From contig JABGRQ010000077.1 in NCBI GenBank assembly GCA_018648225.1, forward strand, positions 1,066 to 65,065: a DNA stretch of 64,000 nt. The letters are read 5' to 3'. The DNA comes from Chloroflexota bacterium (GTDB lineage Bacteria; Chloroflexota; Anaerolineae; Anaerolineales; UBA11858). Below are positions 1 through 64,000 of the stretch, in pieces. A model generated the notes under the pieces. The model worked only from the letters and a program-made list of their open reading frames with translations, did no database searches and had not been told where the DNA came from. How positions within the stretch are numbered: position 1 is the stretch's first letter; every line of letters begins with the position of its first letter. A program made the position numbers and the translations under genes.

Positions 1-3000
1 GATAGCCGGGGATTAGACACACTGATTTCAGCGCGTGAGGCATTGCCACAAGTGCCCGTTATCGTGTTGACCGGCCTCGAAGACGAAGCGCTGGCGTTGC
101 AGGCTGTACAGAGCGGGGCGCAAGATTATCTGGTCAAAGGCGAATTTGACGCCAAATTTCTTGCCAGAGCCATCAGCTATGCGCACGAGCGGCACCAGTT
201 AAAACAACGCTTGCTGGAAATCTCAATTACGGATGACCTGACCGGCCTGAATAATCGCCGGGGTTTCACGACATTATCTGAACAGCAGATTCGGGTTGCG
301 CGCCGCGCACAAACCGATCTGTTGTTCTTCTTCATTGATGTGGATGGTCTCAAGAAGATCAACGACCTGCATGGGCATTCGATGGGTGACCGTGCCCTCT
401 TGGCAACCGCTCAGATTTTGCGAAAAACCTTCCGCCAGGCCGATATTATTGGGCGTTTGGCGGGGGATGAATTTGCAGTTTTGGCGATTCATTCTCATGA
501 AAATCATAAAGACCTGCTTCTGGATCGCCTGGAGCAGGAGCGGCAAGCCTACCATGTTGATTGTCGGGAACCTTTTCAATTGAGTTTTAGCATTGGCATT
601 GCCGAGTGGTCGGTTTTGCTGCCGCGTTCCCTGGAAGTATTGATGGGTGAAGCCGATGCCGCCATGTACGCCCACAAGGGCGAGAAGAAACTGCGTTCAA
701 ATTTGGGGATCGATGGAAGTTTACTTGACCTGGCTGTTCAAGTGGAATCTGCCAGCGGAGCAACCCCCGCTGATGCCGAACCGTCCTCCAAGTTGATTCT
801 GTTGGTGGAAGATAATCCCGCCGATGCGCGCCTGCTCCAGGTGTATCTGGAAGAAATTGCAGACAACGACTATCAACTGCACCATGCGGTCCGTCTGGCA
901 GATGCCCGAGAGCTGCTTCAGCAGCATCATTATGCCATCATCTTGCTCGATTTATCGCTCCCCGATAGCCGCGGGCTGGAAACCATTGAAATAATGATTT
1001 CTGCCGCCGGAAATGTGCCCATCGTTGTGATGACAGGTCTGGACGACCAACAACTGGCGACGAGCGCTTTACAATTGGGCGCGCAAGATTATTTGCTCAA
1101 AGGCGGCTATGACGAAATATCGCTCAGCCGTTCGCTCACGTTTGCGATGGAACGCAACAGCTTGCGCACCCAAAACCTGAAATATGCGCGCCAGTTGCGG
1201 CAAAGTGAGGCACGTTTTCGCCGCATCATTACCGAGAGCGGCGATGGCATTCTGATACTCGACCAGCAGAAGACTGTTCTTTTCGCCAACCCCTCAGCTG
1301 AAAAAATATTCGGCACAAACGGCAGCAGTTTACAGGGCACATTGCTTGATGTCAGCTTGGAGGAAGGCGACATCATTGAGCTGGCGCATAACGGCGGCGC
1401 TCAACCGCCATTCTTTGTTGATGCCCGGTATGTAGACATTCCCTGGCAGGGTCAGCCGGCAATTCTGGCGACAGTGCGCGATATCACGGAATCCGTGTTA
1501 GCCCAAAAGGCTATTCAGTTGCAGGCGGAAGATTTAGGGCTAATTAATGATATTAACCACGCCCTCAATCAGGGCGCCACGATTGAAAACCTCCTGGGGG
1601 TGTTGAATGAAGGTACAAAGCGCATTTTCCAGGGCTATAGCGCCACAATATATTTACTGAGTGAAGATCGGCAATATCTTTGTCCGCAGCATTTTGCCCT
1701 TCCGGGGAAGATTGCCGAACGTATTTCCAGGTTCCTGGGCATCGACATTCCGGAAGTGCGGATTCCAATTCGCGAGGGTAGTTTGGTCGAAAAAATGCTC
1801 TATGGCAAGAAAATCAGTGTGCTGGATGGCGAAGATGATCTGCTCACTTACTTGAAAGAATATCTGAATACGCCAACGCTACCGGAGAGTGCGCGGGCAT
1901 TGATTGGTAAACGGCTCCCGAAAATATTGAAACTCCTGGACTTGAAGGTTGCCGTCTTCGCGCCAATGATTTCGGACGGCGAAGTGATTGGCGCGCTGGA
2001 TATTGGCGCGGCGCAACCGTTTTCAGCCGAAGAGATTGAGCGTGTCGCCATGATAGCGCGCCAAATTACTTCGGCGATCGCGCGCGTGCTGGCAGATGAT
2101 CGCTTAAAAGAACTCAGCCAGCGTCACCATTTGATTCTCAATTCGGCTGGCGAGGGCATTATTGGCGTAAACCTGGAGAATACGATCACCTTTGCAAACG
2201 CCTCCGCAGCTCAACTTCTGGGGTACGCTCCTGAAGAACTGGTTGGGCAAAATCTGCATACGATCGTGCATCCTGCTTTGGCCGCTGGTGATACTTTTCC
2301 AGTATCCGCCCCCATCTGCATTTCAACTTTAAACGGGCGGCCAGTTTCCGACGAACAGGATGTCTTTTGGCGCAGCGACGGCAGCTCGTTTTTGGTAGCC
2401 TATGCCAGCAATCCGATCATTTTCAATCAGCAGATTTTGGGCGCCGTGCTCACCTTCAGCGATATCACCGAAAAACTGCATTCTGAAGAGCAATTGCGTT
2501 TGCAGGCGGCAGCTTTAAATTCGGCAGCCAACGCCGTTCTGATCGCAGACGCCCAAGGGGAAGTGATTTGGGCCAATCCAGCGTTCTCAGATCTAACGGG
2601 GTATGATGTGGCTGAAGTGCTGGGCCAAAATCCGCGTGTTCTGAAATCAGGCGAACACGACGAGTCGTTCTACCAGCAAATGTGGTCAACGATTACCGGC
2701 GGCAATGTTTGGGCGGGCGAAATTATCAACCAGAACAAGAGCGGAAATCACTACCATGAAGAAATGACAATTACGCCGCTTACCGATGAGCGTGGTGAAA
2801 TTACGCATTTTATTGCCATCAAACAAGATATTACCGCCCGCAAGCGAACCGAGAGTACATTGCAGCAGCAATTGAATGAGTTGAGCGTTATGCACAAGAT
2901 CGCCATAGCAGGTATGGAAGCCAACAGCGAAGAAAATTTAATTGCTCAGTTCGTGAATATTCTGGGAGAGAAAGTTTATTCGGATCATTTTACAGTGCTG

Positions 3001-4962
3001 CTCATGGAACCCGATCAGCAGCGTTTGCGAGTGTATGCGACGTATTGTGAGGGAGTTCTGACACAGGATGATGAAATATTTGTCAGTATAGGGAATGGCG
3101 TGGTAGGGACGGTGGCGCAAAATGGCAAACCCGGCCGCATTGATGATGTGCGTGAGTGTGAAAATTATATTGAGCTGAATCCCGATATTCGTTCAGAGCT
3201 ATGCGTGCCCATGCTGGTGGGTGAACGTGTATTCGGCGTGTTGAACGCCGAGAGCGAAAAGGAAAGCGCATTTACGGCAGCGGATGAACGGTTTTTAATG
3301 ACGACAGCCAGCCAACTGGCAATCGTTTTACAGAATTTGCGCCTGAACGCTGAAACCCAAAAACGGGCCTTCGAAATGGAGCGTTTGTATCGGGCATCAG
3401 GATCATTATTTACTACGGCGCCGAATGACCTGGAAAGTATAAGTCTGACGATTGTGGAAACACTGCGCTCGGAGTTTGGGCAATCGAATTGCAGTTTGTT
3501 GTTGATTGAACCCAAAACGAGAGCGCTAAAACGCCTGGCAGCCGTTGGCCCTTATGCGAAAGAAGTCTCGAGTGGCAAAGCGTTGTATTTAGATGGCCCT
3601 GGGCTGGCTCCGACCGCGGCTCGGGAACAGCGAATTATCAATATCGGCGATGTGACTCAGCAACCCAATTATGTGCCCAATTGGGCGGCGGCGCGTTCCG
3701 AAATGGCAATTCCGTTAATCGTCAACGGTGAAGTTATCGGGATAATTGATATTCAAAGCGCAGAGATCAATGCCTTTCAAAAAGACGATGAACGCCTGGT
3801 TTCTGTTTTTGCAGAGCGTGCTGCACTGGCGCTGGAAAATACACGTCTTTATGATGGACAACAACAGCAACTGGCTTTCCTGAACGCGTTGCACCAAATC
3901 GACCTGGCGATCACCGGCAGCATGGATTTGCAAGTTGTATTGGGCGTTGTTTTGCGCCACGTAAAAACAGAACTCGCCGCCGACGCGGCCAATATCATTC
4001 TGCTCGATTCGGCTACAGCTTCCTTTAAATTGGTTGCGCACGAGGGCTATCGGGAACGAAATTCTCACCTGCAAAATATTCGTTACACCAATAGCCTGGG
4101 TGCCGATATTGTCATGCAGGGAAAATCAATGCACTCAAAAGATATCCAGCAAGCGTGTGTAAACCCTGAGCGCAAAGCCATTTTTGAGCGAGAAGGTTTG
4201 CATGGTTATTATGGTACGCCCCTGATTGCAAAAGGTGAAATCAAAGGCGTGTTGGAATTGTTGTTTAAACAACAGGATTTTGAGCTTGACCATCAATGGC
4301 AGTATTTTGCTGATACGATCGCGACTCAGGCGGCGATTGCGGTAGATAATGCGAATCTTTTTGAAAAGCTGGAACATTCCAATATGGAACTTTCTTTGGC
4401 ATACGATACTACCCTGGAGGGTTGGGCCAAAGCCCTGGAACTACGCGATCAGGAAACCGAAGGTCATTCCCGCAGAGTGACCGAATTGGCTGTGAAATTG
4501 GGACGCGCGATGAATGTGCAAGGTGCCGATATGATCCAACTGCGGCGGGGAGCGATCCTGCACGATATTGGCAAAATGGGTGTTCCCGACCATATCCTTC
4601 AAAAACCCGGCCCGCTGACAGATGAAGAATGGGAAATTATGCGTTTGCACCCCGTATATGCTTACGAATGGTTGCGTTCGATTCGCTATTTGCAGCCTGC
4701 CCTGGATATTCCTCATTACCATCACGAACGCTGGGATGGCAGCGGGTATCCGGAAGGGCTGCGCGGCGAGCAAATTCCTAAGGCGGCGCGCCTCTTTGCC
4801 ATTGTGGATGTCTGGGACGCGCTGCGCTCCGACAGACCCTATCGCAAAGCCTGGACGCATCAAAAAGCGATTGAACATTTGAAAAAACAATCCGGTTCTC
4901 ATTTTGATCCAGCGGTTGTCGTATCCTTTCTCGCGATCATTGATTCTCAACCTGAGATTTAA
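1..4962 (+). CDS. Multidomain c-di-GMP signalling protein, 5'-truncated by window edge: REC(partial)-GGDEF-REC-PAS-GAF-PAS-PAS-GAF-GAF-GAF-HD-GYP
   Basis: Frame 1 is open from nt 1. The track start at 43 is a TTG inside a receiver domain (PVIVLTGLEDEALALQAVQSGAQDYLVKG). The GGDEF-type domain has an RQAD I-site and an AGDEF active-site variant (nt 460-474). A second receiver reads LLVEDNPADARLL...LLDLSLPD. The C-terminus has HDIGKMGVP and HHERWDGSGYPEGL (HD-GYP). Confidence 0.9.
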   Translation, partial: DSRGLDTLISAREALPQVPVIVLTGLEDEALALQAVQSGAQDYLVKGEFDAKFLARAISYAHERHQLKQRLLEISITDDLTGLNNRRGFTTLSEQQIRVARRAQTDLLFFFIDVDGLKKINDLHGHSMGDRALLATAQILRKTFRQADIIGRLAGDEFAVLAIHSHENHKDLLLDRLEQERQAYHVDCREPFQLSFSIGIAEWSVLLPRSLEVLMGEADAAMYAHKGEKKLRSNLGIDGSLLDLAVQVESASGATPADAEPSSKLILLVEDNPADARLLQVYLEEIADNDYQLHHAVRLADARELLQQHHYAIILLDLSLPDSRGLETIEIMISAAGNVPIVVMTGLDDQQLATSALQLGAQDYLLKGGYDEISLSRSLTFAMERNSLRTQNLKYARQLRQSEARFRRIITESGDGILILDQQKTVLFANPSAEKIFGTNGSSLQGTLLDVSLEEGDIIELAHNGGAQPPFFVDARYVDIPWQGQPAILATVRDITESVLAQKAIQLQAEDLGLINDINHALNQGATIENLLGVLNEGTKRIFQGYSATIYLLSEDRQYLCPQHFALPGKIAERISRFLGIDIPEVRIPIREGSLVEKMLYGKKISVLDGEDDLLTYLKEYLNTPTLPESARALIGKRLPKILKLLDLKVAVFAPMISDGEVIGALDIGAAQPFSAEEIERVAMIARQITSAIARVLADDRLKELSQRHHLILNSAGEGIIGVNLENTITFANASAAQLLGYAPEELVGQNLHTIVHPALAAGDTFPVSAPICISTLNGRPVSDEQDVFWRSDGSSFLVAYASNPIIFNQQILGAVLTFSDITEKLHSEEQLRLQAAALNSAANAVLIADAQGEVIWANPAFSDLTGYDVAEVLGQNPRVLKSGEHDESFYQQMWSTITGGNVWAGEIINQNKSGNHYHEEMTITPLTDERGEITHFIAIKQDITARKRTESTLQQQLNELSVMHKIAIAGMEANSEENLIAQFVNILGEKVYSDHFTVLLMEPDQQRLRVYATYCEGVLTQDDEIFVSIGNGVVGTVAQNGKPGRIDDVRECENYIELNPDIRSELCVPMLVGERVFGVLNAESEKESAFTAADERFLMTTASQLAIVLQNLRLNAETQKRAFEMERLYRASGSLFTTAPNDLESISLTIVETLRSEFGQSNCSLLLIEPKTRALKRLAAVGPYAKEVSSGKALYLDGPGLAPTAAREQRIINIGDVTQQPNYVPNWAAARSEMAIPLIVNGEVIGIIDIQSAEINAFQKDDERLVSVFAERAALALENTRLYDGQQQQLAFLNALHQIDLAITGSMDLQVVLGVVLRHVKTELAADAANIILLDSATASFKLVAHEGYRERNSHLQNIRYTNSLGADIVMQGKSMHSKDIQQACVNPERKAIFEREGLHGYYGTPLIAKGEIKGVLELLFKQQDFELDHQWQYFADTIATQAAIAVDNANLFEKLEHSNMELSLAYDTTLEGWAKALELRDQETEGHSRRVTELAVKLGRAMNVQGADMIQLRRGAILHDIGKMGVPDHILQKPGPLTDEEWEIMRLHPVYAYEWLRSIRYLQPALDIPHYHHERWDGSGYPEGLRGEQIPKAARLFAIVDVWDALRSDRPYRKAWTHQKAIEHLKKQSGSHFDPAVVVSFLAIIDSQPEI

Positions 4963-4969
4963 ATGGTTC

Positions 4970-5050
4970 TCAGGGAATCCATCCGAGAATCATTTTGGAA
5001 AAAGCTCAAAAAAGGTCATTCTGACGAGTGCAGCGAGGAAGAATCCCTGA
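4970..5050. repeat. GTCATTC...GAATCCC family palindromic repeat (imperfect hairpin) just after the stop codon
   Basis: GTCATTCTGACGAGTGCAGCGAGGAAGAATCCCTGA at 5015-5050 is opposed by a truncated inverted arm TCAGGGAATCC...GAGAATCAT at 4970-4996. It is homologous to the copies at 8754, 32064 and 32147. Confidence 0.7.
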
Positions 5051-5126
5051 AAATGTACGAAAAGCTGGGTGGCGGATGTCATCCAACTCGAAGTTTTTCT
5101 ATATACAGATGGATTTGGAGGAAGTT

Positions 5127-6110
5127 ATGTCGAAATATTTTGTCGCTTCTTTGCTTGTGCTCTTGTTGGTTTTTGGGCTTGCGGCTTGCTCCGTTTTTTC
5201 ACCCCCACGCTCAATTACCGTTGGTATGGTCAATTCCATTGAATCCGCAGACCCGGCCATTGAAGGATTTATGGCCGGGATGGAAAACCTGGGATTTACC
5301 AGCGGTGAAAATATAACCTACATCTACGCCGGGGTAATGGGCGAACCGGATGAAATGGCAGCTCAGGTTGAGGAATTCATCGCCGCAGATGTCGATATGA
5401 TTTTTTCGGTGACCACAGATGCTTCGACAGCGGTGATGGAAGCGAACCAGGCCGCCCAAATCCCTGTGGTTTTTGCTGCCGTGCGAGACCCGGTCGAGGC
5501 TGGTTTTGTGGAAAGCCTGATCCAGCCGGGAGGCAATATGACCGGTGTGCTGGCCAGTGGCGACGCGATCGAAAGTGGTAGGCGTCGCCTCGATTGGCTG
5601 GTGACGATGGTTCCAATTGCCCAAAAAATTTGGGTTCCCTATGAAGATTCAGATACGCTGGCTCCCACCGTGGAAGCGCTGGGAATCACAGCCGCCGACC
5701 TGGGCGTGGAACTTGTTTTATCGGCTGTTAGCACCCCCGAGCAGGTACTGGCTTTACTTGAAAATATTCCCGAAGATGTGGATGGCATCTACTATGTGGG
5801 TGGGCGCGCCTTTGTAGGTCTGACAGACCTGTACATCGAGAAAGCTCTGGCCGCGGGGTTGCCCATATCGGTCAATTATTGTAATGGTGCAAGGAATGGC
5901 GCGTTGACGGCCTTTTGTTCCGATTTTTATTCATCGGGCGTTCAGGCCGCGCGTATCGCCAGCCAGATTCTGGATGATATCGCGCCCTCGTCGATCCCGG
6001 TTGAACAACCGGAACTGCTGATGTTGATTAATTTGAATACAGCCAATCAAATTGGTTTGGATATCTCTGACGAAATCATCCAAATGGCAGACGAGATTAT
6101 CCGCGAGTAG
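5127..6110 (+). CDS. ABC-type substrate-binding lipoprotein (ABC_sub_bind / BMP-like family)
   Basis: GGAGG lies 6 nt before the ATG at 5127. Signal peptide plus lipobox (LLVFGLAACS). Family-typical IPVVFAAVRDPVEAGFVESLIQPGGNMTGV. The track start at 5028 is an unsupported extension. Confidence 0.8.
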   Translation: MSKYFVASLLVLLLVFGLAACSVFSPPRSITVGMVNSIESADPAIEGFMAGMENLGFTSGENITYIYAGVMGEPDEMAAQVEEFIAADVDMIFSVTTDASTAVMEANQAAQIPVVFAAVRDPVEAGFVESLIQPGGNMTGVLASGDAIESGRRRLDWLVTMVPIAQKIWVPYEDSDTLAPTVEALGITAADLGVELVLSAVSTPEQVLALLENIPEDVDGIYYVGGRAFVGLTDLYIEKALAAGLPISVNYCNGARNGALTAFCSDFYSSGVQAARIASQILDDIAPSSIPVEQPELLMLINLNTANQIGLDISDEIIQMADEIIRE

Positions 6111-6162
6111 CGGATTGTGCGAGTCATTCCTGGTGAAAGTCACCGGATTGAGGAGTCTCCTT

Positions 6163-8748
6163 GTGAAAAAAAACATTCGCTTACGGCTGACATTTTCTTT
6201 TCTGATATATTCCATCGTTCCTTTGCTCATTGCAGGCGGGTTGATCGCGCTGTATAGTTACTCGTTCCAACTGGATCAGGCTATAGAGCACCAGGGCCAT
6301 CGCGCCGAGGTCGTCGCGATCCGAACAACAGCTTTTCTTGAAGCATTGGAAATGCAATCGCATTTAGCCTTAAAGCTGGACTATTTCCCAACGATGAGCA
6401 ATGAGGAGATTACCCAAAAGCTGCGCCTTTTACAGGCTGGTGAAGATGCCTTTGTGGAACTTAGCTTGTTGTCAGCCAACGGAGAAGAGCGAGTGCGTGT
6501 GGCGAATAACGATGTGCGGCTCGAATCTGATCTGCGCGATTTTTCACAGGATGAAATATTTCTGACGCCGCTCCAAACCGGGGAAACGTATTATGGGATG
6601 GTACATTTTCATTCTGAAACCGGCGAACCTTTTATGAATATCGCCATACCGATCCAGAACGTGCGCACGGGGCTGGTGGATGGCGTGCTCAGCGCGGAGG
6701 TGCGTATTCGCGCTATCTGGGACATGATCGCCGAAATGAATGTTTCGCCGGATAATAATTTCTATCTTGTGGGGCGCACGGGTGAAATGATTGCTCATCG
6801 CAACCCATCCATCGTTTTGCGGGGCACAACAATTGCTTTACCCGAAGACGATGGGATTACCACCGACCTGGATGGCTCCAGAGTGGTGAGAGGGCGCGCA
6901 AAGGTTATTTTGGGGGAGTCTGCCTGGACGGCGGTCTCGGAAAGCCCACTTTCATACGCGTTAAATCTAACCATTCGATTGGTGCTGGGTGTGGCTTTGC
7001 TCATGCTGATTGCCTTGTTAACATCAGCGTATTTGGGTTTTTCCATCGTGCGCCAGATCATTCGCCCGATTGAAAAATTTTCGCTGGCCGCGCAGCAGAT
7101 TTCGGCTGGCAATTTCTCGCAGCGTGTTGATATTCATGGGGAAGATGAAATTGCCTCATTGGGCGTTTCTTTTAACAAAATGGCGACGGAGTTGTTAGGT
7201 TTATTTGGCTCGTTGGAAGAAAAAGTCGCCGAACGCACGCAGGCGTTGAAGGCCTCTCAACTGGCCGCCTTGCAAGTCAACGATGCGCTCAGGGCCAGTG
7301 AAGCGCGCCTGCAAGCGATTATGGATCATTCGCCCGCGCTGATATCGATTAAAGACCTGGATGGCAATATCATCCTGGCGAACCGCAAATTAGCCGATTT
7401 TGATATCCCGGCGCTGGATGATTATACCGGGCAAAATCTCTATGATCTATTTCATTTTGATACCGCCGAAGTGTTATGGCACAACGCCCTGGCCGCGCTG
7501 CAAGCCGGGGAGGTCGTTCAGGCTGAGGAGCGAATCCTTCATCGAGATAGCAGCGAGCATATTTATCTGACCACGAATTTCCCGCTGTTCCTCGAGCCGG
7601 ATCAACCCTTTGGCGTTGGGGGTATTTCCACCGACATCACAGATCGAAAAAAGATGGAGCAGCGCATTGCCGCGACTCTGGCATTTAATCAAAAGTTGAT
7701 CTCATCTTCACCTTTGGGAATTTCAGTTTATGATGCCACCGGCCAGTGCATTACGGCGAATGAAGCGGCTTCAACGATCGTTGGCGCAACGCTGGAGCAA
7801 ATCTTACAACAGAATATATATCACATCCAATCCTGGAAAAAATCAGGCTTGTTAGAGACTGCGAAAGCCGCCTTGCAAACCGGTTCGGATACCCGGCAGG
7901 AAGTTCATACCGCAAGCTCTTTTGATCAACAAGTCTGGCTGGACTGCCGTTTTATACCTTTCGATCAGGAAGATAACCGGCAATTGATGCTCATCATGGA
8001 TGATATTTCGGATCGAAAGCAGGCCGCCCAAAAATTAGCTGAAAAAGCCCAGGAACTTTCTCGCTCGAACGCCGAACTGGAACAATTCGCCTATGTGGCC
8101 TCCCACGATCTTCAGGAACCCCTGCGTATGGTCTCCAGTTATTTGCAACTGATTGAACGCCGCTATACCGATAAACTGGATGAGGCGGGTCTTGAATTTA
8201 TTGCTTTTGCTGTGGATGGGGCGGCGCGCATGAAACAGCTTATCAATGATTTACTCGCCTTCTCGCGCGTTGGAACGCGCGGGGCACCACTAAAGAAAAC
8301 ACATCTGGATGATGTTTTAGGGAAAGTGCATATTAATTTGCAGCCGTTACTGGAAGAACACCGCGGCATTATTTTAGTAGAAGAATTGCCCATAGTTTAT
8401 GCCGATGAAAACCAGATGACGCAACTTTTCCAGAATATGATTGGGAATGCACTCAAGTTTCATGACAGCACCCCCCCACGCATTGAAATTGGCGCTGAAA
8501 GGAAGGCCGATCACTGGCAGATTCATATCAGGGATAATGGCATTGGGATTGATCCCCAGTATCAGGAACGCATTTTTGCCATTTTCGAGCGATTGCATAC
8601 CGCGCAAGAATACAAAGGAACGGGCATCGGACTCGCCATTTGTAAGCGTATCGTTGAACGGCATAATGGGCGCATCTGGGTAGAGTCGAACCTCGGAGAA
8701 GGGGCTACGTTTTATTTCACCCTGCCCATATTGCAGGAAACTGAATAA
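6163..8748 (+). CDS. Sensor histidine kinase (TM - extracytoplasmic domain - TM - HAMP - PAS - PAS - HisKA - HATPase)
   Basis: GTG at 6163 follows GAGGAG. HAMP (RPIEKFSLAAQQISAGNFSQRV...NKMATEL), H-box FAYVASHDLQEPLRM, and N/G boxes (QNMIGNALKF, DNGIGID, GTGIGLAICK). Confidence 0.85.
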   Translation: MKKNIRLRLTFSFLIYSIVPLLIAGGLIALYSYSFQLDQAIEHQGHRAEVVAIRTTAFLEALEMQSHLALKLDYFPTMSNEEITQKLRLLQAGEDAFVELSLLSANGEERVRVANNDVRLESDLRDFSQDEIFLTPLQTGETYYGMVHFHSETGEPFMNIAIPIQNVRTGLVDGVLSAEVRIRAIWDMIAEMNVSPDNNFYLVGRTGEMIAHRNPSIVLRGTTIALPEDDGITTDLDGSRVVRGRAKVILGESAWTAVSESPLSYALNLTIRLVLGVALLMLIALLTSAYLGFSIVRQIIRPIEKFSLAAQQISAGNFSQRVDIHGEDEIASLGVSFNKMATELLGLFGSLEEKVAERTQALKASQLAALQVNDALRASEARLQAIMDHSPALISIKDLDGNIILANRKLADFDIPALDDYTGQNLYDLFHFDTAEVLWHNALAALQAGEVVQAEERILHRDSSEHIYLTTNFPLFLEPDQPFGVGGISTDITDRKKMEQRIAATLAFNQKLISSSPLGISVYDATGQCITANEAASTIVGATLEQILQQNIYHIQSWKKSGLLETAKAALQTGSDTRQEVHTASSFDQQVWLDCRFIPFDQEDNRQLMLIMDDISDRKQAAQKLAEKAQELSRSNAELEQFAYVASHDLQEPLRMVSSYLQLIERRYTDKLDEAGLEFIAFAVDGAARMKQLINDLLAFSRVGTRGAPLKKTHLDDVLGKVHINLQPLLEEHRGIILVEELPIVYADENQMTQLFQNMIGNALKFHDSTPPRIEIGAERKADHWQIHIRDNGIGIDPQYQERIFAIFERLHTAQEYKGTGIGLAICKRIVERHNGRIWVESNLGEGATFYFTLPILQETE

Positions 8749-8753
8749 ATGAT

Positions 8754-8910
8754 GTCATTTCGAGCCGCTTTGCGGCGAGAAATCCCTGCACAACTGGTTG
8801 CTAAATCAGGTTCTCGGGGATTCTTCGGCCGCTGCGGGGTCTCACACCGTCCCGAGGCCGTCTCGCACCGGCGTGCTCGCGGCACGAACGGTGTCCTTCG
8901 GGAGCATGAC
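8754..8910. repeat. Composite GTCAT...GAAATCCC family palindromic repeat in the kinase-regulator spacer
   Basis: GTCATTTCGAGCCGCTTTGCGGCGAGAAATCCC at 8754-8786, opposed by GGGGATTCTTCGGCCGCTGCGG and a terminal ...CTTCGGGAGCATGAC at 8890-8910. Confidence 0.7.
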
Positions 8911-8950
8911 AGTTTGAGCATACATTGTCAAGTTATGAAAAGGAGTAAAG

Positions 8951-9406
8951 ATGAGCGAGAAATCTAATGGCCGTCCTGTAGAATTATTATTAGTCGAAGA
9001 CAACCCCGGTGATGTGCGCCTGACCATCGAGGCCCTCAAAGAAGGCAAGGTGCGCAATAATTTACACGTTGTCGGTGATGGCACCGAAGCTCTGGCTTTT
9101 TTGCGCCACGAGGATAAATTTCAGAATTCAACTCGACCCGATCTGATTTTGCTGGATCTAAATTTGCCCCGCATGGATGGTCGTGAAGTGTTGGCGATCA
9201 TTAAAGAAGACCCGCATCTCAAACAAATTCCCGTCGTGATCCTGACCACATCCAAGGCCGAGGAAGATATCGTTAAATCCTATAACCTGCACGCCAACTG
9301 CTATATTGCCAAGCCCGTTGATCTTAACCAATTTCTGGAAGTTATCAAAGCCATTGAAGGTTTCTGGATGACGATTGTGAAATTACCCCCGGAAACTGAC
9401 AGTTAG
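8951..9406 (+). CDS. Single-domain CheY-like response regulator
   Basis: [22 protein letters not shown]...[17 protein letters not shown]...[11 protein letters not shown]...NCYIAKP receiver signature with no output domain. Confidence 0.9.
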
Positions 9407-9409
9407 GTT

Positions 9410-10327
9410 TTATGCAGCCACCATGCGGCAGAATGCACACAGATCAGGCGATGCGGTGGGCTGGCCGCAGTTGGGGCAGGCAGCCAATTCGCTGGTAGTG
9501 CGCTGGGGTTCTGCGAAGAGCCCCAGCTCGCGGGCGCGCAAAAAAGAAAGGTAGAAAATTAATTTCGCGCCAGGGCGGTCCGCCTCCATGCGGTTGAGAA
9601 TTTCTTTATAGTAAATGCTCTTTGCGCCAATCGAAAAGGGGCATTCCTCGTAAATATAGTTGATGCCGCGCAAAAGTGCATAGGCAGCGGTTTCGCGTTC
9701 GTAAAAACGAAACAGGGGTTTTACCTTGCGCACCAATCCTGGATGCGCGGCCTCCAGCACCGGGCCTTGCCGTTGCAGATAATTTCCCAGCCAGAGCATC
9801 GTATTGCTGAATAAAATCGCGGCTTCATCATCCAGATTGTGGCCGGTTGCCAGTACATCGTAACCATGCTGGCGCGCCACGCGGTTCATAATATTGCGCT
9901 TGCTCACGCCACAGACAGCACAAGGTTTTTCAACCCCTTTCGGAGTGCGCTCGGCGATCTCGGGGATGCTGCTGCCGTATTCGTGTTGAATATCCACGGT
10001 GTGCAATTTGAGGCCGCGCGCCTCGGCAAATTTTTGGCTGAAGCGCAGGGATTTCCCCGAATAATTCAGACCACCATCAATGCCGAGTCCGATATACAGC
10101 CCATCGGCCTGATAGCCTGCCTCGTTGAGAATATCCCACAAGGCCAGCGAATCCTTACCCCCCGAAACCGCCACCAATATTTTATCCGCACGGCTGAACA
10201 TTTTGTACTTGGTAATAAAACGCTCGGTTTGTTGCGGCAGCCATTGCAGAAAATGCGTTTTGCACAACCCCAATTTGTGCTGGCGCATATTGATCACGGC
10301 TTTTTGGTCACACTTGCGACAGTTCAT
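9410..10327 (-). CDS. ttuA: TtuA/NcsA-like PP-loop ATPase (tRNA 2-thiolation family)
   Basis: N-terminal CRKC...CKTH zinc finger, PP-loop SGGKDS, central CAVCG, C-terminal CPNCG...CAFC finger. Confidence 0.7.
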   Translation of the reverse strand: MNCRKCDQKAVINMRQHKLGLCKTHFLQWLPQQTERFITKYKMFSRADKILVAVSGGKDSLALWDILNEAGYQADGLYIGLGIDGGLNYSGKSLRFSQKFAEARGLKLHTVDIQHEYGSSIPEIAERTPKGVEKPCAVCGVSKRNIMNRVARQHGYDVLATGHNLDDEAAILFSNTMLWLGNYLQRQGPVLEAAHPGLVRKVKPLFRFYERETAAYALLRGINYIYEECPFSIGAKSIYYKEILNRMEADRPGAKLIFYLSFLRARELGLFAEPQRTTSELAACPNCGQPTASPDLCAFCRMVAA

Positions 10328-10329
10328 AT

Positions 10330-10530
10330 TTACCCGCCAGAGATTACCGAGATCAATTTAATCACATCGTTTCGCTCGATGATTTCATCATCCGTAAGTA
10401 GTTCGCCCTGGCGTGTCGCCAGCACGGCCTCATTGGGAATCTCAAGTTTTCTGAGCGCCGAGCGCACGGTTTGCCCGGCTTTGATTTCAAATTCCTGATC
10501 GCGTAATATAATCGTTGCAGACATAGACAT
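10330..10530 (-). CDS. ThiS/MoaD/TtuB-like ubiquitin-fold sulfur carrier (66 aa, C-terminal Gly-Gly)
   Basis: The protein ends ...ISVISGG followed by the stop. The stop lies 2 nt before the ttuA-like ATG. Size and beta-grasp-like pattern fit a sulfur carrier. Confidence 0.65.
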   Translation of the reverse strand: MSMSATIILRDQEFEIKAGQTVRSALRKLEIPNEAVLATRQGELLTDDEIIERNDVIKLISVISGG

Positions 10531-10597
10531 ACGCCCATTCTACCGCGGAATGGGATGATTATTTCGGCGAAGGCATAAGCCTGAGCCGTGAGGAGAG

Positions 10598-11020
10598 ATG
10601 ATGGCGGTTGAAACGATTGTGTTGAAATTGGAAACGCGGGGAGATGCCGATATTTTGGATATTACCCCCGAAGTGGGAGAAGCGGTGCGTCGCTCGGGGT
10701 TGGCGCGTGGAACCGTGACCGTGTTCTGCCCCTCGGCCACCAGCGCCCTGACGACCATCGAGTACGAATCGGGCTGTGTTAGCGATTTGCGCCGCCTCTT
10801 CGATGAAATTGTGAATCCCGAGCGCCAGTATCAGCATAATGAAAAATGGCACGATGGGAACGGTCACTCGCATGTGCGCGCCGCGCTGCTTGGCCCCTCG
10901 CTGACGATTCCCTTTGTTGAGCAACGCCTGACGCTGGGAACCTGGCAACAAATCATCTATGTTGATTTTGATAACCGGCCCCGGCGGCGCGAATTGATTG
11001 TACAAGTTTTGGGGGAGTGA
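10598..11020 (+). CDS. YjbQ/UPF0047 family protein (secondary thiamine-phosphate synthase-like)
   Basis: GGAG RBS. Family pattern DITPEV...GTVTVFCPSATSALTTIEYE...HNEKWHDGNGHSHVRAALLG...LGTWQQI. Confidence 0.8.
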   Translation: MMAVETIVLKLETRGDADILDITPEVGEAVRRSGLARGTVTVFCPSATSALTTIEYESGCVSDLRRLFDEIVNPERQYQHNEKWHDGNGHSHVRAALLGPSLTIPFVEQRLTLGTWQQIIYVDFDNRPRRRELIVQVLGE

Positions 11021-11021
11021 A

Positions 11022-11077
11022 GCCACAGAGAATACAGAGCGCCAAAAAAAGAAAAAAAACTCTGAGCTCTCTGTGGC
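11022..11077. repeat. CCACAGAG-family hairpin between convergent genes (likely bidirectional terminator)
   Basis: GCCACAGAGAATACAGAG...A-rich loop...CTCTGAGCTCTCTGTGGC. A second copy lies at 21012-21054. Confidence 0.7.
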
Positions 11078-11082
11078 TATTT

Positions 11083-11961
11083 TTACTTCAACAGCCTGGC
11101 GTAGACCCCCAGATGATTGCCCACCGGACGCTCGCGCCCCGGGATGCTGTTGTTAATTGGAGAATTGAGTACATCCGCACCGAGCGCGCCTTCCACCACC
11201 ATTGTGGACGAGCCCCCCCCATCCAGATTCATGGCTGTCCAGCCGCCGTGGTAGGCGATGATTTCAGCCAGTTCCAGCAATGTGGCTCCTTCGGAATAAC
11301 CCGGTTGGCGTCCATCCACAACCACGAAGATCAAGTAGCGATTGGCGCGATCCAGTGCCACGGCTGTGCGCGGCTCGGGGGAACCTTCCAGCCCGGCGAT
11401 AGGCTCACCTTTATTGAGCAGCATTAAATTGCCCGAGATGGCATTATAGATTTTGCTGGTAGGGGCATTGAAGCGCGCCCCGTTGTTGATCGCCAGATAC
11501 AGGGTTGGTTCTTTATCAGTATCTTGCGAATAGGTGATTTCCTCAGAAGCCGCAAAACCAATTGGGGCCACGCGGTCGCCCACATGGGGGTAGTAGTCTA
11601 AAAAAGTGCGTGAATGCCAGGGTTCAAAACCATCGCCGTTGATGGCGATTTGCAGATCAAAATTATTCAGAAATTGGGAGGTGGTGCGTGCCTTGAGGGG
11701 TAATTCTTCCTCGGGATTTCCCGGCGTAACCAGCAGGCGAATGCCCTCGGCGCGCAAGTCGATTTTGATAACGTGGATCACCATGCGCCGCGGCGAACTG
11801 CGAATATCACGGATATATTCCACGCCTTGATAGAGCATTTTCTGTGTGGGTTGCGGGCGCACGCGCCGCACGTACCACATCCCGCCGATGATGGCTAAAA
11901 TAACAAACCCTAGCGCAAATATCGCGCAACAGGGCGTAAAAACTCTCTTGACTTTATTCAT
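11083..11961 (-). CDS. Phosphodiester glycosidase family protein (DUF2233/NAGPA-like), N-terminal membrane anchor
   Basis: N-terminal TM helix, INGDGF, and AMNLDGGGSSTM typical of the family. Confidence 0.65.
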   Translation of the reverse strand: MNKVKRVFTPCCAIFALGFVILAIIGGMWYVRRVRPQPTQKMLYQGVEYIRDIRSSPRRMVIHVIKIDLRAEGIRLLVTPGNPEEELPLKARTTSQFLNNFDLQIAINGDGFEPWHSRTFLDYYPHVGDRVAPIGFAASEEITYSQDTDKEPTLYLAINNGARFNAPTSKIYNAISGNLMLLNKGEPIAGLEGSPEPRTAVALDRANRYLIFVVVDGRQPGYSEGATLLELAEIIAYHGGWTAMNLDGGGSSTMVVEGALGADVLNSPINNSIPGRERPVGNHLGVYARLLK

Positions 11962-11977
11962 AACACTCTCTAATTAT

Positions 11978-12078
11978 GTCATACTGAGATCGCAGGCCGA
12001 AGCATCTAGCGCAGCGAAAAACTCAATACTTTGGCAATTTTGCGCTTTGCAGGACCCTTCGCGATCGCTCAGGGTGAC
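11978..12078. repeat. GTCA-CTGAG...GAAG family inverted repeat
   Basis: GTCATACTGAGATCGCAGGCCGAAGCATC at 11978 is opposed by GGACCCTTCGCGATCGCTCAGGGTGAC ending at 12078. The left half is homologous to 34478-34530. Confidence 0.7.
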
Positions 12079-12099
12079 GACTTATCCTTGTTGTCTTTG

Positions 12100-13143
12100 C
12101 TACTGTTCCCACTCCAGAAACGCTTCAAGAATGCGGAAATTTTGTTCGAAATCCGTATCGCGGTGATTGGTGAGTTCAATATCCACCGCGGGGATGCCCG
12201 CATTTGAAGCCCAGTCGATCAGTTGCCCAGTGAATGTGCAGCTCGTATCGATGGGTGGATACGGGTAATTGCTCACTGCGGCAAGGGATTCTGCCAGGCG
12301 GATTGAGTCTGAATCTGGGGGTTGTCCGCCTGCAAAGATGCCTAACGCTGCGCTGTGATAACTGATAAGCGCTTCGATTCGATGTGTGAGCATAAAATCC
12401 ATCAGGGCAGTGGTTTCTGGCTCCGAAGCGGCGCGTGGCCCGGCGCTGATCGGTCCATAATCCCAACAGCCGTTGCGTGACCATTCGGCTTGCCAAAGGG
12501 CGGGGAAGTTGCGATTGAGGTCAACCCCATTGGCATTGGCGCGGCCATCGACATTGTGGGAACGCGCTTCGCCATCCGGGTTGAAGGCGCGTAATATATA
12601 GAGCCGCATGTCCGCAGGGATGATTTCGGGATGCTGCCCGATATAGGCGATTAACTCATCCGCCAGCGCAACGGTATTCCATTCGTAGCCGCCATGAATC
12701 CCGGCAATAATCAAATGCTCGCGGGAGCCAGAGCCAAAGGCAAAGATTTCCAGCGGACGGCCATTGACAGAGTGCCCGATCACGGTTGGCAAAGTTGTGC
12801 GCGGCGTGGCCGATGGGTTGCGCGTACGCGTGGGAAAATTCAGGGTTGCGCTGGGTTGCGGGGTACTGCTGGGAAGTGGCGTTGGGCTGGGAACGACGGT
12901 ATCGCTTGGAACGGGAGTAGGGCTGGGTTCAAGCGTTACAGATGCAACGACTGGGGTAATTTCTACGTTATTCTGTGTGGAAGATAGCTGCATTGGCTGT
13001 TGCGATAAGACTGCATTGGTTCCGTTTTGCCACCAAATCGCCGCGCCTAGGCCAACGAATAATATCAGCACCAGCCCCCAAATTGAGGACACAATCACAC
13101 GCAGGGAGCGGTTTTTGTCGTTTCTGCGTTTTTGCATTAGCAC
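12100..13143 (-). CDS. M14-family zinc carboxypeptidase with membrane anchor and Pro/Thr/Ser-rich linker
   Basis: GIHGGYEWNT, DLNRNFP and YHSAA motifs. N-terminal TM helix and a PSPTPVPSDTVVPSPTPLPSSTPQPS linker. Confidence 0.8.
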   Translation of the reverse strand: MLMQKRRNDKNRSLRVIVSSIWGLVLILFVGLGAAIWWQNGTNAVLSQQPMQLSSTQNNVEITPVVASVTLEPSPTPVPSDTVVPSPTPLPSSTPQPSATLNFPTRTRNPSATPRTTLPTVIGHSVNGRPLEIFAFGSGSREHLIIAGIHGGYEWNTVALADELIAYIGQHPEIIPADMRLYILRAFNPDGEARSHNVDGRANANGVDLNRNFPALWQAEWSRNGCWDYGPISAGPRAASEPETTALMDFMLTHRIEALISYHSAALGIFAGGQPPDSDSIRLAESLAAVSNYPYPPIDTSCTFTGQLIDWASNAGIPAVDIELTNHRDTDFEQNFRILEAFLEWEQ

Positions 13144-13191
13144 TTCAATATTGGTAACTGCTCAGGCTAACGCCTTCGCAGATAGAATTCC

Positions 13192-13243
13192 AAAAAAGGG
13201 GGTGTGCCTGGGGGCGTACGCCCCCAGGCACACCCCCTTTTTT
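13192..13243. terminator. Perfect palindromic intrinsic terminator (A6 - 19-bp GC stem - T6)
   Basis: AAAAAA GGGGGTGTGCCTGGGGGCG TA CGCCCCCAGGCACACCCCC TTTTTT. It lies downstream of the minus-strand DUF1385 gene. Confidence 0.8.
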
Positions 13244-13388
13244 GGCCTCTTTTTGTTTGAGGCTGAGCAGTCACAAATAGTGACCCTAAAAGTTTTCGGC
13301 TGAGGACCCATCCGTTCAGCAAATTTGGGGCCGTATGAACAGAGTAGCACGGCTCTCTTTGCAAACCTTTGGGCTCGACTTCAGGGAG

Positions 13389-14270
13389 TCAGACGACAAT
13401 ATCCAGTTCTTTAGCGCGCATCGCCTCAAAGGCTGCGATACCTACTTCAATAATCTCCAGCGAAGGCTCGCGCGTGGTCAGGCGTTGCAAGGCCAGATTG
13501 GGTTTTATCATCCAGCGCACGAACGCCGAATCGAGGTGATTGGCTGTCCAGCGGATATATTCATAGGCAATACCTGCCAAAACCGGAATCAACGCCACAC
13601 GGCTCAAAAGCCGCGCTGCCAGGGTCTGATTGCCGAGCAACGAGTAAATCAGCACCGAGAGCAGCATGAGCGTGAGTAAAAAGGCGGTGCCGCAACGCGG
13701 GTGCTCAATCGATTGTTGGGCGACATTTTCTGGCGTTAGTTCAATATTACATTCAAAGGCGTTGATGGTTTTGTGTTCAGCGCCGTGATACATGAAGACG
13801 CGTTTGATATCCGGCATCAGGCCAATGAGACCAACATAACCGATCAATAGCGCCAGCCGCACAAACCCTTCGGCCAAATTGCTCACCCAGGGTTGCACGC
13901 CCCACCACCGCTCTACCAAATTCCCCACCGTGGCCGGGGCGATGAAGAAGAGCACGATCGAAAACGTCAGCGAGAAAGCCAGAGTCAGGTACAACGCCGG
14001 GCCTTCGAGTTGTTCATCCTCCCCGGTTTGGGCGTTTGCCGAAATCGTCAGGGCGCGCATGCCCAATCCCAGCGCATCCCAGAGCAATATCAGGCCGCGC
14101 AGAAAGGGGATTTTTGAGATTTTACTTTTATAGATGCCGCCAAGCTCTTCGGTATGGATGATGATTTTCTGATCGGGATCGCGCATGGCAATCGCCACTG
14201 AGCTTGCTCCGCGCATCATCACGCCTTCAATAACGGCCTGGCCCCCGTAGCTGGGTAATTTATCGCTCAT
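13389..14270 (-). CDS. DUF1385 (YqhQ-like) membrane protein
   Basis: GGQAVIEGVMMRG start motif, HGAEHKTINA, and multiple TM helices. There is a 4-nt ATGA overlap with the upstream M20 gene. Confidence 0.8.
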   Translation of the reverse strand: MSDKLPSYGGQAVIEGVMMRGASSVAIAMRDPDQKIIIHTEELGGIYKSKISKIPFLRGLILLWDALGLGMRALTISANAQTGEDEQLEGPALYLTLAFSLTFSIVLFFIAPATVGNLVERWWGVQPWVSNLAEGFVRLALLIGYVGLIGLMPDIKRVFMYHGAEHKTINAFECNIELTPENVAQQSIEHPRCGTAFLLTLMLLSVLIYSLLGNQTLAARLLSRVALIPVLAGIAYEYIRWTANHLDSAFVRWMIKPNLALQRLTTREPSLEIIEVGIAAFEAMRAKELDIVV

Positions 14271-15649
14271 GATCCCGCCAGATTGAAGAAAAAGTGAATG
14301 AGTGCATTAATGCCGGTGTACCAAGTAGGCAAGTGCAACTTTTCGTTGGGGCCGTGCATATTGTCGGAAGGCAGGCCAAAACCAATATTGACCGATTCGA
14401 CGCCCAAAATTTCCTGGAAGGATGTGACGACCGGAACGCTGCCGCCTTCGCGCTTGAAGAGAGGTTTGACATTCCAGGCGGATTCGGCGGCTTGCAGATA
14501 GGCCTGCGCCCAGCGGGAATCACGGCTGCTGATTGATGCGGGCGCGCTTGCCATCTCGACGACTTCCCACCTAACCGTGGGGGGCGCGTGTTCCTCAAGA
14601 TAGTGCCATAATTGTTGGTGAACCTCATCGGGGTCCTGATCGGGTACCAGACGGCAAGAGATTTTCGCCATCGCATAGGCAGGCAGCACTGTTTTCGAGC
14701 CTTCGCCGGTGAAACCGGAGACCATGCCATTGACTTCCAATGTGGGGCGGGCACCAACTTGTTCTACGGGGGTGTACCCCTCCTCGCCAAACAGGGCAGG
14801 CGCGCCCGTATTGTGCATAAACCACTCAGCGGTGATCGGCAGGCGGGCCAGTTCGGCGCGCTCATCTTCAGAGAGCGGACGCACACTGTTGTAAAAATCC
14901 GGCAACGTAACGCGCCCTTTTTCATCATGCATCCCGGCGATCAGGTCGGCCAACACTTGTGCGGGGTTGTGTACAGCGCCGCCAAAAACACCTGAATGCA
15001 AATCGTGTGCAGGCCCCCACAAACGCAGTTCGAAATAGGCCAGCCCGCGCAGCGCGTAGGTGATGGTTGGCAGGCCTGGGGCGATCATACCGGTATCGGG
15101 GTTGAGGGCGAAATCGCAAGCCAGCATGTCTTTGTATTCTTCCATGAACTTGGGTAAATTCGGCGAGCCGATTTCTTCTTCGCCTTCGATCATGAATTTT
15201 ATATTGACGGGAAGTTTGCTGGTACGAATGATCGCTTCAGCCGCGTTGATGGTGGCGTCAACCTGGGCTTTCATGTCGGAAGCGCCGCGGGCATAGAGAT
15301 TTTCGCCGCGTATTTGTGGCTCAAAGGGGGCCGAATCCCATTTGTCGAGCGGCTCGGCGGGTTGTACGTCATAGTGGCCGTAGATCAGCACCGTGGGCGC
15401 ATCCGCTCCGGCAGAGAGATTTTCAGCATATACAACCGGATGGCGTGCCGTGGGGTAAATCTTGATATTCGCAAAATCCAGCGCCTTCAGGCGGTTGGCA
15501 ACCCATTTGGCGGTTTTTTGCACGTCAGCAGCCCGCTCTGGGTCAGTGGATACCGAAGGAATTGCCGAGAAGGCAATCAGATCATCCAGAAAGCGTTGTT
15601 TTTGTTCCTGGGCATACTTTAGCGCAGCATTGCGCAATTCTGTTCTCAT
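14267..15649 (-). CDS. M20-family dipeptidase/deacylase
   Basis: GGAG RBS before the ATG at 15649. IYGHYDVQPA, GASDMKA, MIEGEEEIGS. The track start at 15742 is an unsupported extension. Confidence 0.85.
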   Translation of the reverse strand: MRTELRNAALKYAQEQKQRFLDDLIAFSAIPSVSTDPERAADVQKTAKWVANRLKALDFANIKIYPTARHPVVYAENLSAGADAPTVLIYGHYDVQPAEPLDKWDSAPFEPQIRGENLYARGASDMKAQVDATINAAEAIIRTSKLPVNIKFMIEGEEEIGSPNLPKFMEEYKDMLACDFALNPDTGMIAPGLPTITYALRGLAYFELRLWGPAHDLHSGVFGGAVHNPAQVLADLIAGMHDEKGRVTLPDFYNSVRPLSEDERAELARLPITAEWFMHNTGAPALFGEEGYTPVEQVGARPTLEVNGMVSGFTGEGSKTVLPAYAMAKISCRLVPDQDPDEVHQQLWHYLEEHAPPTVRWEVVEMASAPASISSRDSRWAQAYLQAAESAWNVKPLFKREGGSVPVVTSFQEILGVESVNIGFGLPSDNMHGPNEKLHLPTWYTGINALIHFFFNLAGS

Positions 15650-15686
15650 GTATAAATCTCCATTAACTCTATATTGAAAAAAGCTA

Positions 15687-15766
15687 ACGCAAGGGCGCAA
15701 AGTGACAAAGCCGCAAAGGGAAAAATACCGAATTCTTTGCAACTTTGTTTCTTGGCGGCTTTGCGT
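15687..15766. repeat. ACGCAAAG-family hairpin repeat
   Basis: ACGCAAGGGCGCAAAGTGACAAAGCCGCAAAGG...CTTTGCAACTTTGTTTCTTGGCGGCTTTGCGT. Related copies lie at 28868 and 31974. Confidence 0.7.
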
Positions 15767-15774
15767 ATTTATAT

Positions 15775-16530
15775 TTAATCGTCCTCGTCGCCTTCGCCTG
15801 CTCCTTGCGGGCGGCCATCCGTGTGAATGGATAGTAAATCGCCCAGCAACTTTGAGCGCACCCAGGGGGTAAGATTGCTGGTTACTTCATCAAATTGCAT
15901 TGCCGTTGCCCACACCTGTGACCGGTAACGGCTGGCGTCGCAGCTATCCACAGGAACAACATAGTTGCCATCCATGTGAATGGCGGTGTGTTTACCATCA
16001 AAGATGATCTGAGTCACCTGCAAATTGGATGGGTACGTAGCGTTATATAGACCGCCAGAATATTGCCCCGCCCGGAACAAAGTATTGATTGCGATCGTAA
16101 GATCGGCAGCGAGATCGCCACTGCGCACATGCCCCGACCAGAGTTGAATTAACGTATCTCCGCAGCCGATTATGCCGCCGGTATCTCGCGCGACTAAATA
16201 AATCAAAATTGCGTTTTCGGGGATGAAATTTGCGGGCAGCAGCGTAGGGGTCGCCGTAGCTGTGGGTGTAAACGTCTGTGTGGGTGTATAGGTCAGCGTG
16301 GGGCTGGGCGTAAAGGTGACTGTTGCCGTTGATGTTGCTGAAAGCACTACCATTTGGGCCGTTTCGGTCAATTCGGTTGAAACAGTTTCCATGGCTTCGG
16401 CGACAGCCGTTTTCATATCAGTTGTGGCAGTTGGGACAACCGTTGGCTCAGACAGCGAAAATGAACATGCTGTAAGAAGCAACGATAATGTCAATATGAA
16501 AAAAAGAGACTTTTGTGAAGAGTTTTTCAT
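15775..16530 (-). CDS. Secreted lipoprotein with Thr/Pro-rich linker, unknown function (GerMN-like C-terminal region possible)
   Basis: Signal peptide plus lipobox (LSLLLTACS) and a TATVTFTPSPTLTYTPTQTFTPTATATPT linker. The ORF is coherent. Confidence 0.55.
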   Translation of the reverse strand: MKNSSQKSLFFILTLSLLLTACSFSLSEPTVVPTATTDMKTAVAEAMETVSTELTETAQMVVLSATSTATVTFTPSPTLTYTPTQTFTPTATATPTLLPANFIPENAILIYLVARDTGGIIGCGDTLIQLWSGHVRSGDLAADLTIAINTLFRAGQYSGGLYNATYPSNLQVTQIIFDGKHTAIHMDGNYVVPVDSCDASRYRSQVWATAMQFDEVTSNLTPWVRSKLLGDLLSIHTDGRPQGAGEGDEDD

Positions 16531-16726
16531 CGAGCTAGATTATATCGCTTTTTGGAAATTCGGCGTTTATTTTCAAAAATTCTCCCCGCAACGATCGAAA
16601 CATGCTAAAATAGCCCTAATATTGGATCGGCGGTCGTCGCAGACATTTTCTGTGGCGGCGTCGGGTTCCGACCAGCCTGGACGAAAAGTGCCGCCGGATT
16701 TATTATATTTCTGGTCGCCGATCCCT

Positions 16727-17611
16727 ATGAACCTTTGGAAAAACTATCATAACGCGCGTTCCGTGCAAGATGCGTTACAGGCTCTCAGCGCCGCACCCGG
16801 TGATGCCAGCCTGATCGCAGGAGGTACCGACCTGCTGCTCGACCTTCAGCAGGGCCGTCATGCCCCCGTCCACACGCTTGTGGATATAACCGCCATCCCC
16901 GAAATGACAGCACTCGAAATTCGAGAAGGGGAACTCTATATTGGTGCTGCCGTCCCTCACGCCCAGATTACCCAATCGAAAATTGTAAACCAACACGCCG
17001 CCGCGCTGGCTACAGCCAGTGGTCTGGTTGGCGGCCCCCAGGTGCGCAATACTGCCACTTTAGGCGGCAATGTTGCCCACGCGCTGCCCGCTGCCGATGG
17101 CACGATTGCCTTAGTCGCGCTGGATGCACAGGCTGTGATCGCCAGCTCTGCCGGGACTCGCCGCCTCCCGTTGGAAGAACTCTTCCTCGGGCCGGGACGC
17201 TCAGCCCTAGAGCCGCGCGGGGAACTCCTGGTTGGGTTTTATCTCCCCCTCAAGGGAATCCAGCAAGCCTCGGCCTTTAAGCGTATCATGCGCCCTCAGG
17301 GAGTTGCCATTGCTATCTTAAATACCGCCGTCTGGCTTCATCGAGAAGGGGACACCATCGCCGATGTACGTATCGCGATCGGGCCATCGGGACCAGTGCC
17401 GCGCCGCTTGCGTCAGGCCGAAGACGCCTTGCGCGGACAAACCTTTGGCCCAGAAGCCATCCAGGCTGGGATTGACGGGGCACAAGCTGAAGCCAATTTC
17501 CGCACCAGCCGCCACCGCTCGACGAAAGAATATCGTCAAAAAATGGCGGGCGTTTTGCTGGAAGATACATTGAATATGGCCTGGCGCGATGCCGGGAAAG
17601 CGGGTAACTGA
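16727..17611 (+). CDS. XDH-family molybdenum hydroxylase, FAD-binding (medium) subunit, set 1 (YgfM/CoxM-like)
   Basis: ATG at 16727. LIAGGTDLLLDL and ATLGGNVAHA FAD motifs, and C-terminal SRHRSTKEYRQKMAG. The track start at 16298 runs antisense into the neighbouring gene. Confidence 0.85.
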   Translation: MNLWKNYHNARSVQDALQALSAAPGDASLIAGGTDLLLDLQQGRHAPVHTLVDITAIPEMTALEIREGELYIGAAVPHAQITQSKIVNQHAAALATASGLVGGPQVRNTATLGGNVAHALPAADGTIALVALDAQAVIASSAGTRRLPLEELFLGPGRSALEPRGELLVGFYLPLKGIQQASAFKRIMRPQGVAIAILNTAVWLHREGDTIADVRIAIGPSGPVPRRLRQAEDALRGQTFGPEAIQAGIDGAQAEANFRTSRHRSTKEYRQKMAGVLLEDTLNMAWRDAGKAGN

Positions 17612-17612
17612 G

Positions 17613-20450
<2,838 letters not shown>

Positions 20451-20525
20451 GTAATCAGGTAATTTGGGGTTTGGTTCTCTCAAATTTCTAGTTACCCAAT
20501 CCATAAGCACCTGTTATATATTTCC

Positions 20526-21011
20526 ATGACCCAATCCCCTCTCACTGAAATTTCAGTGAACTTGCCAGGCAAAATCTACCGCAGCGCGATGCCGTTTAGC
20601 AATTACGATCGGCTGGGCGAAGTTTGGCTTGCTTATCAGACCGCGAATGTCAAAGTTGTGGTTGTACTGACCGAAAAGCAAGAATATCTAGTACGCGCGC
20701 AGCGCGATTTACCTGCGTTCTACCATCAGGCTGGTATGGAAGTCATCGCGTACCCCATTCGCGACTATCACACCCCGGATGATCCTGAAGCATTTGCGGC
20801 TGTATTGCAAGCAGCCCATGCATATCTCATTGCCGGGCGCAATGTTGCCGTTCACTGTATGGCTGGCATTGGCCGCACAGGTATCTTCCTGGCGTGCCTC
20901 TCCCGGCTCGTACTGCAACTCGACGGTTCGGCTGCCATCCAATGGGTACGCGGCTACATCCCCGAAGCTTTGGAAAACGAAGAACAAGAAAACTTTGTAC
21001 TGAATTATTAG
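20526..21011 (+). CDS. Cys-based protein-tyrosine/dual-specificity phosphatase-like protein
   Basis: HCMAGIGRTG is the HCX5R(S/T) P-loop. The protein is 161 aa. Confidence 0.7.
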   Translation: MTQSPLTEISVNLPGKIYRSAMPFSNYDRLGEVWLAYQTANVKVVVVLTEKQEYLVRAQRDLPAFYHQAGMEVIAYPIRDYHTPDDPEAFAAVLQAAHAYLIAGRNVAVHCMAGIGRTGIFLACLSRLVLQLDGSAAIQWVRGYIPEALENEEQENFVLNY

Positions 21012-21054
21012 GCCACAGAGCGCACAGAGAGAAAACCTCGGTGTTGTCTGTGGC
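21012..21054. repeat. CCACAGAG-family hairpin
   Basis: GCCACAGAGCGCACAGAGAGAAAACCTCGGTGTTGTCTGTGGC begins immediately after the TAG stop. Confidence 0.7.
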
Positions 21055-21070
21055 AAACTTGGAGAACCCT

Positions 21071-22426
21071 ATGCTGATTATCAACGGAAAATTAATCACC
21101 TGGGAAAAGGAAAACCGCATTCTGGATGACGATCAAGCCATTCATATTGAAGATGGCGTAATCGTTGAAATCGGTCCGCAAAGTGAGTTGGAAGCGCGTT
21201 ACCCCGATGTGGAGCGCGAGGATGCGGGCGGCCAGTACGTGATGCCAGGCAATATTTGCGCGCACACCCATTTTTATGGCGCCTACGCCCGCGGAATGGG
21301 AATCCCCGGGCCTGCCCCCAAAGATTTTCCTGAAATTTTAGATAAGCTCTGGTGGCCGCTGGATATGGCCCTCGATGAAGATGCTGTGCGTTACTCGGCG
21401 CTGGTCATGCTCGTAGATGCCATCAAACACGGCACCACCACCCTGATCGATCATCACGCTTCGCCCAACTTCATCGACGGTTCGCTGGATGTTATTTCTG
21501 ACGCGGTCGATAAATCTGGACTGCGAGCGGTGCTGTGCTACGAAGTCACGGATCGCAACGGCGAAGAAGGGGCAAAGGCGGGGATCGAGGAAAATGTACG
21601 TTTTATCAAGAAGGTTGCTGGCAAAAAATCTCGTTTGCGCGCCACCTTCGGGATGCACGCCGCGCTGACTTTATCAGATGTCACCCTCGAGCGCAGCCGA
21701 GCAGCCATCCCCTCGGGTACAGGGTTCCACATCCATGTAGCCGAACACGAAGCCGATGAGTACGACAGTTTGCAAAAATATGGTATGCGCGTGGTGGACC
21801 GTTTGCACAAATTCGATATCCTGGGGCCAGATTCCATCGTTGGTCACGCCATCCATATTGATGCTCGTGAAGCCATATTACTCGCTGAAACCAATACCTG
21901 GGTGACGCATCAGGCGCGCTCGAATATGAACAACGGTGTTGGCGCGGCGCAAGTAGAGTCGTTGCTGCGGTTGGGTGTGCCGGTTTGTTTGGGAACGGAT
22001 GGCTTCTCATCCACGATGTGGGACGAGTGGAAAACAGCCTATCTGCTGCATAAGGTGATGACACGTGACCCGCGGCGCATGGGCGGTGGCGATATTGCCC
22101 AGATGGCGGCCTATAACAATGCCGCGCTGGCCGGACATTTCTTCAACGAAGCCCCGCTGGGTGTGCTGACCCCTGGTGCATTCGCCGATATTATTTTTGT
22201 GGACTATCATCCCCACACACCCATGAATGCTGGAAATTTGCCCTGGCAGATTATTTTTGGCTTCAACGAGAGCATGGTTACAACGACCATCGTACAGGGC
22301 AAAATGCTCATGCGTGATCGCGAATTGCTCACTCTTGACGAAGCTGCTATCGCGGCTGAAGCGCGTGCTATCGCACCGGATGTTTGGAAGCGCTATGAGA
22401 GTTATGTAGGCACATATTCCCGTTGA
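21071..22426 (+). CDS. ssnA: SsnA-like amidohydrolase (chlorohydrolase/aminohydrolase superfamily)
   Basis: GGAG RBS. MLIINGKLITWE..., the metal-binding HTHFY, HVAEHEAD, and GTDG near the C-terminal third. It lies next to the YgfM/XdhD-like pair, as ssnA does in E. coli. Confidence 0.7.
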   Translation: MLIINGKLITWEKENRILDDDQAIHIEDGVIVEIGPQSELEARYPDVEREDAGGQYVMPGNICAHTHFYGAYARGMGIPGPAPKDFPEILDKLWWPLDMALDEDAVRYSALVMLVDAIKHGTTTLIDHHASPNFIDGSLDVISDAVDKSGLRAVLCYEVTDRNGEEGAKAGIEENVRFIKKVAGKKSRLRATFGMHAALTLSDVTLERSRAAIPSGTGFHIHVAEHEADEYDSLQKYGMRVVDRLHKFDILGPDSIVGHAIHIDAREAILLAETNTWVTHQARSNMNNGVGAAQVESLLRLGVPVCLGTDGFSSTMWDEWKTAYLLHKVMTRDPRRMGGGDIAQMAAYNNAALAGHFFNEAPLGVLTPGAFADIIFVDYHPHTPMNAGNLPWQIIFGFNESMVTTTIVQGKMLMRDRELLTLDEAAIAAEARAIAPDVWKRYESYVGTYSR

Positions 22427-22497
22427 AGGTTATAGGTTGAAGGTGGAAAGCTAATTGAACACCCAACCTTCAACCTTCTACTTACAACTTTTAAACC
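22423..22497. repeat. TTGAAGG-family hairpin repeat overlapping the ssnA stop codon
   Basis: TTGAAGGTTATAGGTTGAAGGT...AACCTTCAACCTTCTACTTACAACTTTTAAACC. The TGA at 22424-22426 lies inside the first word. The element is homologous to 31347-31403. Confidence 0.75.
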
Positions 22498-22512
22498 GAT
22501 ATTGGAGTACAA

Positions 22513-23175
22513 ATGGCACAAGAGAAACTCGTCATCGCCGTCCTCGGCGGCACCGGCAAAGAAGGCCCTGGTTTGGCAATGCGCTGGGCGCACGCTGGAT
22601 ACAAAGTTATCATTGGCTCGCGCAAGGCAGAGAAAGCTGAAGCCACAGCGATAGAGCTTAATGAAAAGCTGGGCATCGATACGATCACTGGGTTGGCAAA
22701 TGAAGATGCCGCTCGCGTGGCTGACATCAGCGTTCTGACCGTAGTCGCTACGGCGCACCAGCCCGCAGTGACCGGGTTGAAGGATGCACTCAAGGGCAAA
22801 ATCATGGTGGATGCCACGGCGCGTGTGGATTTCCGAGATCCCAAACCACCGGCAGCCCCTGCGGCAGCCATCACCGCTCAAGAAATTCTTGGCCCCGACG
22901 TGCGTGTTGTGGCCGCTTATCAAAATGTGCCCGCTCACACGCTGAAGCACAACCTCGGCGGGAAGATCGCCACCGATGTGATGATTTGCGCTGATGATGT
23001 CAGTGCTGCCGAGCAGGTGATGGCACTTACCGAAGCCGCCGGGATGCAGGCTTACTACGCCGGTAGTTTGGCGAATGCCCTGACAGTGGAAGGGTTGACG
23101 GCCATCTTGATTAGCATGAACAAATATTACAAAGTGAAGACAGCCAGTATTCAGGTTTCGGGGCTGAGTTTATAA
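22513..23175 (+). CDS. fno: NADPH-dependent F420 reductase (F420H2:NADP oxidoreductase)
   Basis: IAVLGGTGKEGPGLAMRWAHAGYKVIIGSRKAEKAE Rossmann start typical of NpdG/Fno. GGAG RBS. Confidence 0.8.
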   Translation: MAQEKLVIAVLGGTGKEGPGLAMRWAHAGYKVIIGSRKAEKAEATAIELNEKLGIDTITGLANEDAARVADISVLTVVATAHQPAVTGLKDALKGKIMVDATARVDFRDPKPPAAPAAAITAQEILGPDVRVVAAYQNVPAHTLKHNLGGKIATDVMICADDVSAAEQVMALTEAAGMQAYYAGSLANALTVEGLTAILISMNKYYKVKTASIQVSGLSL

Positions 23176-23184
23176 TTCCTTGAA

Positions 23185-23973
23185 ATGCGTCTTACCCTCA
23201 CACCCCTTCCCGGTTATCCCCTCATACAGCCTGGCGATGACCTTACCTTGATGATTCTTGACGCGTTGCATTGTGCCAATGTAGAACTTGTCAACGGTGA
23301 TGTGCTTGTGCTAGCTCAGAAGATTGTTTCTAAAGCCGAGGGCCGGATGGTGGATTTATCTACAGTAGAACCTTCACAAACTGCACAAGATTTAGCCGCA
23401 GAAACCCATAAAGACCCGCGTGTCGTTGAGTTAATTCTGCAAGAGAGCCGCGAAATCGTGCGCACGCGACCTGGTCTGATCGTAGTCGAGCATAATCTGG
23501 GCTTTATTTGCGCCAACGCCGGGATTGACCATTCGAATATAAATTCCCCTTTCCCCGCGGGAGAGGGGCCAGGGGTGAGGGTTGATGAATTTGCCTTGCT
23601 CCTCCCCAAAGACCCCTCGGCCTCTGCCGCTGCGCTGCGTCAAAAATTGCACGCGACCACCGGCGCGCAGATCGGCGTGCTGATCATCGACTCGCATGGG
23701 CGCGCCTGGCGTGCGGGTACCGTCGGCATGACGATTGGCCTGTCGGGTATCCCCGGCGTGGAAGACCTGCGCGGGCAGCCTGATCTGTTCGGGCGTACGT
23801 TGCTAGTCACGCAGGTGGGTGTGGCCGATGAATTGGCCGCCGCGGCATCCCTGATGATGGGGCAGGCCGCCGAAGGCACTCCCGTTGTGCATGTGCGCGG
23901 TTTTCCCTATCCACTGCGCGAAGGTCAGTTTAATGAGTTGCTGCGTCCTAAAAACGAAGATTTATTTCGATAA
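23185..23973 (+). CDS. cofE: Coenzyme F420-0:L-glutamate ligase
   Basis: KIVSKAEGR, GFICANAGIDHSN, VLIIDSHGRAWR and DELAAAASL motifs. Confidence 0.85.
   Translation: MRLTLTPLPGYPLIQPGDDLTLMILDALHCANVELVNGDVLVLAQKIVSKAEGRMVDLSTVEPSQTAQDLAAETHKDPRVVELILQESREIVRTRPGLIVVEHNLGFICANAGIDHSNINSPFPAGEGPGVRVDEFALLLPKDPSASAAALRQKLHATTGAQIGVLIIDSHGRAWRAGTVGMTIGLSGIPGVEDLRGQPDLFGRTLLVTQVGVADELAAAASLMMGQAAEGTPVVHVRGFPYPLREGQFNELLRPKNEDLFR
23546..23581. repeat. GC-rich palindromic element inserted in frame in cofE
   Basis: CCCCTTTCCC-CGC-GGGAGAGGGG is a stem with one T:G pair, followed by CCAGGGGTGAGGG. The 36 nt equal 12 codons (part of SPFPAGEGPGVRV). Confidence 0.7.
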
Positions 23974-23996
23974 TTCATGCAGGATGGAGAGTATCT

Positions 23997-24380
23997 GTGA
24001 AAAACATCCCCGAAGAATATCACGACCTGTTACAAGACGACCGCAAAGCCTTTGCCGTACTCGCCACCATCATGGATGACGGCACGCCGCAGGCTACACC
24101 GGTTTGGTTCAGCTACGATGGCGAGTACATCTTGCTCAACTCGGTTAAAGGACGTATCAAAGATCGCAATATGCGCGCCCGCCCGCAAATTGCTCTGACA
24201 ATCTTCGCCCCCGCCGATATGTACCGTTTCGTGCAGGTGCGCGGCCGTGTGATCGAAATGACAGAGGCAGGCGGCTGGGATCATATCCATTACCTGGCGC
24301 AGACTTATATGGGTGTGGAGCGTTGGGAGCATGGCTCCCCCGACGACGTGCGCGTCATTTACAAGGTAGCTGCCGAATAG
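23997..24380 (+). CDS. PPOX-class (pyridoxamine-5'-phosphate-oxidase-like) probable F420-dependent enzyme
   Basis: GTG start after GGAG. Split-barrel pattern AVLATIMDDGTPQATPVWF...ILLNSVKGRIKDRNMRARPQIAL. F420 gene context. Confidence 0.7.
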   Translation: MKNIPEEYHDLLQDDRKAFAVLATIMDDGTPQATPVWFSYDGEYILLNSVKGRIKDRNMRARPQIALTIFAPADMYRFVQVRGRVIEMTEAGGWDHIHYLAQTYMGVERWEHGSPDDVRVIYKVAAE

Positions 24381-24381
24381 C

Positions 24382-24984
24382 ATGAACGACGCCCACCGCT
24401 TTCTGCGCTCGCGCCGCTCGGTGCGCCGTTTCGAGCCGCAGCCCGTGCCGCGGGCAACTCTCCATCGCATTCTGGAAACGGCTACCTACGCCCCTTCGGC
24501 GCATCATCGCCAGCATTGGCGTTTTGTGGTGCTGGAAACCCCCGAAGCGAAAACTCGCTTGGCTGATGCGATGGGCGCAGAATTTGAGCGCGATCTGACC
24601 GTTGACGGGCTGAATCTCGCAGACATGCAAGCGCAGGTGGCGCGGTCTCGCAATCGAATTTTGGGCGCACCGGTTGCGATTGTCTTATGTTTTGACTCCT
24701 CCGTCGGTGATGATTATGCAGATGCAGACCGTCAGCGTGCAGAATGGCTGATGGGCGCGCAGAGCGCTGCTCTGGCTGGATTACAGCTCTTACAGGCGGC
24801 TCACGCGGAGGGCCTGGGTGGGGTGTGGACCTGTGGGCCTTTATTTGCCCCCGAAGCGGTACGCCGCGCGCTGGGGATTCCATCCCGATGGGAGCCACAA
24901 GCCCTGATGTTGATCGGCCACCCCGCACAGATTCCCGCGCCGCGGCTGCGCAAACCGGTTGAAGAAGTAACGGTGTTTTTATGA
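24382..24984 (+). CDS. Nitroreductase-family protein (stand-alone equivalent of the FbiB C-terminal domain?)
   Basis: FLRSRRSVRRF...PSAHHRQHWRF nitroreductase signature. It lies between cofE and cofD, with a 4-nt overlap with cofD. Confidence 0.7.
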   Translation: MNDAHRFLRSRRSVRRFEPQPVPRATLHRILETATYAPSAHHRQHWRFVVLETPEAKTRLADAMGAEFERDLTVDGLNLADMQAQVARSRNRILGAPVAIVLCFDSSVGDDYADADRQRAEWLMGAQSAALAGLQLLQAAHAEGLGGVWTCGPLFAPEAVRRALGIPSRWEPQALMLIGHPAQIPAPRLRKPVEEVTVFL

Positions 24985-25931
24985 AAGTTGTTGCCCTTGC
25001 TGGCGGTGTCGGTGGCGCAAAGCTGGCCGATGGATTGGCACAGGCGCTGCCCCCCGAAGATTTAACTATCATCGTCAATACCGGTGATGATTTTGAGCAT
25101 TGGGGCCTGAAAATCTGCCCCGATCTCGATACGGTTTGCTACACTTTGGCAGGTTTGGCGAATCCGGAAACCGGCTGGGGCCGCGTGGACGAAAGCTGGC
25201 AGGCTTTCGAGAATATTGCCACGCTGGGCGGCGCAGACTGGTTCAGGATTGGCGACCGCGATCTGGGCACGCATATCGAGCGCACGCGGCGATTGAACGC
25301 CGGAGAAACTCTCAGTGCAGTGACGGCCGCTTTCTGCCGCGCCTGGGGCATTGGACCGCGCGTCCTGCCAATGAGCGATGATCCCATCCCGACGATGGTT
25401 CTCACCAATGATGGCGTTTTGCCCTTTCAGGAATATTTTGTCCATCAGCGTTGCGAGCCGCGCGTCAGCGGCTTCCGCTTCGAAGGTGTTGAGCAAGCCC
25501 AACCCGCTCCCGGAGCGCTGGAAGCCATCGAGAATGCCGATGCGGTTATTTTTTGCCCGTCCAACCCGTGGGTGAGTATCAACCCTGTTTTGGCCGTCCC
25601 CACTCTGAGGTCTGCTCTCGCCGCTCCCCCAACTTTGGGAGAAGGGGACCGGGTGAAGGTCGCCGCGGTCTCTCCCATCATCGGCGGGCAGGCGCTCAAA
25701 GGCCCGGCGGCCAAAATGTACGCCGAACTGGGTATTCAGCCCTCGGCGATAGCTGTCGCACAGCACTATCAGGATTTGCTTACTGATTTTATCTTTGACA
25801 CGCTCGATCAGGAGCAAGCGGCGGCGATCGGTTCCTTAGGGATGCGTGCGTTGGTGACAGATACGGTGATGAAAACAAAAGATGATCGAAGACGTCTAGC
25901 AGAGGAAGTTCTTCAGTTTTTGACCAGGTAA
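24981..25931 (+). CDS. cofD: 2-phospho-L-lactate (or EPPG) transferase
   Basis: MKVVALAGGVGGAKLADGL, NTGDDFEHWGL, and CPSNPWVSINPVL. Confidence 0.9.
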   Translation: MKVVALAGGVGGAKLADGLAQALPPEDLTIIVNTGDDFEHWGLKICPDLDTVCYTLAGLANPETGWGRVDESWQAFENIATLGGADWFRIGDRDLGTHIERTRRLNAGETLSAVTAAFCRAWGIGPRVLPMSDDPIPTMVLTNDGVLPFQEYFVHQRCEPRVSGFRFEGVEQAQPAPGALEAIENADAVIFCPSNPWVSINPVLAVPTLRSALAAPPTLGEGDRVKVAAVSPIIGGQALKGPAAKMYAELGIQPSAIAVAQHYQDLLTDFIFDTLDQEQAAAIGSLGMRALVTDTVMKTKDDRRRLAEEVLQFLTR

Positions 25932-25983
25932 CTTTTGATACAATTGCAGCAAGGAAAGTTCAGGAAAGGACACTAAATACTCG

Positions 25984-26595
25984 ATGACACTTTGGGCAAT
26001 TGTCCCCGTAAAACCGCTCCGCCGTGGGAAATCGCGACTTTCCGCGGTCTTTTCGGAAGATGAGCGCACAGACTTGAACCGGTATTTATTAGAGAATACC
26101 GTCCGCACGTTAAAAAAAATCCCCGATATTGAACATGTTTTAGTCGTTAGTCGGGATCCGAGGGCTTTAGCAGTAGCGCGTGATTTGGGCGCTCGCACAG
26201 TTCAGGAGAATGGGCAGCCGCATCTGAATGTGGCGCTCACTCGTGCAACTGTTGTGGCAAAAACCTATGCCACGCGTGGTGTTCTGATCTTGCCTTCCGA
26301 TTTGCCGTTGGTTACTGAAGAAGATATTCAGGTGATGCTGGATCGGGCCGTTGACCCCCCTGTTGTTGTGTTGGCTCCTGATAGGCACAGGCAGGGCACG
26401 AATGCCTTGCTGGTGTGCCCGGTCGGGTTGATTGAGTATCATTATGGTGACGATTCGTTTGAAAAGCATTGTGCACTGGCGCGCGAAAAAGGCGCCCGCG
26501 TAGAAATTTGTGAACTCCCCTCGCTAACGCTGGATTTAGATCGCCCGGAAGACCTGGTTTTACTGGAAGAACGTTTGGATATCAAAATTGATTAA
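25984..26595 (+). CDS. cofC: 2-phospho-L-lactate/PEP guanylyltransferase
   Basis: LWAIVPVKPLRRGKSRL start motif. LILPSDLPL and GTNALL. Confidence 0.85.
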   Translation: MTLWAIVPVKPLRRGKSRLSAVFSEDERTDLNRYLLENTVRTLKKIPDIEHVLVVSRDPRALAVARDLGARTVQENGQPHLNVALTRATVVAKTYATRGVLILPSDLPLVTEEDIQVMLDRAVDPPVVVLAPDRHRQGTNALLVCPVGLIEYHYGDDSFEKHCALAREKGARVEICELPSLTLDLDRPEDLVLLEERLDIKID

Positions 26596-26610
26596 CTTTT
26601 TTGGAGGCTG

Positions 26611-27612
26611 ATGATGTTAGACCGTGTAGCTTTGTACTTGCAAGATTCCCATGATTTGCGTGATGGTTTGGACTACGTGAAATACGCCGAAGAGCGCGGC
26701 TTCGAGGCTGTTTGGCAGGCAGAATCGCGGCTCGTGCGTGACGCGATTGTCCCGATGGCGGCTTACGCCGCAGTGACCGAGAAGATTAAAGTTGGCTCCG
26801 GCGTACTCAACAACTGGACGCGCAATGTGGGCCTGTTAGCGGCGACTTTTCTGACGCTGGATGATTTGGCCCCCGACCGGGCAATTTTGGGCATTGGCGC
26901 CTGGTGGGATCCGTTGGCGCAAAATGTAGGTATCACGCGCCGCAAACCGCTGCTGGCGATGCGCGAAACCATTGAAGTGGTACGGCGTTTGTTGGCGATG
27001 GAACGGGTGACGTTTCATGGAGAATTCCATCACGTAGATGGTATTGAACTGGACGTGGTGCATGGTCGCCGAGAGCCGCGCAATGTGCCGATTATGATCG
27101 GCGCCACCGGCCCCAAGATGATGGAGCTGACCGGCGAAATTGCGGATGGCGCAGTGCTGAATTATTGTGTGGATCCGGAATATAATCTCAAAGCGATGGA
27201 TTTGCTTGAAAAAGGCGCCAAGAAAGCTGGCCGTTCTATTGACGATATTGACCGTCCGCAGTTGATTGTTTGCTCGGTGGATTACGATCATGATAAAGCG
27301 ATTGAAACCAGCAAAATGCTGCTCTGCCAATATATGGCGCAGCAACCGCATATTGCCAAAGCTTCCGGTGTTTCGGATGACGTAGTAGCCGAGATTCAAT
27401 CCATTTTGGGTTGGCCTGCCACGCATGAACAAATTGATAGCGCCAAGCACCTTGTTCCGGATGATTTGGTGCATCGCATCACTGCCTCGGGTACGCCCGA
27501 TGAAGCTCGCGCCAAAGTGCAGGAATATGTAGATAATGGCGCTACCTGCCCGATTCTGTACCCGGTGGGCGGGGATTTCAAACTCCTGATTGATGCGTTT
27601 GCAACCAAATGA
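26611..27612 (+). CDS. LLM-class (luciferase-like) F420-dependent oxidoreductase
   Basis: [21 protein letters not shown]...[11 protein letters not shown]...LGIGAWW TIM-barrel LLM pattern. GGAGG RBS. Confidence 0.8.
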
Positions 27613-28076
27613 CCAAACAACCCAACTCGAAGAATTGTTTTGTCTGTGGCGTAGAAAATGAACACGGCTTGAAATTGAATTTTTATGAAACGGCTCCGGG
27701 CGAAATCAGCGTTGACTATATCGTCCCGGAGCATTTTCAGGGCTATCCCGGTGTTGTGCATGGCGGTATTGTCGCATCTTTGGTAGATGAAGTCCTTGGA
27801 CGTGTTCACATGGGCAGCAAACCGGAGAACCCGCGATTTATGTATACCGTCAAACTTTCTGTGCAGTATCGCAAGAATGTGCCTACCGGCGAGCCGATTA
27901 AGATCGTTGGCTATGCCGAAGAAAGCAAACGCCGCACGGCCAAATCAACCGCTAAAATCTTCAACGCCGCAGGTGAAATATTAGCCGAGGCTGAAGCTGT
28001 TTTGGTGAATGTGCCTGCTGAAAAACTGGGTGATGTTGATCTGGAATCCCTTGGCTGGAAAATATACCCCGACTGA
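27609..28076 (+). CDS. PaaI/hotdog-fold thioesterase
   Basis: [18 protein letters not shown]-terminus and [11 protein letters not shown] hotdog core. ATGA overlap with the LLM gene. Confidence 0.7.
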
Positions 28077-28095
28077 TAAACCGAATGGAACGAAT

Positions 28096-28869
28096 ATGAT
28101 TATAGAATATCATCGTCCTGAAACAATCGAAGCCGCGCTGGCCTTGTTGGCGCGCAAAGAGCCGCGTACCGTCCCGCTGGGGGGCGGATCGGTACTCAAT
28201 CAGCCATCAGATATTCCGGTGGCCGTGGTGGATGTGCAATCCCTGGGGCTGAATCAGATCGCCGCGCGCGGCAACAAGCTCGAAATTGGGGCCGCGGCCA
28301 CCTTACAGGCGTTGTTGGATACCCCGGAAGCGCCACTCGCGCTCAAAGACGCCATCCGGCATGAGGCGGCCTATAACCTTCGTAATATGGCTACCGTGGC
28401 CGGAGCTATAGTCGCTGCCGATGGGCGCTCGCCCTTTGCCGCGGCCATGCTGGCGTTGGGCGCAGAACTGGTCTTCGCCAACGAACGTACATTGGCGCTG
28501 GGTGAATTTTTGCCCTTGCGCGCGAACGCTTCAGCCAGTGAACTCATTTCGAAGATTTCCATTCCCCTGAATATAAAGCTTTCTTATCAATACGTCGCCC
28601 GCACTCCGGCAGATTTGCCGATCGTATGTGCTGCTGCGGCGCAGTGGTCTTCAGGGCGCACCCGGTTGGTCTTGGGCGGATTTGGCAACTCCCCATTACT
28701 GGCGCTAGATGGCCCCAATGCCCTTGGCGCGCCCATCGCGGCGCGGGATGCGTACCGCGAAGCGGGTGACCAATGGGCCGGTGCGGCCTACCGCAGCGAT
28801 GTGGCTGAGACATTGGCGAGGCGTGCCATTCAGGCTTTCGGGGCTTCGGAAAAAAAAGAACAAAATTAA
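28096..28869 (+). CDS. XDH-family FAD-binding-type subunit, set 2 (short, divergent)
   Basis: YHRPETIEAALALL...PLGGGSVL, ATVAGAIVAADG, and C-terminal AAYRSDVAETLARRA. It is 257 aa. Confidence 0.75.
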   Translation: MIIEYHRPETIEAALALLARKEPRTVPLGGGSVLNQPSDIPVAVVDVQSLGLNQIAARGNKLEIGAAATLQALLDTPEAPLALKDAIRHEAAYNLRNMATVAGAIVAADGRSPFAAAMLALGAELVFANERTLALGEFLPLRANASASELISKISIPLNIKLSYQYVARTPADLPIVCAAAAQWSSGRTRLVLGGFGNSPLLALDGPNALGAPIAARDAYREAGDQWAGAAYRSDVAETLARRAIQAFGASEKKEQN

Positions 28870-28920
28870 CGCAAAGACGCGGAGACGCAGGGACTAACCG
28901 ATTTTTTGCGACTTTGCGTT
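28868..28920. repeat. ACGCAAAG-family hairpin between the two XDH set 2 subunit genes, overlapping the stop codon
   Basis: AACGCAAAGACGCGGAGACGC...GCGACTTTGCGTT. The TAA of the FAD-subunit gene (28867-28869) overlaps the first base of the element and lies within the flank AAAATTAACGCAAAG that is shared with 31967. Confidence 0.75.
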
Positions 28921-28945
28921 TTGCTTGTAGCAGGAGACTGCGCGT

Positions 28946-31900
28946 ATGAAGATCAACTTACACATCAATGGCATTGACCATTTTCTAGAAATTCTCCCCG
29001 GCGACAGCCTGCTCAAGGCGCTGCGCGGGTTAGGCTATCACAGCGTCAAATTTGGCGACGAACAGGGACTGACTGGTTCGGATACAGTGCTGCTCGATGG
29101 CCGCCCGATCAATGCGGGTGTCTATCTCGCCGCGCAGGCCGAAGGCCATCAAATCGCCACGTTGGAAGCCCTCGGGGAACATCCCGATCAGGGTTGGAAG
29201 AAAACTGACGGCCTGCACCCCTTGCAGCAATCGTTTATCGAAACCGGTGCCATTCAGTGCGGATACTGCACCCCGGCGCAAATTCTGGCCGCCAAAGACC
29301 TCGTCGAGCGACAAGCCAACCCCACCGAAGCCGAAGTGCGCGATGCTCTCTCCGGGGTTTTATGCCGTTGTACCGGATACAAGAAACCCGTCCAGGCGGT
29401 GATGCGTGCCGCGGCGGTTTTGCGCGGTGAAGATGTTGAGCCGATTGACACCCCCGCGCCAATCCCCGCTCCCACGGAGTGGTTGCCTGCTCCCGAAGAT
29501 GGTGCCGCGTCTGCTCCTTTTAGGGGTGATCACGGTATTCCCCAGGTGGATACGCGCACCCGCGTGATGCCACAAATCACCATTGCCCCCCAGGAAGAAG
29601 AACTCCGCATTGTTGGTAAACCCGAACCCAAAGTGGATGCTATCAAACTGGCGCAGGGCAAACCCGCTTTCGCCGCTGATGTGGAAATGCGCGGCATGTT
29701 ATATGCCAAAGTGCTGCTCAGCCCGCACGCACATGCGCGCATCAAAGCTATTGATGCCAGCGCCGCGCGTCAACTACCGGGCGTGGCTGCCGTGCTGACG
29801 CATGCCGATATTCCGCGCGTAGTTTATTCCACCGCCGGGCAATCGCACCCCATCCCGGGGCCGCTGGATTGTTTCTCGCTGGATACCAAAGTCCGTTTCG
29901 TTGGAGACAGAGTCGCCTTTGTTGCCGCCGAAACCCCCGAGATCGCCGATCACGCCCTGAGTTTAATTCAGGTAGATTATGAAGTTCTCGAACCGTTGCT
30001 GGATACACGTCAATCCATGTTACCTGGCGCGCCCATCCTCCACGATGAACCCGATTATGTGAACTTCGCCGATTCGGACCCCTCCAAAAATTTAGCGGCT
30101 GAAATTCGCATTGATATTGGCGACCTCGAAAAAGGTTTTTCCGAGGCCGACCGAATTTTCGAAGCCGAGTACGAAGTCTCCAAAGTGCAGCAGGCGCATA
30201 TTGAACCGCATGTCGTCGTGACCTATTGGGACGAAGACGACCGTTTGGTGATTCGCACCAGTACGCAGGTGCCTTTCCATGTGCGCCGTATGTTGGCCCC
30301 GGTGCTGGGTTTGCCAGTCAAGCGCATCCGTGTGATCAAGCCGCGCGTCGGTGGCGGATTTGGCGGCAAGCAGGAAATGTTGGGCGAAGATATTGCCGGG
30401 CATCTGACCATTGTTACCGGACGGCCTGTGTTGTACGAATACACGCGTGAAGAAGAATTTATCGCTTCACGCTCGCGGCATCCGATGCGTATTTACATGA
30501 AAACCGGCGTCAAGAACGATGGCACGATTACGGCCAATGCCATGTATGCCCTCAGTGATACCGGTGCTAATGGGGCGCATGCCCTGACCGTGACCGGCAA
30601 CACCGGGCACAAGGCGATGGCGCTGTATGTGGGTGATGGTGAGTATCGCAAGGAACCCAATATCCAGTTTAATGCCGATATTGTCTACACCAACCATCCC
30701 CCCAGTGGAGCCTACCGCGGCTATGGTGTGCCGCAAGGTTTTTGGGCGGTTGAGCGTCATATGGACAAGATCGTGGACGCGCTGGGTTTTGACCCGATTG
30801 AATTTCGCTTGAAGAATGCCCTGCGCGCCGGGGAACTGCACCCCTTCAGCACCGCCTGGAGCGAGGGACGCGAACCCCGCCCGGAGACGATTGAAACCAA
30901 TGGTTTGGAAGAATGTGTACGTCAGGGTAAGGCCGCGGTTGGCTGGGATCAGAAATTTGGCAATCCCGAATGGCAGGCGGTTCCTGGTAAGCCGCATCTG
31001 CGCCGCGGTATTGGTATTGCGATGATGATGCAAGGTACGGCTATTCCGTACCTTGATATGGGTGGGGCGAGCATCAAAATGAATGATGATGGCTCGTTTA
31101 ATCTGCTCATTGGGGCCACCGATCTGGGCACCGGATCGGATACCGTGCTGGGGCAGATGGCTGCCGAAGTACTGGGCTGTACTCTGGACGATATGATTGT
31201 CTACTCATCGGATACAGATTTCACGCCCTTTGATGTAGGCGCCTACGCGTCTTCGACAACCTATATTTCGGGCGCGGCGGTGGTCAACGCGGCGCAGAAG
31301 GTGGCCGAGCGCATTAAAGTGCGTGCGGCGGGGATGTTTAATAATCTTGAAGGTTCACAGGTTGAAAGTAACCTTCAATCTGCCAACATTCAACTTGCAA
31401 ACCGTCAGGCAATCGCCCCCGATGGCAGGACGCTTAGATTATCCGAAATCGCCCTCCACACACTCCACGCCGAAGATCAAGAACAGATTATGGCGGTGGG
31501 CTCATATTACTCGCCGGTTGCGCCGCCACCCTTTGCCGCACAATTTGCTGAAGTGACTGTGGACATGGAGACTGGTCAGATCGTGGTTGACAAACTGGTT
31601 ATGGCGGTTGATTCGGGTGTTATTGTCAATCCGATTACAGCCTCCGGCCAGATTGAAGGCGGTATGGTGCAGGCACTGGGATATGCGGTTTGCGAAGAAA
31701 TGGTGTATGATGAACTCGGTCAACCGCGCGAGCGCGATTTCCGCGATTATCATATTTTTATGGCGCACGAGATGCCCGAATTGGACACCATCTTTGTTGA
31801 AACCTACGAACCGAGTCATCCCTTTGGGATTAAGGCCGTGGCTGAAATCCCACTGGATGGCGTGGCCCCCGCAGTTGGGAATGCTGTTTTCAACGCTGCC

Positions 31901-31975
31901 GCCGTGCATATAGACGCTAATCCTGTCACCCCCGAGAAAGTTTGGCAGGCGTTGCAGGATAAGAAGAAAAATTAA
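28946..31975 (+). CDS. XDH-family fused ferredoxin-like + molybdopterin-binding subunit, set 2 (first [2Fe-2S] ligands missing)
   Basis: AGGAG RBS. The second cluster is intact (CGYCTPAQ...CRCTGY). GGGFGGKQE, YRGYGVPQG and IKAVAE. The N-terminal motif reads GDEQGLTGSDTV...AG where Cys ligands are expected. Confidence 0.9.
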   Translation: MKINLHINGIDHFLEILPGDSLLKALRGLGYHSVKFGDEQGLTGSDTVLLDGRPINAGVYLAAQAEGHQIATLEALGEHPDQGWKKTDGLHPLQQSFIETGAIQCGYCTPAQILAAKDLVERQANPTEAEVRDALSGVLCRCTGYKKPVQAVMRAAAVLRGEDVEPIDTPAPIPAPTEWLPAPEDGAASAPFRGDHGIPQVDTRTRVMPQITIAPQEEELRIVGKPEPKVDAIKLAQGKPAFAADVEMRGMLYAKVLLSPHAHARIKAIDASAARQLPGVAAVLTHADIPRVVYSTAGQSHPIPGPLDCFSLDTKVRFVGDRVAFVAAETPEIADHALSLIQVDYEVLEPLLDTRQSMLPGAPILHDEPDYVNFADSDPSKNLAAEIRIDIGDLEKGFSEADRIFEAEYEVSKVQQAHIEPHVVVTYWDEDDRLVIRTSTQVPFHVRRMLAPVLGLPVKRIRVIKPRVGGGFGGKQEMLGEDIAGHLTIVTGRPVLYEYTREEEFIASRSRHPMRIYMKTGVKNDGTITANAMYALSDTGANGAHALTVTGNTGHKAMALYVGDGEYRKEPNIQFNADIVYTNHPPSGAYRGYGVPQGFWAVERHMDKIVDALGFDPIEFRLKNALRAGELHPFSTAWSEGREPRPETIETNGLEECVRQGKAAVGWDQKFGNPEWQAVPGKPHLRRGIGIAMMMQGTAIPYLDMGGASIKMNDDGSFNLLIGATDLGTGSDTVLGQMAAEVLGCTLDDMIVYSSDTDFTPFDVGAYASSTTYISGAAVVNAAQKVAERIKVRAAGMFNNLEGSQVESNLQSANIQLANRQAIAPDGRTLRLSEIALHTLHAEDQEQIMAVGSYYSPVAPPPFAAQFAEVTVDMETGQIVVDKLVMAVDSGVIVNPITASGQIEGGMVQALGYAVCEEMVYDELGQPRERDFRDYHIFMAHEMPELDTIFVETYEPSHPFGIKAVAEIPLDGVAPAVGNAVFNAAAVHIDANPVTPEKVWQALQDKKKN
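31347..31403. repeat. TTGAAGG-family element inserted in frame in the XDH set 2 gene
   Basis: TTGAAGGTTCACAGGTTGAAAGTAACCTTCAATCTGCCAACATTCAACTTGCAAACC is 57 nt, or 19 codons (LEGSQVESNLQSANIQLAN). It aligns with the intergenic copy at 22423-22497 minus its loop. Confidence 0.7.
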
Positions 31976-32249
31976 CGCAAAGCCGCAAAGGAATAAGGAC
32001 GCGAGAAGAAAATTTTAAAATATTGTATGGGTCAATAGTAGCTTGAACAGCAAAACCATCATTGTCATTCCGAGCGCAGCGAGGAATCCCTTTGAAGCAG
32101 TATGATTCATCACTTGCATAGGCACTGTTCAACATTCCGGTTAAAGATTCTTCACTCCGCTGCGCTCCGTTCAGAATGACGAGTGTTCAAGCTTTTGTTG
32201 ACAATTTTAAAAATATCTTTCCGACTTTGCAACTTTAAGCCCTTGCGTT
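31974..32249. repeat. ~275-bp nested composite palindrome (ACGCAAAG-family arms enclosing a GTCATTC-family hairpin at 32064-32180)
   Basis: Paired segments are AACGCAAAGCCGCAAAGG/...CCCTTGCGTT, ATTTTAAAAT/ATTTTAAAAAT, GTCAA/TTGAC, AGCTTGAACA/TGTTCAAGCT, and GTCATTCCGAGCGCAGCGAGGAATC/GATTCTTCACTCCGCTGCGCTCCGTTCAGAATGAC. Confidence 0.75.
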
Positions 32250-32277
32250 GATGTTTTGTGCGCCCGGAGACTACGTT

Positions 32278-33624
32278 ATGAATAATCGCACCTATGTTAT
32301 TGGGCACGTCAATCCGGATACTGATTCGATTGCTTCGGCAATGGGATATGCCTGGTTGTTACGTGAGCGCGATGAGATCGATGCTATCGCCGGGCGGGTG
32401 GGATCGATGAATCCGCAAACGCATTGGGTACTGGATCGGTTGAATTTGGAAGCGCCATTGCTGTTGCCAGATGCCTCGCCGCGCTTCAAGAACGTGGCTC
32501 GTCGCATGGATACTGCGTTGCCGGATAGCCCGTTGCGAGATGCCTGGGAAATCGCCAATCGCACCGGCGGTGTTGCGGCGATCATCAATAGCGATGGCAC
32601 GCCATATGGCCTACTAACGGGGCTCACCCTATTTTCGTTTTTTGAAGAATATGTCGGTCCGCACCCCAATCGCCAGGAAATGCGCATTTCGGATTTGCTG
32701 GATGTGCCTTGTCACCAGGCCACGGATACTGGCGTGCCGCGCTTCCCGGCTAATGCTCGCATCCGCGATGCACTGCCGCGTATTTTTCGTGAGGAACGTA
32801 ATAACTTCCTTGTAACGGATGAAAATGGTTTATATATTGGCGTTTGCCGCCAGCGCGATTTGCTCAATCCGCCGCGCCTGCGTGTGGTTTTGGTGGATCA
32901 TAACGAAGCTGAACAGGCCCTCGGTGCGCTGGATGAGGCTGATCTGGTTGAAATTATCGATCATCATCGTCTGGGGAATCCGCCCACGCGCGAACCGATC
33001 CGTTTTACGGTAGATGTGGTGGGCAGCACCAGTACACTGGTCACCGAGCGTATCGAGGAAGCTGGATTGAGCGCGCCACCTGAAATTGCGGGTGTGCTGT
33101 TGGCAGGCCTCATCTCAGATACGTTGATCTTGACATCGCCGACCACCACCGAGCGAGATCAGCGCGCCGCTGAGCGTCTGGGACGTTGGGCTTTCTCCTG
33201 GGGGAGTCCCCTCAAAGATGAGGATATGAATTCCTATGGAAAATTGGTTTTGGAATCCGGGGCGGGTCTCTCCACGCGCGATCCCGAAGAAATAGCAAGC
33301 GGCGATATGAAAACCTATGAGACCACTGGGTATAAATTCTCGGTGTCTCAGGCAGAAGTGACGGATTTAATGCAACTCAATAAACACCTGGAGTCACTTT
33401 CAAACGCGTTGGATCAATTACGTATTGCCCGCGCTTTGGATTTTTCGCTGCTCATGGTTACCGATGTGGTGCGTGGCTCCAGCCGCATTTTACTGAGTAA
33501 TCCGCCCCCCATTCTGGATGATTTGCCGTACCCGCGGCAAGATGATGGTACGCGTCATGCCAAAGGGGTAGTCTCACGCAAAAAACAATTATTACCTGCG
33601 GTTTTAGGCTTATTGGGCAGTTAG
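32278..33624 (+). CDS. CBS-domain-containing DHH/DHHA2 family inorganic pyrophosphatase-like protein
   Basis: GGAG RBS. VIGHVNPDTDSIASA, VLVDHNE and IIDHHRLG (DHH motifs), with a CBS-like insert between them. Confidence 0.75.
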   Translation: MNNRTYVIGHVNPDTDSIASAMGYAWLLRERDEIDAIAGRVGSMNPQTHWVLDRLNLEAPLLLPDASPRFKNVARRMDTALPDSPLRDAWEIANRTGGVAAIINSDGTPYGLLTGLTLFSFFEEYVGPHPNRQEMRISDLLDVPCHQATDTGVPRFPANARIRDALPRIFREERNNFLVTDENGLYIGVCRQRDLLNPPRLRVVLVDHNEAEQALGALDEADLVEIIDHHRLGNPPTREPIRFTVDVVGSTSTLVTERIEEAGLSAPPEIAGVLLAGLISDTLILTSPTTTERDQRAAERLGRWAFSWGSPLKDEDMNSYGKLVLESGAGLSTRDPEEIASGDMKTYETTGYKFSVSQAEVTDLMQLNKHLESLSNALDQLRIARALDFSLLMVTDVVRGSSRILLSNPPPILDDLPYPRQDDGTRHAKGVVSRKKQLLPAVLGLLGS

Positions 33625-33668
33625 GATTATGCAAAAGACCACCGAAATATCGGAGGTCTGAGGTTCGA

Positions 33669-34469
33669 ATGACGACAATTTATCAGGCTTTAGCCGAATT
33701 GGAAGCACGCGCTGAAATTGGCGCATTGTGTACAATTGTTGAGACACAAGGCTCCACGCCGCGCAACGCGGGCAGTAAAATGCTGGTCTACCCCGATGGG
33801 CGTTTTGTCGGTACGGTAGGCGGCGGCGAGCTAGAACAGCGCGTGATCGCCGAAGCACTGGCCGCGTTGGATGATGGTGTGCCGCGCAAGCTTTCGTATC
33901 AGATGAACGACCCCGCTCAGGGCGACCCCGGTTTGTGCGGCGGGCAGTTAGATATTTTTATCGATCCGATTGTCCCCAAACCAAAGCTGGTTGTAATTGG
34001 CGGGGGGCACGTTGGCAAAGCTGTGGTACATTTAGCGGCCTGGCTGGGCTTTCATGTGATTGCCAGCGATGATCGCCCGGAATTTTGCACCCCCGAAGCC
34101 GTTCCGGGCGCACATGCCTATGTGGCCTGCCCGATGGCCGAACTGGCTCAACAGGTGGCGATCAATGACTGGACGTATATCGTTCTGACCACCCGCGGCG
34201 CGGATGTTGATGCTGTTGGGCTGCCCTCGCTCTTGGAGCGAGAATCCGCCTATATCGGTGTGATTGGCTCGCGCCGCCGTTGGGCGACGACGAAAAAACT
34301 ATTATCCGGAGCTGGTGTTTCGGACGCGCAAATTGATCGCATCCACTCACCAATTGGCCTGGAACTGAACGCTGAAACCCCTGAAGAAATCGCTGTCAGC
34401 ATTTTGGCGCAATTGATTATGAAGCGCCGGGGTGGTGATGGCGCTGTGATGTCGGTGAAATCAACGTAG
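33669..34469 (+). CDS. xdhC: XdhC/CoxI-family molybdenum hydroxylase maturation factor
   Basis: LCTIVETQGSTPRNAGSKMLV...GTVGGGELE N-domain and VIGGGHVGKAV Rossmann C-domain. Confidence 0.85.
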   Translation: MTTIYQALAELEARAEIGALCTIVETQGSTPRNAGSKMLVYPDGRFVGTVGGGELEQRVIAEALAALDDGVPRKLSYQMNDPAQGDPGLCGGQLDIFIDPIVPKPKLVVIGGGHVGKAVVHLAAWLGFHVIASDDRPEFCTPEAVPGAHAYVACPMAELAQQVAINDWTYIVLTTRGADVDAVGLPSLLERESAYIGVIGSRRRWATTKKLLSGAGVSDAQIDRIHSPIGLELNAETPEEIAVSILAQLIMKRRGGDGAVMSVKST

Positions 34470-34477
34470 ATGAGTGC

Positions 34478-34530
34478 GTCATGCTGAGGCAAGCCGAAGC
34501 ATTTGGCGCAGCGTAGAAATTACGCTTGGA
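34478..34530. repeat. Half-copy of the GTCA-CTGAG...GAAGCAT repeat
   Basis: GTCATGCTGAGGCAAGCCGAAGCATTTGGCGCAGCGTAGAAATTACGC aligns with the left half of 11978-12078. Confidence 0.6.
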
Positions 34531-34542
34531 AGTGGAGCAGCT

Positions 34543-35961
34543 ATGTGGCAAAAATATGTCAACGCAACGAACGTAGAAGAAGTTCTTAAAGTTCTTGCCG
34601 AATATGGCGAAAAAGCGCGCATTGTCGCGGGCGCCACTGATTTGATTCTGGAAATTGAGCGCGGTATTCGTAAGGGTATCGAGGTTGTGATCGATATTAC
34701 CCGCATCCCGAATCTGGATCAGATCGTATTGGATGAAGACGACTGGATTCACCTGGGGCCGATGGTCACGCATAATCATTGCGTGAGTTCCAAATTGGTG
34801 CGCGAGCGCGGTTATCCGCTGGCGCGCGCCGCCTGGGAAGTCGGCGCGCCGCAAATTCGCAACCGCGGCACCGTGGCGGGTAATCTCATCACGGCCTCGC
34901 CCGCCAACGACACCATCACGCCGCTGATGGCGCTGGGTGCCCAGGTTACGCTGCGCTCGATTTCTGGCGAGCGTGTGGTTCCGCTGAGCGAGTTTTATCT
35001 AGGCGTGCGCAAAAACGTGATGCAGGCCACCGAAATGCTGGTCGATATTGCTTTCCCGGCGATGGCTGACAGGCAGCGCGGGACATTTCTCAAATTGGGA
35101 TTGCGCCGCTCGCAGGCCATCTCGGTCGTGGATGTGGCTATGCTGCTCACCTTTGATGGGGATGCCGTTTCCGATGCGGCGATCACCCTCGGGGCGGTTG
35201 CCCCAACCATTATCCACGCCCAAAGCGCGGAGGCCTATCTGAAAGGCAAACCACTTTCCGGGGAAACGATTGAAGAAGCCGCTCGTTTGACGATGAATGA
35301 TTCCCGCCCGATTGATGATATTCGCGGTTCAGCGGCATATCGCCGCGAGATGGTGCGTGTGCTGGCGGCCCGCGGATTGGGTGCCATTGCTCGGGGCGAG
35401 GAACAACTCGAATTCCCGCCCGACCCGGTTTTGCTCTGGGGGCAGTCCACCCCCGGAGATGCCGCCAAAAACGCCGCGGGCAGCACCTTCCCCGAGGATG
35501 GGATCATCCACACAACCATTAACGGGCAGGCTTACACATTTGCATTCGGCCACGACAAAACCCTGCTGCACCTGCTGCGCGACGATGCCGGACTGATCGG
35601 CACCAAAGAAGGCTGCGCCGAAGGTGAGTGCGGCGCGTGTACAGTCTTTTTAGACGGTATAGCGGTGATGAGTTGTCTGGTTCCGGCGGCGCGGGCGCAT
35701 GGCGCGCAAGTGACTACCGTGGAGGGCCTGGCACAGCCTGAGCGTTTGCACCCCGTACAAGATGCGTTTATCCATGAAGGCGCGGTGCAATGCGGTTATT
35801 GTACGCCGGGCTTTGTGATGTCGGCAGCCAAATTGCTGGAAGAATACCCGCAACCCTCGCGCGAACAAATTCAGCATGCTATTACCGGAAATTTGTGCCG
35901 CTGCACCGGATATTACAAAATTGTCACTGCAATTGAAACAGCCAGTCAAATGGAGGTCTGA
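34543..35961 (+). CDS. XDH-family fused FAD-binding + [2Fe-2S] subunit, set 3
   Basis: ATG at 34543. IVAGATDLILEI, GTVAGNLITASPAND and SAAYRREMV (FAD part), then GCAEGECGACTV...SC and CGYCTPG...CRCTGY (both clusters). Confidence 0.85.
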   Translation: MWQKYVNATNVEEVLKVLAEYGEKARIVAGATDLILEIERGIRKGIEVVIDITRIPNLDQIVLDEDDWIHLGPMVTHNHCVSSKLVRERGYPLARAAWEVGAPQIRNRGTVAGNLITASPANDTITPLMALGAQVTLRSISGERVVPLSEFYLGVRKNVMQATEMLVDIAFPAMADRQRGTFLKLGLRRSQAISVVDVAMLLTFDGDAVSDAAITLGAVAPTIIHAQSAEAYLKGKPLSGETIEEAARLTMNDSRPIDDIRGSAAYRREMVRVLAARGLGAIARGEEQLEFPPDPVLLWGQSTPGDAAKNAAGSTFPEDGIIHTTINGQAYTFAFGHDKTLLHLLRDDAGLIGTKEGCAEGECGACTVFLDGIAVMSCLVPAARAHGAQVTTVEGLAQPERLHPVQDAFIHEGAVQCGYCTPGFVMSAAKLLEEYPQPSREQIQHAITGNLCRCTGYYKIVTAIETASQMEV

Positions 35962-35963
35962 GT

Positions 35964-36341
35964 ATGGGACGCTATGATCGTTTCACAAGCGCTCAATCCA
36001 AACCACGCCCCTGGAGAGTTCACCCCGTCTGGCGCGGAATTGGTTGTGCCATGCTAGTTATCCTGCCGGTGATGTCCTATGCCGGTGCGGTTGAGATTAT
36101 GCGCATGAATATCGAGAAGCGTTGGGTAGCATTGCCCGCGGCTTTCATGCAGACGATTCAAATCCCTTACCTGTTTGGCGTGCCGCACTTATTCGCGAAT
36201 TTGGCTGTGGCGCTTTTGCTGCTGGTGATCGGGTATGGAATTTTAGTGATTGTTTATTCAGCCATTTATCGTATGGTTGGGCCAAAGCGCAGCCCGTTGG
36301 ATGCCCCGCCGCCCAAACGTCCGAAAAAACGTCGCAGATAA
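35964..36341 (+). CDS. Small two-TM membrane protein with basic C-terminal tail, unknown function
   Basis: GGAGG RBS. It starts 2 nt after the upstream stop. Two hydrophobic helices. It ends in PPPKRPKKRRR. Confidence 0.5.
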   Translation: MGRYDRFTSAQSKPRPWRVHPVWRGIGCAMLVILPVMSYAGAVEIMRMNIEKRWVALPAAFMQTIQIPYLFGVPHLFANLAVALLLLVIGYGILVIVYSAIYRMVGPKRSPLDAPPPKRPKKRRR

Positions 36342-36356
36342 TATACGGAGAAAAAA

Positions 36357-36773
36357 ATGACAGTAACCAATGTAGTTATTCTATCCATTCACAATTTTTT
36401 ACGCTGGGCGATTTTAGCTTTATTCCTGGTGGTTCTTTTCCGCTCTTTTACAGGTTGGCGCGGTAAACGCGGCTGGCAAGCTCAGGACCGCATGTTGGCG
36501 CTTGTGCTGACGATTTCAATTGATATTCAATTAGTGCTGGGTTTGGTATTGTATCTGATCAAGGGTTTTGCAGCACTGGAAACCTTTATTGTGATGGAGC
36601 ATATTCCGCCCATGTTGCTGGCGGTGGTATTGTCGCATGTTGGCAGTGCCAAAGCGAAGAAAGCCGATCCGGATAGCGAAAAGTTTCGGCAAATTGCGAT
36701 CTGGTTTTCGATTGCATTTTTGCTCATTCTCGTTGCCATCCCGTGGGCGCGCCCGTTGATGCGTTTATTCTAG
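36357..36773 (+). CDS. Small four-TM membrane protein (H-x3-LRW ... MEH ... SH ... IPW pattern; possibly cytochrome-b-like)
   Basis: GGAG RBS. Four predicted helices with His residues in or next to helices 1 and 3. The function is not established. Confidence 0.5.
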   Translation: MTVTNVVILSIHNFLRWAILALFLVVLFRSFTGWRGKRGWQAQDRMLALVLTISIDIQLVLGLVLYLIKGFAALETFIVMEHIPPMLLAVVLSHVGSAKAKKADPDSEKFRQIAIWFSIAFLLILVAIPWARPLMRLF

Positions 36774-36791
36774 CCCGCTGAGGTAGACCCC

Positions 36792-37709
36792 GTGGAAAAA
36801 CGAAATCCCGTTCCAATTATCAAAGTTACCTTTGCGGTAATTATGTGGGGCGCGTCATTTATTGCCACGAAAGTCGCTTTGCGCGACGTTTCGCCGGTAA
36901 CAGTTATTTGGACGCGTTTTCTACTCGGGTTTTTGGTCATTGGCGCGGTAGTGGCCTTGCGCCGGGATTTCGTTCTGCCGCCAAAGCGGGATGCTGCCTA
37001 TTTTGCGTTACTAGGCTTTATCGGGATTACTTTTCATCAATGGTTGCAGGCCACCGGACTTCAAACCGCCTCGGCATCTACCACATCTTGGATTGTCGCG
37101 ACCACCCCGATTTTTATGGCGCTATTGGGGTGGATATTCTTGCGCGAGGCTCTGGGGTGGGTGCATATTTTGGGCATTGGGCTGGCAACCCTGGGTGTGT
37201 TGCTGGTAATTACCAAAGGCGACTTTTCCATGCTGGGGTTTGAGCGCAGCGGAATGCCGGGCACCCTGTATATTCTACTGAGCGCCCCCAATTGGGCTGT
37301 GTTCTCGTTGCTTTCGCGGCGCGGCCTGGAGCGTTATCCGGCGGCGCGCATGATGCTGTATGTGATGGGCTTTGGCTGGCTGTTCAGTTCGGTGATGCTT
37401 TTCTCCGGGCCGGGACTCACCGAAATTGCATCGCTCACCATTGATGGCTGGATGGGCATCCTGTTCCTGGGTGTGTTCTGCTCCGGGGTGGCCTACATTT
37501 TTTGGTATGACGGTCTTCAATCCGCTTCGATGTCACAGGTCGGCGCGTTAATCTATTTGGAACCGCTGGTCACAGTGATTGTCGCCGCGCTGATGATAGA
37601 TGAACGGATTTTGCCGGTGGCGATGCTGGGTGGCCTGGCAATTTTGATCGGCGTCTATCTGGTGGATCATGCGGCCAAACACGCGTTGCCGCAAGGAGAA
37701 CACATCTGA
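36792..37709 (+). CDS. DMT-superfamily (EamA) transporter
   Basis: GTG after GAGGT. Ten hydrophobic segments. Duplicated EamA pattern (WGASFIATK...; AVFSLLSRR...). Confidence 0.85.
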   Translation: MEKRNPVPIIKVTFAVIMWGASFIATKVALRDVSPVTVIWTRFLLGFLVIGAVVALRRDFVLPPKRDAAYFALLGFIGITFHQWLQATGLQTASASTTSWIVATTPIFMALLGWIFLREALGWVHILGIGLATLGVLLVITKGDFSMLGFERSGMPGTLYILLSAPNWAVFSLLSRRGLERYPAARMMLYVMGFGWLFSSVMLFSGPGLTEIASLTIDGWMGILFLGVFCSGVAYIFWYDGLQSASMSQVGALIYLEPLVTVIVAALMIDERILPVAMLGGLAILIGVYLVDHAAKHALPQGEHI

Positions 37710-39421
37710 TGGAACGCACGGTGCCGTACACTGCTTCCGAAGAAGTGGAACTTTATTTGCGCACGTATTATTCGCTGCTACGTTCCACTTCGGATGTGCA
37801 AATTCGCACGCTGGAGGAAGTCCATTCGGCGACAAATTCGCTACTACACCCTGGTGCGCGTTCTGAAGCCCCAGACCTTTCAGCCTTTATTTACAGCATT
37901 TTGCGCCTGCCCGCTTGTATTCAGCAGGTCAACACGGTGATTTTGGGGCAAAGCTCCGAAGTTTTTCGGCGTGAAGGTGTTGGCGATGTTGAAAGCTGGC
38001 AACACGTTGCCGCCCGGGCGCGCCGCCGCCGCTGTTATTTTGATGGCGATGAAACCCTGGCTTGTATTATTGCCAGCGGGTCTGATATCGACGATGTTGT
38101 GCCGCTGCTGACCGCTTATCAAATCGAATGGCGCAAGTTATACCGTCTGCTGCGCCAACTGCCCGAATCGATTGCGCTGCGCGAGGCTGAAAACAGCCCG
38201 GTGGTTTTCAACGAATTGGCCGCCGCGCTGGCAATGGATGTGGAAGATCTAGCCCGCCTGCGATTGGTGTGGGGGGCGTCTTTCATCCCTAATTTGGAAC
38301 ATATCGCCCAATCTTCGCGGCGCTTGCAAATTCGTTTGTTAAGTGGCACGCTCAGCGAGTATCGCCGGGCGACTCATGCTTGGTGGGAAAATATCGAACG
38401 TGCGTTTCCATCTGTCCGAGAGCGGCCTGTGTATTTCGTTTCGAGTAATACGCATAGTTTGGTCAATCTTGTTTCGGGTTTTGCTTTGCGGCAGCGAGAA
38501 GGACTGGCTCGCTATTTAGAAGAGACCGACGACGCGGATCTGGCTCGTGAGTGGCACGATATTCAGGCGCAAAATGTGCTATCGAGCCAGGAAAATTTTC
38601 TATATTATGTGATGAAAAAATTCATGCAAACTCCACAAGGCGCGGAACTCCATCAGATGCGCCGTGAGTATGAACACTCGGTTGGGGTTTGGCGCGTGGA
38701 TAGCTCGCATTATTTTGATGTGGATGCGCAGATCATCGAATTATCCAAAGTGAATACCGCCTGGATGGATCCGCGTATTTGTGACCCGCAGTTGACTGCT
38801 CTTGCCAGTAGCGACGCGTTGATTTTAAATATTGACTATCCCCTGGGGATGGCCGCCTATAATATTCTCACTGAGATCGCCACTCATGCCGGAGATGTGC
38901 TGGGGGTGTATATTATGGGGAAAGCTGCCACCCTCAATGGCGTCATTGGCGATGTGATGCTCCCCACTGTGATTCACGATGAACACCATCGCAATACGTT
39001 TATTGTTCCCAACGCTTTCAAGGCTGCCGATGTCGCACCTTATCTAGTCTACGGCACTGTACTCGATAATCAAAAAGCCGTTACTGTACGGGGAACTTTT
39101 TTGCAGAATGCCACCTATATGGATGTTTTCTACCGTGAGGGCTATACCGATATTGAGATGGAGGCCGGGCCGTATCTCTCGGCAATTTATGAGATGTATC
39201 GCCCCAAGCGTCATCCGATGGATGAGATTATTTATTTGCAGCAATTGCCCTTTGATTTTGGAGTGTTGCACTACGCTTCAGATACGCCCTTGAGCAAAGG
39301 CAAAAATCTGGGCGCAAGTTCGCTTTCCTATTTTGGCATGGACCCGACCTATGCGACTTCACTGGCGATTTTGCGCCGTATCTTGAAACTGGAGCAAAAT
39401 CGCATTTCAACTTACGTATAA
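37709..39421 (+). CDS. Uncharacterised protein: ~365-aa unknown N-terminal region + C-terminal nucleoside phosphorylase/nucleosidase-like (PNP_UDP_1-like) domain
   Basis: The ATG overlaps the DMT gene's TGA. The C-terminal region has LILNIDYPLGMAAYN, IMGKAATLNG and YTDIEMEAGPY, resembling phosphorylase-superfamily motifs. Confidence 0.6.
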   Translation: MERTVPYTASEEVELYLRTYYSLLRSTSDVQIRTLEEVHSATNSLLHPGARSEAPDLSAFIYSILRLPACIQQVNTVILGQSSEVFRREGVGDVESWQHVAARARRRRCYFDGDETLACIIASGSDIDDVVPLLTAYQIEWRKLYRLLRQLPESIALREAENSPVVFNELAAALAMDVEDLARLRLVWGASFIPNLEHIAQSSRRLQIRLLSGTLSEYRRATHAWWENIERAFPSVRERPVYFVSSNTHSLVNLVSGFALRQREGLARYLEETDDADLAREWHDIQAQNVLSSQENFLYYVMKKFMQTPQGAELHQMRREYEHSVGVWRVDSSHYFDVDAQIIELSKVNTAWMDPRICDPQLTALASSDALILNIDYPLGMAAYNILTEIATHAGDVLGVYIMGKAATLNGVIGDVMLPTVIHDEHHRNTFIVPNAFKAADVAPYLVYGTVLDNQKAVTVRGTFLQNATYMDVFYREGYTDIEMEAGPYLSAIYEMYRPKRHPMDEIIYLQQLPFDFGVLHYASDTPLSKGKNLGASSLSYFGMDPTYATSLAILRRILKLEQNRISTYV

Positions 39422-39437
39422 TGATTACAAAGAACCG

Positions 39438-39489
39438 CGGATAAACGCTGATACACGCGGATGAAACGACAAACAATCAGCGTTTATCC
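39438..39489. repeat. CGCGGAT-word hairpin inside the XDH set 3 operon
   Basis: GGATAAACGCTGAT - 23-nt loop - ATCAGCGTTTATCC is a perfect 14-bp stem. The loop repeats the word CGCGGATGAA. Confidence 0.7.
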
Positions 39490-39528
39490 GTGTTCATCTG
39501 TGGTTTCTTGAAAGCAAAAGGAAATACT

Positions 39529-41721
39529 ATGACTGCCGTTGGAAAATCTGTTAAACGATTGGATGTGCAAGATAAAGTTGCTGGCTCGGCATTATATCCC
39601 GGCGATCTCAGCCGCCCCGGCCAGGCCTATATGAAAATTCTCTTCGCCGGACGTCCCCATGCGCGCATCCGCGCCATCGATACGCGTAAGGCCGAGGCGC
39701 TGGAGGGTGTGATTGCAGTTTTCACCGCCAAAGATGTGCCTGTCAACGAGTATGGCCTGATTGAATCCGACCAGCCGGTGCTCTGTGGCCCAGGTTCGCC
39801 AAAACTTTTTACAGACCGTGTGCGTTTTATTGGCGACCAGGTTGCTTTGGTAGTTGCCGAGAGTGAAGCTATCGCTGCGCATGCTCGCGACTTAATTCAG
39901 GTTGACTTCGAAGATTTGCCCGTCGTCACCGATGCCGTCAAAGCCATGCAGGACGAAGCAACATGGCTGCACCCTGAACGCGAAAGCAATATTATGGTGC
40001 ATTACCGTATTCGTAAGGGAGATGTTGAAAATGGATTCTCAAAGGCGGATGTCATCATCGAGGGGGAGTATCACACTCCGGTGCAGGAACACGCCTTTCT
40101 CCAGCCCGAGGCCGGTTTGGCCTATATCGATGAGGCCGGACGTGTCACGGTAGAAGTCGCCGGGCAGTGGATTCACGAGGAGCGCGAGCAAATTGCCCAC
40201 GCCCTCGGCATCCCCGAAGAGCAGGTGCGCGTCATCCACCCGGCCATCGGCGGCGCATTTGGCGGGCGTGAAGATATGTCTGTGCAGATTGTGCTGGCGC
40301 TGGCGGTTTGGCGTTTGCACCAACGCGGCATCAATCGGGCGGTAAAAATCGTTTGGAGCCGCGAAGAATCGATGATCGGGCATCACAAACGCCACGAGTA
40401 CATCATTCGCACGCGTTGGGGCGCCAGTAAAGAGGGTAAGATTTTGGCCGCAGATGTTGAAGTGATTGCCAATGGTGGGGCATATATTTACACCAGCGGC
40501 AAGGTGCTCGGTAATGCCACCCTGATGTGTACCGGACCCTATGAAATTCCCAACGTCAAAGTTGATTCGTATGCTGTTTACACTAACAATATTCCCGGTG
40601 GGGCTTTCCGCGGTTTTGGCGGCCCGCAAGGCGCTTTTGCCGCCGAATCGCAGATGAACAAACTTGCTGAAGCTCTGGGGATAGACCCGGTTGAGCTACG
40701 CCGCCGCAATGTGGTCCATGAAGGCTCGCTGCTCTCGGTCAATTCGCCGCTGCCAAAGGGTGTCTCCATGCCCGAAGTGGTGGAGAGATGCGCTCAAGAA
40801 GCTGGCTGGGAGGACCGTAAACCATCCCTCGTCACCGGTCTTACGTCCACCGTTCGCGGTCGCGGTTTCGCTTGTGGCTTCAAAAATGTTGGTTTTTCCT
40901 TCGGCGCGCCGGAGAATTCCTGGGCAACCGTGGAACTCTATGGCGATGCGACGATTGAGCGCGTAATTATACGCCATGCCGCCGCTGAGGTTGGACAGGG
41001 AACCCATTCGGCGATCATTCAAATGACCGCTGAAGCTGTCGGCGTGCCCTTTGCGATGGTTGAACTCATTTCTGCCGACTCTGTCGAAACCGATAACTCC
41101 GGCAGCGTTTCAGCCTCGCGTATGACCTTTATGGCGGGCAATGCCGTCAAGGGAGCCGCGGAACGCGCCCTCGAAAAATGGCAGGCCGAAGAGCGTCCGG
41201 CCATCTCGCGTTATCAATATCGTCCTCCGGCGACTACGCCCTATCACCCCGAAACTGGCGAATGCGACCCCAATTTTGCCTATGGCTATGTAGCCCAGGC
41301 CGTGGAACTCGAACTCGATACCGAAACCGGCCAAATCCGTCTTTTGGATGTGATCTCAACCAATGATGTGGGTAAGGCGATCAATCCCCAGCAGGTTGTT
41401 GGGCAGATTGAAGGCGCGGTTGTGCAGGCCGCCGGATATGTTGTGCTCGAAGATTTTGTTCAGAAAGATGGCTATACCCTCACCCCGCATCTTTCCACCT
41501 ATCTTATTCCTGGTGTACTCGATATTCCCGATAATGTCAATTCGGTTGTTGTCGAATATGCCGACCCCATCGGTCCGTTTGGCGCGCGCGGCATGGGCGA
41601 AATGCCCTATATCCCCCTGGCGCCTGCCATCACTGCCGCTCTTCACGATGCTACTGGCGTCTGGTTCGACGACTTCCCCCTCACCCCGGAGCGCGTCCTT
41701 AAGGGTTTGGGAAAAATTTAG
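39529..41721 (+). CDS. XDH-family molybdopterin-binding (large) subunit, set 3
   Basis: ATG at 39529. GGAFGGRED, FRGFGGPQG and GARGMGE motifs, the closest of the three sets to canonical xanthine dehydrogenase. Confidence 0.9.
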   Translation: MTAVGKSVKRLDVQDKVAGSALYPGDLSRPGQAYMKILFAGRPHARIRAIDTRKAEALEGVIAVFTAKDVPVNEYGLIESDQPVLCGPGSPKLFTDRVRFIGDQVALVVAESEAIAAHARDLIQVDFEDLPVVTDAVKAMQDEATWLHPERESNIMVHYRIRKGDVENGFSKADVIIEGEYHTPVQEHAFLQPEAGLAYIDEAGRVTVEVAGQWIHEEREQIAHALGIPEEQVRVIHPAIGGAFGGREDMSVQIVLALAVWRLHQRGINRAVKIVWSREESMIGHHKRHEYIIRTRWGASKEGKILAADVEVIANGGAYIYTSGKVLGNATLMCTGPYEIPNVKVDSYAVYTNNIPGGAFRGFGGPQGAFAAESQMNKLAEALGIDPVELRRRNVVHEGSLLSVNSPLPKGVSMPEVVERCAQEAGWEDRKPSLVTGLTSTVRGRGFACGFKNVGFSFGAPENSWATVELYGDATIERVIIRHAAAEVGQGTHSAIIQMTAEAVGVPFAMVELISADSVETDNSGSVSASRMTFMAGNAVKGAAERALEKWQAEERPAISRYQYRPPATTPYHPETGECDPNFAYGYVAQAVELELDTETGQIRLLDVISTNDVGKAINPQQVVGQIEGAVVQAAGYVVLEDFVQKDGYTLTPHLSTYLIPGVLDIPDNVNSVVVEYADPIGPFGARGMGEMPYIPLAPAITAALHDATGVWFDDFPLTPERVLKGLGKI

Positions 41722-41788
41722 TATATGAATTAGGAAGCCGGGAAATCAGGAAAAGGAACTTCTTGACTTCCTGGTTTCCTAATAAACA

Positions 41789-42673
41789 ATGTCCTTTCCC
41801 TACTTTACCGAAACCCTCACTCTCGATGCCGCCGCCCGCGCCACGCTCCCCGGCGAATTCGTTCAACTCTCCGCTGGTTTCACGCATTACGAGTTGAGCG
41901 GCCCTGCCGACGCCCCCTTAGTCGTGCTGGTGCATGGTTTCTCCGTGCCGTACTTCATCTGGCAGCCCACTTTCGAATTTCTCACTCAATCGGGTTATCG
42001 CGTTTTGCGTTATGACCTTTACGGGCGGGGATATTCCGACCGGCCGCGCACGTGCTACGATCTGGATTTGTTCGACCGACAGTTATTGGAACTGATCGAC
42101 GCGCTGGAACTTCGGACTCCTTTCAGGTTGATCGGCCTCTCCATGGGAGGCGTCATCGCTGCTAATTTTTTGCGCCGTCACAAAGAATGCCTCTCGAAGT
42201 TGATTCTGGTAGACCCGGCAGGATTCCCTATGCCGCGCACATGGTATTTCAACCTGATCTTGCTCCCTGGCATGGGTGAACTTTTCTTTGGCTTGCTTGG
42301 GGACGGGATGCTGCTCAAAAGCATGGCCAGCGATTTTTACGACCCGCAGCAGATAGAACACTTTAATGCCCGCTATCGTCCACAGATGCGCTATCAGGGC
42401 TTCAAACGTGCATTGCTCTCCACCTTGCGCGCCGAGATGCTCACAAACCAGAGTGCTGTCTACCGTGCCGTTGGGCAGATGGATACCCCTGTGCAACTCA
42501 TCTGGGGTAAGCAAGATACCACTGTGCCTTATAAATTCAGCGCCGACCTGATGCAGATGATTCCCCGCGCCGTGTTTCATACCATCGAAGATGCCGGGCA
42601 TATCCCGCATTACGAACGACCGGAGGAAGTCAACCCGTTGATGATTGAGTTTTTGCAATCATGCCATTCATAA
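41789..42673 (+). CDS. Alpha/beta-fold hydrolase
   Basis: VLVHGF, the nucleophile elbow GLSMGG, and C-terminal AGHIPHYERPEE. Confidence 0.8.
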   Translation: MSFPYFTETLTLDAAARATLPGEFVQLSAGFTHYELSGPADAPLVVLVHGFSVPYFIWQPTFEFLTQSGYRVLRYDLYGRGYSDRPRTCYDLDLFDRQLLELIDALELRTPFRLIGLSMGGVIAANFLRRHKECLSKLILVDPAGFPMPRTWYFNLILLPGMGELFFGLLGDGMLLKSMASDFYDPQQIEHFNARYRPQMRYQGFKRALLSTLRAEMLTNQSAVYRAVGQMDTPVQLIWGKQDTTVPYKFSADLMQMIPRAVFHTIEDAGHIPHYERPEEVNPLMIEFLQSCHS

Positions 42674-42706
42674 CTTGACCCCCGCATTTCCCAGGATTAC
42701 AATTCT

Positions 42707-42721
42707 AGTTGTCTGACAACT
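42707..42721. promoter_or_regulatory. Candidate operator palindrome upstream of the SHMT-GcvT gene
   Basis: AGTTGTC-T-GACAACT is a perfect 7-1-7 palindrome. Three TTGAC words lie within the 96-bp spacer. Confidence 0.35.
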
Positions 42722-42769
42722 AACTATTTTGACTAACTGACAATTTGACCCACGAACCAGGAGCACTCC

Positions 42770-45700
42770 ATGTCCGACTTTCTCTTCCGCGGTACCATTG
42801 CCGATTTAGACCCCAAACTTGCTGATTTAACCGAAATTGAAGCCGAGCGCCAATATCGCAAGCTAATTTTGATCCCTAGCGAAAGTACTTCGCCGATGGC
42901 TGTGCGCGAAGCCCTCTCGACAGCCTTCCACAATATTTACGCCGAAGGCTATCCCTCCGAGCACACCCGCTGGCAAACCGAAGACGAAATCTTCGATTAT
43001 GACAACCGTCTCGCTGAAGATCGCCGCTATTCCGATCCGCGCTACTACAAAGGCGTGGAATACGCCAACGTGGTCGAAGCGCTGGCGCGCCGCCGCTGTG
43101 CCGAAGCCTTCGCCGCTACTGCCGAAGGTGTTGATGCCGATGATGTCTACGTTAACGTGCAGGCGCTCTCTGGCGGCCCGGCCAATAACGCCGTGTATCA
43201 CGCCCTCGTGCAGCCCGGCGATACCGTCATGGGCATGGATTTGCTCTTCGGCGGTCACCTGTCGCACGGTTCGCGTGTCAACCGTTCGGGCAAATACTAT
43301 AATATTGTCTCCTATTCGATTGACCCTGAAACTGAGCAAATCAATTACGATAACGTTGAAGCCATCGCCCTCGAGCACAAGCCCAAGATGATTATTGCCG
43401 GGGTCTCATCTTACCCCTGGCAGATTGACTGGAAACGCTTCCGCGAAATCGCCGACAAAGTTGGCGCATACCTGCTTACCGACATTGCCCACGTCGCTGG
43501 GCTGGTGGCCGCGGGTGTCTACCCCTCCCCGGTGGGCATCGCCGATGTGGTCTCATCCACCACGCACAAGACCCTCAACGGGCCGCGCGGCGCCATCCTG
43601 ATGACCACTGACCCCGTCATCGCCCGCAAACTCGACCGCGCCGTCTTTCCTGGTGAGCAAGGCGGGCCGCATGTTAATGTTTTCGCGGCCATGGCGCTGG
43701 CCTTCAAGATTGCTCAAACGGATCAATTTAAAGAGTTACAAACCCAGGTCGTGGCGAACTGCAAAGCCTTCACCGACCGCCTTGCTGAGCGCGGCTTCAC
43801 AATCCCCTTTGGCGGCACCAATACGCACCTGATGAATCTCGATACCAAATCCATCAAGGGCGCGGGTGGTGCCACCCTCAGCGGTGATCTGGCGGCTCGC
43901 CTACTCGATCTGGCGGGCATTACCACCAATCGCAACACCATCCCTGGCGACCGCTCGGCGCTGCGTCCTTCGGGCGTGCGCATGGGTATGCCCTGGGTCA
44001 CGCAGCGCGGCTTCAAGGAAAAAGAATCCATCGCCCTGGCCGATGCCATAGCCGATATTCTTTTGGCAGCCACGCCTTATTATCAGGGCAAGGCGCTGCG
44101 TGCCAAAGTTGATTTCGAAGCTTTCCAGAACGCCAAACTCAAAGTGCGTGAGCTTTCCACGCTGGCCGGGATTGACTTTGAACCCGGTTCGGCTGGGTAT
44201 CCGCATTTTTATTATTTGGATGATGAATATTCTGGCGACGTGGTGGCCTTCGATTTGGGCGGGGAACGCGTCCGGCAGTTTTTACACACCGTCATGGCGA
44301 GTGACGTGGACTCGCTCGGTGTGGGTGAGGCGCACTTCACGCGCTTTACTGCCCCCGGCGGCGAGATTCTCGCCACCCTGCGCTGCCTGGAATCGAAACT
44401 CTATCGCCTGAGCGTACCGGGCGAAAAGGCCGCTCTCACCGCCGCGTGGCTGCGCGATCTTTCGGATGGCTATGTCAAGTTTGATGACGACCTGCTGCGC
44501 AAAGTGCAGGGTCCGGTTTGGGTACGGCACTCCACCCAGCAGGCAGATGAACTTCCTGTCGCGGGTGTAGAAATCCCTGACAGTGGCAAACCTTGGTTTA
44601 TCGGCGTCACCTCCGGGGCTGGCGATCCTTTACCCGAATTCAAATGGGAAGAGAAAGAAGGCCCGATCCGCCGCACTTCGATTTATGATTTGCACGTTGA
44701 ATTGGGCGGGCGTATGGTTCCGTTTGCCGGGTGGGAAATGCCCGTGCGCTACGGCTCGGTGATGGAAGAGCACATGGCCGTGCGTGAAGCCGCCGGGATT
44801 TTCGACGCCGCCCACATGGGCGTGTATCAGGCCGAAGGCCCCGAAGCAGCGGCCTTTTTAGACAGCGTGTGTGGCAACGATGTCACTTCGTTGGGCGTGG
44901 GCCAATCGCTGTATACGCATTTCCTGACCCCCGATGCCGAAGTGATCGACGATCTGCTGATCTATCGCCGCGCAGATGAAGTCTATCTGGTGGTGGTCAA
45001 CGCCTCCAATGACGATAAAGACTGGGCCTGGCTCAACGCTGTGCGGGAGGGCAAAGTGAAAATTGACAACGCCCGCCCGTGGGCGCTGGCCTTTGGCCGC
45101 GGCGTGAACTTGCGCAACCTGCGCGACCCCAAGGAAGGCGCAGATATGCGTGTAGACATTCCTCTACAAGGCCCGCGCTCGCGCGACATTCTGCTGGCAA
45201 TGGGCGTGAGCGATGCCGACCGCAAGAAAATTATGAAACTCAAGCGCACCGAGTTGTGTGATGCCGTAGTCGGAGGGATTGATTTAATCGTCTCTCGCAC
45301 CGGTTACACCGGCGAAAAGATGGCCTTTGAATTGTTTGTACATCCCGACAAAGCCCAGGAACTCTTTAGAAAACTACTCGAAATTGGCAAGCCTTTTGGC
45401 CTGGTTCCGGTTGGTTTGGGTGCGCGCGATTCGCTGCGCACGGAAGCTGGTCTGCCGCTTTACGGCCACGAAATGGCTGGCGATTTAGGCAACGGTGTCG
45501 CCGAAGGCGGTTTTGGTTCTTATGTGAAGACCTATAAGCCATGGTTCATCGGGCGTGATTCTTTCCTGGCTCGTGAAGCCAAACGCAAGGGTATTGTGGT
45601 GCGCTTCCGCTTCGATGAGCAGCGCGTGCGCATGGCGCATCCCGGCGATCCGGTGGTAGATGACAAAGGGCGCGTGATTGGCACGGTCACAAGCTGCGCC

Positions 45701-45886
45701 GCGGATAGCGAAGGTTATTTGCTCGGTCAGGCTTTTGTGGATATGAAGTTCGCCAAGATGGATACGAAAATTTTCATCTATCAGGGTGCTCCGGACAAAG
45801 CCAGTAAATCGCCTGCTGAGTTGAGTGCGGGTGACCGCGTAACATTACCCGGCGCGGCAACGGTTTTGCGCCGCTTCCCGAAATAA
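42770..45886 (+). CDS. Fusion protein: serine hydroxymethyltransferase-like (N) - ~200-aa middle region - aminomethyltransferase / glycine-cleavage T protein (C)
   Basis: AGGAG RBS. SHMT motifs LIPSESTSP, YAEGYP and SSTTHKTLNGPRG. T-protein motifs IYDLHVELGGRMVPFAGWEMPVRY, AVREAAGIFDAAHMG and GARDSLRTEAGLPLYGHE. It is a single uninterrupted 1,038-codon ORF. Confidence 0.85.
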   Translation: MSDFLFRGTIADLDPKLADLTEIEAERQYRKLILIPSESTSPMAVREALSTAFHNIYAEGYPSEHTRWQTEDEIFDYDNRLAEDRRYSDPRYYKGVEYANVVEALARRRCAEAFAATAEGVDADDVYVNVQALSGGPANNAVYHALVQPGDTVMGMDLLFGGHLSHGSRVNRSGKYYNIVSYSIDPETEQINYDNVEAIALEHKPKMIIAGVSSYPWQIDWKRFREIADKVGAYLLTDIAHVAGLVAAGVYPSPVGIADVVSSTTHKTLNGPRGAILMTTDPVIARKLDRAVFPGEQGGPHVNVFAAMALAFKIAQTDQFKELQTQVVANCKAFTDRLAERGFTIPFGGTNTHLMNLDTKSIKGAGGATLSGDLAARLLDLAGITTNRNTIPGDRSALRPSGVRMGMPWVTQRGFKEKESIALADAIADILLAATPYYQGKALRAKVDFEAFQNAKLKVRELSTLAGIDFEPGSAGYPHFYYLDDEYSGDVVAFDLGGERVRQFLHTVMASDVDSLGVGEAHFTRFTAPGGEILATLRCLESKLYRLSVPGEKAALTAAWLRDLSDGYVKFDDDLLRKVQGPVWVRHSTQQADELPVAGVEIPDSGKPWFIGVTSGAGDPLPEFKWEEKEGPIRRTSIYDLHVELGGRMVPFAGWEMPVRYGSVMEEHMAVREAAGIFDAAHMGVYQAEGPEAAAFLDSVCGNDVTSLGVGQSLYTHFLTPDAEVIDDLLIYRRADEVYLVVVNASNDDKDWAWLNAVREGKVKIDNARPWALAFGRGVNLRNLRDPKEGADMRVDIPLQGPRSRDILLAMGVSDADRKKIMKLKRTELCDAVVGGIDLIVSRTGYTGEKMAFELFVHPDKAQELFRKLLEIGKPFGLVPVGLGARDSLRTEAGLPLYGHEMAGDLGNGVAEGGFGSYVKTYKPWFIGRDSFLAREAKRKGIVVRFRFDEQRVRMAHPGDPVVDDKGRVIGTVTSCAADSEGYLLGQAFVDMKFAKMDTKIFIYQGAPDKASKSPAELSAGDRVTLPGAATVLRRFPK

Positions 45887-45894
45887 TGAATAGT

Positions 45895-45956
45895 AGACCT
45901 CCGAGGTTTTCGCGAAGCACTTCAAGTGTCGCGAAGAAGCAAAACCTCGGAGGTCT
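45895..45956. repeat. AGACCTCCGAG-family hairpin (terminator-like), copy A
   Basis: AGACCTCCGAGGTTTT...AAAACCTCGGAGGTCT is a perfect 16-bp stem with an inner CTTC...GAAG stem. Confidence 0.8.
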
Positions 45957-45969
45957 TGATTTATTCTGA

Positions 45970-48132
45970 ATGATTTATCTCAACGGCTTGCTGATTGTTT
46001 TTCTCGTTGCGGGCGGCGGGTTGTTTTTTGCGCACGCAGTCCGTCGGCGCGATGGGTTTGCAGTCGCGCTATCAGCCGCATTGATGGTGCTTGGCCTGGC
46101 TGAGGTCTTTGAATTAACACTCAGCGTTAAATTTTTTCCCTTCGCACTGAAAAGTTGGTATTTTCTGTCAAAAATTGTGTTTTGGGGGCTAATGGGGATG
46201 GGGGCAGTACTGAAATTCAAGTTCAGAGCTTCGATAAAGAAGGTAGTTGCTGTTAGTACACTGTTAGGGTTGACAGCTGGTCTGGTTTTGCTGTTGCTTA
46301 CCCAGATTACCGCGGCGGTAGATTGGTTTGCCCCTGAGCAATCCGTCTTTGTGCAATATGTGGATTTGATGGCTCGCAACCGCCCCATGCGCTGGCTTAC
46401 AGATTTATTGATGCTCTATGGCGTTGTACTCCCTTTGGGTTTTGCGGGATACGCGTTGTTCAAGCGTCAAACGGGCAAGTACGCCTATGTTGTGGTGAGT
46501 TTGGGCAGTCTCCTGTTAGCTGGGCAGGAAATTCTCTATAATCGAATTGGTGAAGTGCTGGGAGATAGCTTCCATTTGTTGGGGGGTACGATCTTATTTT
46601 TGGCTGTTTGGTATTTATTTCAAGGGCTTGAGCCGATGCCAGCGCCGCGTTCAAAGTTCACTCAAATCTTGAGTTGGATTGCTGTAATTGCAATATTGGT
46701 TATTGGGGCGCGTATTCGCCTGAATGCGTATGGCAATATATGTGAGGCGCTGCTTACCAGCGATTCGGAGAAGTTCATCGCTCTTTCTGGTGAAAATGTA
46801 TTTTCATCCGATTTCTTTACCTCAAACCGGCCTGCCTTCATCACTTTGGTCTATAAACTGGGGGGAGTCAATCCAGAAATGCTTGTCCCAGAGTATAGCA
46901 AGCCTGAAAGGCTCATTCCCCGACTGGTCTACGCGGATTTGAATTGCCTTTCGGGCTTGCAAGCGGCACTGTCTATTCTTTCATGGAGTGTTCTGTCAGT
47001 TATTTTAGCCAGCAAATTACGCTCAAATTGGTTGAGAGTAGTTATCGCAGCACTTGTTCTGGGATTTGTCTTTGTGCCGCAACTGGCCGACTGGGATCGT
47101 GTGGTTCAGTCTGAATCGCTGTCTTTTTCCATGTGGGCGCTGACCTTTGCCTTGAGCATCGAATTTGTTGCGCGCATTGCGCGCGATAAAAAAAATATCC
47201 GCTGGTCCACCTGGCTTCTTTTTGTACTCTGGGGTATGACGCTGGTCAGTTGGGGATTCTCGCGTGATACGAATGTTTACATGATCCTTTTGATCGGCGT
47301 AAGTTGTACACTCGCGTTGGTTATTCCTGCAGCACGTAGAAGCACGTCGGTTCACCTGTTCTTGGTGGTTGCATTATTTTGTCTGGCAGTATTTGGGTTA
47401 CAAAATTCTCTTCTCTATCGAAGTGACCGCTGGATGAATTCATTTTTCAATAACCTGTATATGCGGATTCTTCCATATCCGGAGCGCGAAGCCTGGTTTA
47501 TCAAGCGCGGCCTGCCTACCCCGGAACCACTTTATAAGTATGCTAATTTACTGGGCGGGTCTTATGATTATGACCGGGCAGAGATTGCAGACCTGATTGT
47601 CTGGACGGCTGAAAATGGTTCGGGCCTGTACACACAATATTTGCTGACTCATCCTGGCTGGGCACTTTCCCATGCCTGGAAGGTAGCCCGCATTCCTTTT
47701 ATTGAAAATTTGCAGCCATATTCTAAACCCGATTATGAATTCGTTTCCCCCTATGTATATTCGATCGGTGATGTGCTCCACCCGAAAACCAGTGTAGTGG
47801 TCTGGGTGCAGTTGGCGATGCTGTTAGGCTGGGCCGGGCTGGTTGTTTTCAAGCCTTCCAACCAACATCAGCGTGGCATCCTGATTGTGTTTAGCCTGTT
47901 CTTTGTAGGGGAATTGGGGATGTTATTTGTTAGTATTCATGGCGACGCTTTAGGATTAATCCGCCATGCGCTTGTCTCAGTCATGCCATTGCGTTTAAAT
48001 CTCTGGTTGCTGGCAGTATGGTTGCTGGATACCAATCTGTACGGTGAAGTGTCGATTAATGACCCCCCCGCGGTTATTTTAGATCATATTCACGCCAATC
48101 CCCAGAGATTTCCGACCTCTGGCTCGAAATGA
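45970..48132 (+). CDS. Large polytopic membrane protein, unknown function
   Basis: 720-codon ORF with many hydrophobic helices. I recognised no family motif. The start codon is uncertain because there is no clear RBS. Confidence 0.55.
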   Translation: MIYLNGLLIVFLVAGGGLFFAHAVRRRDGFAVALSAALMVLGLAEVFELTLSVKFFPFALKSWYFLSKIVFWGLMGMGAVLKFKFRASIKKVVAVSTLLGLTAGLVLLLLTQITAAVDWFAPEQSVFVQYVDLMARNRPMRWLTDLLMLYGVVLPLGFAGYALFKRQTGKYAYVVVSLGSLLLAGQEILYNRIGEVLGDSFHLLGGTILFLAVWYLFQGLEPMPAPRSKFTQILSWIAVIAILVIGARIRLNAYGNICEALLTSDSEKFIALSGENVFSSDFFTSNRPAFITLVYKLGGVNPEMLVPEYSKPERLIPRLVYADLNCLSGLQAALSILSWSVLSVILASKLRSNWLRVVIAALVLGFVFVPQLADWDRVVQSESLSFSMWALTFALSIEFVARIARDKKNIRWSTWLLFVLWGMTLVSWGFSRDTNVYMILLIGVSCTLALVIPAARRSTSVHLFLVVALFCLAVFGLQNSLLYRSDRWMNSFFNNLYMRILPYPEREAWFIKRGLPTPEPLYKYANLLGGSYDYDRAEIADLIVWTAENGSGLYTQYLLTHPGWALSHAWKVARIPFIENLQPYSKPDYEFVSPYVYSIGDVLHPKTSVVVWVQLAMLLGWAGLVVFKPSNQHQRGILIVFSLFFVGELGMLFVSIHGDALGLIRHALVSVMPLRLNLWLLAVWLLDTNLYGEVSINDPPAVILDHIHANPQRFPTSGSK

Positions 48133-48166
48133 CAATCCAAAGCTTGTAGATCGTAAAGGAGAAAAA

Positions 48167-49387
48167 ATGCAAACACTCTGGGAGAAAAAGTTCTCAAATC
48201 AGGCGCAGCGAATGAAAAGTTCGGTTATTCGCGAAATCCTCAAACACTCCAGCGCGCCGAATGTAATTTCGTTTGCCGGTGGATTACCCGCCCCAGAAGT
48301 CTTCCCGCTAGAAGCGTTTAAAGAAGCCACCCAACTGATTTTTGAAGAAGCGGGCGCAGTATCTTTGCAGTATAGTATTACCGAGGGCTTTGTCCCCTTG
48401 CGCCAAATGATCGCCGACTATTCTGAGCAATTTGGCATTCAGGCCGACCTTGCTAATATTCAGATCACAACTGGTTCGCAGCAGGCGCTCGATTTTTTGG
48501 GACGTTTATTCATTAGCCCTGGCGATAAAATTGTGGTCGAATCGCCCACTTATTTGGGCGCGCTGCAAGCTTGGGATTCCTACGGGGTGGAGTATCTCAC
48601 CGTGCCAATGGATGAGCAAGGCATGCGTACCGATTTGCTTGAAGATGTGCTGAAACAAGATCCTAAATTTATCTATGTGGTGCCAAATTTCCAAAACCCC
48701 AGCGGTGTGACCATGTCGCTGGAGCGACGCCAACATCTCGTCGAGTTGGCCGACCGCTACGGCGTGCCGATTGTCGAAGATGATCCCTATGGTAAGTTGC
48801 GCTATCGAGGGGAGCCGATTTCCCCGGTGATGGTTGTAGATCGAAAATATCGCCGCATCACCGGTAAGGAATACACCGGCAATGTGATTTATCTGAGTAC
48901 GTTCTCCAAACTGTTGGCCCCAGGCATTCGCGTAGCTTGGATGATAGCCGATAAGCCGGTCATTGCCAAAATTGTGCAAGCCAAGCAAGCCGCCGATCTA
49001 CATACCTCCTCCATTAATCAGATGGTGGCCTATGAAGTGGCTCGGGATGGTTTTTTGGACGAATATAATAAGGTGATTCGTGAAACCTATGCGGAACGCC
49101 TGGATGTGATGCTGGCAGCCCTTGAGGAACATTTCCCGCCGGGGGTGAGCTGGACTCGGCCCGAAGGTGGTATGTTCCTTTGGGTGGTGCTACCCAAAGG
49201 GCTGGATGCTACTGAATTGCTGCCAAAGGCAGTTGAGTTACGGGTAGCCTTTGTTCCCGGAGGCCCCTTCCACCCCGATGGGGTCGGCGCAAATACCATG
49301 CGCCTGAACTTCTCTAATGCTTCCCCCGAAAATATTCATATCGGCATCGCCCGCCTTGGCAAGCTGCTTGAAGCTGAATTGGCATAA
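48167..49387 (+). CDS. PLP-dependent aminotransferase (class I/II, 2-aminoadipate/MocR-type fold)
   Basis: AAGGAG RBS. SVIREILK...ISFAGGLP, NFQNPSG and STFSKLLAPGIRV (PLP lysine). Confidence 0.85.
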   Translation: MQTLWEKKFSNQAQRMKSSVIREILKHSSAPNVISFAGGLPAPEVFPLEAFKEATQLIFEEAGAVSLQYSITEGFVPLRQMIADYSEQFGIQADLANIQITTGSQQALDFLGRLFISPGDKIVVESPTYLGALQAWDSYGVEYLTVPMDEQGMRTDLLEDVLKQDPKFIYVVPNFQNPSGVTMSLERRQHLVELADRYGVPIVEDDPYGKLRYRGEPISPVMVVDRKYRRITGKEYTGNVIYLSTFSKLLAPGIRVAWMIADKPVIAKIVQAKQAADLHTSSINQMVAYEVARDGFLDEYNKVIRETYAERLDVMLAALEEHFPPGVSWTRPEGGMFLWVVLPKGLDATELLPKAVELRVAFVPGGPFHPDGVGANTMRLNFSNASPENIHIGIARLGKLLEAELA

Positions 49388-49396
49388 TCTAAATTT

Positions 49397-49459
49397 AGAC
49401 CTCCGAGATTTTTTGCGTAGCACTTCGAGCCGGGCGAAGAAGCTAAATCTCGGAGGTCT
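49397..49459. repeat. AGACCTCCGAG-family hairpin, copy B (bidirectional terminator between convergent genes)
   Basis: AGACCTCCGAGATTT...AAATCTCGGAGGTCT followed by TTTTTT. The G-to-A change in the stem relative to copy A is matched by a C-to-T change in the partner arm. Confidence 0.8.
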
Positions 49460-49467
49460 TTTTTGTG

Positions 49468-49968
49468 TTAGGGGTTGATCACCAGCAACTCCACCTCGAA
49501 AATCAGCGTTGCATTAGGTGGAATCACCCCTCCAGCCCCGCGGGCGCCATAGCCTAACTCTGGGGGAATCACCAGCTTTCTTGTGCCGCCAACCTGCATC
49601 CCCGCAACCCCCTCATCCCATCCCTGAATCACCATGCCCGCGCCTAGCGGGAATTCAAAAGGCTCATTGCGGTCCACGGACGAATCAAATTTGGTGCCAT
49701 TTTCCAGCCATCCGGTGTAGTGAACCTGTACCTTATCGCCAGTTTGTGCCGCCGGGCCAGTGCCGGAGACAGTGTCTTCATATTGTAACCCCGATGTGGT
49801 TTGTGTCATATTTTCTCCTAGAGTAATTGTGGTTTGTGGCCTGCGTTTTTGGCTGCCATAAATGATGAGAATTGTTGAAATAATTAATATGGCAATCAGG
49901 ACAATGCGCTGAATGCGCAGTTTCTTTTCGCGTTGCACGCGGCGTTCTTTGAATTGTTGGCTGGTCAT
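49468..49968 (-). CDS. FKBP-type peptidyl-prolyl isomerase with N-terminal membrane anchor
   Basis: [21 protein letters not shown]...[18 protein letters not shown]...[17 protein letters not shown]. Confidence 0.85.
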
Positions 49969-49971
49969 TCG

Positions 49972-51321
49972 TTAATCCTCCATATAGGTAACAAATTCAG
50001 CTTTGCAAAGGCCTTCCTGAATGGCTTGTTCTACAACAGCACGCGCCACAGCTTGATGAACATTTTTGTCCAGAGGATTGGGTACCAGTTCATCACCATT
50101 TGCCAGATCAGCAATCGTTTTTGCCGCGGCGAGATACATTTTCTGGCTAATATAGGGAACTTGGGCATCTACCGCGCCTCGCAGAATCCCAGGAAAACCC
50201 AGTACATTATTGACAGAAGTGCCATCGGCCGCGAAGGCCGCGCCTGCTGCAAGCGCGGCATCGGGGGCGATCTCGGGGCTGGGGTTGGAGAGCGCCAGAA
50301 TGATCTGCCCGGCGCGCACCATTTCCGGCTTAATCAGGCCCGGTGCGCCGGTTGTGGCAATCACAATATCGGCCTGCGCCATAATCTCTGCCAGGGTGGA
50401 TGGTTTTCCGCCCAACGCTTCCAGGCGGGTTAGCGCGTTGAGCGACAGGTCTGCTCCGAGCACAGGGCTGCCAGTATGACTCATCAGCATTTTGCAAGTT
50501 GCCAAACCGGCAGCTCCTAGCCCAATCTGGCCGACCACAGCCTGCTTGATATCCATATTGGATTGGCGGCAGGCGTTTGTCAGCGCGGCAATTGTCACCA
50601 CAGCGGTGCCATGTTGATCGTCGTGCATCACCGGGATGTTGAGCCGCGCTTGCAGTTGAGTTTCGATCTCGAAACAGCGCGGCGCGGAAATATCTTCGAG
50701 TTGGATGGCGGCAAAGGTGGGGGCGATATTGGCTATCGTATCTACAATTTCATCTGTATCTTTGGTATTGAGCAAGATGGGGACGCCTGATAGGCCAACC
50801 AAGGACTCCATCAGCATGGCTTTGCCCTCCATCACCGGCATCCCGGCCACGGGGCCAATATCACCCAGCCCCAGGATCGCCGTTCCATCGGTAACAATCG
50901 CCACCAGATGGCTGATCGCTGTGTAGGTGCGCGCCAGTTCGGAATCTTTGGCAATCTTCAGGCAGACTTCGGCCACACCGGGGGTGTAAACTCTCCGCAT
51001 GGTGTACAGATCGTCTATGGTGTAGCGGCTGCGGATGGCAATTTTCCCCTGCCGGTGGAGTTCCAGCACATCATCGCGTACTTCCAGAATACGTGTGCCG
51101 GGATTTTCTGCCATAATAGCTAAAATGCTCGCCAGTTGTTTTTCGTCATCTGCGTAAATTGTTATATCGCGCACAACGGCTCGCGAGCTTTCTTTAATCA
51201 GTTGAATTGCACCAACAACTCCACCCTCATCGGCGATGGCTGTTAGCAGGTTCGCCAGAGTGCCGCGAGTTTGAAGATTGCGACAACGCACTGTACGCAT
51301 AAGTTTATTTTCCCAGGTCAT
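49972..51321 (-). CDS. NAD(P)-dependent malic enzyme with N-terminal ACT-like domain
   Basis: YTPGVAEVC, GTAILGLGDIGP, EDISAPRCFEIE and GLGAAGLA Rossmann motifs. Confidence 0.85.
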   Translation of the reverse strand: MTWENKLMRTVRCRNLQTRGTLANLLTAIADEGGVVGAIQLIKESSRAVVRDITIYADDEKQLASILAIMAENPGTRILEVRDDVLELHRQGKIAIRSRYTIDDLYTMRRVYTPGVAEVCLKIAKDSELARTYTAISHLVAIVTDGTAILGLGDIGPVAGMPVMEGKAMLMESLVGLSGVPILLNTKDTDEIVDTIANIAPTFAAIQLEDISAPRCFEIETQLQARLNIPVMHDDQHGTAVVTIAALTNACRQSNMDIKQAVVGQIGLGAAGLATCKMLMSHTGSPVLGADLSLNALTRLEALGGKPSTLAEIMAQADIVIATTGAPGLIKPEMVRAGQIILALSNPSPEIAPDAALAAGAAFAADGTSVNNVLGFPGILRGAVDAQVPYISQKMYLAAAKTIADLANGDELVPNPLDKNVHQAVARAVVEQAIQEGLCKAEFVTYMED

Positions 51322-51344
51322 AGCAAATCCTTGTGTTGTTCGTG

Positions 51345-53057
51345 CTAACGTTTCCAGATTTTGAAATCTTTAAGAATGGACGAACCAATAAATTCTCGCA
51401 GCAGCGAGTTGTCCGGAATGAACTCGCTTTCGATGGGCAGGAACCATTCGAGCATGGTTAGCAGGCGTTTGGCTTCAATATGCTCCGGGGTTCCATATGG
51501 AACTTGCCGCAGAACGGGTTCAGCAAGGGGTTTTAGCGCTGCGAGTTCGTACACCATGGCTGAGTTGAACATGATATTGGCGTTGTTTTGATAGGGGAAG
51601 ATATTCCGTTTTTCGCCGCGACGGACAGATTCCCACCGGGCTATTGTATCCTGGGCAGAATATCCACGTTCGCGGGCATCGCGCACAATGCGCCGAATCA
51701 GGCGAGTATCCGTGGTGGAAACGCGATTGTGCCAGTCTAGGTTTAATTGTGTGAGCGCAGATGTGTAAATGCGGAAGGTGTGTTCCTGAGGCGTCTTGGG
51801 GATCAATTCTGGATTCAACCCGTGGATGCCCTCCAGGATGACGATTTGCCCGGGGTGAAGTTGAATCACCTCGCCGGGGCTGCTGACGCCGGTTTTGAAA
51901 TCGAAATGCGGCAATTGAACACTTTCTCCGGCGATGAGTTTTGCCAGTTCTTCGCCCAGGCGTTGCGTATTGACCGCCTTGATGGTTTCAAAATCAAATT
52001 CGCCATTCTCGTCGCGCGGCGTTAAATCGCGATCCACAAAATAATTATCCATTTCCAGCGGGAAAGGGGAAATACCGCGTGCGAGTAACTGGATACTAAG
52101 CCGTTTTGAGAATGTTGTTTTTCCCGATGATGAAGGTCCGGCAATCAGGATGACGCGTATTTGGTCAATTTGTTGCGCAATTAGGCTGGCAATCTCAGCG
52201 ATGCGTCCTTCGTGGAGCGCTTCGGCAACCAGAATTAATTCGCGGGTGCGATTTTCGAAGATTGCCTGATTCAAAGTGCCAACATTGTCGATATTGAGAC
52301 GTTGCAGCCAGTCGCCATATTGACGAAATGTATTCAGCAGTGTGCTGAAATCTGGCATGGGTAAAATTTCTGTAGGACGATGGCGGCGTGGAAAACGCAT
52401 TACAAAACCGTCGCCCATCGGCGCAATTTTGAACCATTTCAGATAGCCGCTGGAGGGTACCATATAGCCATGATGATAGTCGCGATGATCGTTTAGATTG
52501 TATAAGACCAGATAATCTTTTTTGCGATGTTTGAGCAATTGAACTTTATCGCGGTAGCCTTTTTTCTCAAAGTAGGCAATCGCATCACGGATGGGGACTC
52601 GCTCGCGAATAAAGGGAATATCTTGTTCGACAATTTCCCTCATGCGTGTTTCCAGATTGGCGAGGTGTTCTTCATCCAGCGTAGCGTTATTGAAGACCTG
52701 ACAAAAATAACCCCCCGAAGCGATTGAATGATCGATGGACAGGATAGCCCGTGGAAAAAGTTCGTGGAATGCTTTTTCGAGCACAAATGTCAGTGATCGA
52801 CGATAAAAACGCATACCATCAGGATCGTGCAGTGTGATCGGGCGAATCTTGGCATCGAAATCGAGTGGATATGTTAATTCGCGCAGTTGACCGTTGATAA
52901 CCGCGCCGACAATCGGTACCGTAAATTCGCCTTGAATCGCATCAAGAAATAAACCCGCAGTAGCACCGCGTGGACCCGATAACACACGTCCATCTGGTAG
53001 ATGCGCCTCGATAGTGCTGCTAGGCTCAACGAAATGAACATTTTCTTGAGATGTCAT
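51345..53057 (-). CDS. TGS-domain / uridine-kinase (PRK-family) fusion nucleoside kinase-like protein
   Basis: ATG at 53057 after GGAAGGA. P-loop IAGPSSSGKTTFSKRL. N-terminal TGS-like region. Confidence 0.7.
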   Translation of the reverse strand: MTSQENVHFVEPSSTIEAHLPDGRVLSGPRGATAGLFLDAIQGEFTVPIVGAVINGQLRELTYPLDFDAKIRPITLHDPDGMRFYRRSLTFVLEKAFHELFPRAILSIDHSIASGGYFCQVFNNATLDEEHLANLETRMREIVEQDIPFIRERVPIRDAIAYFEKKGYRDKVQLLKHRKKDYLVLYNLNDHRDYHHGYMVPSSGYLKWFKIAPMGDGFVMRFPRRHRPTEILPMPDFSTLLNTFRQYGDWLQRLNIDNVGTLNQAIFENRTRELILVAEALHEGRIAEIASLIAQQIDQIRVILIAGPSSSGKTTFSKRLSIQLLARGISPFPLEMDNYFVDRDLTPRDENGEFDFETIKAVNTQRLGEELAKLIAGESVQLPHFDFKTGVSSPGEVIQLHPGQIVILEGIHGLNPELIPKTPQEHTFRIYTSALTQLNLDWHNRVSTTDTRLIRRIVRDARERGYSAQDTIARWESVRRGEKRNIFPYQNNANIMFNSAMVYELAALKPLAEPVLRQVPYGTPEHIEAKRLLTMLEWFLPIESEFIPDNSLLREFIGSSILKDFKIWKR

Positions 53058-53106
53058 GCAAATTTCCTTCCATGATGGATTTTGGAGCAAGCAATTTTAC
53101 CACTGC

Positions 53107-53155
53107 AAAAAAGAGAAGGCATGGCAACATTGCGTTGCCATGCCTTCTCTTTTAT
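53107..53155 (-). terminator. Intrinsic terminator after gcvPB
   Basis: AGAGAAGGCATGGCAAC - loop - GTTGCCATGCCTTCTCT is a 17-bp stem. On the minus strand it is followed by TTTTTT. Confidence 0.8.
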
Positions 53156-53178
53156 AAATCTGTGGTTAGGGGTGGGGC

Positions 53179-54645
53179 TTATTCCATGTTTTCGGGCAGC
53201 CAACAACAGAGCACTAACTCGCGGGCGGCTTTCACTTCATCCAGTCGTCCAAAGGGCGTGTTATGGGGTGCCGTTTGTAACAACTCAGGATTTGTGCGTG
53301 CTTCATCGGCAATCTGAATCAGCACATCGGCGAAAGCATCCAGGGTTTCTTTGCTCTCGGTTTCGGTTGGCTCGATCATCAGGGCTTCGGGCACGATCAA
53401 CGGGAAGTAATTCGTGGGTGGGTGGAAACCGAAATCCATCAGCCGCTTGGAAATATCCAGCGCGTGAATGTCGGGCACATCGTCCCAGTGGCCTTCCATG
53501 ACGAATTCGTGCATACAGATGCGGTCATGTGGAATTGTATAGGTATCGCGCAAGCGCGCCTGCAAGTAGTTTGCGTTGAGTACGGCATGTTCCGAAGCCT
53601 CACGCAGGCCGCTGCCGCCGAGCATCATCATGTAGGTGAACGCCCGCACCATGATGCCAAAATGACCGTGGAAGGCTTTGACGCGCCCGATACTTTGCTC
53701 GGGGGTCACGAAGCCGTAAAACGGCGGCTCTTCATCCGAGCCTTCATCCAAAACAGCTGCAATTGGGCCGGGCAAGAAGGGGGCCAGTTCAGCCGTGACA
53801 CCTACGGGGCCGGAGCCAGGGCCGCCGCCGCCGTGGGGGGTGGCGAAGGTTTTGTGCAGATTGAAGTGTAAAACATCCACGCCGCAATCGGCAGGGCGCG
53901 AGATGCCCATCATTGCATTGAGATTGGCTCCATCGCCATAGACCAGGCCACCGGCCTCATGCACCATCTCACAAATCAGCTGGATATTCTCATCGAATAA
54001 CCCCAGTGTGTTGGGATTGGTGATCATGATACCAGCCAGCGTGTCGTCGCATTCAGCTTTGAGGGCTTCCAGGTCTACGTTGCCGCGCGCATCCGAGGGG
54101 ATTTGCACAACCTGCAAATCGCTCATGGCCGATGTGGCCGGGTTGGTGCCGTGGGCTGAATCGGGGATCAGCATTTTCTTGCGTTTGTGATCGCCGCGCG
54201 AACGATGGTAGGCATTAATAATTAGAACGCCGGTCAGTTCGCCGTGGGCGCCTGCCGCAGGTTGCAGCGTGATGCCAGCGAAGCCGCTGATCGCGCCGAG
54301 CCACTCTTGCAATTCGTACATCAGGCCGATAGCGCCTTGCACGGTTTCAATGGGTTGGAAGGGGTGAATCTGGGCGAAGCCGGGCATGCGGGCAGTGACT
54401 TCGTTGATTTTGGGATTGTATTTCATAGTACACGACCCCAGAGGGTAGAATCCGGTATCAACACCGTGATTCAACTGCGAGAGCCGCGTGTAGTGCCGCA
54501 CCACATCGATTTCGGCCATCTCGGGGAGGGGTAAATCCTCACGTAGCAGCGCATCCGAAATTGGCTTGACAGGAACATCGGCTTCAGGGAAGTAGGCTCC
54601 CTGCCGTCCGGGGGAAGAAAGGTCAAATACAGTCGGCTCAGGCAT
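53179..54645 (-). CDS. gcvPB: Glycine dehydrogenase (decarboxylating) subunit 2
   Basis: HFNLHKTFATPHGGGGPG (PLP lysine region). 8-nt overlap with gcvPA. Confidence 0.92.
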   Translation of the reverse strand: MPEPTVFDLSSPGRQGAYFPEADVPVKPISDALLREDLPLPEMAEIDVVRHYTRLSQLNHGVDTGFYPLGSCTMKYNPKINEVTARMPGFAQIHPFQPIETVQGAIGLMYELQEWLGAISGFAGITLQPAAGAHGELTGVLIINAYHRSRGDHKRKKMLIPDSAHGTNPATSAMSDLQVVQIPSDARGNVDLEALKAECDDTLAGIMITNPNTLGLFDENIQLICEMVHEAGGLVYGDGANLNAMMGISRPADCGVDVLHFNLHKTFATPHGGGGPGSGPVGVTAELAPFLPGPIAAVLDEGSDEEPPFYGFVTPEQSIGRVKAFHGHFGIMVRAFTYMMMLGGSGLREASEHAVLNANYLQARLRDTYTIPHDRICMHEFVMEGHWDDVPDIHALDISKRLMDFGFHPPTNYFPLIVPEALMIEPTETESKETLDAFADVLIQIADEARTNPELLQTAPHNTPFGRLDEVKAARELVLCCWLPENME

Positions 54646-55981
54646 TGGAAACCTCCTGGAGGGCGCTAACGAGCAGGTCTATCTCTTCGCGGGAATTCAT
54701 TTCGGTTACGGCGACGAGCAGGTGATTTTCCATGCCGTCGTAGGCGCTGCTGAGTTCAAAACCGCCCAGAATATCATAATCGAGCAAGTCGGCGTTGATT
54801 TCGACAGCCGATTTGGGGCAGCGCAAGGTGAACTCGTTGAAGAAGGGTTCGTCGAAGGCTAGTTCAAAGCCGGGCAATGCCGCGATTTGCTCAGCGGCGT
54901 AGTGGGCTTTGTGGTAGTTGAGTTCGGCTACCTGGCGCAGCCCGTTTTTCCCCAACAGGCTCAGGTAGATTGCCGCAGCCAGCGCCAGCAAACCCTGATT
55001 GGTGCAGATATTGGATGTAGCCCGTTCGCGGCGAATATGTTGTTCGCGGGTACTTAGTGTGAGCACGTAGCCGCGCTGACCGCGTGTATCGGTGGTTTCG
55101 CCCACAAGACGCCCAGCCATTTTGCGTACGTATTTGTCTTTCGTGGCGAAAATACCCAAATAGGGGCCGCCAAACGAAAGCGGGATGCCCAGGCTTTGGC
55201 CTTCGCCAGTGACGATGTCGGCGTCGAATTTGCCAGGGGGAGTGAGCAGGCCCAGCGCAAGTGGGTTGACGTGAATGGCAACCAGCGCGCCAGCTTCATG
55301 CGCTGCCTGGACGAGTTTCGTATAGTCGTAGATGCGGCCAAAGAAATCAGGGTATTGTACTGAGACCAGGGCGGTATCTTTATCGATGAGCGCCATCAAC
55401 GCTTCGGGGCCAGCCTCGGGAGGAGTATCTTCGCCAATAAGCTGGATATTCGCACCTTCCACATAGGTATGAACTGTTTCACGGTAGTGGGGGTGCAGCC
55501 CCGGGGAGAGTACGATCTTCGCGCGGCGCCCGCGGAAGTTGTGCCAGGCCATATTGACAGCTTCGGCCACGGCGGTTGCGCCATCATAATGCGAGGCGTT
55601 GGAAACATCCATGCCGGTCAGGGCTGCGATCATGCTCTGATATTCAAAAATGGCTTGTAAAGTGCCCTGGGAAATTTCTGGCTGGTAGGGTGTATAAGCC
55701 GTATAAAATTCACCGCGGCGTAGAATTGAATCAACCACGGATGGCGAATAGTGGTTATAGGCCCCAGCGCCCAAAAATGAAACTAATTCGGCGGTTGTTT
55801 CGTTGGCCTCAGCAATCTGTGTGAATTCGGCCAAAGCTTCCATTTCGGTGATGCCATCGGGCAACCCCATTGTAGGGAAGAGATCACAGGCGGGCAAATC
55901 TGTGAAGAGGTCTTCCATGCTTTTCACCCCAATTGTGCGCAGCATGGCTTCCCGGTCGGCATCGGTATGCGGTAAGAACAT
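54638..55981 (-). CDS. gcvPA: Glycine dehydrogenase (decarboxylating) subunit 1
   Basis: FLGAGAYNHY, YTPYQPEISQGTLQ and SNICTNQGL motifs. Confidence 0.92.
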   Translation of the reverse strand: MFLPHTDADREAMLRTIGVKSMEDLFTDLPACDLFPTMGLPDGITEMEALAEFTQIAEANETTAELVSFLGAGAYNHYSPSVVDSILRRGEFYTAYTPYQPEISQGTLQAIFEYQSMIAALTGMDVSNASHYDGATAVAEAVNMAWHNFRGRRAKIVLSPGLHPHYRETVHTYVEGANIQLIGEDTPPEAGPEALMALIDKDTALVSVQYPDFFGRIYDYTKLVQAAHEAGALVAIHVNPLALGLLTPPGKFDADIVTGEGQSLGIPLSFGGPYLGIFATKDKYVRKMAGRLVGETTDTRGQRGYVLTLSTREQHIRRERATSNICTNQGLLALAAAIYLSLLGKNGLRQVAELNYHKAHYAAEQIAALPGFELAFDEPFFNEFTLRCPKSAVEINADLLDYDILGGFELSSAYDGMENHLLVAVTEMNSREEIDLLVSALQEVSNA

Positions 55982-56067
55982 TGTTACTCCTTTGATCAGG
56001 CGATTAGGGATTAGGCGCTTTGGTAATTCGTAACCGGATGCCTAATTCCAGATACCTAATTACCAGT

Positions 56068-56451
56068 TTAGTGATCCCGTTCCATTGCGGCATAAGCATC
56101 CGCATCCATCAAGCCGTCAAGTTCAGCAGGATCGCTGAGTTTGATCTTGACCATCCAGGCTCCAAAAGCATCGCCATTGACCGATTCGGGGGCGTCGGGC
56201 AGGTCTTCATTGACAGCGATGATCTCGCCGCTCACGGGCAGATATACATCCGCAGCCGCTTTGACGGATTCAACCGTGGCACATGCATCGCCTTTGGCAA
56301 CCGTATCGCCTCCATCTACCAGATATTCGACGAAAACAATATCTGAGAGTTGGTCCTGGGCATAGTCGGTAATTCCAACTTCGCCAATATCACCGCTAAC
56401 ACGGATCCATTCGTCATTCTCTGTATATTTCAAATTTTTGGGGGCGTTCAT
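56068..56451 (-). CDS. gcvH: Glycine cleavage system H protein
   Basis: AAGGAG RBS before the ATG at 56451. YTENDEWIRV and the lipoyl-lysine motif VESVKAAADVY. The track start at 56556 is an extension into the leader. Confidence 0.92.
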   Translation of the reverse strand: MNAPKNLKYTENDEWIRVSGDIGEVGITDYAQDQLSDIVFVEYLVDGGDTVAKGDACATVESVKAAADVYLPVSGEIIAVNEDLPDAPESVNGDAFGAWMVKIKLSDPAELDGLMDADAYAAMERDH

Positions 56452-56554
56452 GAGAATCTCCTTATCAGAAAATTGATTTGTAAAAATTGACTGACATCTC
56501 CAGCGTTCATGCGCTGGAATGGCGAAAGAGCGAGTGGAAGACGCTATTTCGCAC

Positions 56555-56589
56555 AAAAAAAACGCACGCGTAAATACTCAGCGTGCGCT
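56555..56589 (-). terminator. Riboswitch expression-platform terminator
   Basis: On the minus strand: GCGCACGC-TGAGTATTTAC-GCGTGCG followed by U8, immediately 3' of aptamer 2. Confidence 0.75.
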
Positions 56590-56778
56590 CTGTCGTAGAC
56601 CTGAGAGATTCGCCATTTTAGCGGCTTGCCCCGTCGGTGTCGTACAAGTTTCCTGTACGACTTTCCAGAGTGTACTCAAAAGCAGGGTCCGTTTACCTGA
56701 GAGTTTCATCCGGCGGCGTTTCGCCAGATTTGCCCCTTCGGTGCCCGATGCTGAAATCAGCTCGAGACTCTCCCCTGC
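56589..56778 (-). promoter_or_regulatory. Tandem glycine riboswitch (two aptamers)
   Basis: Aptamer 1 (minus strand): GCAGGGGAGAG...GCACCGAAGGGGCAA...CTCTCAGGTAAACGGACCCTGC. Aptamer 2: CTCTGGAAAG...ACACCGACGGGGCAAG...TCTCTCAGGTCTACGACAGAG. Confidence 0.9.
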
Positions 56779-56828
56779 AATTGGTTATAAATTGCGAATG
56801 AGGTTTGAAATTACTCAGTCTGCACGTA

Positions 56829-56858
56829 ATTATAAAGCACCTAATCGAAAAATGCCAA
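56829..56858 (-). promoter_or_regulatory. Sigma-70-like promoter for the riboswitch-gcv operon
   Basis: On the minus strand: TTGGCA - 18 nt - TATAAT, about 50 nt upstream of aptamer 1. Confidence 0.5.
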
Positions 56859-56938
56859 TAATTTCACGGTAATAATCTGTCCAAATATAAAAAGCACGCC
56901 CACAGGCGTGCTTTTTAAAAATTCATTAACCGAGGGGT

Positions 56939-57250
56939 TTATACCCAGCCCTGTTTCTTGATGAAATCAGATAATACTGGCAATTCGGTATATTTTCCGC
57001 TATATGAATCAAACGCGGGCCACAGCGTAACAAACCATAACAGTGGGGCACAGATGGCGCCAACAACTGTAATAGCGAGGATGACCATCGCAACAAAGAT
57101 GGCTACATTCAACGCCAGGGATTGAATAGCGTGGTATTTGATAAATGGGCGCGCTTTCTTGTCTTCCATCAAGATCGCAATCAACGCTACGATTGGCAGC
57201 GGGTAGCCCAGGGCAGCCCAAAGTTTATCGTCACTGGTAATTTCGTTCAT
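56939..57250 (-). CDS. DUF4870-like small membrane protein
   Basis: DDKLWAALGYPLPIVALIAILMEDKKARPFIKYHAIQSL pattern. Three TM helices. Confidence 0.7.
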   Translation of the reverse strand: MNEITSDDKLWAALGYPLPIVALIAILMEDKKARPFIKYHAIQSLALNVAIFVAMVILAITVVGAICAPLLWFVTLWPAFDSYSGKYTELPVLSDFIKKQGWV

Positions 57251-57382
57251 GGATATGCCTCCAAAATGGGTTTAATCGGTTTGAATATCAATAGGTAGCT
57301 CTGTGGGATTGTACATTACTCTGGTTTTCTTGACCAGATGCTCAGGTACTAAAACACCAAAGGCCCGTTTGAGTTGTGCCAT

Positions 57383-58195
57383 TTACCATGTCAGAATAAA
57401 AAGGATTGTGAAGAAAATACTCACAGCCAGTTGCCGGAAGCCGATCTGGGTGGGCCGGGCGCCTTCCGCGGGATTCAGTGTTCCCCACAGGGTTTCGAGC
57501 CATTGGGCCAGATAGGGCAGAAATAACCACGGGGACAGGATACCCATCAAACCGAGAATCAACACAACCCCAAGATTGAAACTCGTATACAAGAGGGCGC
57601 GGCGTCCCTCAGAAAGGCGAACTCGCACCGGGGGCGATTCTGTCCATGAACGTTGTTCCAGTCTCAAATAGGCATACACAATTGAGGCTGCCGATTGCAG
57701 CCAAACCAGCGCCCACAGCCACCAGCCCAGGGGTTCTGCCGTTCCGGCGCCGACCCAATAAGCCGCCGGGGCGCTTAAGGCCAGTACGCCGCTAGCAACC
57801 ACCTCCACGCCGATCTGACGTCTTTCTGCCCGCCGCCTGATGAGGAAGAGATGCCATATGAATACGGGCACGCCTGGCACAGCCAGCCAGAGTACGTAAC
57901 CAAAACCGCACACGACCAGCCCGACGACCATCAACAGGCCAATTGCACCATAGACGACCATCCAGAAGCGCGCCGCAGGCAAATCGCTGCGCGGACGGCG
58001 GCCAGAATAAGCTTTAACGGCGATTACAATTGGCTGCCGGATGAGGAACCCGGCCAGCGCTGCGAAGACGAGATACATCGAAATGCTGGAGAAATTTCCT
58101 CCGGCAAAGATGCCAATCAGCAGCGGGCTGAACAAGAAAACCCATGAGCCATGTTCGTTGGTAAGAGCGATGTGTCGTTTGAAGTATTTTTTCAT
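57383..58195 (-). CDS. YwiC-like polytopic membrane protein
   Basis: N-terminal NEHGSWVFLFSPLLIG motif. About 8 TM helices. Confidence 0.55.
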   Translation of the reverse strand: MKKYFKRHIALTNEHGSWVFLFSPLLIGIFAGGNFSSISMYLVFAALAGFLIRQPIVIAVKAYSGRRPRSDLPAARFWMVVYGAIGLLMVVGLVVCGFGYVLWLAVPGVPVFIWHLFLIRRRAERRQIGVEVVASGVLALSAPAAYWVGAGTAEPLGWWLWALVWLQSAASIVYAYLRLEQRSWTESPPVRVRLSEGRRALLYTSFNLGVVLILGLMGILSPWLFLPYLAQWLETLWGTLNPAEGARPTQIGFRQLAVSIFFTILFILTW

Positions 58196-58241
58196 TTGCT
58201 TGGCGTTATAATACCCGAAAAAGTTTAATAGGAGATTAGCT

Positions 58242-59096
58242 ATGAGTGAACAATATCAAATGGACGGAAAAATATGCATGGTTACAGGCGCTACAGCAGG
58301 TATTGGCAAAGTGACCGCCGAAACGCTGGCGCGTCGGGGGGCGCATGTGGTTGTGGTGGGGCGCAACCCTGTGAAATGCGAAGCAATTGTGAGTGGCATC
58401 CGTGAAACCGGCGGGCAGGCTGATGCCCTGGTAGCCGATTTATCTTCGCAAGCGCAAATCCGAATTTTAGCAGAGGCGTTTGAGCAAAAATACCCGCGTC
58501 TGGATGTACTGGTCAATAACGCGGGGAACTATTTTATGCGGCGGCAATTTAGCGAAGATGGCATCGAGATGACCTTTGCCCTCAATCATCTTAGTTATTT
58601 CTTGCTAACCCATTTACTCCTCGACACGCTCAAAGCCAGCACACCGGCGCGCATTGTCAATGTGGCCTCGGGCGCGCATCGCGGCAATGCGTTGAATTTT
58701 AACCGCCTTCAAGGTGAAGGCCTCTATATGGGCTGGGTGGCCTATGGACGCTCGAAGTTTGCTAATATCTTGTTTACCTATGAACTGGCTCGCCGCCTGG
58801 AAGGAACTGGTGTAACGGCCAATGCACTGCATCCTGGTTTGGTCAACACCCGCATAGGCAGCCAGAATAATGGTTTTTGGGGTACGCTTTTTCAACCATT
58901 AGTTTTTAGTCGGGGAATTTCCCCGGAAGAAGGCGCGTGTACGAGCCTATTTTTGGCAAGCTCACCGGAGGTAGAAGGCGTAAGTGGTGCATATTTCTAT
59001 AAAGAAAAAGCTGCTTCTTCAGACCCGCGTACGCACAATCTTGCTGATGCCGCACGGCTGTGGCGTATCAGTGTGCAGATGACAGGAATAGCCTGA
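58242..59096 (+). CDS. Short-chain dehydrogenase/reductase (SDR)
   Basis: VTGATAGIGK cofactor motif, NNAG, and the YGRSK catalytic YxxxK. Confidence 0.85.
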   Translation: MSEQYQMDGKICMVTGATAGIGKVTAETLARRGAHVVVVGRNPVKCEAIVSGIRETGGQADALVADLSSQAQIRILAEAFEQKYPRLDVLVNNAGNYFMRRQFSEDGIEMTFALNHLSYFLLTHLLLDTLKASTPARIVNVASGAHRGNALNFNRLQGEGLYMGWVAYGRSKFANILFTYELARRLEGTGVTANALHPGLVNTRIGSQNNGFWGTLFQPLVFSRGISPEEGACTSLFLASSPEVEGVSGAYFYKEKAASSDPRTHNLADAARLWRISVQMTGIA

Positions 59097-59755
59097 TGCT
59101 GTTAGAGAACCTGCGCACGGAGATTATATCAATGGGGAAGCTGCTCATGGCTGATGGTCTGGTGCATAATGGTCAGGGCAACCTTAGCGTATATGACCGC
59201 GCCAATGGCTATATCGCCATCACGCCCAGCGCAATTCCCTATGCGGAACGCGAAATCGAAGATATTTGTGTGGTTGATTTGCGGGGCGATTTGATCGAAG
59301 GTCGCTGGCAGGCAACCAGTGAAATGGCCTTGCACCTTGTTTTCTATCAGCAGCGTAGCGCTGTGACGGCAGTTGTTCACACCCATGCGGCCTTCTCGAC
59401 CGCCTTCAGCATCGCTGGGCAGGCTGTTTTGCCAATGCTGCTGAACGAATCGGCGATGGCATTGGGCAGGCCGGTTCCGGTTGCGCCCTATGCCAGGCCG
59501 GGGACGCATGAATTAGCGCAGCTGACTTGTGACGCTGCGGGGGATGGAAACGCGGTTATTATGGCGCATCATGGATTGGTGACAGTGGGCAGTTCTCTGG
59601 GGGATGCTTACAAAGCCACGCTGGCAGTGGAGGCCACCGCCCAGGCTTTATTCTACGCCCGCGGCATGGGTGGCGTGGTGCAGGCTTTGGACGATGACGA
59701 AGTTGCTGCATTGCGAGAGATGGGACAAAGCTACGTACCGCGCACCAACCCATAA
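59096..59755 (+). CDS. Class II aldolase/adducin-domain protein
   Basis: The ATG overlaps the SDR gene's TGA. GNLSVYD, ITPSAIPY, VVHTHAAFSTAF and MAHHGLVTVG. Confidence 0.8.
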   Translation: MLLENLRTEIISMGKLLMADGLVHNGQGNLSVYDRANGYIAITPSAIPYAEREIEDICVVDLRGDLIEGRWQATSEMALHLVFYQQRSAVTAVVHTHAAFSTAFSIAGQAVLPMLLNESAMALGRPVPVAPYARPGTHELAQLTCDAAGDGNAVIMAHHGLVTVGSSLGDAYKATLAVEATAQALFYARGMGGVVQALDDDEVAALREMGQSYVPRTNP

Positions 59756-60378
59756 CGTAATGCCAGCACCGCGGCCTGGGTGCGGTCTGAAACTCCCATC
59801 TTCTTGAAAATTTCACTAGTATAGTTGCGCACTGTGCCCTCGCTCAGATAGAGTTGCTGGGCAATATCGGCATTGGACAAGCCCTGCGCCAGAAGGGAGA
59901 GAATATCCAGCTCGCGCGGGCTAAATTGCAAATTGGATGGGGTAGTACTGGCGGGTGCTTGTTGGCGGTAGCTGGCGGTAATTCGTCCGGCAATATCGGG
60001 GTCTAAAAATGTTTTGCCTGCAGCCGTGCCCAGGATGGCTGCAATCAAATTTTCGGGTGGGGTGTCTTTGAGTAGATAACCCGCCGCGCCGGAACGGATG
60101 GCATCAAAAATCCATTCGTCGTCATCGTAGGTGGTTAATACCAGCACGCGAACTTCGGGGTATTTTTGACGGATTTTGCGGGTGGCGATAATCCCGTTCA
60201 TGATCGGCATCTTCAAATCCATCAGCACGACATCGGGCTGAATTTGCTCCAGCATCTCCAGCGCCACCGAACCATCGTGTGCTGTGCCCAGCACTTCAAT
60301 CTCCGGGCTGGCACGCAAGATGGTTTGCAACCCCTCACAGACGATGTGCTGATCGTCGCAGATGAATACACTAATCAT
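59731..60378 (-). CDS. NarL/LuxR-family response regulator
   Basis: ATG at 60378. VFICDDQHIV...VLMDLKMPIMNG receiver. C-terminal LSPRELDILSLLAQGLSNADIAQQLYLSEGTVRNY HTH motif. Confidence 0.9.
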   Translation of the reverse strand: MISVFICDDQHIVCEGLQTILRASPEIEVLGTAHDGSVALEMLEQIQPDVVLMDLKMPIMNGIIATRKIRQKYPEVRVLVLTTYDDDEWIFDAIRSGAAGYLLKDTPPENLIAAILGTAAGKTFLDPDIAGRITASYRQQAPASTTPSNLQFSPRELDILSLLAQGLSNADIAQQLYLSEGTVRNYTSEIFKKMGVSDRTQAAVLALRYGLVRGT

Positions 60379-61615
60379 CGGGAATCTCCAAGGTGACTTG
60401 AATTTGGGTGCCCTCTTTGGGGGTACTGCTAACCTCCAACGCGGCACCCAACCCTGCCGCACGTTCGCGCATCCCTCTCAGACCGTGCTTCTCTCCCAGG
60501 TCCAAATTTGCAAACTCACCTCCGCGGCCGTCATCCGCAATCAATAGTACCAGAAGATTGTCGGCGAACGTCAGCGAAACCGATACATTTTCAGCCGCGG
60601 CATGTTTGACGATATTCTCGAGCGATTCTTGCGCGATGCGGTACAGAGCTTGTTCGGTATCGGGCGGCAGATCGGGGAACTGGTTTTCGATGTTGATATG
60701 GATGGAAAACCCGGCGCGGGCAGCCGCATCGTGTGCCAGATTGCGAATAGCGATATTTAGCCCTAAATCTTCAATGGATTTGGCGCGCAAATCTTTGAGC
60801 GCGCGGCGGGTGTCGTTGAGGCCGGTGCGGGTGTTTTTTAGGGCGTGATTGAGCATCTGGCGTGCCTCGGGGCTGGCCTCGCCCAATACAATTTTGATGG
60901 CTTCCAGATTAACTGCCAACCCGCTAAGGGTGTGCGCCAGGGTGTCGTGCAACTCGCGCGCTAGGCGATTGCGTTCGCGGCTGATGGCGAGCTGTTCCAG
61001 CGTGTTGGCGTGCTGACTTAAGCGAAGATTGGCGCGCAGCAATTGTTTGCGCTGAATGCGTTGTGTATCGATCAGCCGGGTGACAATATGCCCCACGGTG
61101 CCAAAAGCGAAGGCCCGAATCATCGGCGCGCCCAGGATAGGGAGCGTATCGAAGTTGATTTGGGCTAGGCGCGGCAGCAGCACCCAATATTCCACAGCGG
61201 TAGCAAATAGAATAAATGCCACCACATAGCGAAAGCGGTACTGCCAGGCAATTAGTACCAGTGGCACGACCATAATGGGGAAGAGCAGCCAACTGCGCAT
61301 AATGGTGTCGATGGCCTTTTCTTGCGGAGCCGCCAGATAGATCAGGTTGCTGAAAATGGGCACCACGGTGGCCGCGATCAACGCCAGGGGGAGATAATAG
61401 TTTCTGAGTTTGCGTTGCAGCCAGCCCCAATAGAGATAGCCCAGCAAGATCAGGTTAATGCCAAAATTGAGATAGGATTGAATTTGGGGGAAGGTATCGC
61501 CTGCGCCGGTCTGGATGGCGGTATACAACACCAGGGCGGCAAAATAGACCATCGCAATGCTGGTGAAATAACGGAAAATTCGCAATAGGCCGGGTTCGAT
61601 GGGGCGCAGTTCCAT
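60371..61615 (-). CDS. HisKA_3-type (NarX/DesK-like) membrane histidine kinase
   Basis: Five to six N-terminal TM helices, H-box RELHDTLAHTLS, and HATPase (ESLENIVKHA, DDGRGG, GLRGMRERA). 8-nt overlap with the regulator gene. Confidence 0.85.
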   Translation of the reverse strand: MELRPIEPGLLRIFRYFTSIAMVYFAALVLYTAIQTGAGDTFPQIQSYLNFGINLILLGYLYWGWLQRKLRNYYLPLALIAATVVPIFSNLIYLAAPQEKAIDTIMRSWLLFPIMVVPLVLIAWQYRFRYVVAFILFATAVEYWVLLPRLAQINFDTLPILGAPMIRAFAFGTVGHIVTRLIDTQRIQRKQLLRANLRLSQHANTLEQLAISRERNRLARELHDTLAHTLSGLAVNLEAIKIVLGEASPEARQMLNHALKNTRTGLNDTRRALKDLRAKSIEDLGLNIAIRNLAHDAAARAGFSIHINIENQFPDLPPDTEQALYRIAQESLENIVKHAAAENVSVSLTFADNLLVLLIADDGRGGEFANLDLGEKHGLRGMRERAAGLGAALEVSSTPKEGTQIQVTLEIPDD

Positions 61616-61677
61616 ACTTTCATCATATCACAGAGGATTGTAAAAGGCGCTGCTTGATCGGGGAACAAAACTGATAT

Positions 61678-61712
61678 ATGACGCTCGTCATCGAATAATT
61701 GACGGGCGTCAT
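61678..61712. promoter_or_regulatory. Two palindromic TGACG-NN-CGTCA boxes in the divergent TCS / ABC promoter region
   Basis: ATGACGCTCGTCAT (61678-61691) and TTGACGGGCGTCAT (61699-61712). Their centres are 21 bp apart. Confidence 0.45.
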
Positions 61713-61800
61713 GCCATTGATGGTGCCTGGCATCTGTGCGTTTGGGCGGAACTTGCTAAGATTGGAGTTGAATCGAGTGTCCCGTGAGAGGTTTGCTTTT

Positions 61801-62760
61801 ATGGATTATGCAATTGAAGCCCGAGATATATCTAAATATTACGGCAAACGCCGTCCCCGGTTGGCGCTTGACCGGATAAGTTTGTCAGTAGGTGAGGGGC
61901 AGCTTTTTGGCTTGATTGGCCCTGACGGAGCCGGGAAAACGACTATGTTGCGGATTCTTTCCACGGTGATGGAGCTATCTTCCGGTCAAACCCGAATTGC
62001 CGGTTTTGATACGCAAAAAAACGCCGAACAGGCCCGCTCATTGATTGGCTATATGCCGCAAGCCTTCAGCCTGTACCCGGATTTGAGCGTGATCGAAAAT
62101 CTGAATTTCTTTGCCGATATTAACGGCGTGCCTCATGGTCGTCGGGAGGCGCGTATCGCTCAATTGCTGGATTTTGCCCGCCTGGATCGTTTTCAACACC
62201 GCCGCAGCGCGCTGCTTTCAGGCGGGATGCGTAAGAAGTTGGCCCTGGCCTGCGCGCTGGTGCATGATCCAAAGGTATTGCTGCTTGATGAGCCGACCAC
62301 GGGAGTAGATCCGCTTTCGCGCAGAGAACTGTGGGGCATACTAGCGCAAGTAGTGTTGCAGGGTGTGACTGTACTCATCAGCACGCCCTATATGGACGAG
62401 GCCGAACGTTGCCATCAGATTGCTATGCTGCATCAGGGGGAGATTCTATCGCAAGGCAACCCGGCTGATCTGGCGAGCGATTTGCCCTTTGATGTTATCG
62501 AAGTCAAAGCGCGTCCTCGCAAAGCGATGCGCGCCATTGTAGACCAGGCGGATGGCGTTTCCGATTGGCGGCCTGTTGGAGATCGTTTGCGCTTGTCTGT
62601 GCAGAATCGCAACGGTAATGGCAATGCCAAACGGATTCTTAAGAATTTGCAGTCCCAGTTCAAGCGCCAGAAAATGGAGGTGCATATTTTGCGTCCATCG
62701 AAGATCAGTATGGAAGATGTCTTTGTGTATCTGGTTGGGCAACAGCGAGGCAAACGATGA
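61801..62760 (+). CDS. ABC transporter ATP-binding protein 1
   Basis: Walker A GPDGAGKTT, signature LSGGMRKKL, Walker B LLLDEPT. The track start at 61699 is an extension. Confidence 0.85.
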   Translation: MDYAIEARDISKYYGKRRPRLALDRISLSVGEGQLFGLIGPDGAGKTTMLRILSTVMELSSGQTRIAGFDTQKNAEQARSLIGYMPQAFSLYPDLSVIENLNFFADINGVPHGRREARIAQLLDFARLDRFQHRRSALLSGGMRKKLALACALVHDPKVLLLDEPTTGVDPLSRRELWGILAQVVLQGVTVLISTPYMDEAERCHQIAMLHQGEILSQGNPADLASDLPFDVIEVKARPRKAMRAIVDQADGVSDWRPVGDRLRLSVQNRNGNGNAKRILKNLQSQFKRQKMEVHILRPSKISMEDVFVYLVGQQRGKR

Positions 62761-63719
62761 GTGATTTCGCCCTGGCTATCGAAACTCAGCAGTTGACGAA
62801 ACATTTTGGCGATTTTGTGGCGGTTAACAATATCGACTTTGCCATTCCGAAAGGCGAAATCTTTGGTTTGCTCGGCCCGAATGGCGCCGGAAAGACCACC
62901 ACTATTCGGATGTTGTGCGGCATTATGAAGCCTTCCTCAGGGACAGCGACTGTTTTGGGGCACGACATCAACCGTGATCCTGAAGCCATTAAAAAACAAA
63001 TTGGCTACATGTCGCAACGCTTCTCTCTATATAACGATCTGACGGCTTTCGAAAACTTGCAATTCTATGCTGCGGTGTATTCTGTGCCGCGTGGTGAGCG
63101 TGCTAAAAATATCGTTGAGTTGATTGAAATATCGGGTTTAGCGGATCATCGCAACGAATTAACGCGCAACTTGTCGGGAGCCTGGCGGCAGCGTCTGGCG
63201 CTGGCCTGCGCTGTCGTCCACAAACCCCCGATGCTCTTCCTCGATGAAGCTACTGCTGGCGTAGATCCGGTTTCGCGGCGCGAGTTTTGGGATTTGATCT
63301 ATGAGATGGCCGGACAGGGGGTCAGTGTTTTGGCGACCACGCACTATATGGACGAAGCCGAATACTGCAATACCATCGGTATGATGTATCGCGGCGAGTT
63401 GATTGCAATCGCTGAGCCAGATGTTTTGCGTGCAAGTTTGCCTGGAATATTGGTGCAAATCGAATGTGACCCCATCGACCGCGCTCAGGCTATTCTGGAT
63501 GCGATGCCCGAAACCCTGGAGGCTTCTGTGCATGGGGCGCTGTTGCATATTACGCTGGCTGATGCCAGGTTCCTCAAGAAAGTCATACGTAATCTGGCTC
63601 GCAACCAAATTCAGGTGAGCCAGATCGAGGAAGTGCAACCCTCCCTCGAAGATGTGTTCATTGCTCTGGTTTCTGAATATCGTCTCAAGGCAGAGCAGGA
63701 TTCCGACGTAAATGGATAA
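62757..63719 (+). CDS. ABC transporter ATP-binding protein 2
   Basis: GPNGAGKTT, LSGAWRQRL and LFLDEAT. ATGA overlap with the previous gene. Confidence 0.9.
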   Translation: MSDFALAIETQQLTKHFGDFVAVNNIDFAIPKGEIFGLLGPNGAGKTTTIRMLCGIMKPSSGTATVLGHDINRDPEAIKKQIGYMSQRFSLYNDLTAFENLQFYAAVYSVPRGERAKNIVELIEISGLADHRNELTRNLSGAWRQRLALACAVVHKPPMLFLDEATAGVDPVSRREFWDLIYEMAGQGVSVLATTHYMDEAEYCNTIGMMYRGELIAIAEPDVLRASLPGILVQIECDPIDRAQAILDAMPETLEASVHGALLHITLADARFLKKVIRNLARNQIQVSQIEEVQPSLEDVFIALVSEYRLKAEQDSDVNG

Positions 63720-63759
63720 GCTATGACCTACGCAAGTGTAATGAACATGGAGTAATACT

Positions 63760-64000
63760 ATGGAACGATTATTTACAATCATGCGCAAGGAGTTATTTCA
63801 TATCTGGCGCGATCCGCGCACAATGGCGATGCTCCTGCTGCTGCCGGGTTTGCTTCTGGTTTTGTTGGGCTACGGCGTCAATTTTGACCGCGAGCACACC
63901 CCTATGGCTGTGGCTGATATTTCGAAAACCGATGCCAGCCGCCGCTATATCGAGAACTTCACCGCCAGTGACGATTTTGAAATTACTTATGATGCTCTCA
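63760..64000 (+). CDS. ABC-2-type permease, 3'-truncated by window edge
   Basis: GGAG RBS. MERLFTIMRKELFHIWRDPRTMAMLLLLPGLLLVLLGYG is a typical ABC-2 N-terminus. The frame is open to the window end. Confidence 0.6.
   Translation, partial: MERLFTIMRKELFHIWRDPRTMAMLLLLPGLLLVLLGYGVNFDREHTPMAVADISKTDASRRYIENFTASDDFEITYDAL

What the first reader, a model, noticed from the sequence alone, without database searches (positions are those of the whole stretch)
23546..23581. Same repeat family inserted in frame into cofE (F420 glutamyl ligase)
After the conserved GFICANAGIDHSN motif, the ORF reads INSPFPAGEGPGVRVDEF before rejoining LLLPKDP. The DNA is CCCCTTTCCC-CGC-GGGAGAGGGG-CCAGGGGTGAGGG. That is a 10-bp stem with one T:G pair plus the same GGGGTGAGGG tail as the XDH set 1 insert. 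The core is 36 nt, exactly 12 codons. Two unrelated enzymes therefore carry the same nucleotide element in frame within 6 kb, which argues for an active or recently active intragenic repeat.
Basis: partly seen in the sequence, partly recalled or inferred. Interest (0 to 1): 0.65.

Follow-up and report, generated by a model that had tools for sequence, protein, structure and literature searches.

The report
Dispersed hairpin DNA repeat inside cofE
A 37-base hairpin-forming DNA repeat found in bacteria of at least two phyla sits in frame in a surface loop of an F420-biosynthesis enzyme, and the same repeat family also brackets small DUF559 nuclease genes, which points to a selfish-DNA origin that does not appear in the papers I searched.

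Summary
Window 23545-23581 is a hairpin (10-bp stem, one T:G pair) followed by a GGGGTGAGGG tail. It lies in frame in cofE and is read as SPFPAGEGPGVR.

It belongs to a large repeat family defined at the nucleotide level.
- A profile built from 137 independent metagenome copies matches it at E=1e-8.
- The same family occurs in the neighbouring XDH-like gene in a different reading frame.
- A decayed copy occurs in cofD.

In 80 Anaerolineales genomes the cofE loop and one cofD loop are hotspots.
- They carry this element in either orientation and in several frames.
- Some carry other hairpin repeats, and some carry nothing.

Elsewhere the element sits in frame in HsdM, NuoG, MetH, LeuRS, DnaE and other proteins, and inside an RNase P RNA gene.

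It flanks DUF559 (Vsr-like) endonuclease genes. Of 131 diverse DUF559 proteins, 89 read into it, against 6 of 204 control stretches.

"Recently active" is not supported for this copy. An orthologue with 83% protein identity has the same copy. Synonymous sites are near saturation outside the element (49% identical) but identical inside it (10 of 10).

Best reading: an old, partly decayed copy of a selfish hairpin repeat that is tolerated in a disordered loop. That DUF559 nucleases mobilise it is inferred, not shown.

The parts
23545..23581 (+). Copy of the hairpin-plus-tail repeat in cofE. Layout: T, 5' arm CCCCTTTCCC, loop CGC, 3' arm GGGAGAGGGG, spacer CCA, tail GGGGTGAGGG. Read as SPFPAGEGPGVR.
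   Evidence: Sequence. HMM of 137 independent copies, E=1e-8. Absent from about 45 of 80 orthologues and from PDB CofE. Modelled as coil with pLDDT about 52.
23185..23973 (+). cofE (F420-0:gamma-glutamyl ligase), the host gene.
   Evidence: Pfam PF01996, E=1.4e-76. PDB 2g9i/2phn/7uld, E about 1e-49.
17856..17911 (+). Second copy, in the linker between the Fer2 and Fer2_2 domains of the XDH-like protein. Layout: 5' arm 17856-17864, a nested 26-nt insert containing its own small hairpin, 3' arm 17891-17899, tail 17902-17911. The tail forms a further hairpin with 17917-17928.
   Evidence: fold. Pfam domain limits 12-61 and 105-173. The linker is only 6-7 residues in L001, L002 and the window's own paralogue at 35731. 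HMM E=0.0015 for the 3' half.
17589..20450 (+). XDH-like molybdoenzyme ORF, host of the second copy.
25624..25659 (+). Decayed third copy in cofD: CTCCCCC-AACTTT-GGGAGAAGGGG-AC-CGGGTGAAGG, read as PPTLGEGDRVK. It lies at the loop between SNPWVSINPVL and SPIIGG.
   Evidence: the orthologous loop carries clean copies in L027 and L054, and inverted copies in L011, L030 and L058. (the L203 orthologue). Below HMM significance in the window itself, so this copy is assigned by position and by its residual arms.
24981..25931 (+). cofD (2-phospho-L-lactate transferase), host of the decayed copy.
   Evidence: Pfam PF01933, E=7.8e-46.

Best explanation
The cofE segment is one copy of a short dispersed DNA repeat. 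The consensus is (CT)CCCCTCTCC(C), a variable loop, (G)GGAGAGGGG, 2-4 nt, then GGGG(G)TGAGG(G), about 33-40 nt in total.

The repeat is defined by its nucleotides and its hairpin, not by a peptide. The only stop codon in the consensus is the TGA of the tail, in one sense frame. A copy that lands in, or is copied into, a tolerant surface loop with a length divisible by three therefore just lengthens the protein.

The cofE copy is old. It was inherited vertically at least since the split from a lineage with 83% CofE identity. It has one decayed stem pair and lies in a disordered loop just after the GIDHSN motif.

Across Anaerolineales, this cofE loop, one cofD loop and the XDH linker have repeatedly gained, inverted, nested, swapped or lost such hairpin repeats.

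The family also forms the inverted boundaries of small cassettes that encode a DUF559 (Vsr-like PD-(D/E)XK) endonuclease. My inferred mechanism is that these nucleases mobilise or renew the hairpins, by cleavage followed by repair copied from another copy (homing-like or gene-conversion-like). Solo hairpins such as the cofE copy would then be non-autonomous derivatives or footprints.

Shown: family membership, in-frame tolerance, hotspot recurrence, nucleotide-level conservation, and linkage to DUF559.

Inferred: the direction of causality and the mode of mobilisation.
For: Family membership: HMM from 137 independent copies, E=1e-8.

The hairpin is real: pairs that extend the stem next to the loop average 1.31 bp against 0.35 +/- 0.05 in shuffles, with varied pair types. 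There is a compensatory T>C / A>G change in L006.

The unit is nucleotide-level:
- 59 of 137 copies are spanned by long ORFs, in all six frame and orientation combinations.
- Pfam confirms real hosts: HsdM, NuoG, MetH, LeuRS, an ABC transporter, DnaE and Lhr.
- One copy lies inside an RNase P RNA gene.
- 101 of 137 copies are open in 5 of 6 frames.

The segment is extra and sits in a loop:
- PDB CofE has only VEEGS at this position.
- About 45 of 80 orthologues have a 12-residue loop.
- The AF2 model gives coil with pLDDT about 52.

Hotspots and recurrence:
- The cofE loop carries this element in at least 15 loci and other hairpin families in others. The distribution on a tree is patchy.
- The cofD loop carries it in two orientations and at least two frames.
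- In 1.43 Mb of Anaerolineales DNA, almost all significant hits lie in these loops.
- The XDH and cofD copies of L203 share a lineage-specific variant of about 60 nt.

Age and constraint: window versus L201 has CDS identity 0.757 and synonymous third-position identity 0.49 outside the element, against 10 of 10 inside it.

DUF559 link:
- Four of four DUF559 ORFs in the element-selected loci are flanked by elements within 300 nt, and in L117 and L183 the flanking copies are clearly inverted.
- By my reading of the listed sequences, about 33 of 38 close homologues, and 89 of 131 representatives clustered at 50% identity, read into element-derived peptide. The control is 6 of 204 stretches.
- In L206 and L209 the only elements within 20 kb abut the DUF559 gene.
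- DUF559 genes are enriched among targets of programmed inversion (PMC9881135).
- Vsr-like nucleases include proven homing endonucleases (PMC3239194 and PMC3384342).
Against: - There is no DUF559 gene in the 64-kb window. Only one frameshifted DUF559 gene was found in 1.49 Mb of Anaerolineales sequence (L051, about 400 nt from a variant element).
- Outside the hotspot loops the element is rare in these genomes, with 2 hits in about 1.3 Mb. Frequent random insertion therefore cannot explain the recurrence.
- In cofE, all copies share one orientation and frame. A single ancient insertion with many losses is therefore possible.
- No target-site duplication and no defined ends were found.
- Cassettes occur with the tails facing outward (L117, L183) and with the tails facing inward (the HsdS-embedded set). 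No simple transposon model predicts both.
- No experiment links DUF559 to these hairpins.
Confidence: 0.72

Rival explanations
1. The hairpins are not the ends of DUF559 cassettes but their targets. An independently spreading (or host-maintained) hairpin repeat offers a repeated landing site, and DUF559 genes home next to or between copies. On this view the cofE copy has nothing to do with DUF559.
For: Both tails-outward and tails-inward arrangements around DUF559 genes occur. Most copies are solo. Anaerolineales hotspots have hairpins but almost no DUF559 genes.
Against: In L206 and L209 the only copies within 20 kb are those touching the DUF559 gene. That fits co-mobility better than landing in a pre-existing dispersed repeat. 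No other candidate mobiliser was seen.
Confidence: 0.2
2. The element is kept in cofE and cofD because it acts in cis, for example as an mRNA or DNA hairpin, or as a G-quadruplex switch that tunes translation, mRNA stability or replication in the F420 operon. Its origin as a repeat would then be secondary.
For: Synonymous sites inside the element are conserved beyond coding needs. Copies are concentrated in the F420 gene cluster. The 3' half, GGGAGAGGGG-NN-GGGGGTGAGGG, is a canonical four-tract G-run motif (read directly from the sequence; spacer statistics).
Against: Many orthologous copies are heavily decayed, with only 3-5 contiguous pairs, and about half of the orthologues lack any insert. 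The same loop accepts unrelated hairpin families and either orientation. The single-copy fold is not exceptional.
Confidence: 0.12
3. The segment arose in situ and convergently. Template switching or slippage at the G-rich G-E-G codons of the ancestral loop (GGAGAGGGG in some short forms) created the inverted repeat locally, without any mobile donor.
For: Short-form loops read V-A-G-E-G-..., and in L018 and L059 the DNA is GGAGAGGG(G/A), identical to the 3' arm. The net length gain is only 7 codons.
Against: This cannot explain the shared GGGGTGAGG tail. It also cannot explain the same 37-nt unit in unrelated genes and in two phyla, the inverted copies in cofD, or the link to DUF559. Microhomology at the site may still help templated copying from a donor.
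Confidence: 0.05
4. The segment is an ordinary lineage-specific protein loop conserved at the amino-acid level, and its resemblance to the XDH insert is chance.
For: Many Anaerolineales CofE proteins share SPLPxGEGPGVR in the same frame.
Against: Nucleotides are conserved more than the amino acids require. XDH and cofD read the same DNA in other frames or on the other strand. HMM E=1e-8. The segment is absent from the nearest relatives L001 and L004.
Confidence: 0.02

Closest known systems
Rickettsia palindromic elements (RPE; Ogata et al. 2000, from my own knowledge; mentioned in PMC1779305 and PMC10969869)
   Same: [quoted passage not shown] They are read in different frames and are also found in RNA genes and between genes.
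   Different: RPEs are 100-150 bp, restricted to Rickettsia, and have no known associated enzyme. This element is about 35-40 nt. It is found in Chloroflexota and Pseudomonadota, and in metagenome contigs that carry no taxonomic label. It flanks DUF559 genes. No sequence relation to RPEs was tested.
REP/REPIN sequences with their RAYT transposases (Bertels & Rainey 2011, PMC3116915)
   Same: A short GC-rich hairpin with a conserved stem and a variable loop. Inverted copies flank the gene of the presumed mobilising enzyme. No target-site duplication.
   Different: REPs are extragenic, species-specific and number in the hundreds per genome. The enzyme is an IS200/IS605-type Y1 transposase. Here many copies are intragenic, the stem sequence is the same in two phyla, copy density in Anaerolineales is low, and the flanked gene is a Vsr-like PD-(D/E)XK nuclease.
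EDxHD / Vsr-like homing endonucleases (I-Bth0305I; PMC3239194, PMC3384342)
   Same: The nuclease fold is that of the DUF559/Vsr superfamily. Cassettes recur at one conserved position of a conserved gene (an HsdS-like site) and inside MetH, as homing elements do.
   Different: Known members sit in group I introns or inteins, which are spliced out. These cassettes have neither. They are read through in frame and are bounded by hairpin repeats. No activity has been shown for them.
Bacterial MITEs inserted in frame (e.g. Coxiella, PMC5896051; review PMC10969869)
   Same: Small non-autonomous repeats with inverted arms that can extend ORFs.
   Different: MITEs have terminal inverted repeats and target-site duplications derived from a DDE-transposase IS. 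No duplication was found here and there is no parent IS.
Small dispersed repeats of cyanobacteria (Elhai et al. 2008, from my own knowledge)
   Same: Very short (about 21-27 nt) hairpin-forming repeats that insert into genes, other repeats and RNA genes while preserving hairpins.
   Different: Different sequences, confined to cyanobacteria, with no associated enzyme known. Not compared here.

Membership tests
This hairpin-plus-tail repeat family (defined here) | Match to a profile built from independent copies over arm, loop, arm, spacer and tail | tested here: met
   nhmmer E=1e-8, model positions 2-38, window 23545-23581.
This hairpin-plus-tail repeat family (defined here) | Hairpin supported by covariation | tested here: met
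   Stem extension next to the loop averages 1.31 bp against 0.35 in shuffles. Compensatory change in L006. The window copy has 9 Watson-Crick pairs and 1 T:G pair.
REP/REPIN-RAYT | Extragenic location and high copy number per genome | tested here: not met
   The window copies are all intragenic. Only 2 hits lie outside the hotspot loops in about 1.3 Mb of related genomes.
REP/REPIN-RAYT | Associated Y1 (IS200/IS605-like) RAYT gene flanked by inverted repeats | tested here: not met
   The flanked genes are Pfam DUF559, E=1e-38 to 1e-42, not Y1 transposases. Flanking by inverted copies is itself seen in L117 and L183.
MITE | Target-site duplication flanking the element | tested here: not met
   No k-mer of 2-6 nt at any offset exceeded expectation meaningfully in 137 copies.
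MITE | Derivation from an IS that encodes a DDE transposase and shares the same terminal inverted repeats | not tested
   No IS with these ends was seen in any locus examined, but no systematic search was made.
Rickettsia palindromic elements | Sequence membership in RPE-1 to RPE-8, 100-150 bp, Rickettsia host | tested here: not met
   Length is 37 nt and the host is Anaerolineales. No sequence comparison with RPEs was run.
Homing endonuclease element (EDxHD/Vsr-like) | Encodes a Vsr-like nuclease | tested here: not met
   There is no DUF559 ORF in the window. The cofE copy is a solo hairpin. Cassettes elsewhere do encode DUF559.
Homing endonuclease element (EDxHD/Vsr-like) | Embedded in a self-splicing intron or intein | tested here: inconclusive
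   No Rfam intron or other family covers the element. The inserts are far too short for an intein. Cassette ORFs are continuous with the host ORFs. Splicing at the RNA or protein level cannot be excluded by sequence alone.
Homing endonuclease element (EDxHD/Vsr-like) | Site-specific cleavage of the empty target and copying into it | not testable with these tools
   Needs biochemistry or genetics.
Intrinsic terminator or known RNA family | Hairpin followed by a T-run, or a match to an Rfam model | tested here: not met
   No T-run follows. There are no Rfam hits above noise.

The most novel reading that the evidence does not exclude
The hairpin-plus-tail repeat is the recognition or boundary sequence of a class of selfish element that has not been described. 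The elements would be roughly 0.5-0.7-kb cassettes encoding a DUF559 (Vsr-like) endonuclease. They would spread across bacterial phyla and enter conserved genes in frame, without an intron or intein. They would be tolerated because their ends are nearly free of stop codons. They would leave solo hairpins, like those in cofE, cofD and XDH, as derivatives that are renewed by gene conversion. This would give a function to the large DUF559 family and explain a common source of loop insertions in bacterial enzymes.
Probability: 0.4. Interest if true: 0.85.

Novelty: new variant of a known kind. Interest (0 to 1): 0.66.

Why it matters
In-frame palindromic repeats are known from a few lineages, so the cofE insert is not a new principle in itself. 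Three points would be new if confirmed.
- One short hairpin sequence is shared by Chloroflexota and Pseudomonadota and sits in many housekeeping proteins and in an RNase P RNA gene.
- The same loops of two F420-biosynthesis enzymes have been hit, flipped or swapped repeatedly. This makes them a natural system for studying how selfish DNA remodels proteins.
- The repeat is tightly linked to DUF559, a very large family (13,897 cluster representatives at E<=1e-10) for which I found no described role in the papers searched. That gives a direct, testable hypothesis for what those nucleases do.

There is also a practical point. These repeats create spurious hypothetical proteins and artificial gene fusions in annotation.

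Tried and rejected
- Rfam search of the window region (E-value mode) and of 15 element-bearing loci found no family for the element.
- The folding energy of single copies against shuffles is not significant (z from -0.3 to -1.9), so energy alone is not evidence.
- A search for target-site duplications found none.
- No DUF559 gene was found in the window. One pseudogene was found in 1.49 Mb of relatives.
- Literature searches by sequence or peptide strings, DUF559, EDxHD, Vsr-like plus inverted repeats, and in-frame palindromic repeats found no description of this element or of hairpin-flanked DUF559 cassettes. The library holds open-access papers only, so this does not prove novelty.
- The cofE N-terminal codons (LTLTPLP, CCCTCACACCCCTTCCC, 23195-23211) resemble the complement of the element's 3' half. 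They gave no HMM hit at E<=10 in the window or at E<0.01 in the related loci, so I treat them as chance.
- I considered whether the widely shared SPLPxGEGPGVR was a protein motif. The frame and orientation data reject that.
- The neighbour-joining tree is crude. I use it only to show a patchy distribution, not to count gains.

Full report
**1. The observation**

Window 23546-23581 reads CCCCTTTCCC-CGC-GGGAGAGGGG-CCA-GGGGTGAGGG. It lies in a 262-aa ORF (23185-23973, +) that is CofE: Pfam F420_ligase at E=1.4e-76, and A. fulgidus CofE structures at E about 1e-49. The peptide is SPFPAGEGPGVR, immediately after the conserved GIDHSN motif.

The XDH-like ORF (17589-20450) carries CCCCTCTCC, a 26-nt nested piece, GGAGAGGGG, TT and GGGGTGAGGG at 17856-17911. 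It is read in a different frame, as PLSL..REERGWGEG. These are the only two full copies in the window.

The folding energy of the single cofE copy is not unusual for such C/G-rich sequence (z=-0.7). Chance had to be judged another way (section 3).

**2. The segment is extra, and the loop is a hotspot**

The solved archaeal CofE has only VEEGS where the window has 19 residues. I fetched cofE loci from 80 Anaerolineales/Chloroflexota genomes and read the loop between GIDHSN and LLLP.
- About 45 loci have a short 12-residue loop (V-A-G-x-G-...-E-E-W-V).
- At least 15 loci carry the same nucleotide element, always as SPLPxGEGxGVR. The arms are conserved, the loops vary (CGC, GCGTGC, TTTCA, TTT, GGAATT, TGA and others), L006 has a compensatory T>C / A>G change, and L045 and L027 have nested insertions.
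- L022 and L015 also carry a 5' complement of the tail, which makes a longer palindrome.
- Other loci carry unrelated hairpin repeats at the same spot: the GAGACCTCCGAGGTCTC type in L002, L019, L023, L065 and L203, and a third type in L037 and L058.

On a neighbour-joining tree with the loop masked, the states are patchy. The window's nearest relatives are L001 and L004 (short loop) and L002 (another repeat). An AlphaFold model places the insert in an unstructured stretch with pLDDT about 52.

**3. It is a nucleotide-level family, and a large one**

- A profile HMM built from those copies, none from the window, matches window 23545-23581 over the whole model at E=1e-8. It matches the 3' half of the XDH copy at E=0.0015.
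- Arms and tail are fixed by the search pattern, but the loops are free. Bases next to the loop pair far more often than in shuffled loops (1.31 against 0.35 +/- 0.05 extra pairs), using C-G, G-C, A-T and T-A. The hairpin is therefore real.
- 59 of the 137 copies are spanned by long ORFs, in all six frame and orientation combinations.
- Pfam confirms real hosts with the element inside or between domains: HsdM, NuoG, MetH, LeuRS, an ABC transporter, a DnaE-type polymerase and Lhr.
- One copy lies inside a bacterial RNase P RNA gene (L196).
- 101 of 137 copies are open in five of six frames. The usual stop is the TGA of the tail in one sense frame.
- No target-site duplication was found, and there is no Rfam family for the element.

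**4. A second hotspot in cofD and a third copy in the window**

In cofD, two genes downstream, the loop between SNPWVS(I/V)xP(I/V)L and SPIIGG carries the element in several configurations:
- forward orientation, read as SPLLSGEGxGVR (L027, L054; decayed in L036 and L044; with a nested insert in L028);
- forward orientation in another frame, read as ERGWGEG (L045, L010);
- reverse orientation, read as LTPTPLPLGEG (L011, L030, L058, L003, L008);
- reverse orientation in yet another frame (L009).

Point mutation cannot convert one of these into another. This site has therefore seen several insertions, or inversions through the palindromic stem.

The window's own cofD (24981-25931) has a decayed copy at about 25624-25659: CTCCCCC-AACTTT-GGGAGAAGGGG-AC-CGGGTGAAGG.

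Running the HMM over 1.43 Mb of Anaerolineales DNA gave significant hits almost only at the cofE loop, the cofD loop and the XDH linker. Just two hits lay elsewhere. The recurrence therefore does not result from a high background density of the element.

**5. Age of the window's copy**

Three close relatives were fetched.
- L201 (CofE 83% identical) has the same copy with the same CGC loop, and 35 of 37 bases are identical.
- L204 (74%) has a pristine consensus copy.
- L203 (81%) has a type-B hairpin plus a remnant of the tail (ATGGTGAGAG).
- L001 and L004 have short loops.

Between the window and L201 the cofE CDS is 75.7% identical. Synonymous third positions are 49% identical outside the element and 10 of 10 identical inside it. 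By my own arithmetic, 0.49^10 is about 8e-4. Across eight loci the figures are 0.53 and 0.73.

The insertion therefore predates the split of these two lineages, so it is not recent. Yet its nucleotides change more slowly than neutral sites. Constraint on the hairpin and renewal by gene conversion would both explain that.

Copies at the same orthologous site range from perfect 10-11-bp stems to 3-5 residual pairs. That range argues against uniform functional constraint and for cycles of renewal and decay.

In L203 the XDH and cofD inserts share a lineage-specific variant of about 60 nt. This is direct evidence that copies are exchanged or spread within a genome.

At the XDH linker, L001, L002 and the window's paralogue have 6-7 residues. 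The window has 28, L203 has 32 with the element in another frame, and L204 and L004 carry another repeat family.

**6. The link to DUF559**

In the element-selected metagenome loci, all four ORFs with a DUF559 motif lie within 300 nt of elements. In L117 and L183 the flanking copies are clearly inverted. Three of the four were checked with Pfam: PF04480, E=1e-38 to 1e-42. In L117 the whole unit (hairpin, DUF559, hairpin) lies in frame inside the activation domain of MetH.
- Close homologues of the L183 nuclease: by my reading of the sequences, about 33 of 38 predicted proteins run into element-derived peptide such as PLPQAGEGLG, LTPxPSPACGRGE or LSRRRERGWGEG.
- Representatives clustered at 50% identity: 89 of 131 have such a peptide within 45 residues of the domain, and 37 have it on both sides. 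Control stretches more than 100 residues away give 6 of 204.
- Many of these representatives are embedded in frame at one position of HsdS-like proteins, between ...FKSWFVDFDPVRAK and [25 protein letters not shown].... That is how homing elements behave.
- At the DNA level, L206 (between hypD and hypE of a Nitrosomonadales genome) and L209 have elements only next to the DUF559 gene within 20 kb. This includes the protein that showed no peptide signature.
- Milman et al. found DUF559 proteins enriched among targets of programmed inversion (PMC9881135), as expected for genes bracketed by inverted repeats.
- Vsr-like nucleases include the proven EDxHD homing endonucleases (PMC3239194 and PMC3384342; PMC9403480).
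- I found no paper that describes hairpin-flanked DUF559 cassettes.

**7. Limits**
- The window has no DUF559 gene. In 1.49 Mb of Anaerolineales DNA I found only one frameshifted DUF559 gene, about 400 nt from a variant element (L051).
- Cassettes occur with tails outward and with tails inward, so the ends of the mobile unit are not defined.
- All cofE copies share one frame and orientation, so a single ancient gain with many losses and in-place replacements cannot be excluded for cofE. It can be excluded for cofD.
- Whether DUF559 mobilises the hairpins, or instead homes into them, is not settled.
- Taxonomic breadth is shown for Chloroflexota and Pseudomonadota. The metagenome loci carry no taxonomic labels.

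**8. Verdict**

The interpretation "same nucleotide repeat family, in frame" is right, and "recently active" is not supported for this copy.

The closest known analogues are Rickettsia palindromic elements (in-frame palindromes) and REP/RAYT (hairpins flanking their enzyme gene). This family is a member of neither. It is shorter than RPEs and is not confined to one genus. Unlike REPs it is intragenic and is linked to a Vsr-like nuclease. I rate it a new variant of a known kind. It has a substantial chance of marking an undescribed class of DUF559-based selfish cassette.

Noticed in passing
window 45895-45957 and 49398-49460: Two copies of a different long hairpin repeat (AGACCTCCGAGRTTTT...AAAWCTCGGAGGTCT, 82% alike). 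Each lies just after the stop codon of an ORF (42770-45886 and 48167-49387), in a terminator-like position. The GACCTCCGAGGTC core is the same as that of the 'type B' repeat found in frame in the cofE loop of L002, L019, L023, L065 and L203.
   Followed up: partly
L196 192-660 (-), element at 479-513: A bacterial class A RNase P RNA gene (Rfam RF00010, 218 bits) spans 469 nt against a 367-position model. It contains a full palindromic copy of the element, so the repeat also inserts into structured RNA genes.
   Followed up: partly
L117 3952-4384 (host ORF 3424-7683, -): A complete hairpin-DUF559-hairpin cassette lies in frame inside the activation domain of a B12-dependent methionine synthase. 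The Met_synt_B12 domain is split into two stretches, with DUF559 at residues 1128-1231.
   Followed up: partly
Proteins P0248-P0287: More than a dozen DUF559 representatives at 50% identity are embedded at the same position of HsdS-like type I restriction specificity proteins, between FKSWFVDFDPVRAK and [25 protein letters not shown]. They are bracketed by element-derived peptides, which looks like a site-specific homing pattern.
   Followed up: partly
window 23195-23211: The cofE N-terminal codons (L-T-L-T-P-L-P, CCCTCACACCCCTTCCC) resemble the complement of the element's 3' half (CCCTCACCCC..CCCCTCTCCC). A loose pattern scan also picked up the same place in L006, L009 and L031. It gave no HMM hit, so it is probably chance from Pro/Leu/Thr codons.
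   Followed up: partly
window 13190-13245: A perfect 56-nt palindrome (CCAAAAAAGGGGGTGTGCCTGGGGGCGT / ACGCCCCCAGGCACACCCCCTTTTTTGG) with A/T runs on both sides. It looks like a bidirectional intrinsic terminator.
   Followed up: no
window 22513-26595: An F420 gene cluster: an F420-dependent NADP reductase-like gene (the orthologue in L201 carries Pfam F420_oxidored), cofE, a PNPOx-like protein, a nitroreductase-like protein (like the FbiB C-terminal domain), cofD and cofC. It is syntenic in L201 and L203 and mostly so in L204. XDH-like molybdoenzyme genes lie on either side.
   Followed up: partly
L173 11256-11301 (-) and 11401-11446 (+): Two inverted Acido-Lenti-1 RNA motifs (Rfam RF01687, 55 and 50 bits) lie on a contig that also carries three copies of the hairpin element. 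Any relation between them is unknown.
   Followed up: no
L203 4461-4556 and 12528-12650: Within one genome, the XDH-linker insert and the cofD-loop insert share an extended variant of about 60 nt (GCCCCTCCCCCGRCGGCTGAYGCCGCC...CCCCTCTCCC...GGGAGAGGGGAGG). The window's orthologous copies do not have it, which suggests spread or gene conversion within that genome.
   Followed up: partly
consensus 3' half of the element; window 23559-23581: GGGAGAGGGG-CCA-GGGGTGAGGG has four G-runs with 3-nt spacers, a canonical G-quadruplex motif. It would compete with the hairpin and with pairing between the 5' arm and the tail (the alternative fold).
   Followed up: no

Follow-up and report, generated by a model that had tools for sequence, protein, structure and literature searches.

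Palindromic repeats that lie in frame within genes have so far been regarded as specific to Rickettsia, and heptamer repeats have passed for an ill-understood oddity, known mainly from cyanobacteria and some further taxa. MITEs, a further class of short repeat, carry terminal inverted repeats, produce a target-site duplication and derive from a parent IS. The Rickettsia palindromic elements (RPEs; Ogata et al. 2000, 2002) measure about 100 to 150 bp, have a conserved unique sequence and are confined to Rickettsia and relatives (as summarized in PMC10969869). Heptamer arrays have been described with the unit TAACTGA in Beggiatoaceae, Cyanobacteria and Bacteroidetes, where a single inverted set is reported (PMC4679880), and with GGGAATC in Xanthomonas and GGGGA(C/T)T in Nostoc (PMC4692102). 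REP, BIME and REPIN sequences, mobilized by RAYT (Y1) transposases, are 20-40-bp palindromes with a conserved tetranucleotide head (GTAG or CGTC); members of one family are near-identical, lie outside genes and are linked to a RAYT gene (PMC3116915, PMC3733652). Long perfect inverted repeats also occur in the coding sequence of Nematomorpha mitochondrial genes (PMC6649704).

Two hairpin-forming arrays in the window

The window (the whole stretch of DNA analyzed, 64 kb of the source genome) holds two copies of the repeat family studied here. The first is intergenic, at 22423-22497, with its 5' end inside the stop codon of the ORF at 20894..22426 and its 3' end 16 nt before the ATG at 22513. Its 5' arm (22423..22450, plus strand), recognized from sequence and lag-7 periodicity, reads TTGAAGG TTATAGG TTGAAGG TGGAAAG, and the upstream ORF ends within the first unit, at TGA (22424-22426). 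In the relative L001, the same ORF stops two codons earlier, with TAA. A loop (22451..22462, plus strand), defined by fold and alignment and missing from the coding copy, leads into the 3' arm (22463..22497, plus strand), for which sequence, fold and periodicity give CCAACCT TCAACCT TCTACTT ACAACTT TTAAACC. The last ~10 nt (TTTTAAACC) appear homologous to the flank of the same spacer in L001, which carries a different array, and the last unit or so of this arm is probably spacer flank outside the element. Self-identity peaks at lags 7 and 14 (z = 6.2 and 4.3), and the element folds better than shuffles (z = -3.7). An intrinsic (rho-independent) terminator is a short GC-rich hairpin followed directly by a T run; a terminator scan of 22000-23000 found nothing terminator-like at 22423-22497, where the stem is AT-rich and TTTT lies 15 nt past it. 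Rfam 15 covariance models gave no match at E <= 1 across 20000-33000. A role of the intergenic copies as RNA hairpins between cistrons is plausible.

The second copy, at 31347-31403, lies in frame within the plus-strand ORF 28946..31975 (codon phase from 31346), and its 19 codons correspond to LEGSQVESNLQSAN IQLAN. The 5' arm (31347..31369, plus strand) reads TTGAAGG TTCACAGG TTGAAAG T, in units of 7+8+7 nt with a lag-15 periodicity (z = 4.1). A repeating unit of 7+8 = 15 nt keeps the frame and avoids TGA; in the second unit, where a perfect repeat would put TGA in this frame, the codon is TCA. The resulting in-frame reading VEGS of GTTGAAGGTTCA is also found in copies within PriA, ArgRS and other genes. 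The 3' arm (31370..31387, plus strand; sequence and fold), AACCTTC AATCTGCC AAC, encodes NLQSAN and includes AACCTTCAA, the exact complement of TTGAAGGTT at 31347-31355. Similar codons, N-[VL]-[QE]-P-x-[ND], are found in distant orthologues, and, judged on this likeness, the arm may be partly ancestral. The copy as a whole shows self-identity at lags 7, 8 and 15 (z = 3.4, 2.6 and 4.1) and folds better than shuffles (z = -3.5).

The original prediction had counted all 57 nt as repeat. Its sequence and frame are exact, but the final 16 nt (ATTCAACTTGCAAACC; 31388..31403, plus strand), encoding IQLAN, are conserved ancestral coding sequence by orthologue alignments and fold: the segment is kept as I-[QKR]-L-x-[ND] in essentially all orthologues (120 + 80), including those without the insert, and in the relative L004 the IQLAN codons are identical though the rest of the loop is completely different. 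ATTCAACTTGCAAACC is able to pair with CAGGTTGAA of the 5' arm, and the MFE fold pairs the IQLAN stretch with 31358-31366.

Both copies set GTTGAAG-like heptamers opposite CTTCAAC-like heptamers. Their 5' arms are identical at 20/22 positions with one gap (31347-31369 versus 22423-22444), and a local alignment that penalizes the long gap at the missing loop only lightly scores 45.2. The background for the intergenic element (6,732 57-nt windows, both strands) averages 12.1 (sd 3.2), the highest-scoring unrelated site reaching 24. The similarity thus survives a statistically scored alignment, as does the claim that the two copies match arm for arm with only the loop absent, except that the 3' end of the coding copy, and probably that of the intergenic copy, falls outside the element; the true common element is about 31347-31387 versus 22423-22490. 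It is most improbable that an ordinary variable loop has codons resembling one intergenic hairpin by chance. Some 20/22 matches are expected in an all-against-all search of 64 kb, by our estimate, and there are only two copies in the window; against this, the score exceeds the empirical background by a wide margin, heptamer periodicity is present at both sites, and the family occurs at many other loci, with its signature peptide in other in-frame copies (see below). Motif and repeat searches across the 64-kb window found no copies beyond these two, and a periodicity census returned six segments at a relaxed threshold, versus 1.2 in shuffles, and none at a stricter one.

The variable loop of the host enzyme and the wider family

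The host gene (28946..31975, plus strand; ORF and translation) encodes a fused 2Fe-2S and molybdopterin-binding subunit of the xanthine dehydrogenase (XDH)/aldehyde oxidase family. It is unbroken, as had been claimed, with an intact product of 1009 aa. Its orthologues match Pfam PF01799, PF01315, PF02738 and PF20256, and the best solved homologues are 1rm6 (4-hydroxybenzoyl-CoA reductase alpha) and 8uem (CoxL). Orthologue alignments place the variable loop (31340..31387, plus strand) after the end of a helix (...AAGMF) and before the strand IQL; its 16 codons, NNLEGSQVESNLQSAN, exceed the canonical 6-7 by about 10. The same loop has six residues in paralogue set 1 (KY-DQPPDN-IRF) and in solved CoxL (AAGML-EASIAD-LEW), and on a loop-masked tree the nearest orthologue lineages have array-free loops of 6-13 residues. 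The predicted in-frame addition to the protein is thus seen against the paralogue, solved homologues and the nearest orthologues alike. In an AF2 model, which is mediocre as a whole (mean pLDDT 61.9) and was used for local secondary structure only, the insert falls in a coil at 801-815 (confidence lowest at 804-807) between a helix at 776-800 and a strand from 816. The insert site is a surface loop at a helix-to-strand junction. The insertion is not recent, because a relative with 90% identity shares it.

A census pattern built from what both window copies share was run on a species-genome collection and matched at least 120 loci, versus ~17 expected by our arithmetic; the repeat family that had been postulated does exist. 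Chloroflexota account for 43 of the first 80 listed loci, and hairpins made of heptamer arrays also occur in at least five other phyla. The pattern is very specific, and among the matches listed there are up to five loci per genome (MAG). Units beyond the searched pattern extend the 3' arm at 79/120 listed loci (66%) and the 5' arm at 34/120, each versus a background of 3.4%. The copies begin with array units, and unit order, number and center vary, the loop centers differing even between copies inside one genome. Matches to a loose pattern (TTGAAGGTT N5-35 AACCTTCAA) in a viral collection (100 stretches) were rejected as chance hairpins; they have no extra units, stand at background and were kept as a negative control.

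Among the matches listed, 78/129 fall outside long open frames. The label "intergenic-type" is apt in that intergenic copies exist, but in-frame copies in other genes are common. They occur in other essential genes: copies were found in PriA, LigA, ArgRS and an ABC transporter, all confirmed by Pfam, and the inserts in LigA and PriA appear as clean gaps of 14-18 residues versus solved structures. The in-frame copies share a recurring peptide, VEGS...KVE...STFNLQPS, that matches LEGSQVESNLQS in the window. Such VEGS..KVE..STFNLQPS-like peptides in Chloroflexota proteins are repeat-derived and non-homologous, which calls for caution in annotation and alignment.

Conserved termini or an associated transposase were not seen, and comparison of filled with empty sister loops, only 70-75% identical, gave no convincing target-site duplication or microhomology. 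No unit-number polymorphism was found between contigs 98.5-99.9% identical, so array activity is not high. Because the unit vocabulary is limited, two arrays of one family look alike without any direct donor-recipient relation; GTTGAAGGTTATAGGTTGAA, for example, is also present in a Saprospiraceae genome (L216). The copy at 22423 is not necessarily the donor of the coding copy.

Repeated occupation of one loop and the origin of the coding copy

Other lineages hold other array families at the same XDH loop: ACGTCAG, ACAGGTA and a bipartite octamer element. In L004, a 94% relative, the whole loop has been replaced, GTTGAAG giving way to ACGTCAG, and cognates of the new family lie 600 bp away; this loop scores 39.8-42.4 with the L001 and L004 spacers, against 11.3 +/- 2.9. 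The other loop arrays were scored versus a cognate in their own flanking DNA, and each stands well clear of a cross-locus null. The scores are 47 versus a null of 24 in L148, 46 versus 34 in L152, 40 versus 26 in L168, 34 versus 24 in L130, 34 versus 25 in L136, 33 versus 25 in L167 and 32 versus 26 in L145. In L305, two non-complementary arrays follow each other in the loop just as they do in a spacer at a distance of 5 kb, and the two sites match with a score of 83. Syntenic spacers likewise carry different array families in genomes whose XDH sequences are 90-94% identical. The loop-masked tree shows at least three separate GTTGAA-type gains, at least five ACAGGTA-type gains and one replacement. 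Sequence comparison thus shows the same loop to have been occupied independently and repeatedly by three or more array families that have cognates in their own genomes.

Peptides similar to that of the window occur in L145 and L167/L179. We considered common ancestry of the window peptide with those of L145 and L167 and rejected it, as the tree sets them apart, as separate gains beside short-loop sisters. No orthologue was found that shares the peptide yet lacks the family; the L145 and L167/L179 genomes carry it in intergenic DNA.

An alternative is that the hairpin within the ORF is kept by selection as an RNA or DNA structure, for translation pausing that lets a domain fold, as an RNase or processing site or for attenuation of transcription inside the operon, its likeness to the intergenic element reflecting shared function. 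The coding segment does fold better than shuffles, the synonymous positions in the IQLAN codons (CTT, GCA, AAC) vary unusually little from orthologue to orthologue, and the three substitutions that separate L001 from the window copy all miss the 9-bp core stem. However, chance alone would keep three substitutions out of the stem in about a third of cases, most orthologues do not have the hairpin, others use unrelated sequences (in L305 a non-hairpin element), and Rfam gave no match. We therefore regard selection for structure as highly unlikely.

Growth in place deserves more weight. Here, the loop would have expanded out of its own ancestral codons: 15-nt (pentapeptide) units that contain GTT GAA would have been duplicated by slippage, quasi-palindrome copying of the downstream AAC-xTT-CAA-CCT...ATT-CAA-CTT codons would have made the 5' arm, and the likeness to the intergenic element would reflect a shared slippage-prone vocabulary. 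Distant orthologues have GGT TTG AAx GTT GAA CCT xxx AAC xTx AAA CTT GCA AAC CG at the site, and GTTGAA (V-E) and TTCAAC (I/F-Q-L), which are mutual reverse complements, are both present in them. Tandem 15-nt units are visible in L145, L167 and L001 (VEGSP/VEVPH/VEDNL; KVEGL/KVEPA), and in a hand alignment the 3' half of L001, once reverse-complemented, is colinear with its own 5' half (24/34). Among the long units of bacterial SSRs, heptamers are reported to be the most frequent, and slippage of the polymerase has been proposed to explain this (PMC4679880, PMC4692102). Since the segment coincides in part with ancestral codons, the coding copy could have arisen locally, through an inverted duplication and a 15-nt tandem duplication. 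Yet the nearest outgroups have no GTTGAA array at all, the stop-avoiding GTT GAA GGT TCA (VEGS) reading recurs in unrelated genes, and the ACAGGTA-type loops have no local seed. The whole loop of L004 was swapped for an unrelated family with cognates nearby, and growth in place cannot make the L305 copy, a bipartite element in the same order at two sites. Overall, we consider this origin unlikely for the window copy.

We think it likely that dispersed heptamer-array hairpin elements have colonized a permissive loop in frame. In each element, GTTGAAG-like units of 7-8 nt would be repeated in tandem and then followed by their CTTCAAC-like complements, an arrangement that would let the DNA, or RNA transcribed from it, fold into a long, register-tolerant hairpin. 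Such hairpins appear to fill intercistronic spacers of the source Anaerolineales-type genome and its relatives, usually from the stop codon or just after; several array families would coexist, and copies would sometimes be laid down within genes. A perfect GTTGAAG array has TGA in every frame. Coding copies would survive only where they add a multiple of three bases, contain no TGA and enter a tolerant surface connection, and this filter would explain the 15-nt (7+8) unit, the TCA for TGA and the helix-to-strand junction. The encoded peptide LEGSQVES NLQS may be a passenger that needs no function of its own. Arrival could have been by ectopic copying, through gene conversion or a template switch from one array-bearing site to another in replication or repair, or through a transposition activity; the arms were then probably reshaped by unit slippage and hairpin-templated (quasi-palindrome) correction.

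More tentatively, and with some doubt, we suggest that heptamer-array hairpins may be a distinct, undescribed class of self-propagating bacterial DNA, found with one and the same GTTGAAG unit in several phyla and copied by a dedicated or hijacked activity that recognizes the array or hairpin, and that they systematically remodel surface loops and inter-domain linkers of essential enzymes, families overwriting one another in turn at preferred sites. If so, protein loops would evolve by a general, RPE-like route outside Rickettsia.

Comparison with known repeat systems

One loop with many independent gains and a family replacement is a traceable system for the spread of repeats and a natural test of where proteins accept extra residues. 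The units GTTGAAG, ACGTCAG, ACAGGTA and CGCAAAG were not found in the literature searched.

Coding palindromes of Nematomorpha share with our case that both arms of an inverted repeat are translated, but they are animal mitochondrial sequences that have neither heptamer-array structure nor matching copies between genes. The loop centers of our elements vary between copies, unlike those of classical MITEs or REPINs; the arms could count as inverted repeats, but no duplication is visible relative to empty sites in sisters 70-75% identical. REP, BIME and REPIN sequences are similar in being short imperfect palindromes at gene ends in operons, in many copies and with several families per genome. 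Unlike them, the present elements are heterogeneous arrays without a GTAG or CGTC head and commonly have in-frame coding copies; gene calls at the loci examined revealed no RAYT gene.

The closest parallels are the cyanobacterial STRRs and other heptamer arrays on one side and RPEs on the other. STRRs and heptamer arrays are dispersed 7-nt tandem units, mostly between co-oriented genes near stop or start codons; sister species differ in their locations, a minority are intragenic, and one heptamer can occur in distant phyla. Our elements have 7-nt tandem units as well but not their direct, same-strand-only repetition: theirs are direct repeats on one strand, whereas paired complementary arrays form a hairpin here. 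RPEs are palindromic, non-autonomous repeats that lie between genes and in frame in unrelated housekeeping genes, where a surface peptide is tolerated and the gene is unbroken, and there are several families per genome. Likewise, the palindromic repeats described here lie both between genes and, in frame, within XDH, PriA, LigA, ArgRS and an ABC transporter. In contrast to RPEs, these elements are ~40-80 bp long, built of 7-8-nt tandem units with variable centers, occur in Chloroflexota and other phyla, and recurrently enter one loop, with one family replacing another; judged from length and composition rather than by direct comparison of consensus sequences, the two are unrelated in sequence. 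In-frame palindromic repeats and heptamer arrays are thus combined in one element type that is abundant in Chloroflexota, and by analogy we read these elements as behaving like RPEs while being built like cyanobacterial STRR repeats.

Complementary heptamer arrays inside a xanthine dehydrogenase gene

The 57 nucleotides at 31347-31403 read as originally quoted and lie inside the open reading frame (ORF) 28946..31975 (+), a 1009-amino-acid fusion of a 2Fe-2S domain and a molybdopterin-binding subunit of the xanthine dehydrogenase (XDH) family; the codon phase starts at 31346. The earlier quotation of the intergenic element (22423-22497) is likewise correct, and the likeness proposed between the two sites survives scored alignment. 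With the intergenic element scanned over both strands of the entire window and a cheap long gap allowed for the missing loop, the coding copy scored 45.2 (mean, 12.1; standard deviation, 3.2; best unrelated site, 24). The 5' arms match at 20 of 22 positions with one gap, and the coding and intergenic copies fold better than their own shuffles (z = -3.5 and -3.7, respectively).

Both copies consist of short units in arrays. The intergenic one (22423-22497) comprises TTGAAGG TTATAGG TTGAAGG TGGAAAG, a 12-nucleotide loop, and CCAACCT TCAACCT TCTACTT ACAACTT TTAAACC, with self-identity peaks at lags 7 (z = 6.2) and 14 (z = 4.3). The coding one (31347-31387) reads TTGAAGG TTCACAGG TTGAAAG T and then AACCTTC AATCTGCC AAC, with peaks at lags 7, 8, and 15 (z = 3.4, 2.6, and 4.1); its 15-nucleotide period is 7 + 8, or five codons. 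As the sequence itself shows, three units of perfect (GTTGAAG)n are enough to put a TGA in each frame, which accounts for the TCA at the expected TGA position in the coding copy, and the 3' arm is better preserved because no frame of the complementary (CTTCAAC)n contains a stop. The coding copy has the features that survival in frame requires. The extent first claimed for the repeat stands for 31347-31387 only; the last 16 nucleotides (ATT CAA CTT GCA AAC C, IQLAN) are ancestral coding sequence. I-x-L-x-[ND] is present everywhere among the orthologues, with identical codons even in the relative L004, whose loop is otherwise unrelated.

The first unit of the intergenic element supplies the TGA stop (22424-22426) of the upstream ORF 20894..22426, and the next ATG lies 16 nucleotides beyond the end of the element. 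That ORF ends in ...VGTYSR*, its TGA falling within the first heptamer, whereas the counterpart in L001 (a relative with 90% identical XDH) ends in ...VGTY* and uses TAA, from which it follows that the array rewrote its neighbor's last two codons and stop (22418-22426). No canonical terminator was found at the intergenic copy (22423), and Rfam gave no match.

An addition at a tolerant, repeatedly occupied loop

The loop that joins a long helix to the strand following it has six residues in solved CoxL (AAGML-EASIAD-LEW) and in the paralogous XDH set 1 (KY-DQPPDN-IRF), compared with sixteen in the window protein. An AF2 model, with a mean pLDDT of only 61.9, places the helix at 776-800, coil at 801-815, and the strand from 816. 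Across 120 database orthologues and 80 metagenome loci, loop length ranges from 6 to 45 residues. On a quick neighbor-joining tree with the loop masked, the window clade is ((L001,L106),(window,(L004,L105))), and the next lineages (L110, L109, L107, and L108) have array-free loops of 6 to 13 residues; therefore, a gain of about ten codons dates to the ancestor of the window's small clade. The coding copy lengthens the protein at a tolerant junction, and the original prediction that an intergenic-type repeat had entered this gene in frame is supported once its boundaries are corrected.

The site has been occupied repeatedly, by different families. L004 and L105 (94% identical by XDH) carry a completely different 21-codon loop of CGTCAAG/GTCAGxx units, and since the GTTGAAG-type loop is common to L001 and the window, L004 must have swapped families. 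Its loop matches both the ACGTCAG-type hairpin of the L001 spacer homologous to 22423-22497 and a copy just 3' of the L004 XDH stop codon (scores of 39.8 to 42.4 against 11.3 ± 2.9). The loops of L130, L136, L148/L152, L168, and L158 are filled with ACAGGTA-type arrays, and each of these lineages adjoins short-loop sisters on the tree; cognates in their own flanks exceed a cross-locus null (L148, 47 versus 24; L152, 46 versus 34; L168, 40 versus 26; L130, 34 versus 24; L136, 34 versus 25). The 45-residue insert of L305 consists of (CGAGTCRG)n followed by (ACCAATWT)n, arrays that are not mutually complementary; a spacer lying 5 kb upstream repeats the pair in the same order (score, 83), and the linker after the 2Fe-2S domain also holds the second array. 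Copying of whole elements between sites, as opposed to independent growth, has its best evidence in L305.

The linker between the 2Fe-2S and Mo domains is a second in-frame hot spot, with ACAAGTA-type or ACCAATWT-type arrays in L168 (about 9140-9190), L136 (about 1830-1870), and L305 (6511-6560). CGCGGAT-type arrays lie 3' of the XDH gene in L305.

Some orthologues at 71 to 73% identity carry similar peptides (kvaGLNVEPeN, nerskVEGlkVEPan, and lqVEGSpVEvphVEdnleisn), encoded with GTT GAA and, in L145, also GTTGAAGGTTCACCGGTTGAA. That the segment is simply old, shared by ancestry with L145 and L167/L179, goes against the tree, on which these lie far from the window clade beside short-loop sisters (L178, with a 7-residue loop, for L145; L184, with another such loop, for L167/L179). 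The peptides are parallel gains. They leave the prediction intact, as both genomes have GTTGAAG-type arrays in intergenic DNA (L145 near 3000; L167 at 16153). GTTGAA and TTCAAC are mutual reverse complements, so ancestral codons offer a seed from which the window's coding copy could have grown in place, and the V-E-P-x-N of the 11-residue group fits a general XDH-family motif. We consider such a local origin unlikely, though still a live alternative, and favor copying, given that elements have been copied between sites in L305, L148, and L004.

A dispersed family and its turnover in spacers

As predicted, the window segment is one member of a dispersed family of arrays. A pattern fitting both window copies and L001 (TTGAAGGTT N3-6 R GTTGAA N0-30 TTCAAC), scanned over one genome per species, matched at least 120 loci against about 17 expected, an expectation that is arithmetic and not empirical. 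Chloroflexota account for 43 of the first 80 matches listed (Anaerolineales, Anaerolineae, Villigracilis, Aquidulcis, Chloroflexus, Thermoflexus, and others), followed by Bacteroidota/Rhodothermota (11), Cyanobacteria (9; Moorena, Waterburya, and Allocoleopsis), Verrucomicrobiota (7), Acidobacteriota (5), Planctomycetota (2), and 3 others; several genomes among the matches listed have 2 to 5 loci. Outside the pattern, a further 3'-arm unit lies within 21 nucleotides in 79 of the 120 matches listed and a further 5'-arm unit in 34 of 120 (background, 3.4%). A viral collection searched with a looser hairpin pattern, our negative control, showed extra units at no more than the background rate. Common 5' units in the matches listed are GTTGAAG, GTTGAAA, GTTGCAG, GTTACAG, and GTTAAAG, facing CTTCAAC, TTTCAAC, CTGCAAC, CTGTAAC, and TTTAAAC, and loop centers vary between copies of one genome. 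Copies in Moorena spp. (L189, L208, L253, and L258) include long arrays, e.g., (AGTTGAAGGTTACCA)x3, and the heptamer is thus common to Cyanobacteria and Chloroflexota; array runs in large Moorena open frames translate to NLQPSNLQPTNLQP.

Four genes among the matches listed carry in-frame copies, and Pfam confirms the identity of all four proteins: PriA (CPNCETPLTLH[VEGSKLKVQDSTFNMRPST]LLCHHCGY), LigA (IP[VEGLRLKVESQPSTLNLKP]PQYLVVRGE), ArgRS (between the catalytic and DALR domains), and an ABC transporter (between the membrane and ATPase domains). Solved structures show clean gaps exactly at the insert sites in LigA (15-18 residues) and PriA (14). The protein signature of the family is the recurring reading VEGS..(L)KVE..STFNLQPS, which the window's LEGSQVES NLQS fits. 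A 1193-amino-acid open frame in L246 (Anaerolineales UBA2395), a fused ABC transporter that is CydDC-like by eye, appears to carry several separate in-frame copies at domain boundaries (VEGPKPSTFNLQL, RPSTFDLQPN, QVEDLPTSKPTQQPSTLNLQPST, and LTFDLRPSTS).

Syntenic spacers swap family between genomes with 90 to 94% identical XDH. The XDH/DHH spacer holds CGCAAAG-type arrays in the window and L001 and ACGTCAG-type arrays in L004; in the FAD/XDH spacer, the window and L004 share the CGCAAAG type and L001 has the TGCATTC type; the F420-ligase/PNPOx spacer is filled in L001 and L004 but empty in the window. Spacer arrays start at the stop codon or right after it. No unit-level indels were found at 98.5 to 99.9% nucleotide identity, and the arrays are therefore not contingency loci. 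The sole indel of at least 3 nucleotides between L004 and L105 (98.55% identical) is a 5-nucleotide GGAGA repeat-unit difference at about 17021 in L004, possibly an assembly error, which would shift the frame if inside the gene called there.

Other repeats occur in the window. Hairpins of a second family, with 7-8-nucleotide CGCAAAG/CTTTGCG units, lie at 28870-28945, 31976-32248, and 15686-15748, starting directly after the FAD-binding-subunit and XDH stop codons; the hairpin after XDH has a center of about 200 nucleotides that includes a further inverted repeat (CATTGTCATTCCGAGCGCAGCGAGGAATCCC ... CTCCGCTGCGCTCCGTTCAGAATGACGAG), as though its loop had taken in a different element. A 62-nucleotide hairpin element (AGACCTCCGAGGTTTT...AAAACCTCGGAGGTCT) has two copies, 82% identical, 3' of genes (45895-45956 and 49397-49459), to which a short GACCACCGA...TCGGAGGTC hairpin in the DHH/XdhC spacer (33636-33662) may be related. 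The 62-nucleotide inverted repeat between two genes at 13187-13248 (CCAAAAAAGGGGGTGTGCCTGGGGGCGT|ACGCCCCCAGGCACACCCCCTTTTTTGG) has 31-nucleotide arms and no loop, its central 56 nucleotides being perfectly complementary. Two gene-end hairpins with CCACAGAG/CTCTGTGG arms (11021-11078 and 21009-21057) represent a further unit family. A hairpin with a 19-bp stem (ACCGCGGATAAACGCTGAT ... ATCAGCGTTTATCCGTG) at 39434-39494, overlapping the listed GTG start of XDH set 3, is almost unchanged in L004 (about 15630-15700).

Copying between sites and comparison with known elements

No duplications, conserved ends, or nearby transposase were seen, which, together with the variable centers, argues against a classical MITE or REPIN. 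The favored route of copying is template switching or gene conversion between array-bearing sites, followed by unit slippage and hairpin-templated correction; a dedicated copying activity might be at work. By analogy with REPs, the intergenic copies could plausibly function as intercistronic RNA hairpins. Our literature search found no paper containing a GTTGAAG-type array. The window element behaves like the Rickettsia palindromic element (PMC10969869) and in construction resembles the cyanobacterial, Beggiatoaceae, and Xanthomonas heptamer repeats (PMC4679880, PMC4692102), but is a member of neither by sequence. It differs in being a pair of complementary arrays.

What the first reader, a model, noticed from the sequence alone, without database searches (positions are those of the whole stretch)
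29054..29119. XDH set 2 has lost all four cysteine ligands of the N-terminal [2Fe-2S] cluster
In sets 1 and 3 the plant-ferredoxin-type domain reads GCEEAECGACTV...SC and GCAEGECGACTV...SC. The aligned segment of set 2 reads GDEQGLTGSDTVLLDGRPINAG, so the four Cys positions are occupied by D, T, D and G. The second cluster motif (CGYCTPAQ...CRCTGY) and the Mo-site motifs are intact. In characterised xanthine oxidoreductases this N-terminal cluster relays electrons to FAD. Set 2 still has an adjacent, short and divergent FAD-type subunit gene (28096-28869). This enzyme must therefore use an altered electron path or partner, or the FAD-like subunit has become purely structural.
Basis: partly seen in the sequence, partly recalled or inferred. 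Interest (0 to 1): 0.65.

Follow-up and report, generated by a model that had tools for sequence, protein, structure and literature searches.

The report
Urate-reducing molybdoenzyme missing one iron-sulfur cluster

Summary
In the 1009-aa ORF 28946-31975 the four Cys ligands of the N-terminal plant-ferredoxin-type [2Fe-2S] site are D38, T43, D46 and G58. The second cluster (C105/C108/C140/C142) and the Mo-site motifs are intact.

This is not an error or a one-off. 72 of 83 species-level orthologues in Anaerolineae/Chloroflexota carry the same substitutions. The cluster-free domain is under purifying selection and is predicted to fold confidently.

Set 2 is an XdhD/YgfM-type pair, not a classical XDH. 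It shares the XdhD-specific insertion carrying the Glu606 equivalent. It lies near ssnA, F420 genes and an F420-type luciferase-like oxidoreductase, matching the Chloroflexota variant of the reductive urate pathway described in 2025. E. coli XdhD, shown in 2025 to reduce urate to 2,8-dioxopurine with YgfM and NADH, lacks all eight cluster cysteines.

The loss recurs in at least three lineages of this family. No searched paper mentions it, and annotations still say "Fe-S binding".

How electrons reach Mo is unresolved. I favour Fe/S I as the sole relay, with the cluster-free domain acting as a docking scaffold. I rate this a new variant of a known kind, of moderate-to-high interest.

The parts
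28946..31975 (+). XdhD-type fused subunit of 1009 aa: a cluster-free ferredoxin-like domain, the [2Fe-2S] Fe/S I domain, the hammerhead domain and the Moco-binding domains.
   Evidence: Pfam finds Fer2_2, Ald_Xan_dh_C, MoCoBD_1 and MoCoBD_2 but no Fer2. The best NCBIfam hit is TIGR03313 at 698 bits, below its cut-off of 1101.9. The AF2 model's top Foldseek matches are D. gigas and D. desulfuricans AOR (TM 0.72/0.79) and the 4-HBCR alpha subunit.
29054..29119 (+). Degenerate Fe/S II ligand loop, G37-G58. The former Cys positions are D38 (29057-29059), T43 (29072-29074), D46 (29081-29083) and G58 (29117-29119).
   Evidence: Gap-free alignment to four solved small subunits. Across 72 Cys-less orthologues, D46 is invariant, D38 occurs in 64, S/T43 in all 72 and G58 in 61.
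28946..29179 (+). N-terminal beta-grasp (plant-ferredoxin-like) domain, residues 1-78, retained without a cluster.
   Evidence: AF2 pLDDT is 83-94 over residues 1-70, with beta-grasp secondary structure. Mean pairwise identity is 0.70 in Cys-less versus 0.62 in Cys-bearing orthologues. NG86 dN/dS is about 0.12.
29255..29380 (+). Intact Fe/S I (proximal [2Fe-2S]) motifs QCGYCTPAQ ... LCRCTGY, with ligands C105, C108, C140 and C142.
   Evidence: All four Cys are present in 82 of 83 orthologues. The Pfam Fer2_2 hit scores 93.3 bits.
30845..30898 (+). XdhD-type insertion FSTAWSEGREPRPETIET, carrying the Glu that aligns with E. coli XdhD Glu606.
   Evidence: The insertion is present in Set 2, its orthologues and E. 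coli XdhD. It is absent from Set 1, Set 3 and E. coli XdhA. Glu606 was proposed to orient urate (PMC12507026).
31835..31852 (+). AVAEIP motif containing the conserved catalytic Glu of the xanthine-oxidase family.
   Evidence: Alignment with E. coli XdhA, E. coli XdhD and Sets 1 and 3.
28096..28869 (+). YgfM-type short FAD-binding-fold subunit of 257 aa with a single Cys.
   Evidence: Pfam FAD_binding_5 at 85.5 bits and a weak CO_deh_flav_C match. The best NCBIfam hit is TIGR03312 at 94.9 bits, below its cut-off of 241.5. Weak matches to CoxM and 4zoh_B keep the GGGS, TVAGA and D motifs. Orthologues start MIIEYHRP. It has one Cys, so no cluster of its own.
26611..27612 (+). F420-type luciferase-like (LLM) oxidoreductase, the candidate 2,8-dioxopurine reductase of the Chloroflexota pathway variant.
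   Evidence: Pfam Bac_luciferase at 228 bits. Matches to NCBIfam F420 LLM families. The proposal for Chloroflexota is in PMC12507026. It is syntenic in many of the related loci that keep the F420 genes.
27609..28076 (+). 4HBT-fold thioesterase-like gene conserved between the LLM gene and the YgfM-like gene.
   Evidence: Pfam 4HBT. Synteny.
20894..22426 (+). SsnA aminohydrolase, the ring-opening step of the reductive urate pathway. The family match starts at residue 60 of the ORF.
   Evidence: NF005540 scores 518.8 bits (cut-off 444) and TIGR03314 scores 500.7 bits (cut-off 455.5).
32248..33624 (+). DHH-CBS-DHHA2 protein, found directly downstream of the XdhD-like gene in most of the related loci; role unknown.
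   Evidence: Pfam. Synteny.
33669..34469 (+). XdhC-family Moco maturation and insertion factor.
   Evidence: Pfam XdhC_CoxI and XdhC_C. NCBIfam matches to the XdhC-family models NF045664 (224.3 bits) and TIGR02964 (126.4 bits) are both below their cut-offs of 350 and 161.6.

Best explanation
Genes 28096-28869 and 28946-31975 encode the Chloroflexota form of the XdhD-YgfM enzyme. In E. coli this xanthine-oxidase-family molybdoenzyme removes the C6 oxygen of urate to give 2,8-dioxopurine, the first step of the reductive urate pathway. SHOWN: the distal [2Fe-2S] site (Fe/S II) has no possible ligand set (D38, T43, D46, G58). The proximal cluster (Fe/S I) and the Mo site are intact. The change is fixed in most orthologues. 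The cluster-free domain is still under purifying selection and is predicted to fold. The YgfM-like partner is conserved and has no cluster of its own. INFERRED: the N-terminal domain now serves only as a folded scaffold that docks the YgfM-like flavoprotein. Its two conserved Asp residues may replace the net -2 charge of the lost [Fe2S2(Cys)4] centre. Fe/S I is the only relay to Mo. Reducing equivalents therefore reach Fe/S I either in one long, slow tunnelling step from the YgfM flavin or from another donor docking nearby. The physiological reductant (NAD(P)H, F420H2 or ferredoxin) is not known. The enzyme is functional, not decaying.
For: Ligand mapping. No Fer2 hit and only 8 Cys in the protein. 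Family assignment: TIGR03313 and TIGR03312 are the best hits; the Mo domain is 41% identical to E. coli XdhD; the Glu606-bearing insertion is shared. SsnA scores above its cut-off, and F420 genes and an LLM enzyme lie nearby, exactly the Chloroflexota cluster type described in PMC12507026. Clade-wide state: 72 of 83 orthologues are Cys-less and Fe/S I is intact in 82 of 83. Purifying selection on the cluster-free domain: pairwise identity 0.70 versus 0.62, D46/E39/G41/G44 invariant, dN/dS about 0.12. Confident beta-grasp fold: pLDDT 83-94. Partner conservation is the same in Cys-less and Cys-bearing groups. No compensating conserved Cys exists in either subunit. Precedent that the family works without Fe/S II: E. 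coli XdhD has none of the eight Cys, yet it co-purifies with YgfM and reduces urate with NADH.
Against: No biochemical data exist for this protein. Both NCBIfam scores are below the family cut-offs, so strict equivalence with E. coli XdhD/YgfM is not established. In canonical structures the FAD-Fe/S I distance is roughly 20 Å. This figure is from my memory of the XOR and CODH structures and was not measured here. It is beyond the usual 14 Å limit, so a direct hop would be slow. One third of Cys-less loci (17 of 51 with 8 kb or more of upstream flank) have no YgfM-like gene within 10 kb, whereas all nine Cys-bearing loci have one (by script 8 of 9 and p=0.26; L074's adjacent partner, filtered out by the script, makes it 9 of 9; not significant). 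This hints that the flavoprotein may be dispensable. FAD binding by the YgfM-like protein is inferred from motifs only.
Confidence: 0.55

Rival explanations
1. The YgfM-like protein no longer delivers electrons and is structural, regulatory or being lost. Fe/S I is reduced by a separate, unlinked partner, such as a ferredoxin or flavodoxin-like protein, a YgfK-like Fe-S flavoprotein, or an F420H2-dependent enzyme.
For: 17 of 51 Cys-less loci lack a YgfM-like gene within 10 kb, while all Cys-bearing loci keep one. L084 has purH and IMPDH directly upstream instead. C. sporogenes XdhAC works without any FAD subunit and does not use NAD(P)H. Some orthologous loci carry a YgfK-like 830-aa Fe-S flavoprotein gene.
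Against: Where present, the partner is as conserved in Cys-less as in Cys-bearing lineages, including the FAD-fold motifs. The window itself has the partner 77 bp upstream. E. coli YgfM co-purifies with XdhD, and that preparation uses NADH. The difference in partner presence is not statistically significant and is phylogenetically confounded.
Confidence: 0.22
2. Through-protein electron transfer is dispensable in this family. Mo is reduced and re-oxidised directly at the active site by two small-molecule substrates, as in a ping-pong or transhydroxylase-like reaction. The clusters are therefore being lost stepwise.
For: Fe/S II was lost in at least three lineages. Both clusters are lost in E. 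coli XdhD and in the abundant gut Oscillospiraceae-type cluster P0139, which has 1913 members. One Anaerolineae orthologue (L029) has additionally lost 3 of its 4 Fe/S I Cys while remaining full-length.
Against: Fe/S I is retained in 82 of 83 orthologues, which argues that it is still used. C. sporogenes DOPDH is driven by methyl viologen and is selective for urate/2,8-dioxopurine among xanthine isomers. E. coli xdhA mutants do not consume xanthine. No candidate second substrate is known.
Confidence: 0.1
3. The Asp/Ser-Thr/Asp positions bind something else, such as a non-cysteinyl Fe-S cluster or a mononuclear metal that still relays electrons or stabilises the loop.
For: D46 is invariant, and D38 and S/T43 are nearly so. 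E39 next to D38 is invariant. Asp also recurs at the first and third positions in independent lineages: E. coli DADS, P0123 DGDG and P0139 DADN.
Against: The fourth position is Gly. The second is Ala or Gly in other lineages, and the first is Ala or Ser in some orthologues. At most two carboxylates are therefore conserved, too few for any known [2Fe-2S] ligation. No Cys and no newly conserved His occurs in the domain. A redox-inert structural cation cannot be excluded, but it would not restore the wire.
Confidence: 0.05
4. The gene is a decaying pseudo-enzyme or an assembly artefact.
For: None beyond the missing ligands themselves.
Against: The reading frame is intact at 1009 aa. Mo-site and Fe/S I motifs are conserved. 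dN/dS is 0.05-0.12 across domains. The same state occurs in 72 independent genomes in conserved synteny.
Confidence: 0.02

Closest known systems
E. coli XdhD-YgfM (urate reductase forming 2,8-dioxopurine; Li et al. 2025, PMC12507026)
   Same: Both have a fused Fe-S-like N-terminus plus a Mo domain, with a short (about 257-259 aa) YgfM-type FAD-fold subunit encoded immediately upstream. They share the insertion carrying the Glu606 equivalent. The Mo domains are 41% identical. Both are associated with ssnA. In both, the Fe/S II cysteines are replaced, with Asp at the first and third positions.
   Different: E. coli XdhD has also lost all four Fe/S I cysteines (SNSD), whereas the window protein keeps them. 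NCBIfam scores are below the equivalog cut-offs. The E. coli cluster has ygfK, whereas the window has an F420-type LLM enzyme and F420 biosynthesis genes instead.
Clostridium sporogenes XdhAC / 2,8-dioxopurine dehydrogenase (bioRxiv 10.1101/2025.04.24.650524)
   Same: The reaction assigned to the family is the same (urate to and from 2,8-dioxopurine). The architecture is a fused Fe-S plus Moco protein, within an anaerobic purine degradation cluster that includes ssnA.
   Different: [quoted passage not shown] It does not use NAD(P)H and is driven by methyl viologen. I did not have its sequence, so its ligand state and the presence of the Glu606 insertion were not checked.
Cys-bearing Anaerolineae orthologues (e.g. 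P0052/L002, L019, L072)
   Same: They are 71-75% identical overall. The synteny is the same: LLM, 4HBT, YgfM-like, XdhD-like, DHH/CBS, XdhC, Set 3. They have the same short YgfM-like partner.
   Different: They keep all four Fe/S II cysteines (KHGCETGECGAC...C). They differ at co-varying neighbours: H36/E42/S57 instead of F36/L42/A57. They are natural controls for the effect of the loss.
Desulfovibrio gigas / D. desulfuricans aldehyde oxidoreductase (MOP; PDB 1sij, 1dgj)
   Same: These are the best structural matches to the AF2 model (TM 0.72/0.79). They have a single chain with the two Fe-S domains fused to the Mo domain.
   Different: MOP binds both [2Fe-2S] clusters and has no FAD subunit. 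Sequence identity is only 26%, and the substrate is different.
4-hydroxybenzoyl-CoA reductase (Thauera aromatica; PDB 1rm6)
   Same: Its alpha subunit is the best PDB sequence match to the Mo domain (E=8e-107). It is a xanthine-oxidase-family enzyme that runs reductively as a dehydroxylase.
   Different: 4-HBCR has both [2Fe-2S] clusters and gained an extra [4Fe-4S] cluster in its FAD subunit (established knowledge). The window enzyme lost a cluster, and its FAD-fold partner has a single Cys.

Membership tests
XdhD/YgfN-type Mo/Fe-S subunit (NCBIfam TIGR03313) | Whole-protein score at or above the curated cut-off of TIGR03313. | tested here: not met
   The score is 698.2 bits against a cut-off of 1101.9. 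It is nevertheless the best-scoring family.
XdhD/YgfN-type Mo/Fe-S subunit (NCBIfam TIGR03313) | Single chain with N-terminal Fe-S-type domains fused to the Moco-binding domains. | tested here: met
   Pfam domain order, and an AF2/Foldseek match to fused AORs.
XdhD/YgfN-type Mo/Fe-S subunit (NCBIfam TIGR03313) | XdhD-specific active-site insertion carrying the Glu606 equivalent. | tested here: met
   AWSEGREPRP aligns with E. coli AIGEGKAPTS. The insertion is absent from Set 1, Set 3 and E. coli XdhA.
XdhD/YgfN-type Mo/Fe-S subunit (NCBIfam TIGR03313) | Adjacent YgfM-type short FAD-fold subunit (TIGR03312). | tested here: inconclusive
   A 257-aa FAD_binding_5 gene lies 77 bp upstream. TIGR03312 is its best hit, but at 94.9 bits against a cut-off of 241.5.
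XdhD/YgfN-type Mo/Fe-S subunit (NCBIfam TIGR03313) | Genomic association with the reductive urate pathway (ssnA and others). | tested here: met
   SsnA scores above both curated cut-offs at 20894-22426. An LLM/F420 enzyme replaces YgfK, as reported for Chloroflexota.
XdhD/YgfN-type Mo/Fe-S subunit (NCBIfam TIGR03313) | Catalyses urate to 2,8-dioxopurine. | not testable with these tools
   This needs purified enzyme. It has been shown only for E. coli XdhD-YgfM and C. sporogenes XdhAC.
Canonical xanthine dehydrogenase/oxidase (Moco + 2 x [2Fe-2S] + FAD) | Four Cys ligands of the N-terminal plant-type [2Fe-2S] cluster (Fe/S II). | tested here: not met
   The positions are D38, T43, D46 and G58.
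Canonical xanthine dehydrogenase/oxidase (Moco + 2 x [2Fe-2S] + FAD) | Four Cys ligands of the helical-domain [2Fe-2S] cluster (Fe/S I). | tested here: met
   C105, C108, C140 and C142 are present, and the Fer2_2 hit scores 93.3 bits.
Canonical xanthine dehydrogenase/oxidase (Moco + 2 x [2Fe-2S] + FAD) | Moco-binding domains with the catalytic Glu. | tested here: met
   MoCoBD_1 and MoCoBD_2 score 255 and 230 bits. The AVAEIP motif aligns with the catalytic-Glu motif.
Canonical xanthine dehydrogenase/oxidase (Moco + 2 x [2Fe-2S] + FAD) | Full-length FAD subunit or domain (FAD_binding_5 plus CO_deh_flav_C). | tested here: inconclusive
   FAD_binding_5 is present. CO_deh_flav_C scores only 18 bits, below its cut-off of 25.5. 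PDB matches to FAD subunits are weak, with E-values of 1e-5 to 1e-6.
MOP-type aldehyde oxidoreductase (Desulfovibrio) | Both [2Fe-2S] clusters present and no FAD subunit. | tested here: not met
   The Fe/S II ligands are absent and a FAD-fold partner gene is adjacent. NF045668 scores 434 bits against a cut-off of 1100.
4-hydroxybenzoyl-CoA reductase | Extra [4Fe-4S]-binding Cys insertion in the FAD subunit, and alpha/gamma subunit equivalog scores. | tested here: not met
   The partner has one Cys. TIGR03194 scores 536 bits against a cut-off of 994.

The most novel reading that the evidence does not exclude
XdhD-type urate dehydroxylases may be shedding the canonical intramolecular electron wire of the xanthine-oxidase family altogether. 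Fe/S II is gone in at least three lineages. Fe/S I is also gone in E. coli, in an abundant gut Oscillospiraceae-type cluster and in one Anaerolineae MAG. On this reading, catalysis does not depend on FAD-to-cluster-to-Mo electron transfer. Mo would cycle by reacting directly with two small-molecule substrates, or with a partner cofactor docking next to the pterin, and YgfM would be repurposed.
Probability: 0.12. Interest if true: 0.85.

Novelty: new variant of a known kind. Interest (0 to 1): 0.6.

Why it matters
Textbook descriptions of the xanthine-oxidase family have two [2Fe-2S] clusters wiring Moco to FAD or to the surface. This family shows natural, selected variants that lack the distal cluster or both clusters while keeping an FAD-fold partner.

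The family's physiological role was assigned only in 2025, as the first step of gut and environmental anaerobic urate degradation, which is relevant to hyperuricaemia and gout. The two papers on that pathway that I searched do not mention the missing ligands, and the terms used do not occur in either text (Li et al. was checked for '2Fe-2S' and 'cysteine'; the Dodd-lab preprint for '2Fe-2S', 'Fe-S' and 'iron-sulfur', its only iron-sulfur statement being that XdhAC has iron-sulfur cluster binding domains). Database product names still say "Fe-S binding".

The Anaerolineae clade contains Cys-bearing and Cys-less orthologues at about 75% identity in the same operon context. This is a ready-made natural experiment on how much of the wire the enzyme needs, what the real electron donor is, and how a cluster-free ferredoxin fold is stabilised.

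It also bears on annotation and on engineering of urate-degrading probiotics. Cofactor demand (Fe-S versus none) and donor choice affect heterologous activity.

Tried and rejected
1. Sequencing or frameshift artefact. Rejected because the same state occurs in 72 genomes.

2. Misalignment hiding Cys or His ligands. Rejected by gap-free alignments to four solved structures and by the absence of any Cys in residues 1-104.

3. A compensating cluster elsewhere. No Cys column is conserved specifically in Cys-less proteins. The YgfM-like partner has 0-6 Cys and no conserved motif.

4. Relaxed selection on the orphaned domain. Rejected.

5. Partner decay specific to Cys-less lineages. Not seen.

6. 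Correlation between Cys loss and loss of the neighbouring YgfM-like gene. There is a trend (34 of 51 versus 9 of 9), but it is not significant and is phylogenetically confounded.

7. A single-loss scenario. Bootstrapped NJ on the Mo domain puts Cys-bearing P0121 with the Anaerolineae clade (99%) to the exclusion of Cys-less P0123 and of E. coli/P0139. This implies at least three lineages. The backbone inside the Anaerolineae clade is unresolved, so the number of events there, or recombination of the N-domain, cannot be decided. No ML tree tool was available.

8. Measuring cofactor distances.

9. Literature search for prior mention of the missing ligands in XdhD. Nothing was found. Subscription-journal papers are not covered, so prior notice cannot be excluded.

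10. Search for published cofactor distances. It returned no usable numbers, so the distances quoted are from memory.
Full report
OBSERVATION. ORF 28946-31975 (+) encodes a 1009-aa protein whose N-terminus reads ...YHSVKFGDEQGLTGSDTVLLDGRPINAGVYLAAQ.... The finding's coordinates 29054-29119 are codons G37-G58. phmmer aligns this segment without gaps to four solved small subunits or domains: 4zoh_C, the nicotinate dehydrogenase subunit 3hrd_D, the D. desulfuricans AOR 1dgj_A and 5y6q_A. This places D38, T43, D46 and G58 on their four cluster cysteines.

Pfam detects Fer2_2, the hammerhead domain and both Moco-binding domains, but not Fer2. The protein contains eight Cys in all. Four are the Fe/S I ligands C105, C108, C140 and C142, and the other four are scattered in the Mo domain. 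The GGGFGGK motif and the catalytic-Glu motif AVAEIP are present. At most two carboxylates are conserved, and the fourth position is Gly.

WHAT THE GENE IS. The best NCBIfam models are TIGR03313 (the XdhD/YgfN-type Mo/Fe-S subunit) for the large protein and TIGR03312 (YgfM-type FAD subunit) for the 257-aa upstream gene. Both scores are below the curated cut-offs.

I fetched E. coli K-12 xdhD and ygfM. The Mo domains are 41% identical, against 34% to the window's own Set 1. Set 2 and all its orthologues share with E. coli XdhD an insertion of about 11 residues, AWSEGREPRP versus AIGEGKAPTS. It is absent from Set 1, Set 3 and E. coli XdhA. Its Glu aligns with Glu606, the residue Li et al. 2025 proposed to orient urate (PMC12507026).

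That paper shows that E. coli XdhD co-purifies with YgfM and reduces urate to 2,8-dioxopurine with NADH. It also notes that Chloroflexota ssnA clusters lack YgfK/UacX and carry an F420-type luciferase-family enzyme instead. The window fits this description. SsnA scores above both curated cut-offs (20894-22426). The window also holds Fno, CofE, CofD, CofC and a nitroreductase-fold gene, followed by an F420-type LLM enzyme (26611-27612), a 4HBT protein, the YgfM-like gene, the XdhD-like gene, a DHH-CBS protein and XdhC.

A second group characterised the C. sporogenes counterpart (XdhAC/DOPDH). It has Fe-S domains, no FAD subunit and no NAD(P)H use.

THE LOSS IS A FAMILY TRAIT.
- E. coli XdhD reads NSDDGFGFAGSDAIIFNGNIVNAS at the Fe/S II positions, and QSGYNDP...SRDAGW at the Fe/S I positions. 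All eight cysteines are gone.
- The 120 closest database homologues (73-94% identity, Anaerolineales/Chloroflexota MAGs) fall into two sharply defined N-terminal types: KFG[DAS]E.G.[ST]G[ASV]DTV...NA[G..] and KHGCETGECGACTV...NSC.
- In 83 orthologues (the window, 80 species-representative loci and two loci fetched by protein look-up), 72 are Cys-less: DSDG 45, DTDG 12, DSDY 5, ATDD 4 and others. Eleven keep CCCC, and Fe/S I is intact in 82 of 83.
- Cys-bearing and Cys-less genes sit in the same synteny, so they are orthologues.
- In a search of 1.84 billion cluster representatives, most fused relatives are CCCC/CCCC. P0123 (DGDG/CCCC, 48% identity) and P0139 (DADN/SNID) are Cys-less. P0139 is the E. 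coli type, and its 90% cluster has 1913 members, including Vescimonas fastidiosa YgfN.
- The XdhD-type insertion also occurs in Cys-bearing fused proteins (P0121, P0132) and in unfused ones.
- A bootstrapped NJ tree of the Mo domain alone joins Cys-bearing P0121 to the Anaerolineae clade (99%), to the exclusion of P0123 and E. coli/P0139. The Cys-less state therefore occupies at least three separate lineages, all with Asp at ligand positions 1 and 3. The backbone inside the Anaerolineae clade is unresolved.
- One Anaerolineae orthologue (L029) has additionally replaced three of its four Fe/S I cysteines while staying full-length.

THE ORPHANED DOMAIN AND THE PARTNER ARE MAINTAINED. The N-terminal domain is at least as conserved among Cys-less proteins (mean pairwise identity 0.70) as among Cys-bearing ones (0.62). 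D46, E39, G41 and G44 are invariant. NG86 dN/dS for the domain is about 0.12, against about 0.05 for the Mo domain; dS is near saturation, so these values are approximate. AlphaFold2 predicts a confident beta-grasp fold, with pLDDT 83-94 over residues 1-70. The whole model best matches the fused Desulfovibrio AORs and the 4-HBCR alpha subunit.

The YgfM-like partners of Cys-less and Cys-bearing proteins align closely. Both keep the GGG(T/S), RN.ATVAG, DGRS and EWASAEYR motifs. Similarity to solved FAD subunits is weak but colinear through the FAD-fold motifs. The partner has one Cys, and no Cys column is conserved specifically in Cys-less proteins, so nothing replaces the lost cluster.

A YgfM-like gene lies within 10 kb in 9 of 9 Cys-bearing loci and in 34 of 51 Cys-less loci with adequate flank. 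This is a non-significant, phylogenetically confounded trend. In the loci without one, the upstream region holds an M16 peptidase, mobile-element-like inserts or purine genes.

MECHANISM. Shown: Fe/S II cannot be bound, Fe/S I and Moco can be, and the enzyme and its partner are under selection. Inferred: the N-domain now acts as a scaffold or docking module, with two Asp possibly substituting for the -2 charge of the lost centre, and Fe/S I is the only relay.

In canonical XOR and CODH structures the order is Mo, Fe/S I, Fe/S II, FAD, with spacings of about 15, 12 and 8 Å. This is established knowledge quoted from memory and was not measured here. Without Fe/S II, the flavin-to-Fe/S I gap would be about 20 Å. 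By the Moser-Dutton ruler this is slow (roughly 1-100 per second at best) but not impossible. Either the interface has been remodelled, or turnover is slow, or a different donor is used.

The E. coli precedent shows the family can function without Fe/S II, since activity is reported with no clusters at all. It also exposes a real unsolved problem, because FAD-to-Mo transfer over more than 25 Å should be negligible. The rival explanations are a partner-independent donor (0.22), wire-independent Mo cycling (0.10), an alternative metal site (0.05) and decay or artefact (0.02).

COMPARISON AND NOVELTY. Functionally, the closest system is E. coli XdhD-YgfM. Strict membership in TIGR03313/TIGR03312 fails the score cut-offs, but the architecture, the signature insertion, the partner and the pathway context are all met. 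It is not a canonical XDH (Fe/S II test failed), not a MOP-type AOR and not a 4-HBCR.

None of the papers I could search mentions the missing ligands in XdhD-type proteins. RefSeq still names E. coli XdhD an "Fe-S binding subunit". I therefore classify this as a new variant of a known kind: an XO-family enzyme with only the proximal cluster, embedded in a family showing stepwise, recurrent loss of the wire.

The caveats are as follows. There is no biochemistry for this protein. No complex model is available. NJ-only phylogeny was possible. The literature coverage is limited to open-access papers and bioRxiv.

Noticed in passing
L029:4310-7270 (JABGQT010000036.1, Anaerolineae MAG co234_bin62): This full-length (986 aa) Cys-less orthologue has also replaced three of the four Fe/S I cysteines (IQSGYCTP ... 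ILDRETGY). Its sister L030 keeps them. It is an independent second step towards the E. coli 'no cluster' state.
   Followed up: partly
L001:21317-24187 (E. coli K-12 xdhD, NC_000913.3): E. coli XdhD has none of the eight [2Fe-2S] ligand cysteines, and no Cys at all before about residue 190. Even so, RefSeq calls it a 'molybdopterin-binding subunit and Fe-S binding subunit'. The 2025 papers on its function do not comment on this.
   Followed up: partly
window 22513-27612: This stretch holds an F420 module: Fno-like F420:NADP oxidoreductase (22513-23175), CofE (23185-23973), a PNPOx-like gene (23997-24380), a nitroreductase-fold gene (24382-24984), CofD (24981-25931), CofC (25984-26595) and an F420-type LLM oxidoreductase (26611-27612). 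It sits between ssnA and the XdhD-type genes.
   Followed up: partly
window 42770-45886: A 1038-aa fusion of serine hydroxymethyltransferase and a glycine-cleavage T-protein (GCV_T) domain, also present in L003. Glycine-cleavage P-protein genes lie at 53179-55981 (- strand).
   Followed up: no
window 37709-39421: A DUF6909 protein (770 bits) is conserved between the Set 3 FAD/Fe-S fusion gene and the Set 3 Mo-subunit gene in several loci (L002, L003, L084). This suggests an uncharacterised accessory role for that XDH.
   Followed up: no
window 32248-33624: A DHH-CBS-DHHA2 protein (fold of a CBS-regulated family II pyrophosphatase or phosphoesterase) lies downstream of the XdhD-like gene, directly so in many cases, in most orthologous loci, whether Cys-bearing or Cys-less. 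Its role is unknown.
   Followed up: no
L003:5168-7660; also L009, L010, L014, L034, L074: Some orthologous loci carry an 830-aa YgfK-like Fe-S flavoprotein gene (Fer4_20, Pyr_redox_2) between cofC and the LLM gene. The window has none. The claim that 'Chloroflexota lack YgfK' is therefore not universal.
   Followed up: partly
window 16298-17611: The ORF for the Set 1 FAD subunit is 437 aa, but family matches start at about residue 148. It also overlaps the minus-strand ORF 15775-16530. The true start is probably much later.
   Followed up: no
L036, L037, L051, L078 (about 700 bp upstream of the XdhD-like gene): A conserved ORF of about 224 aa (MSEFFQRNLPHYHLPNA.YFITFRLAGSLP...), resembling a REP-associated/IS200-type tyrosine transposase, is inserted directly upstream of the XdhD-like gene in several loci that lack a neighbouring YgfM-like gene.
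   Followed up: no
window 43-4962: A 1639-aa multidomain signalling protein (GGDEF, receiver, PAS, three GAF domains, HD-GYP-type HD_5) lies at the window start. It is followed by a substrate-binding protein gene and an 898-aa histidine kinase gene.
   Followed up: no
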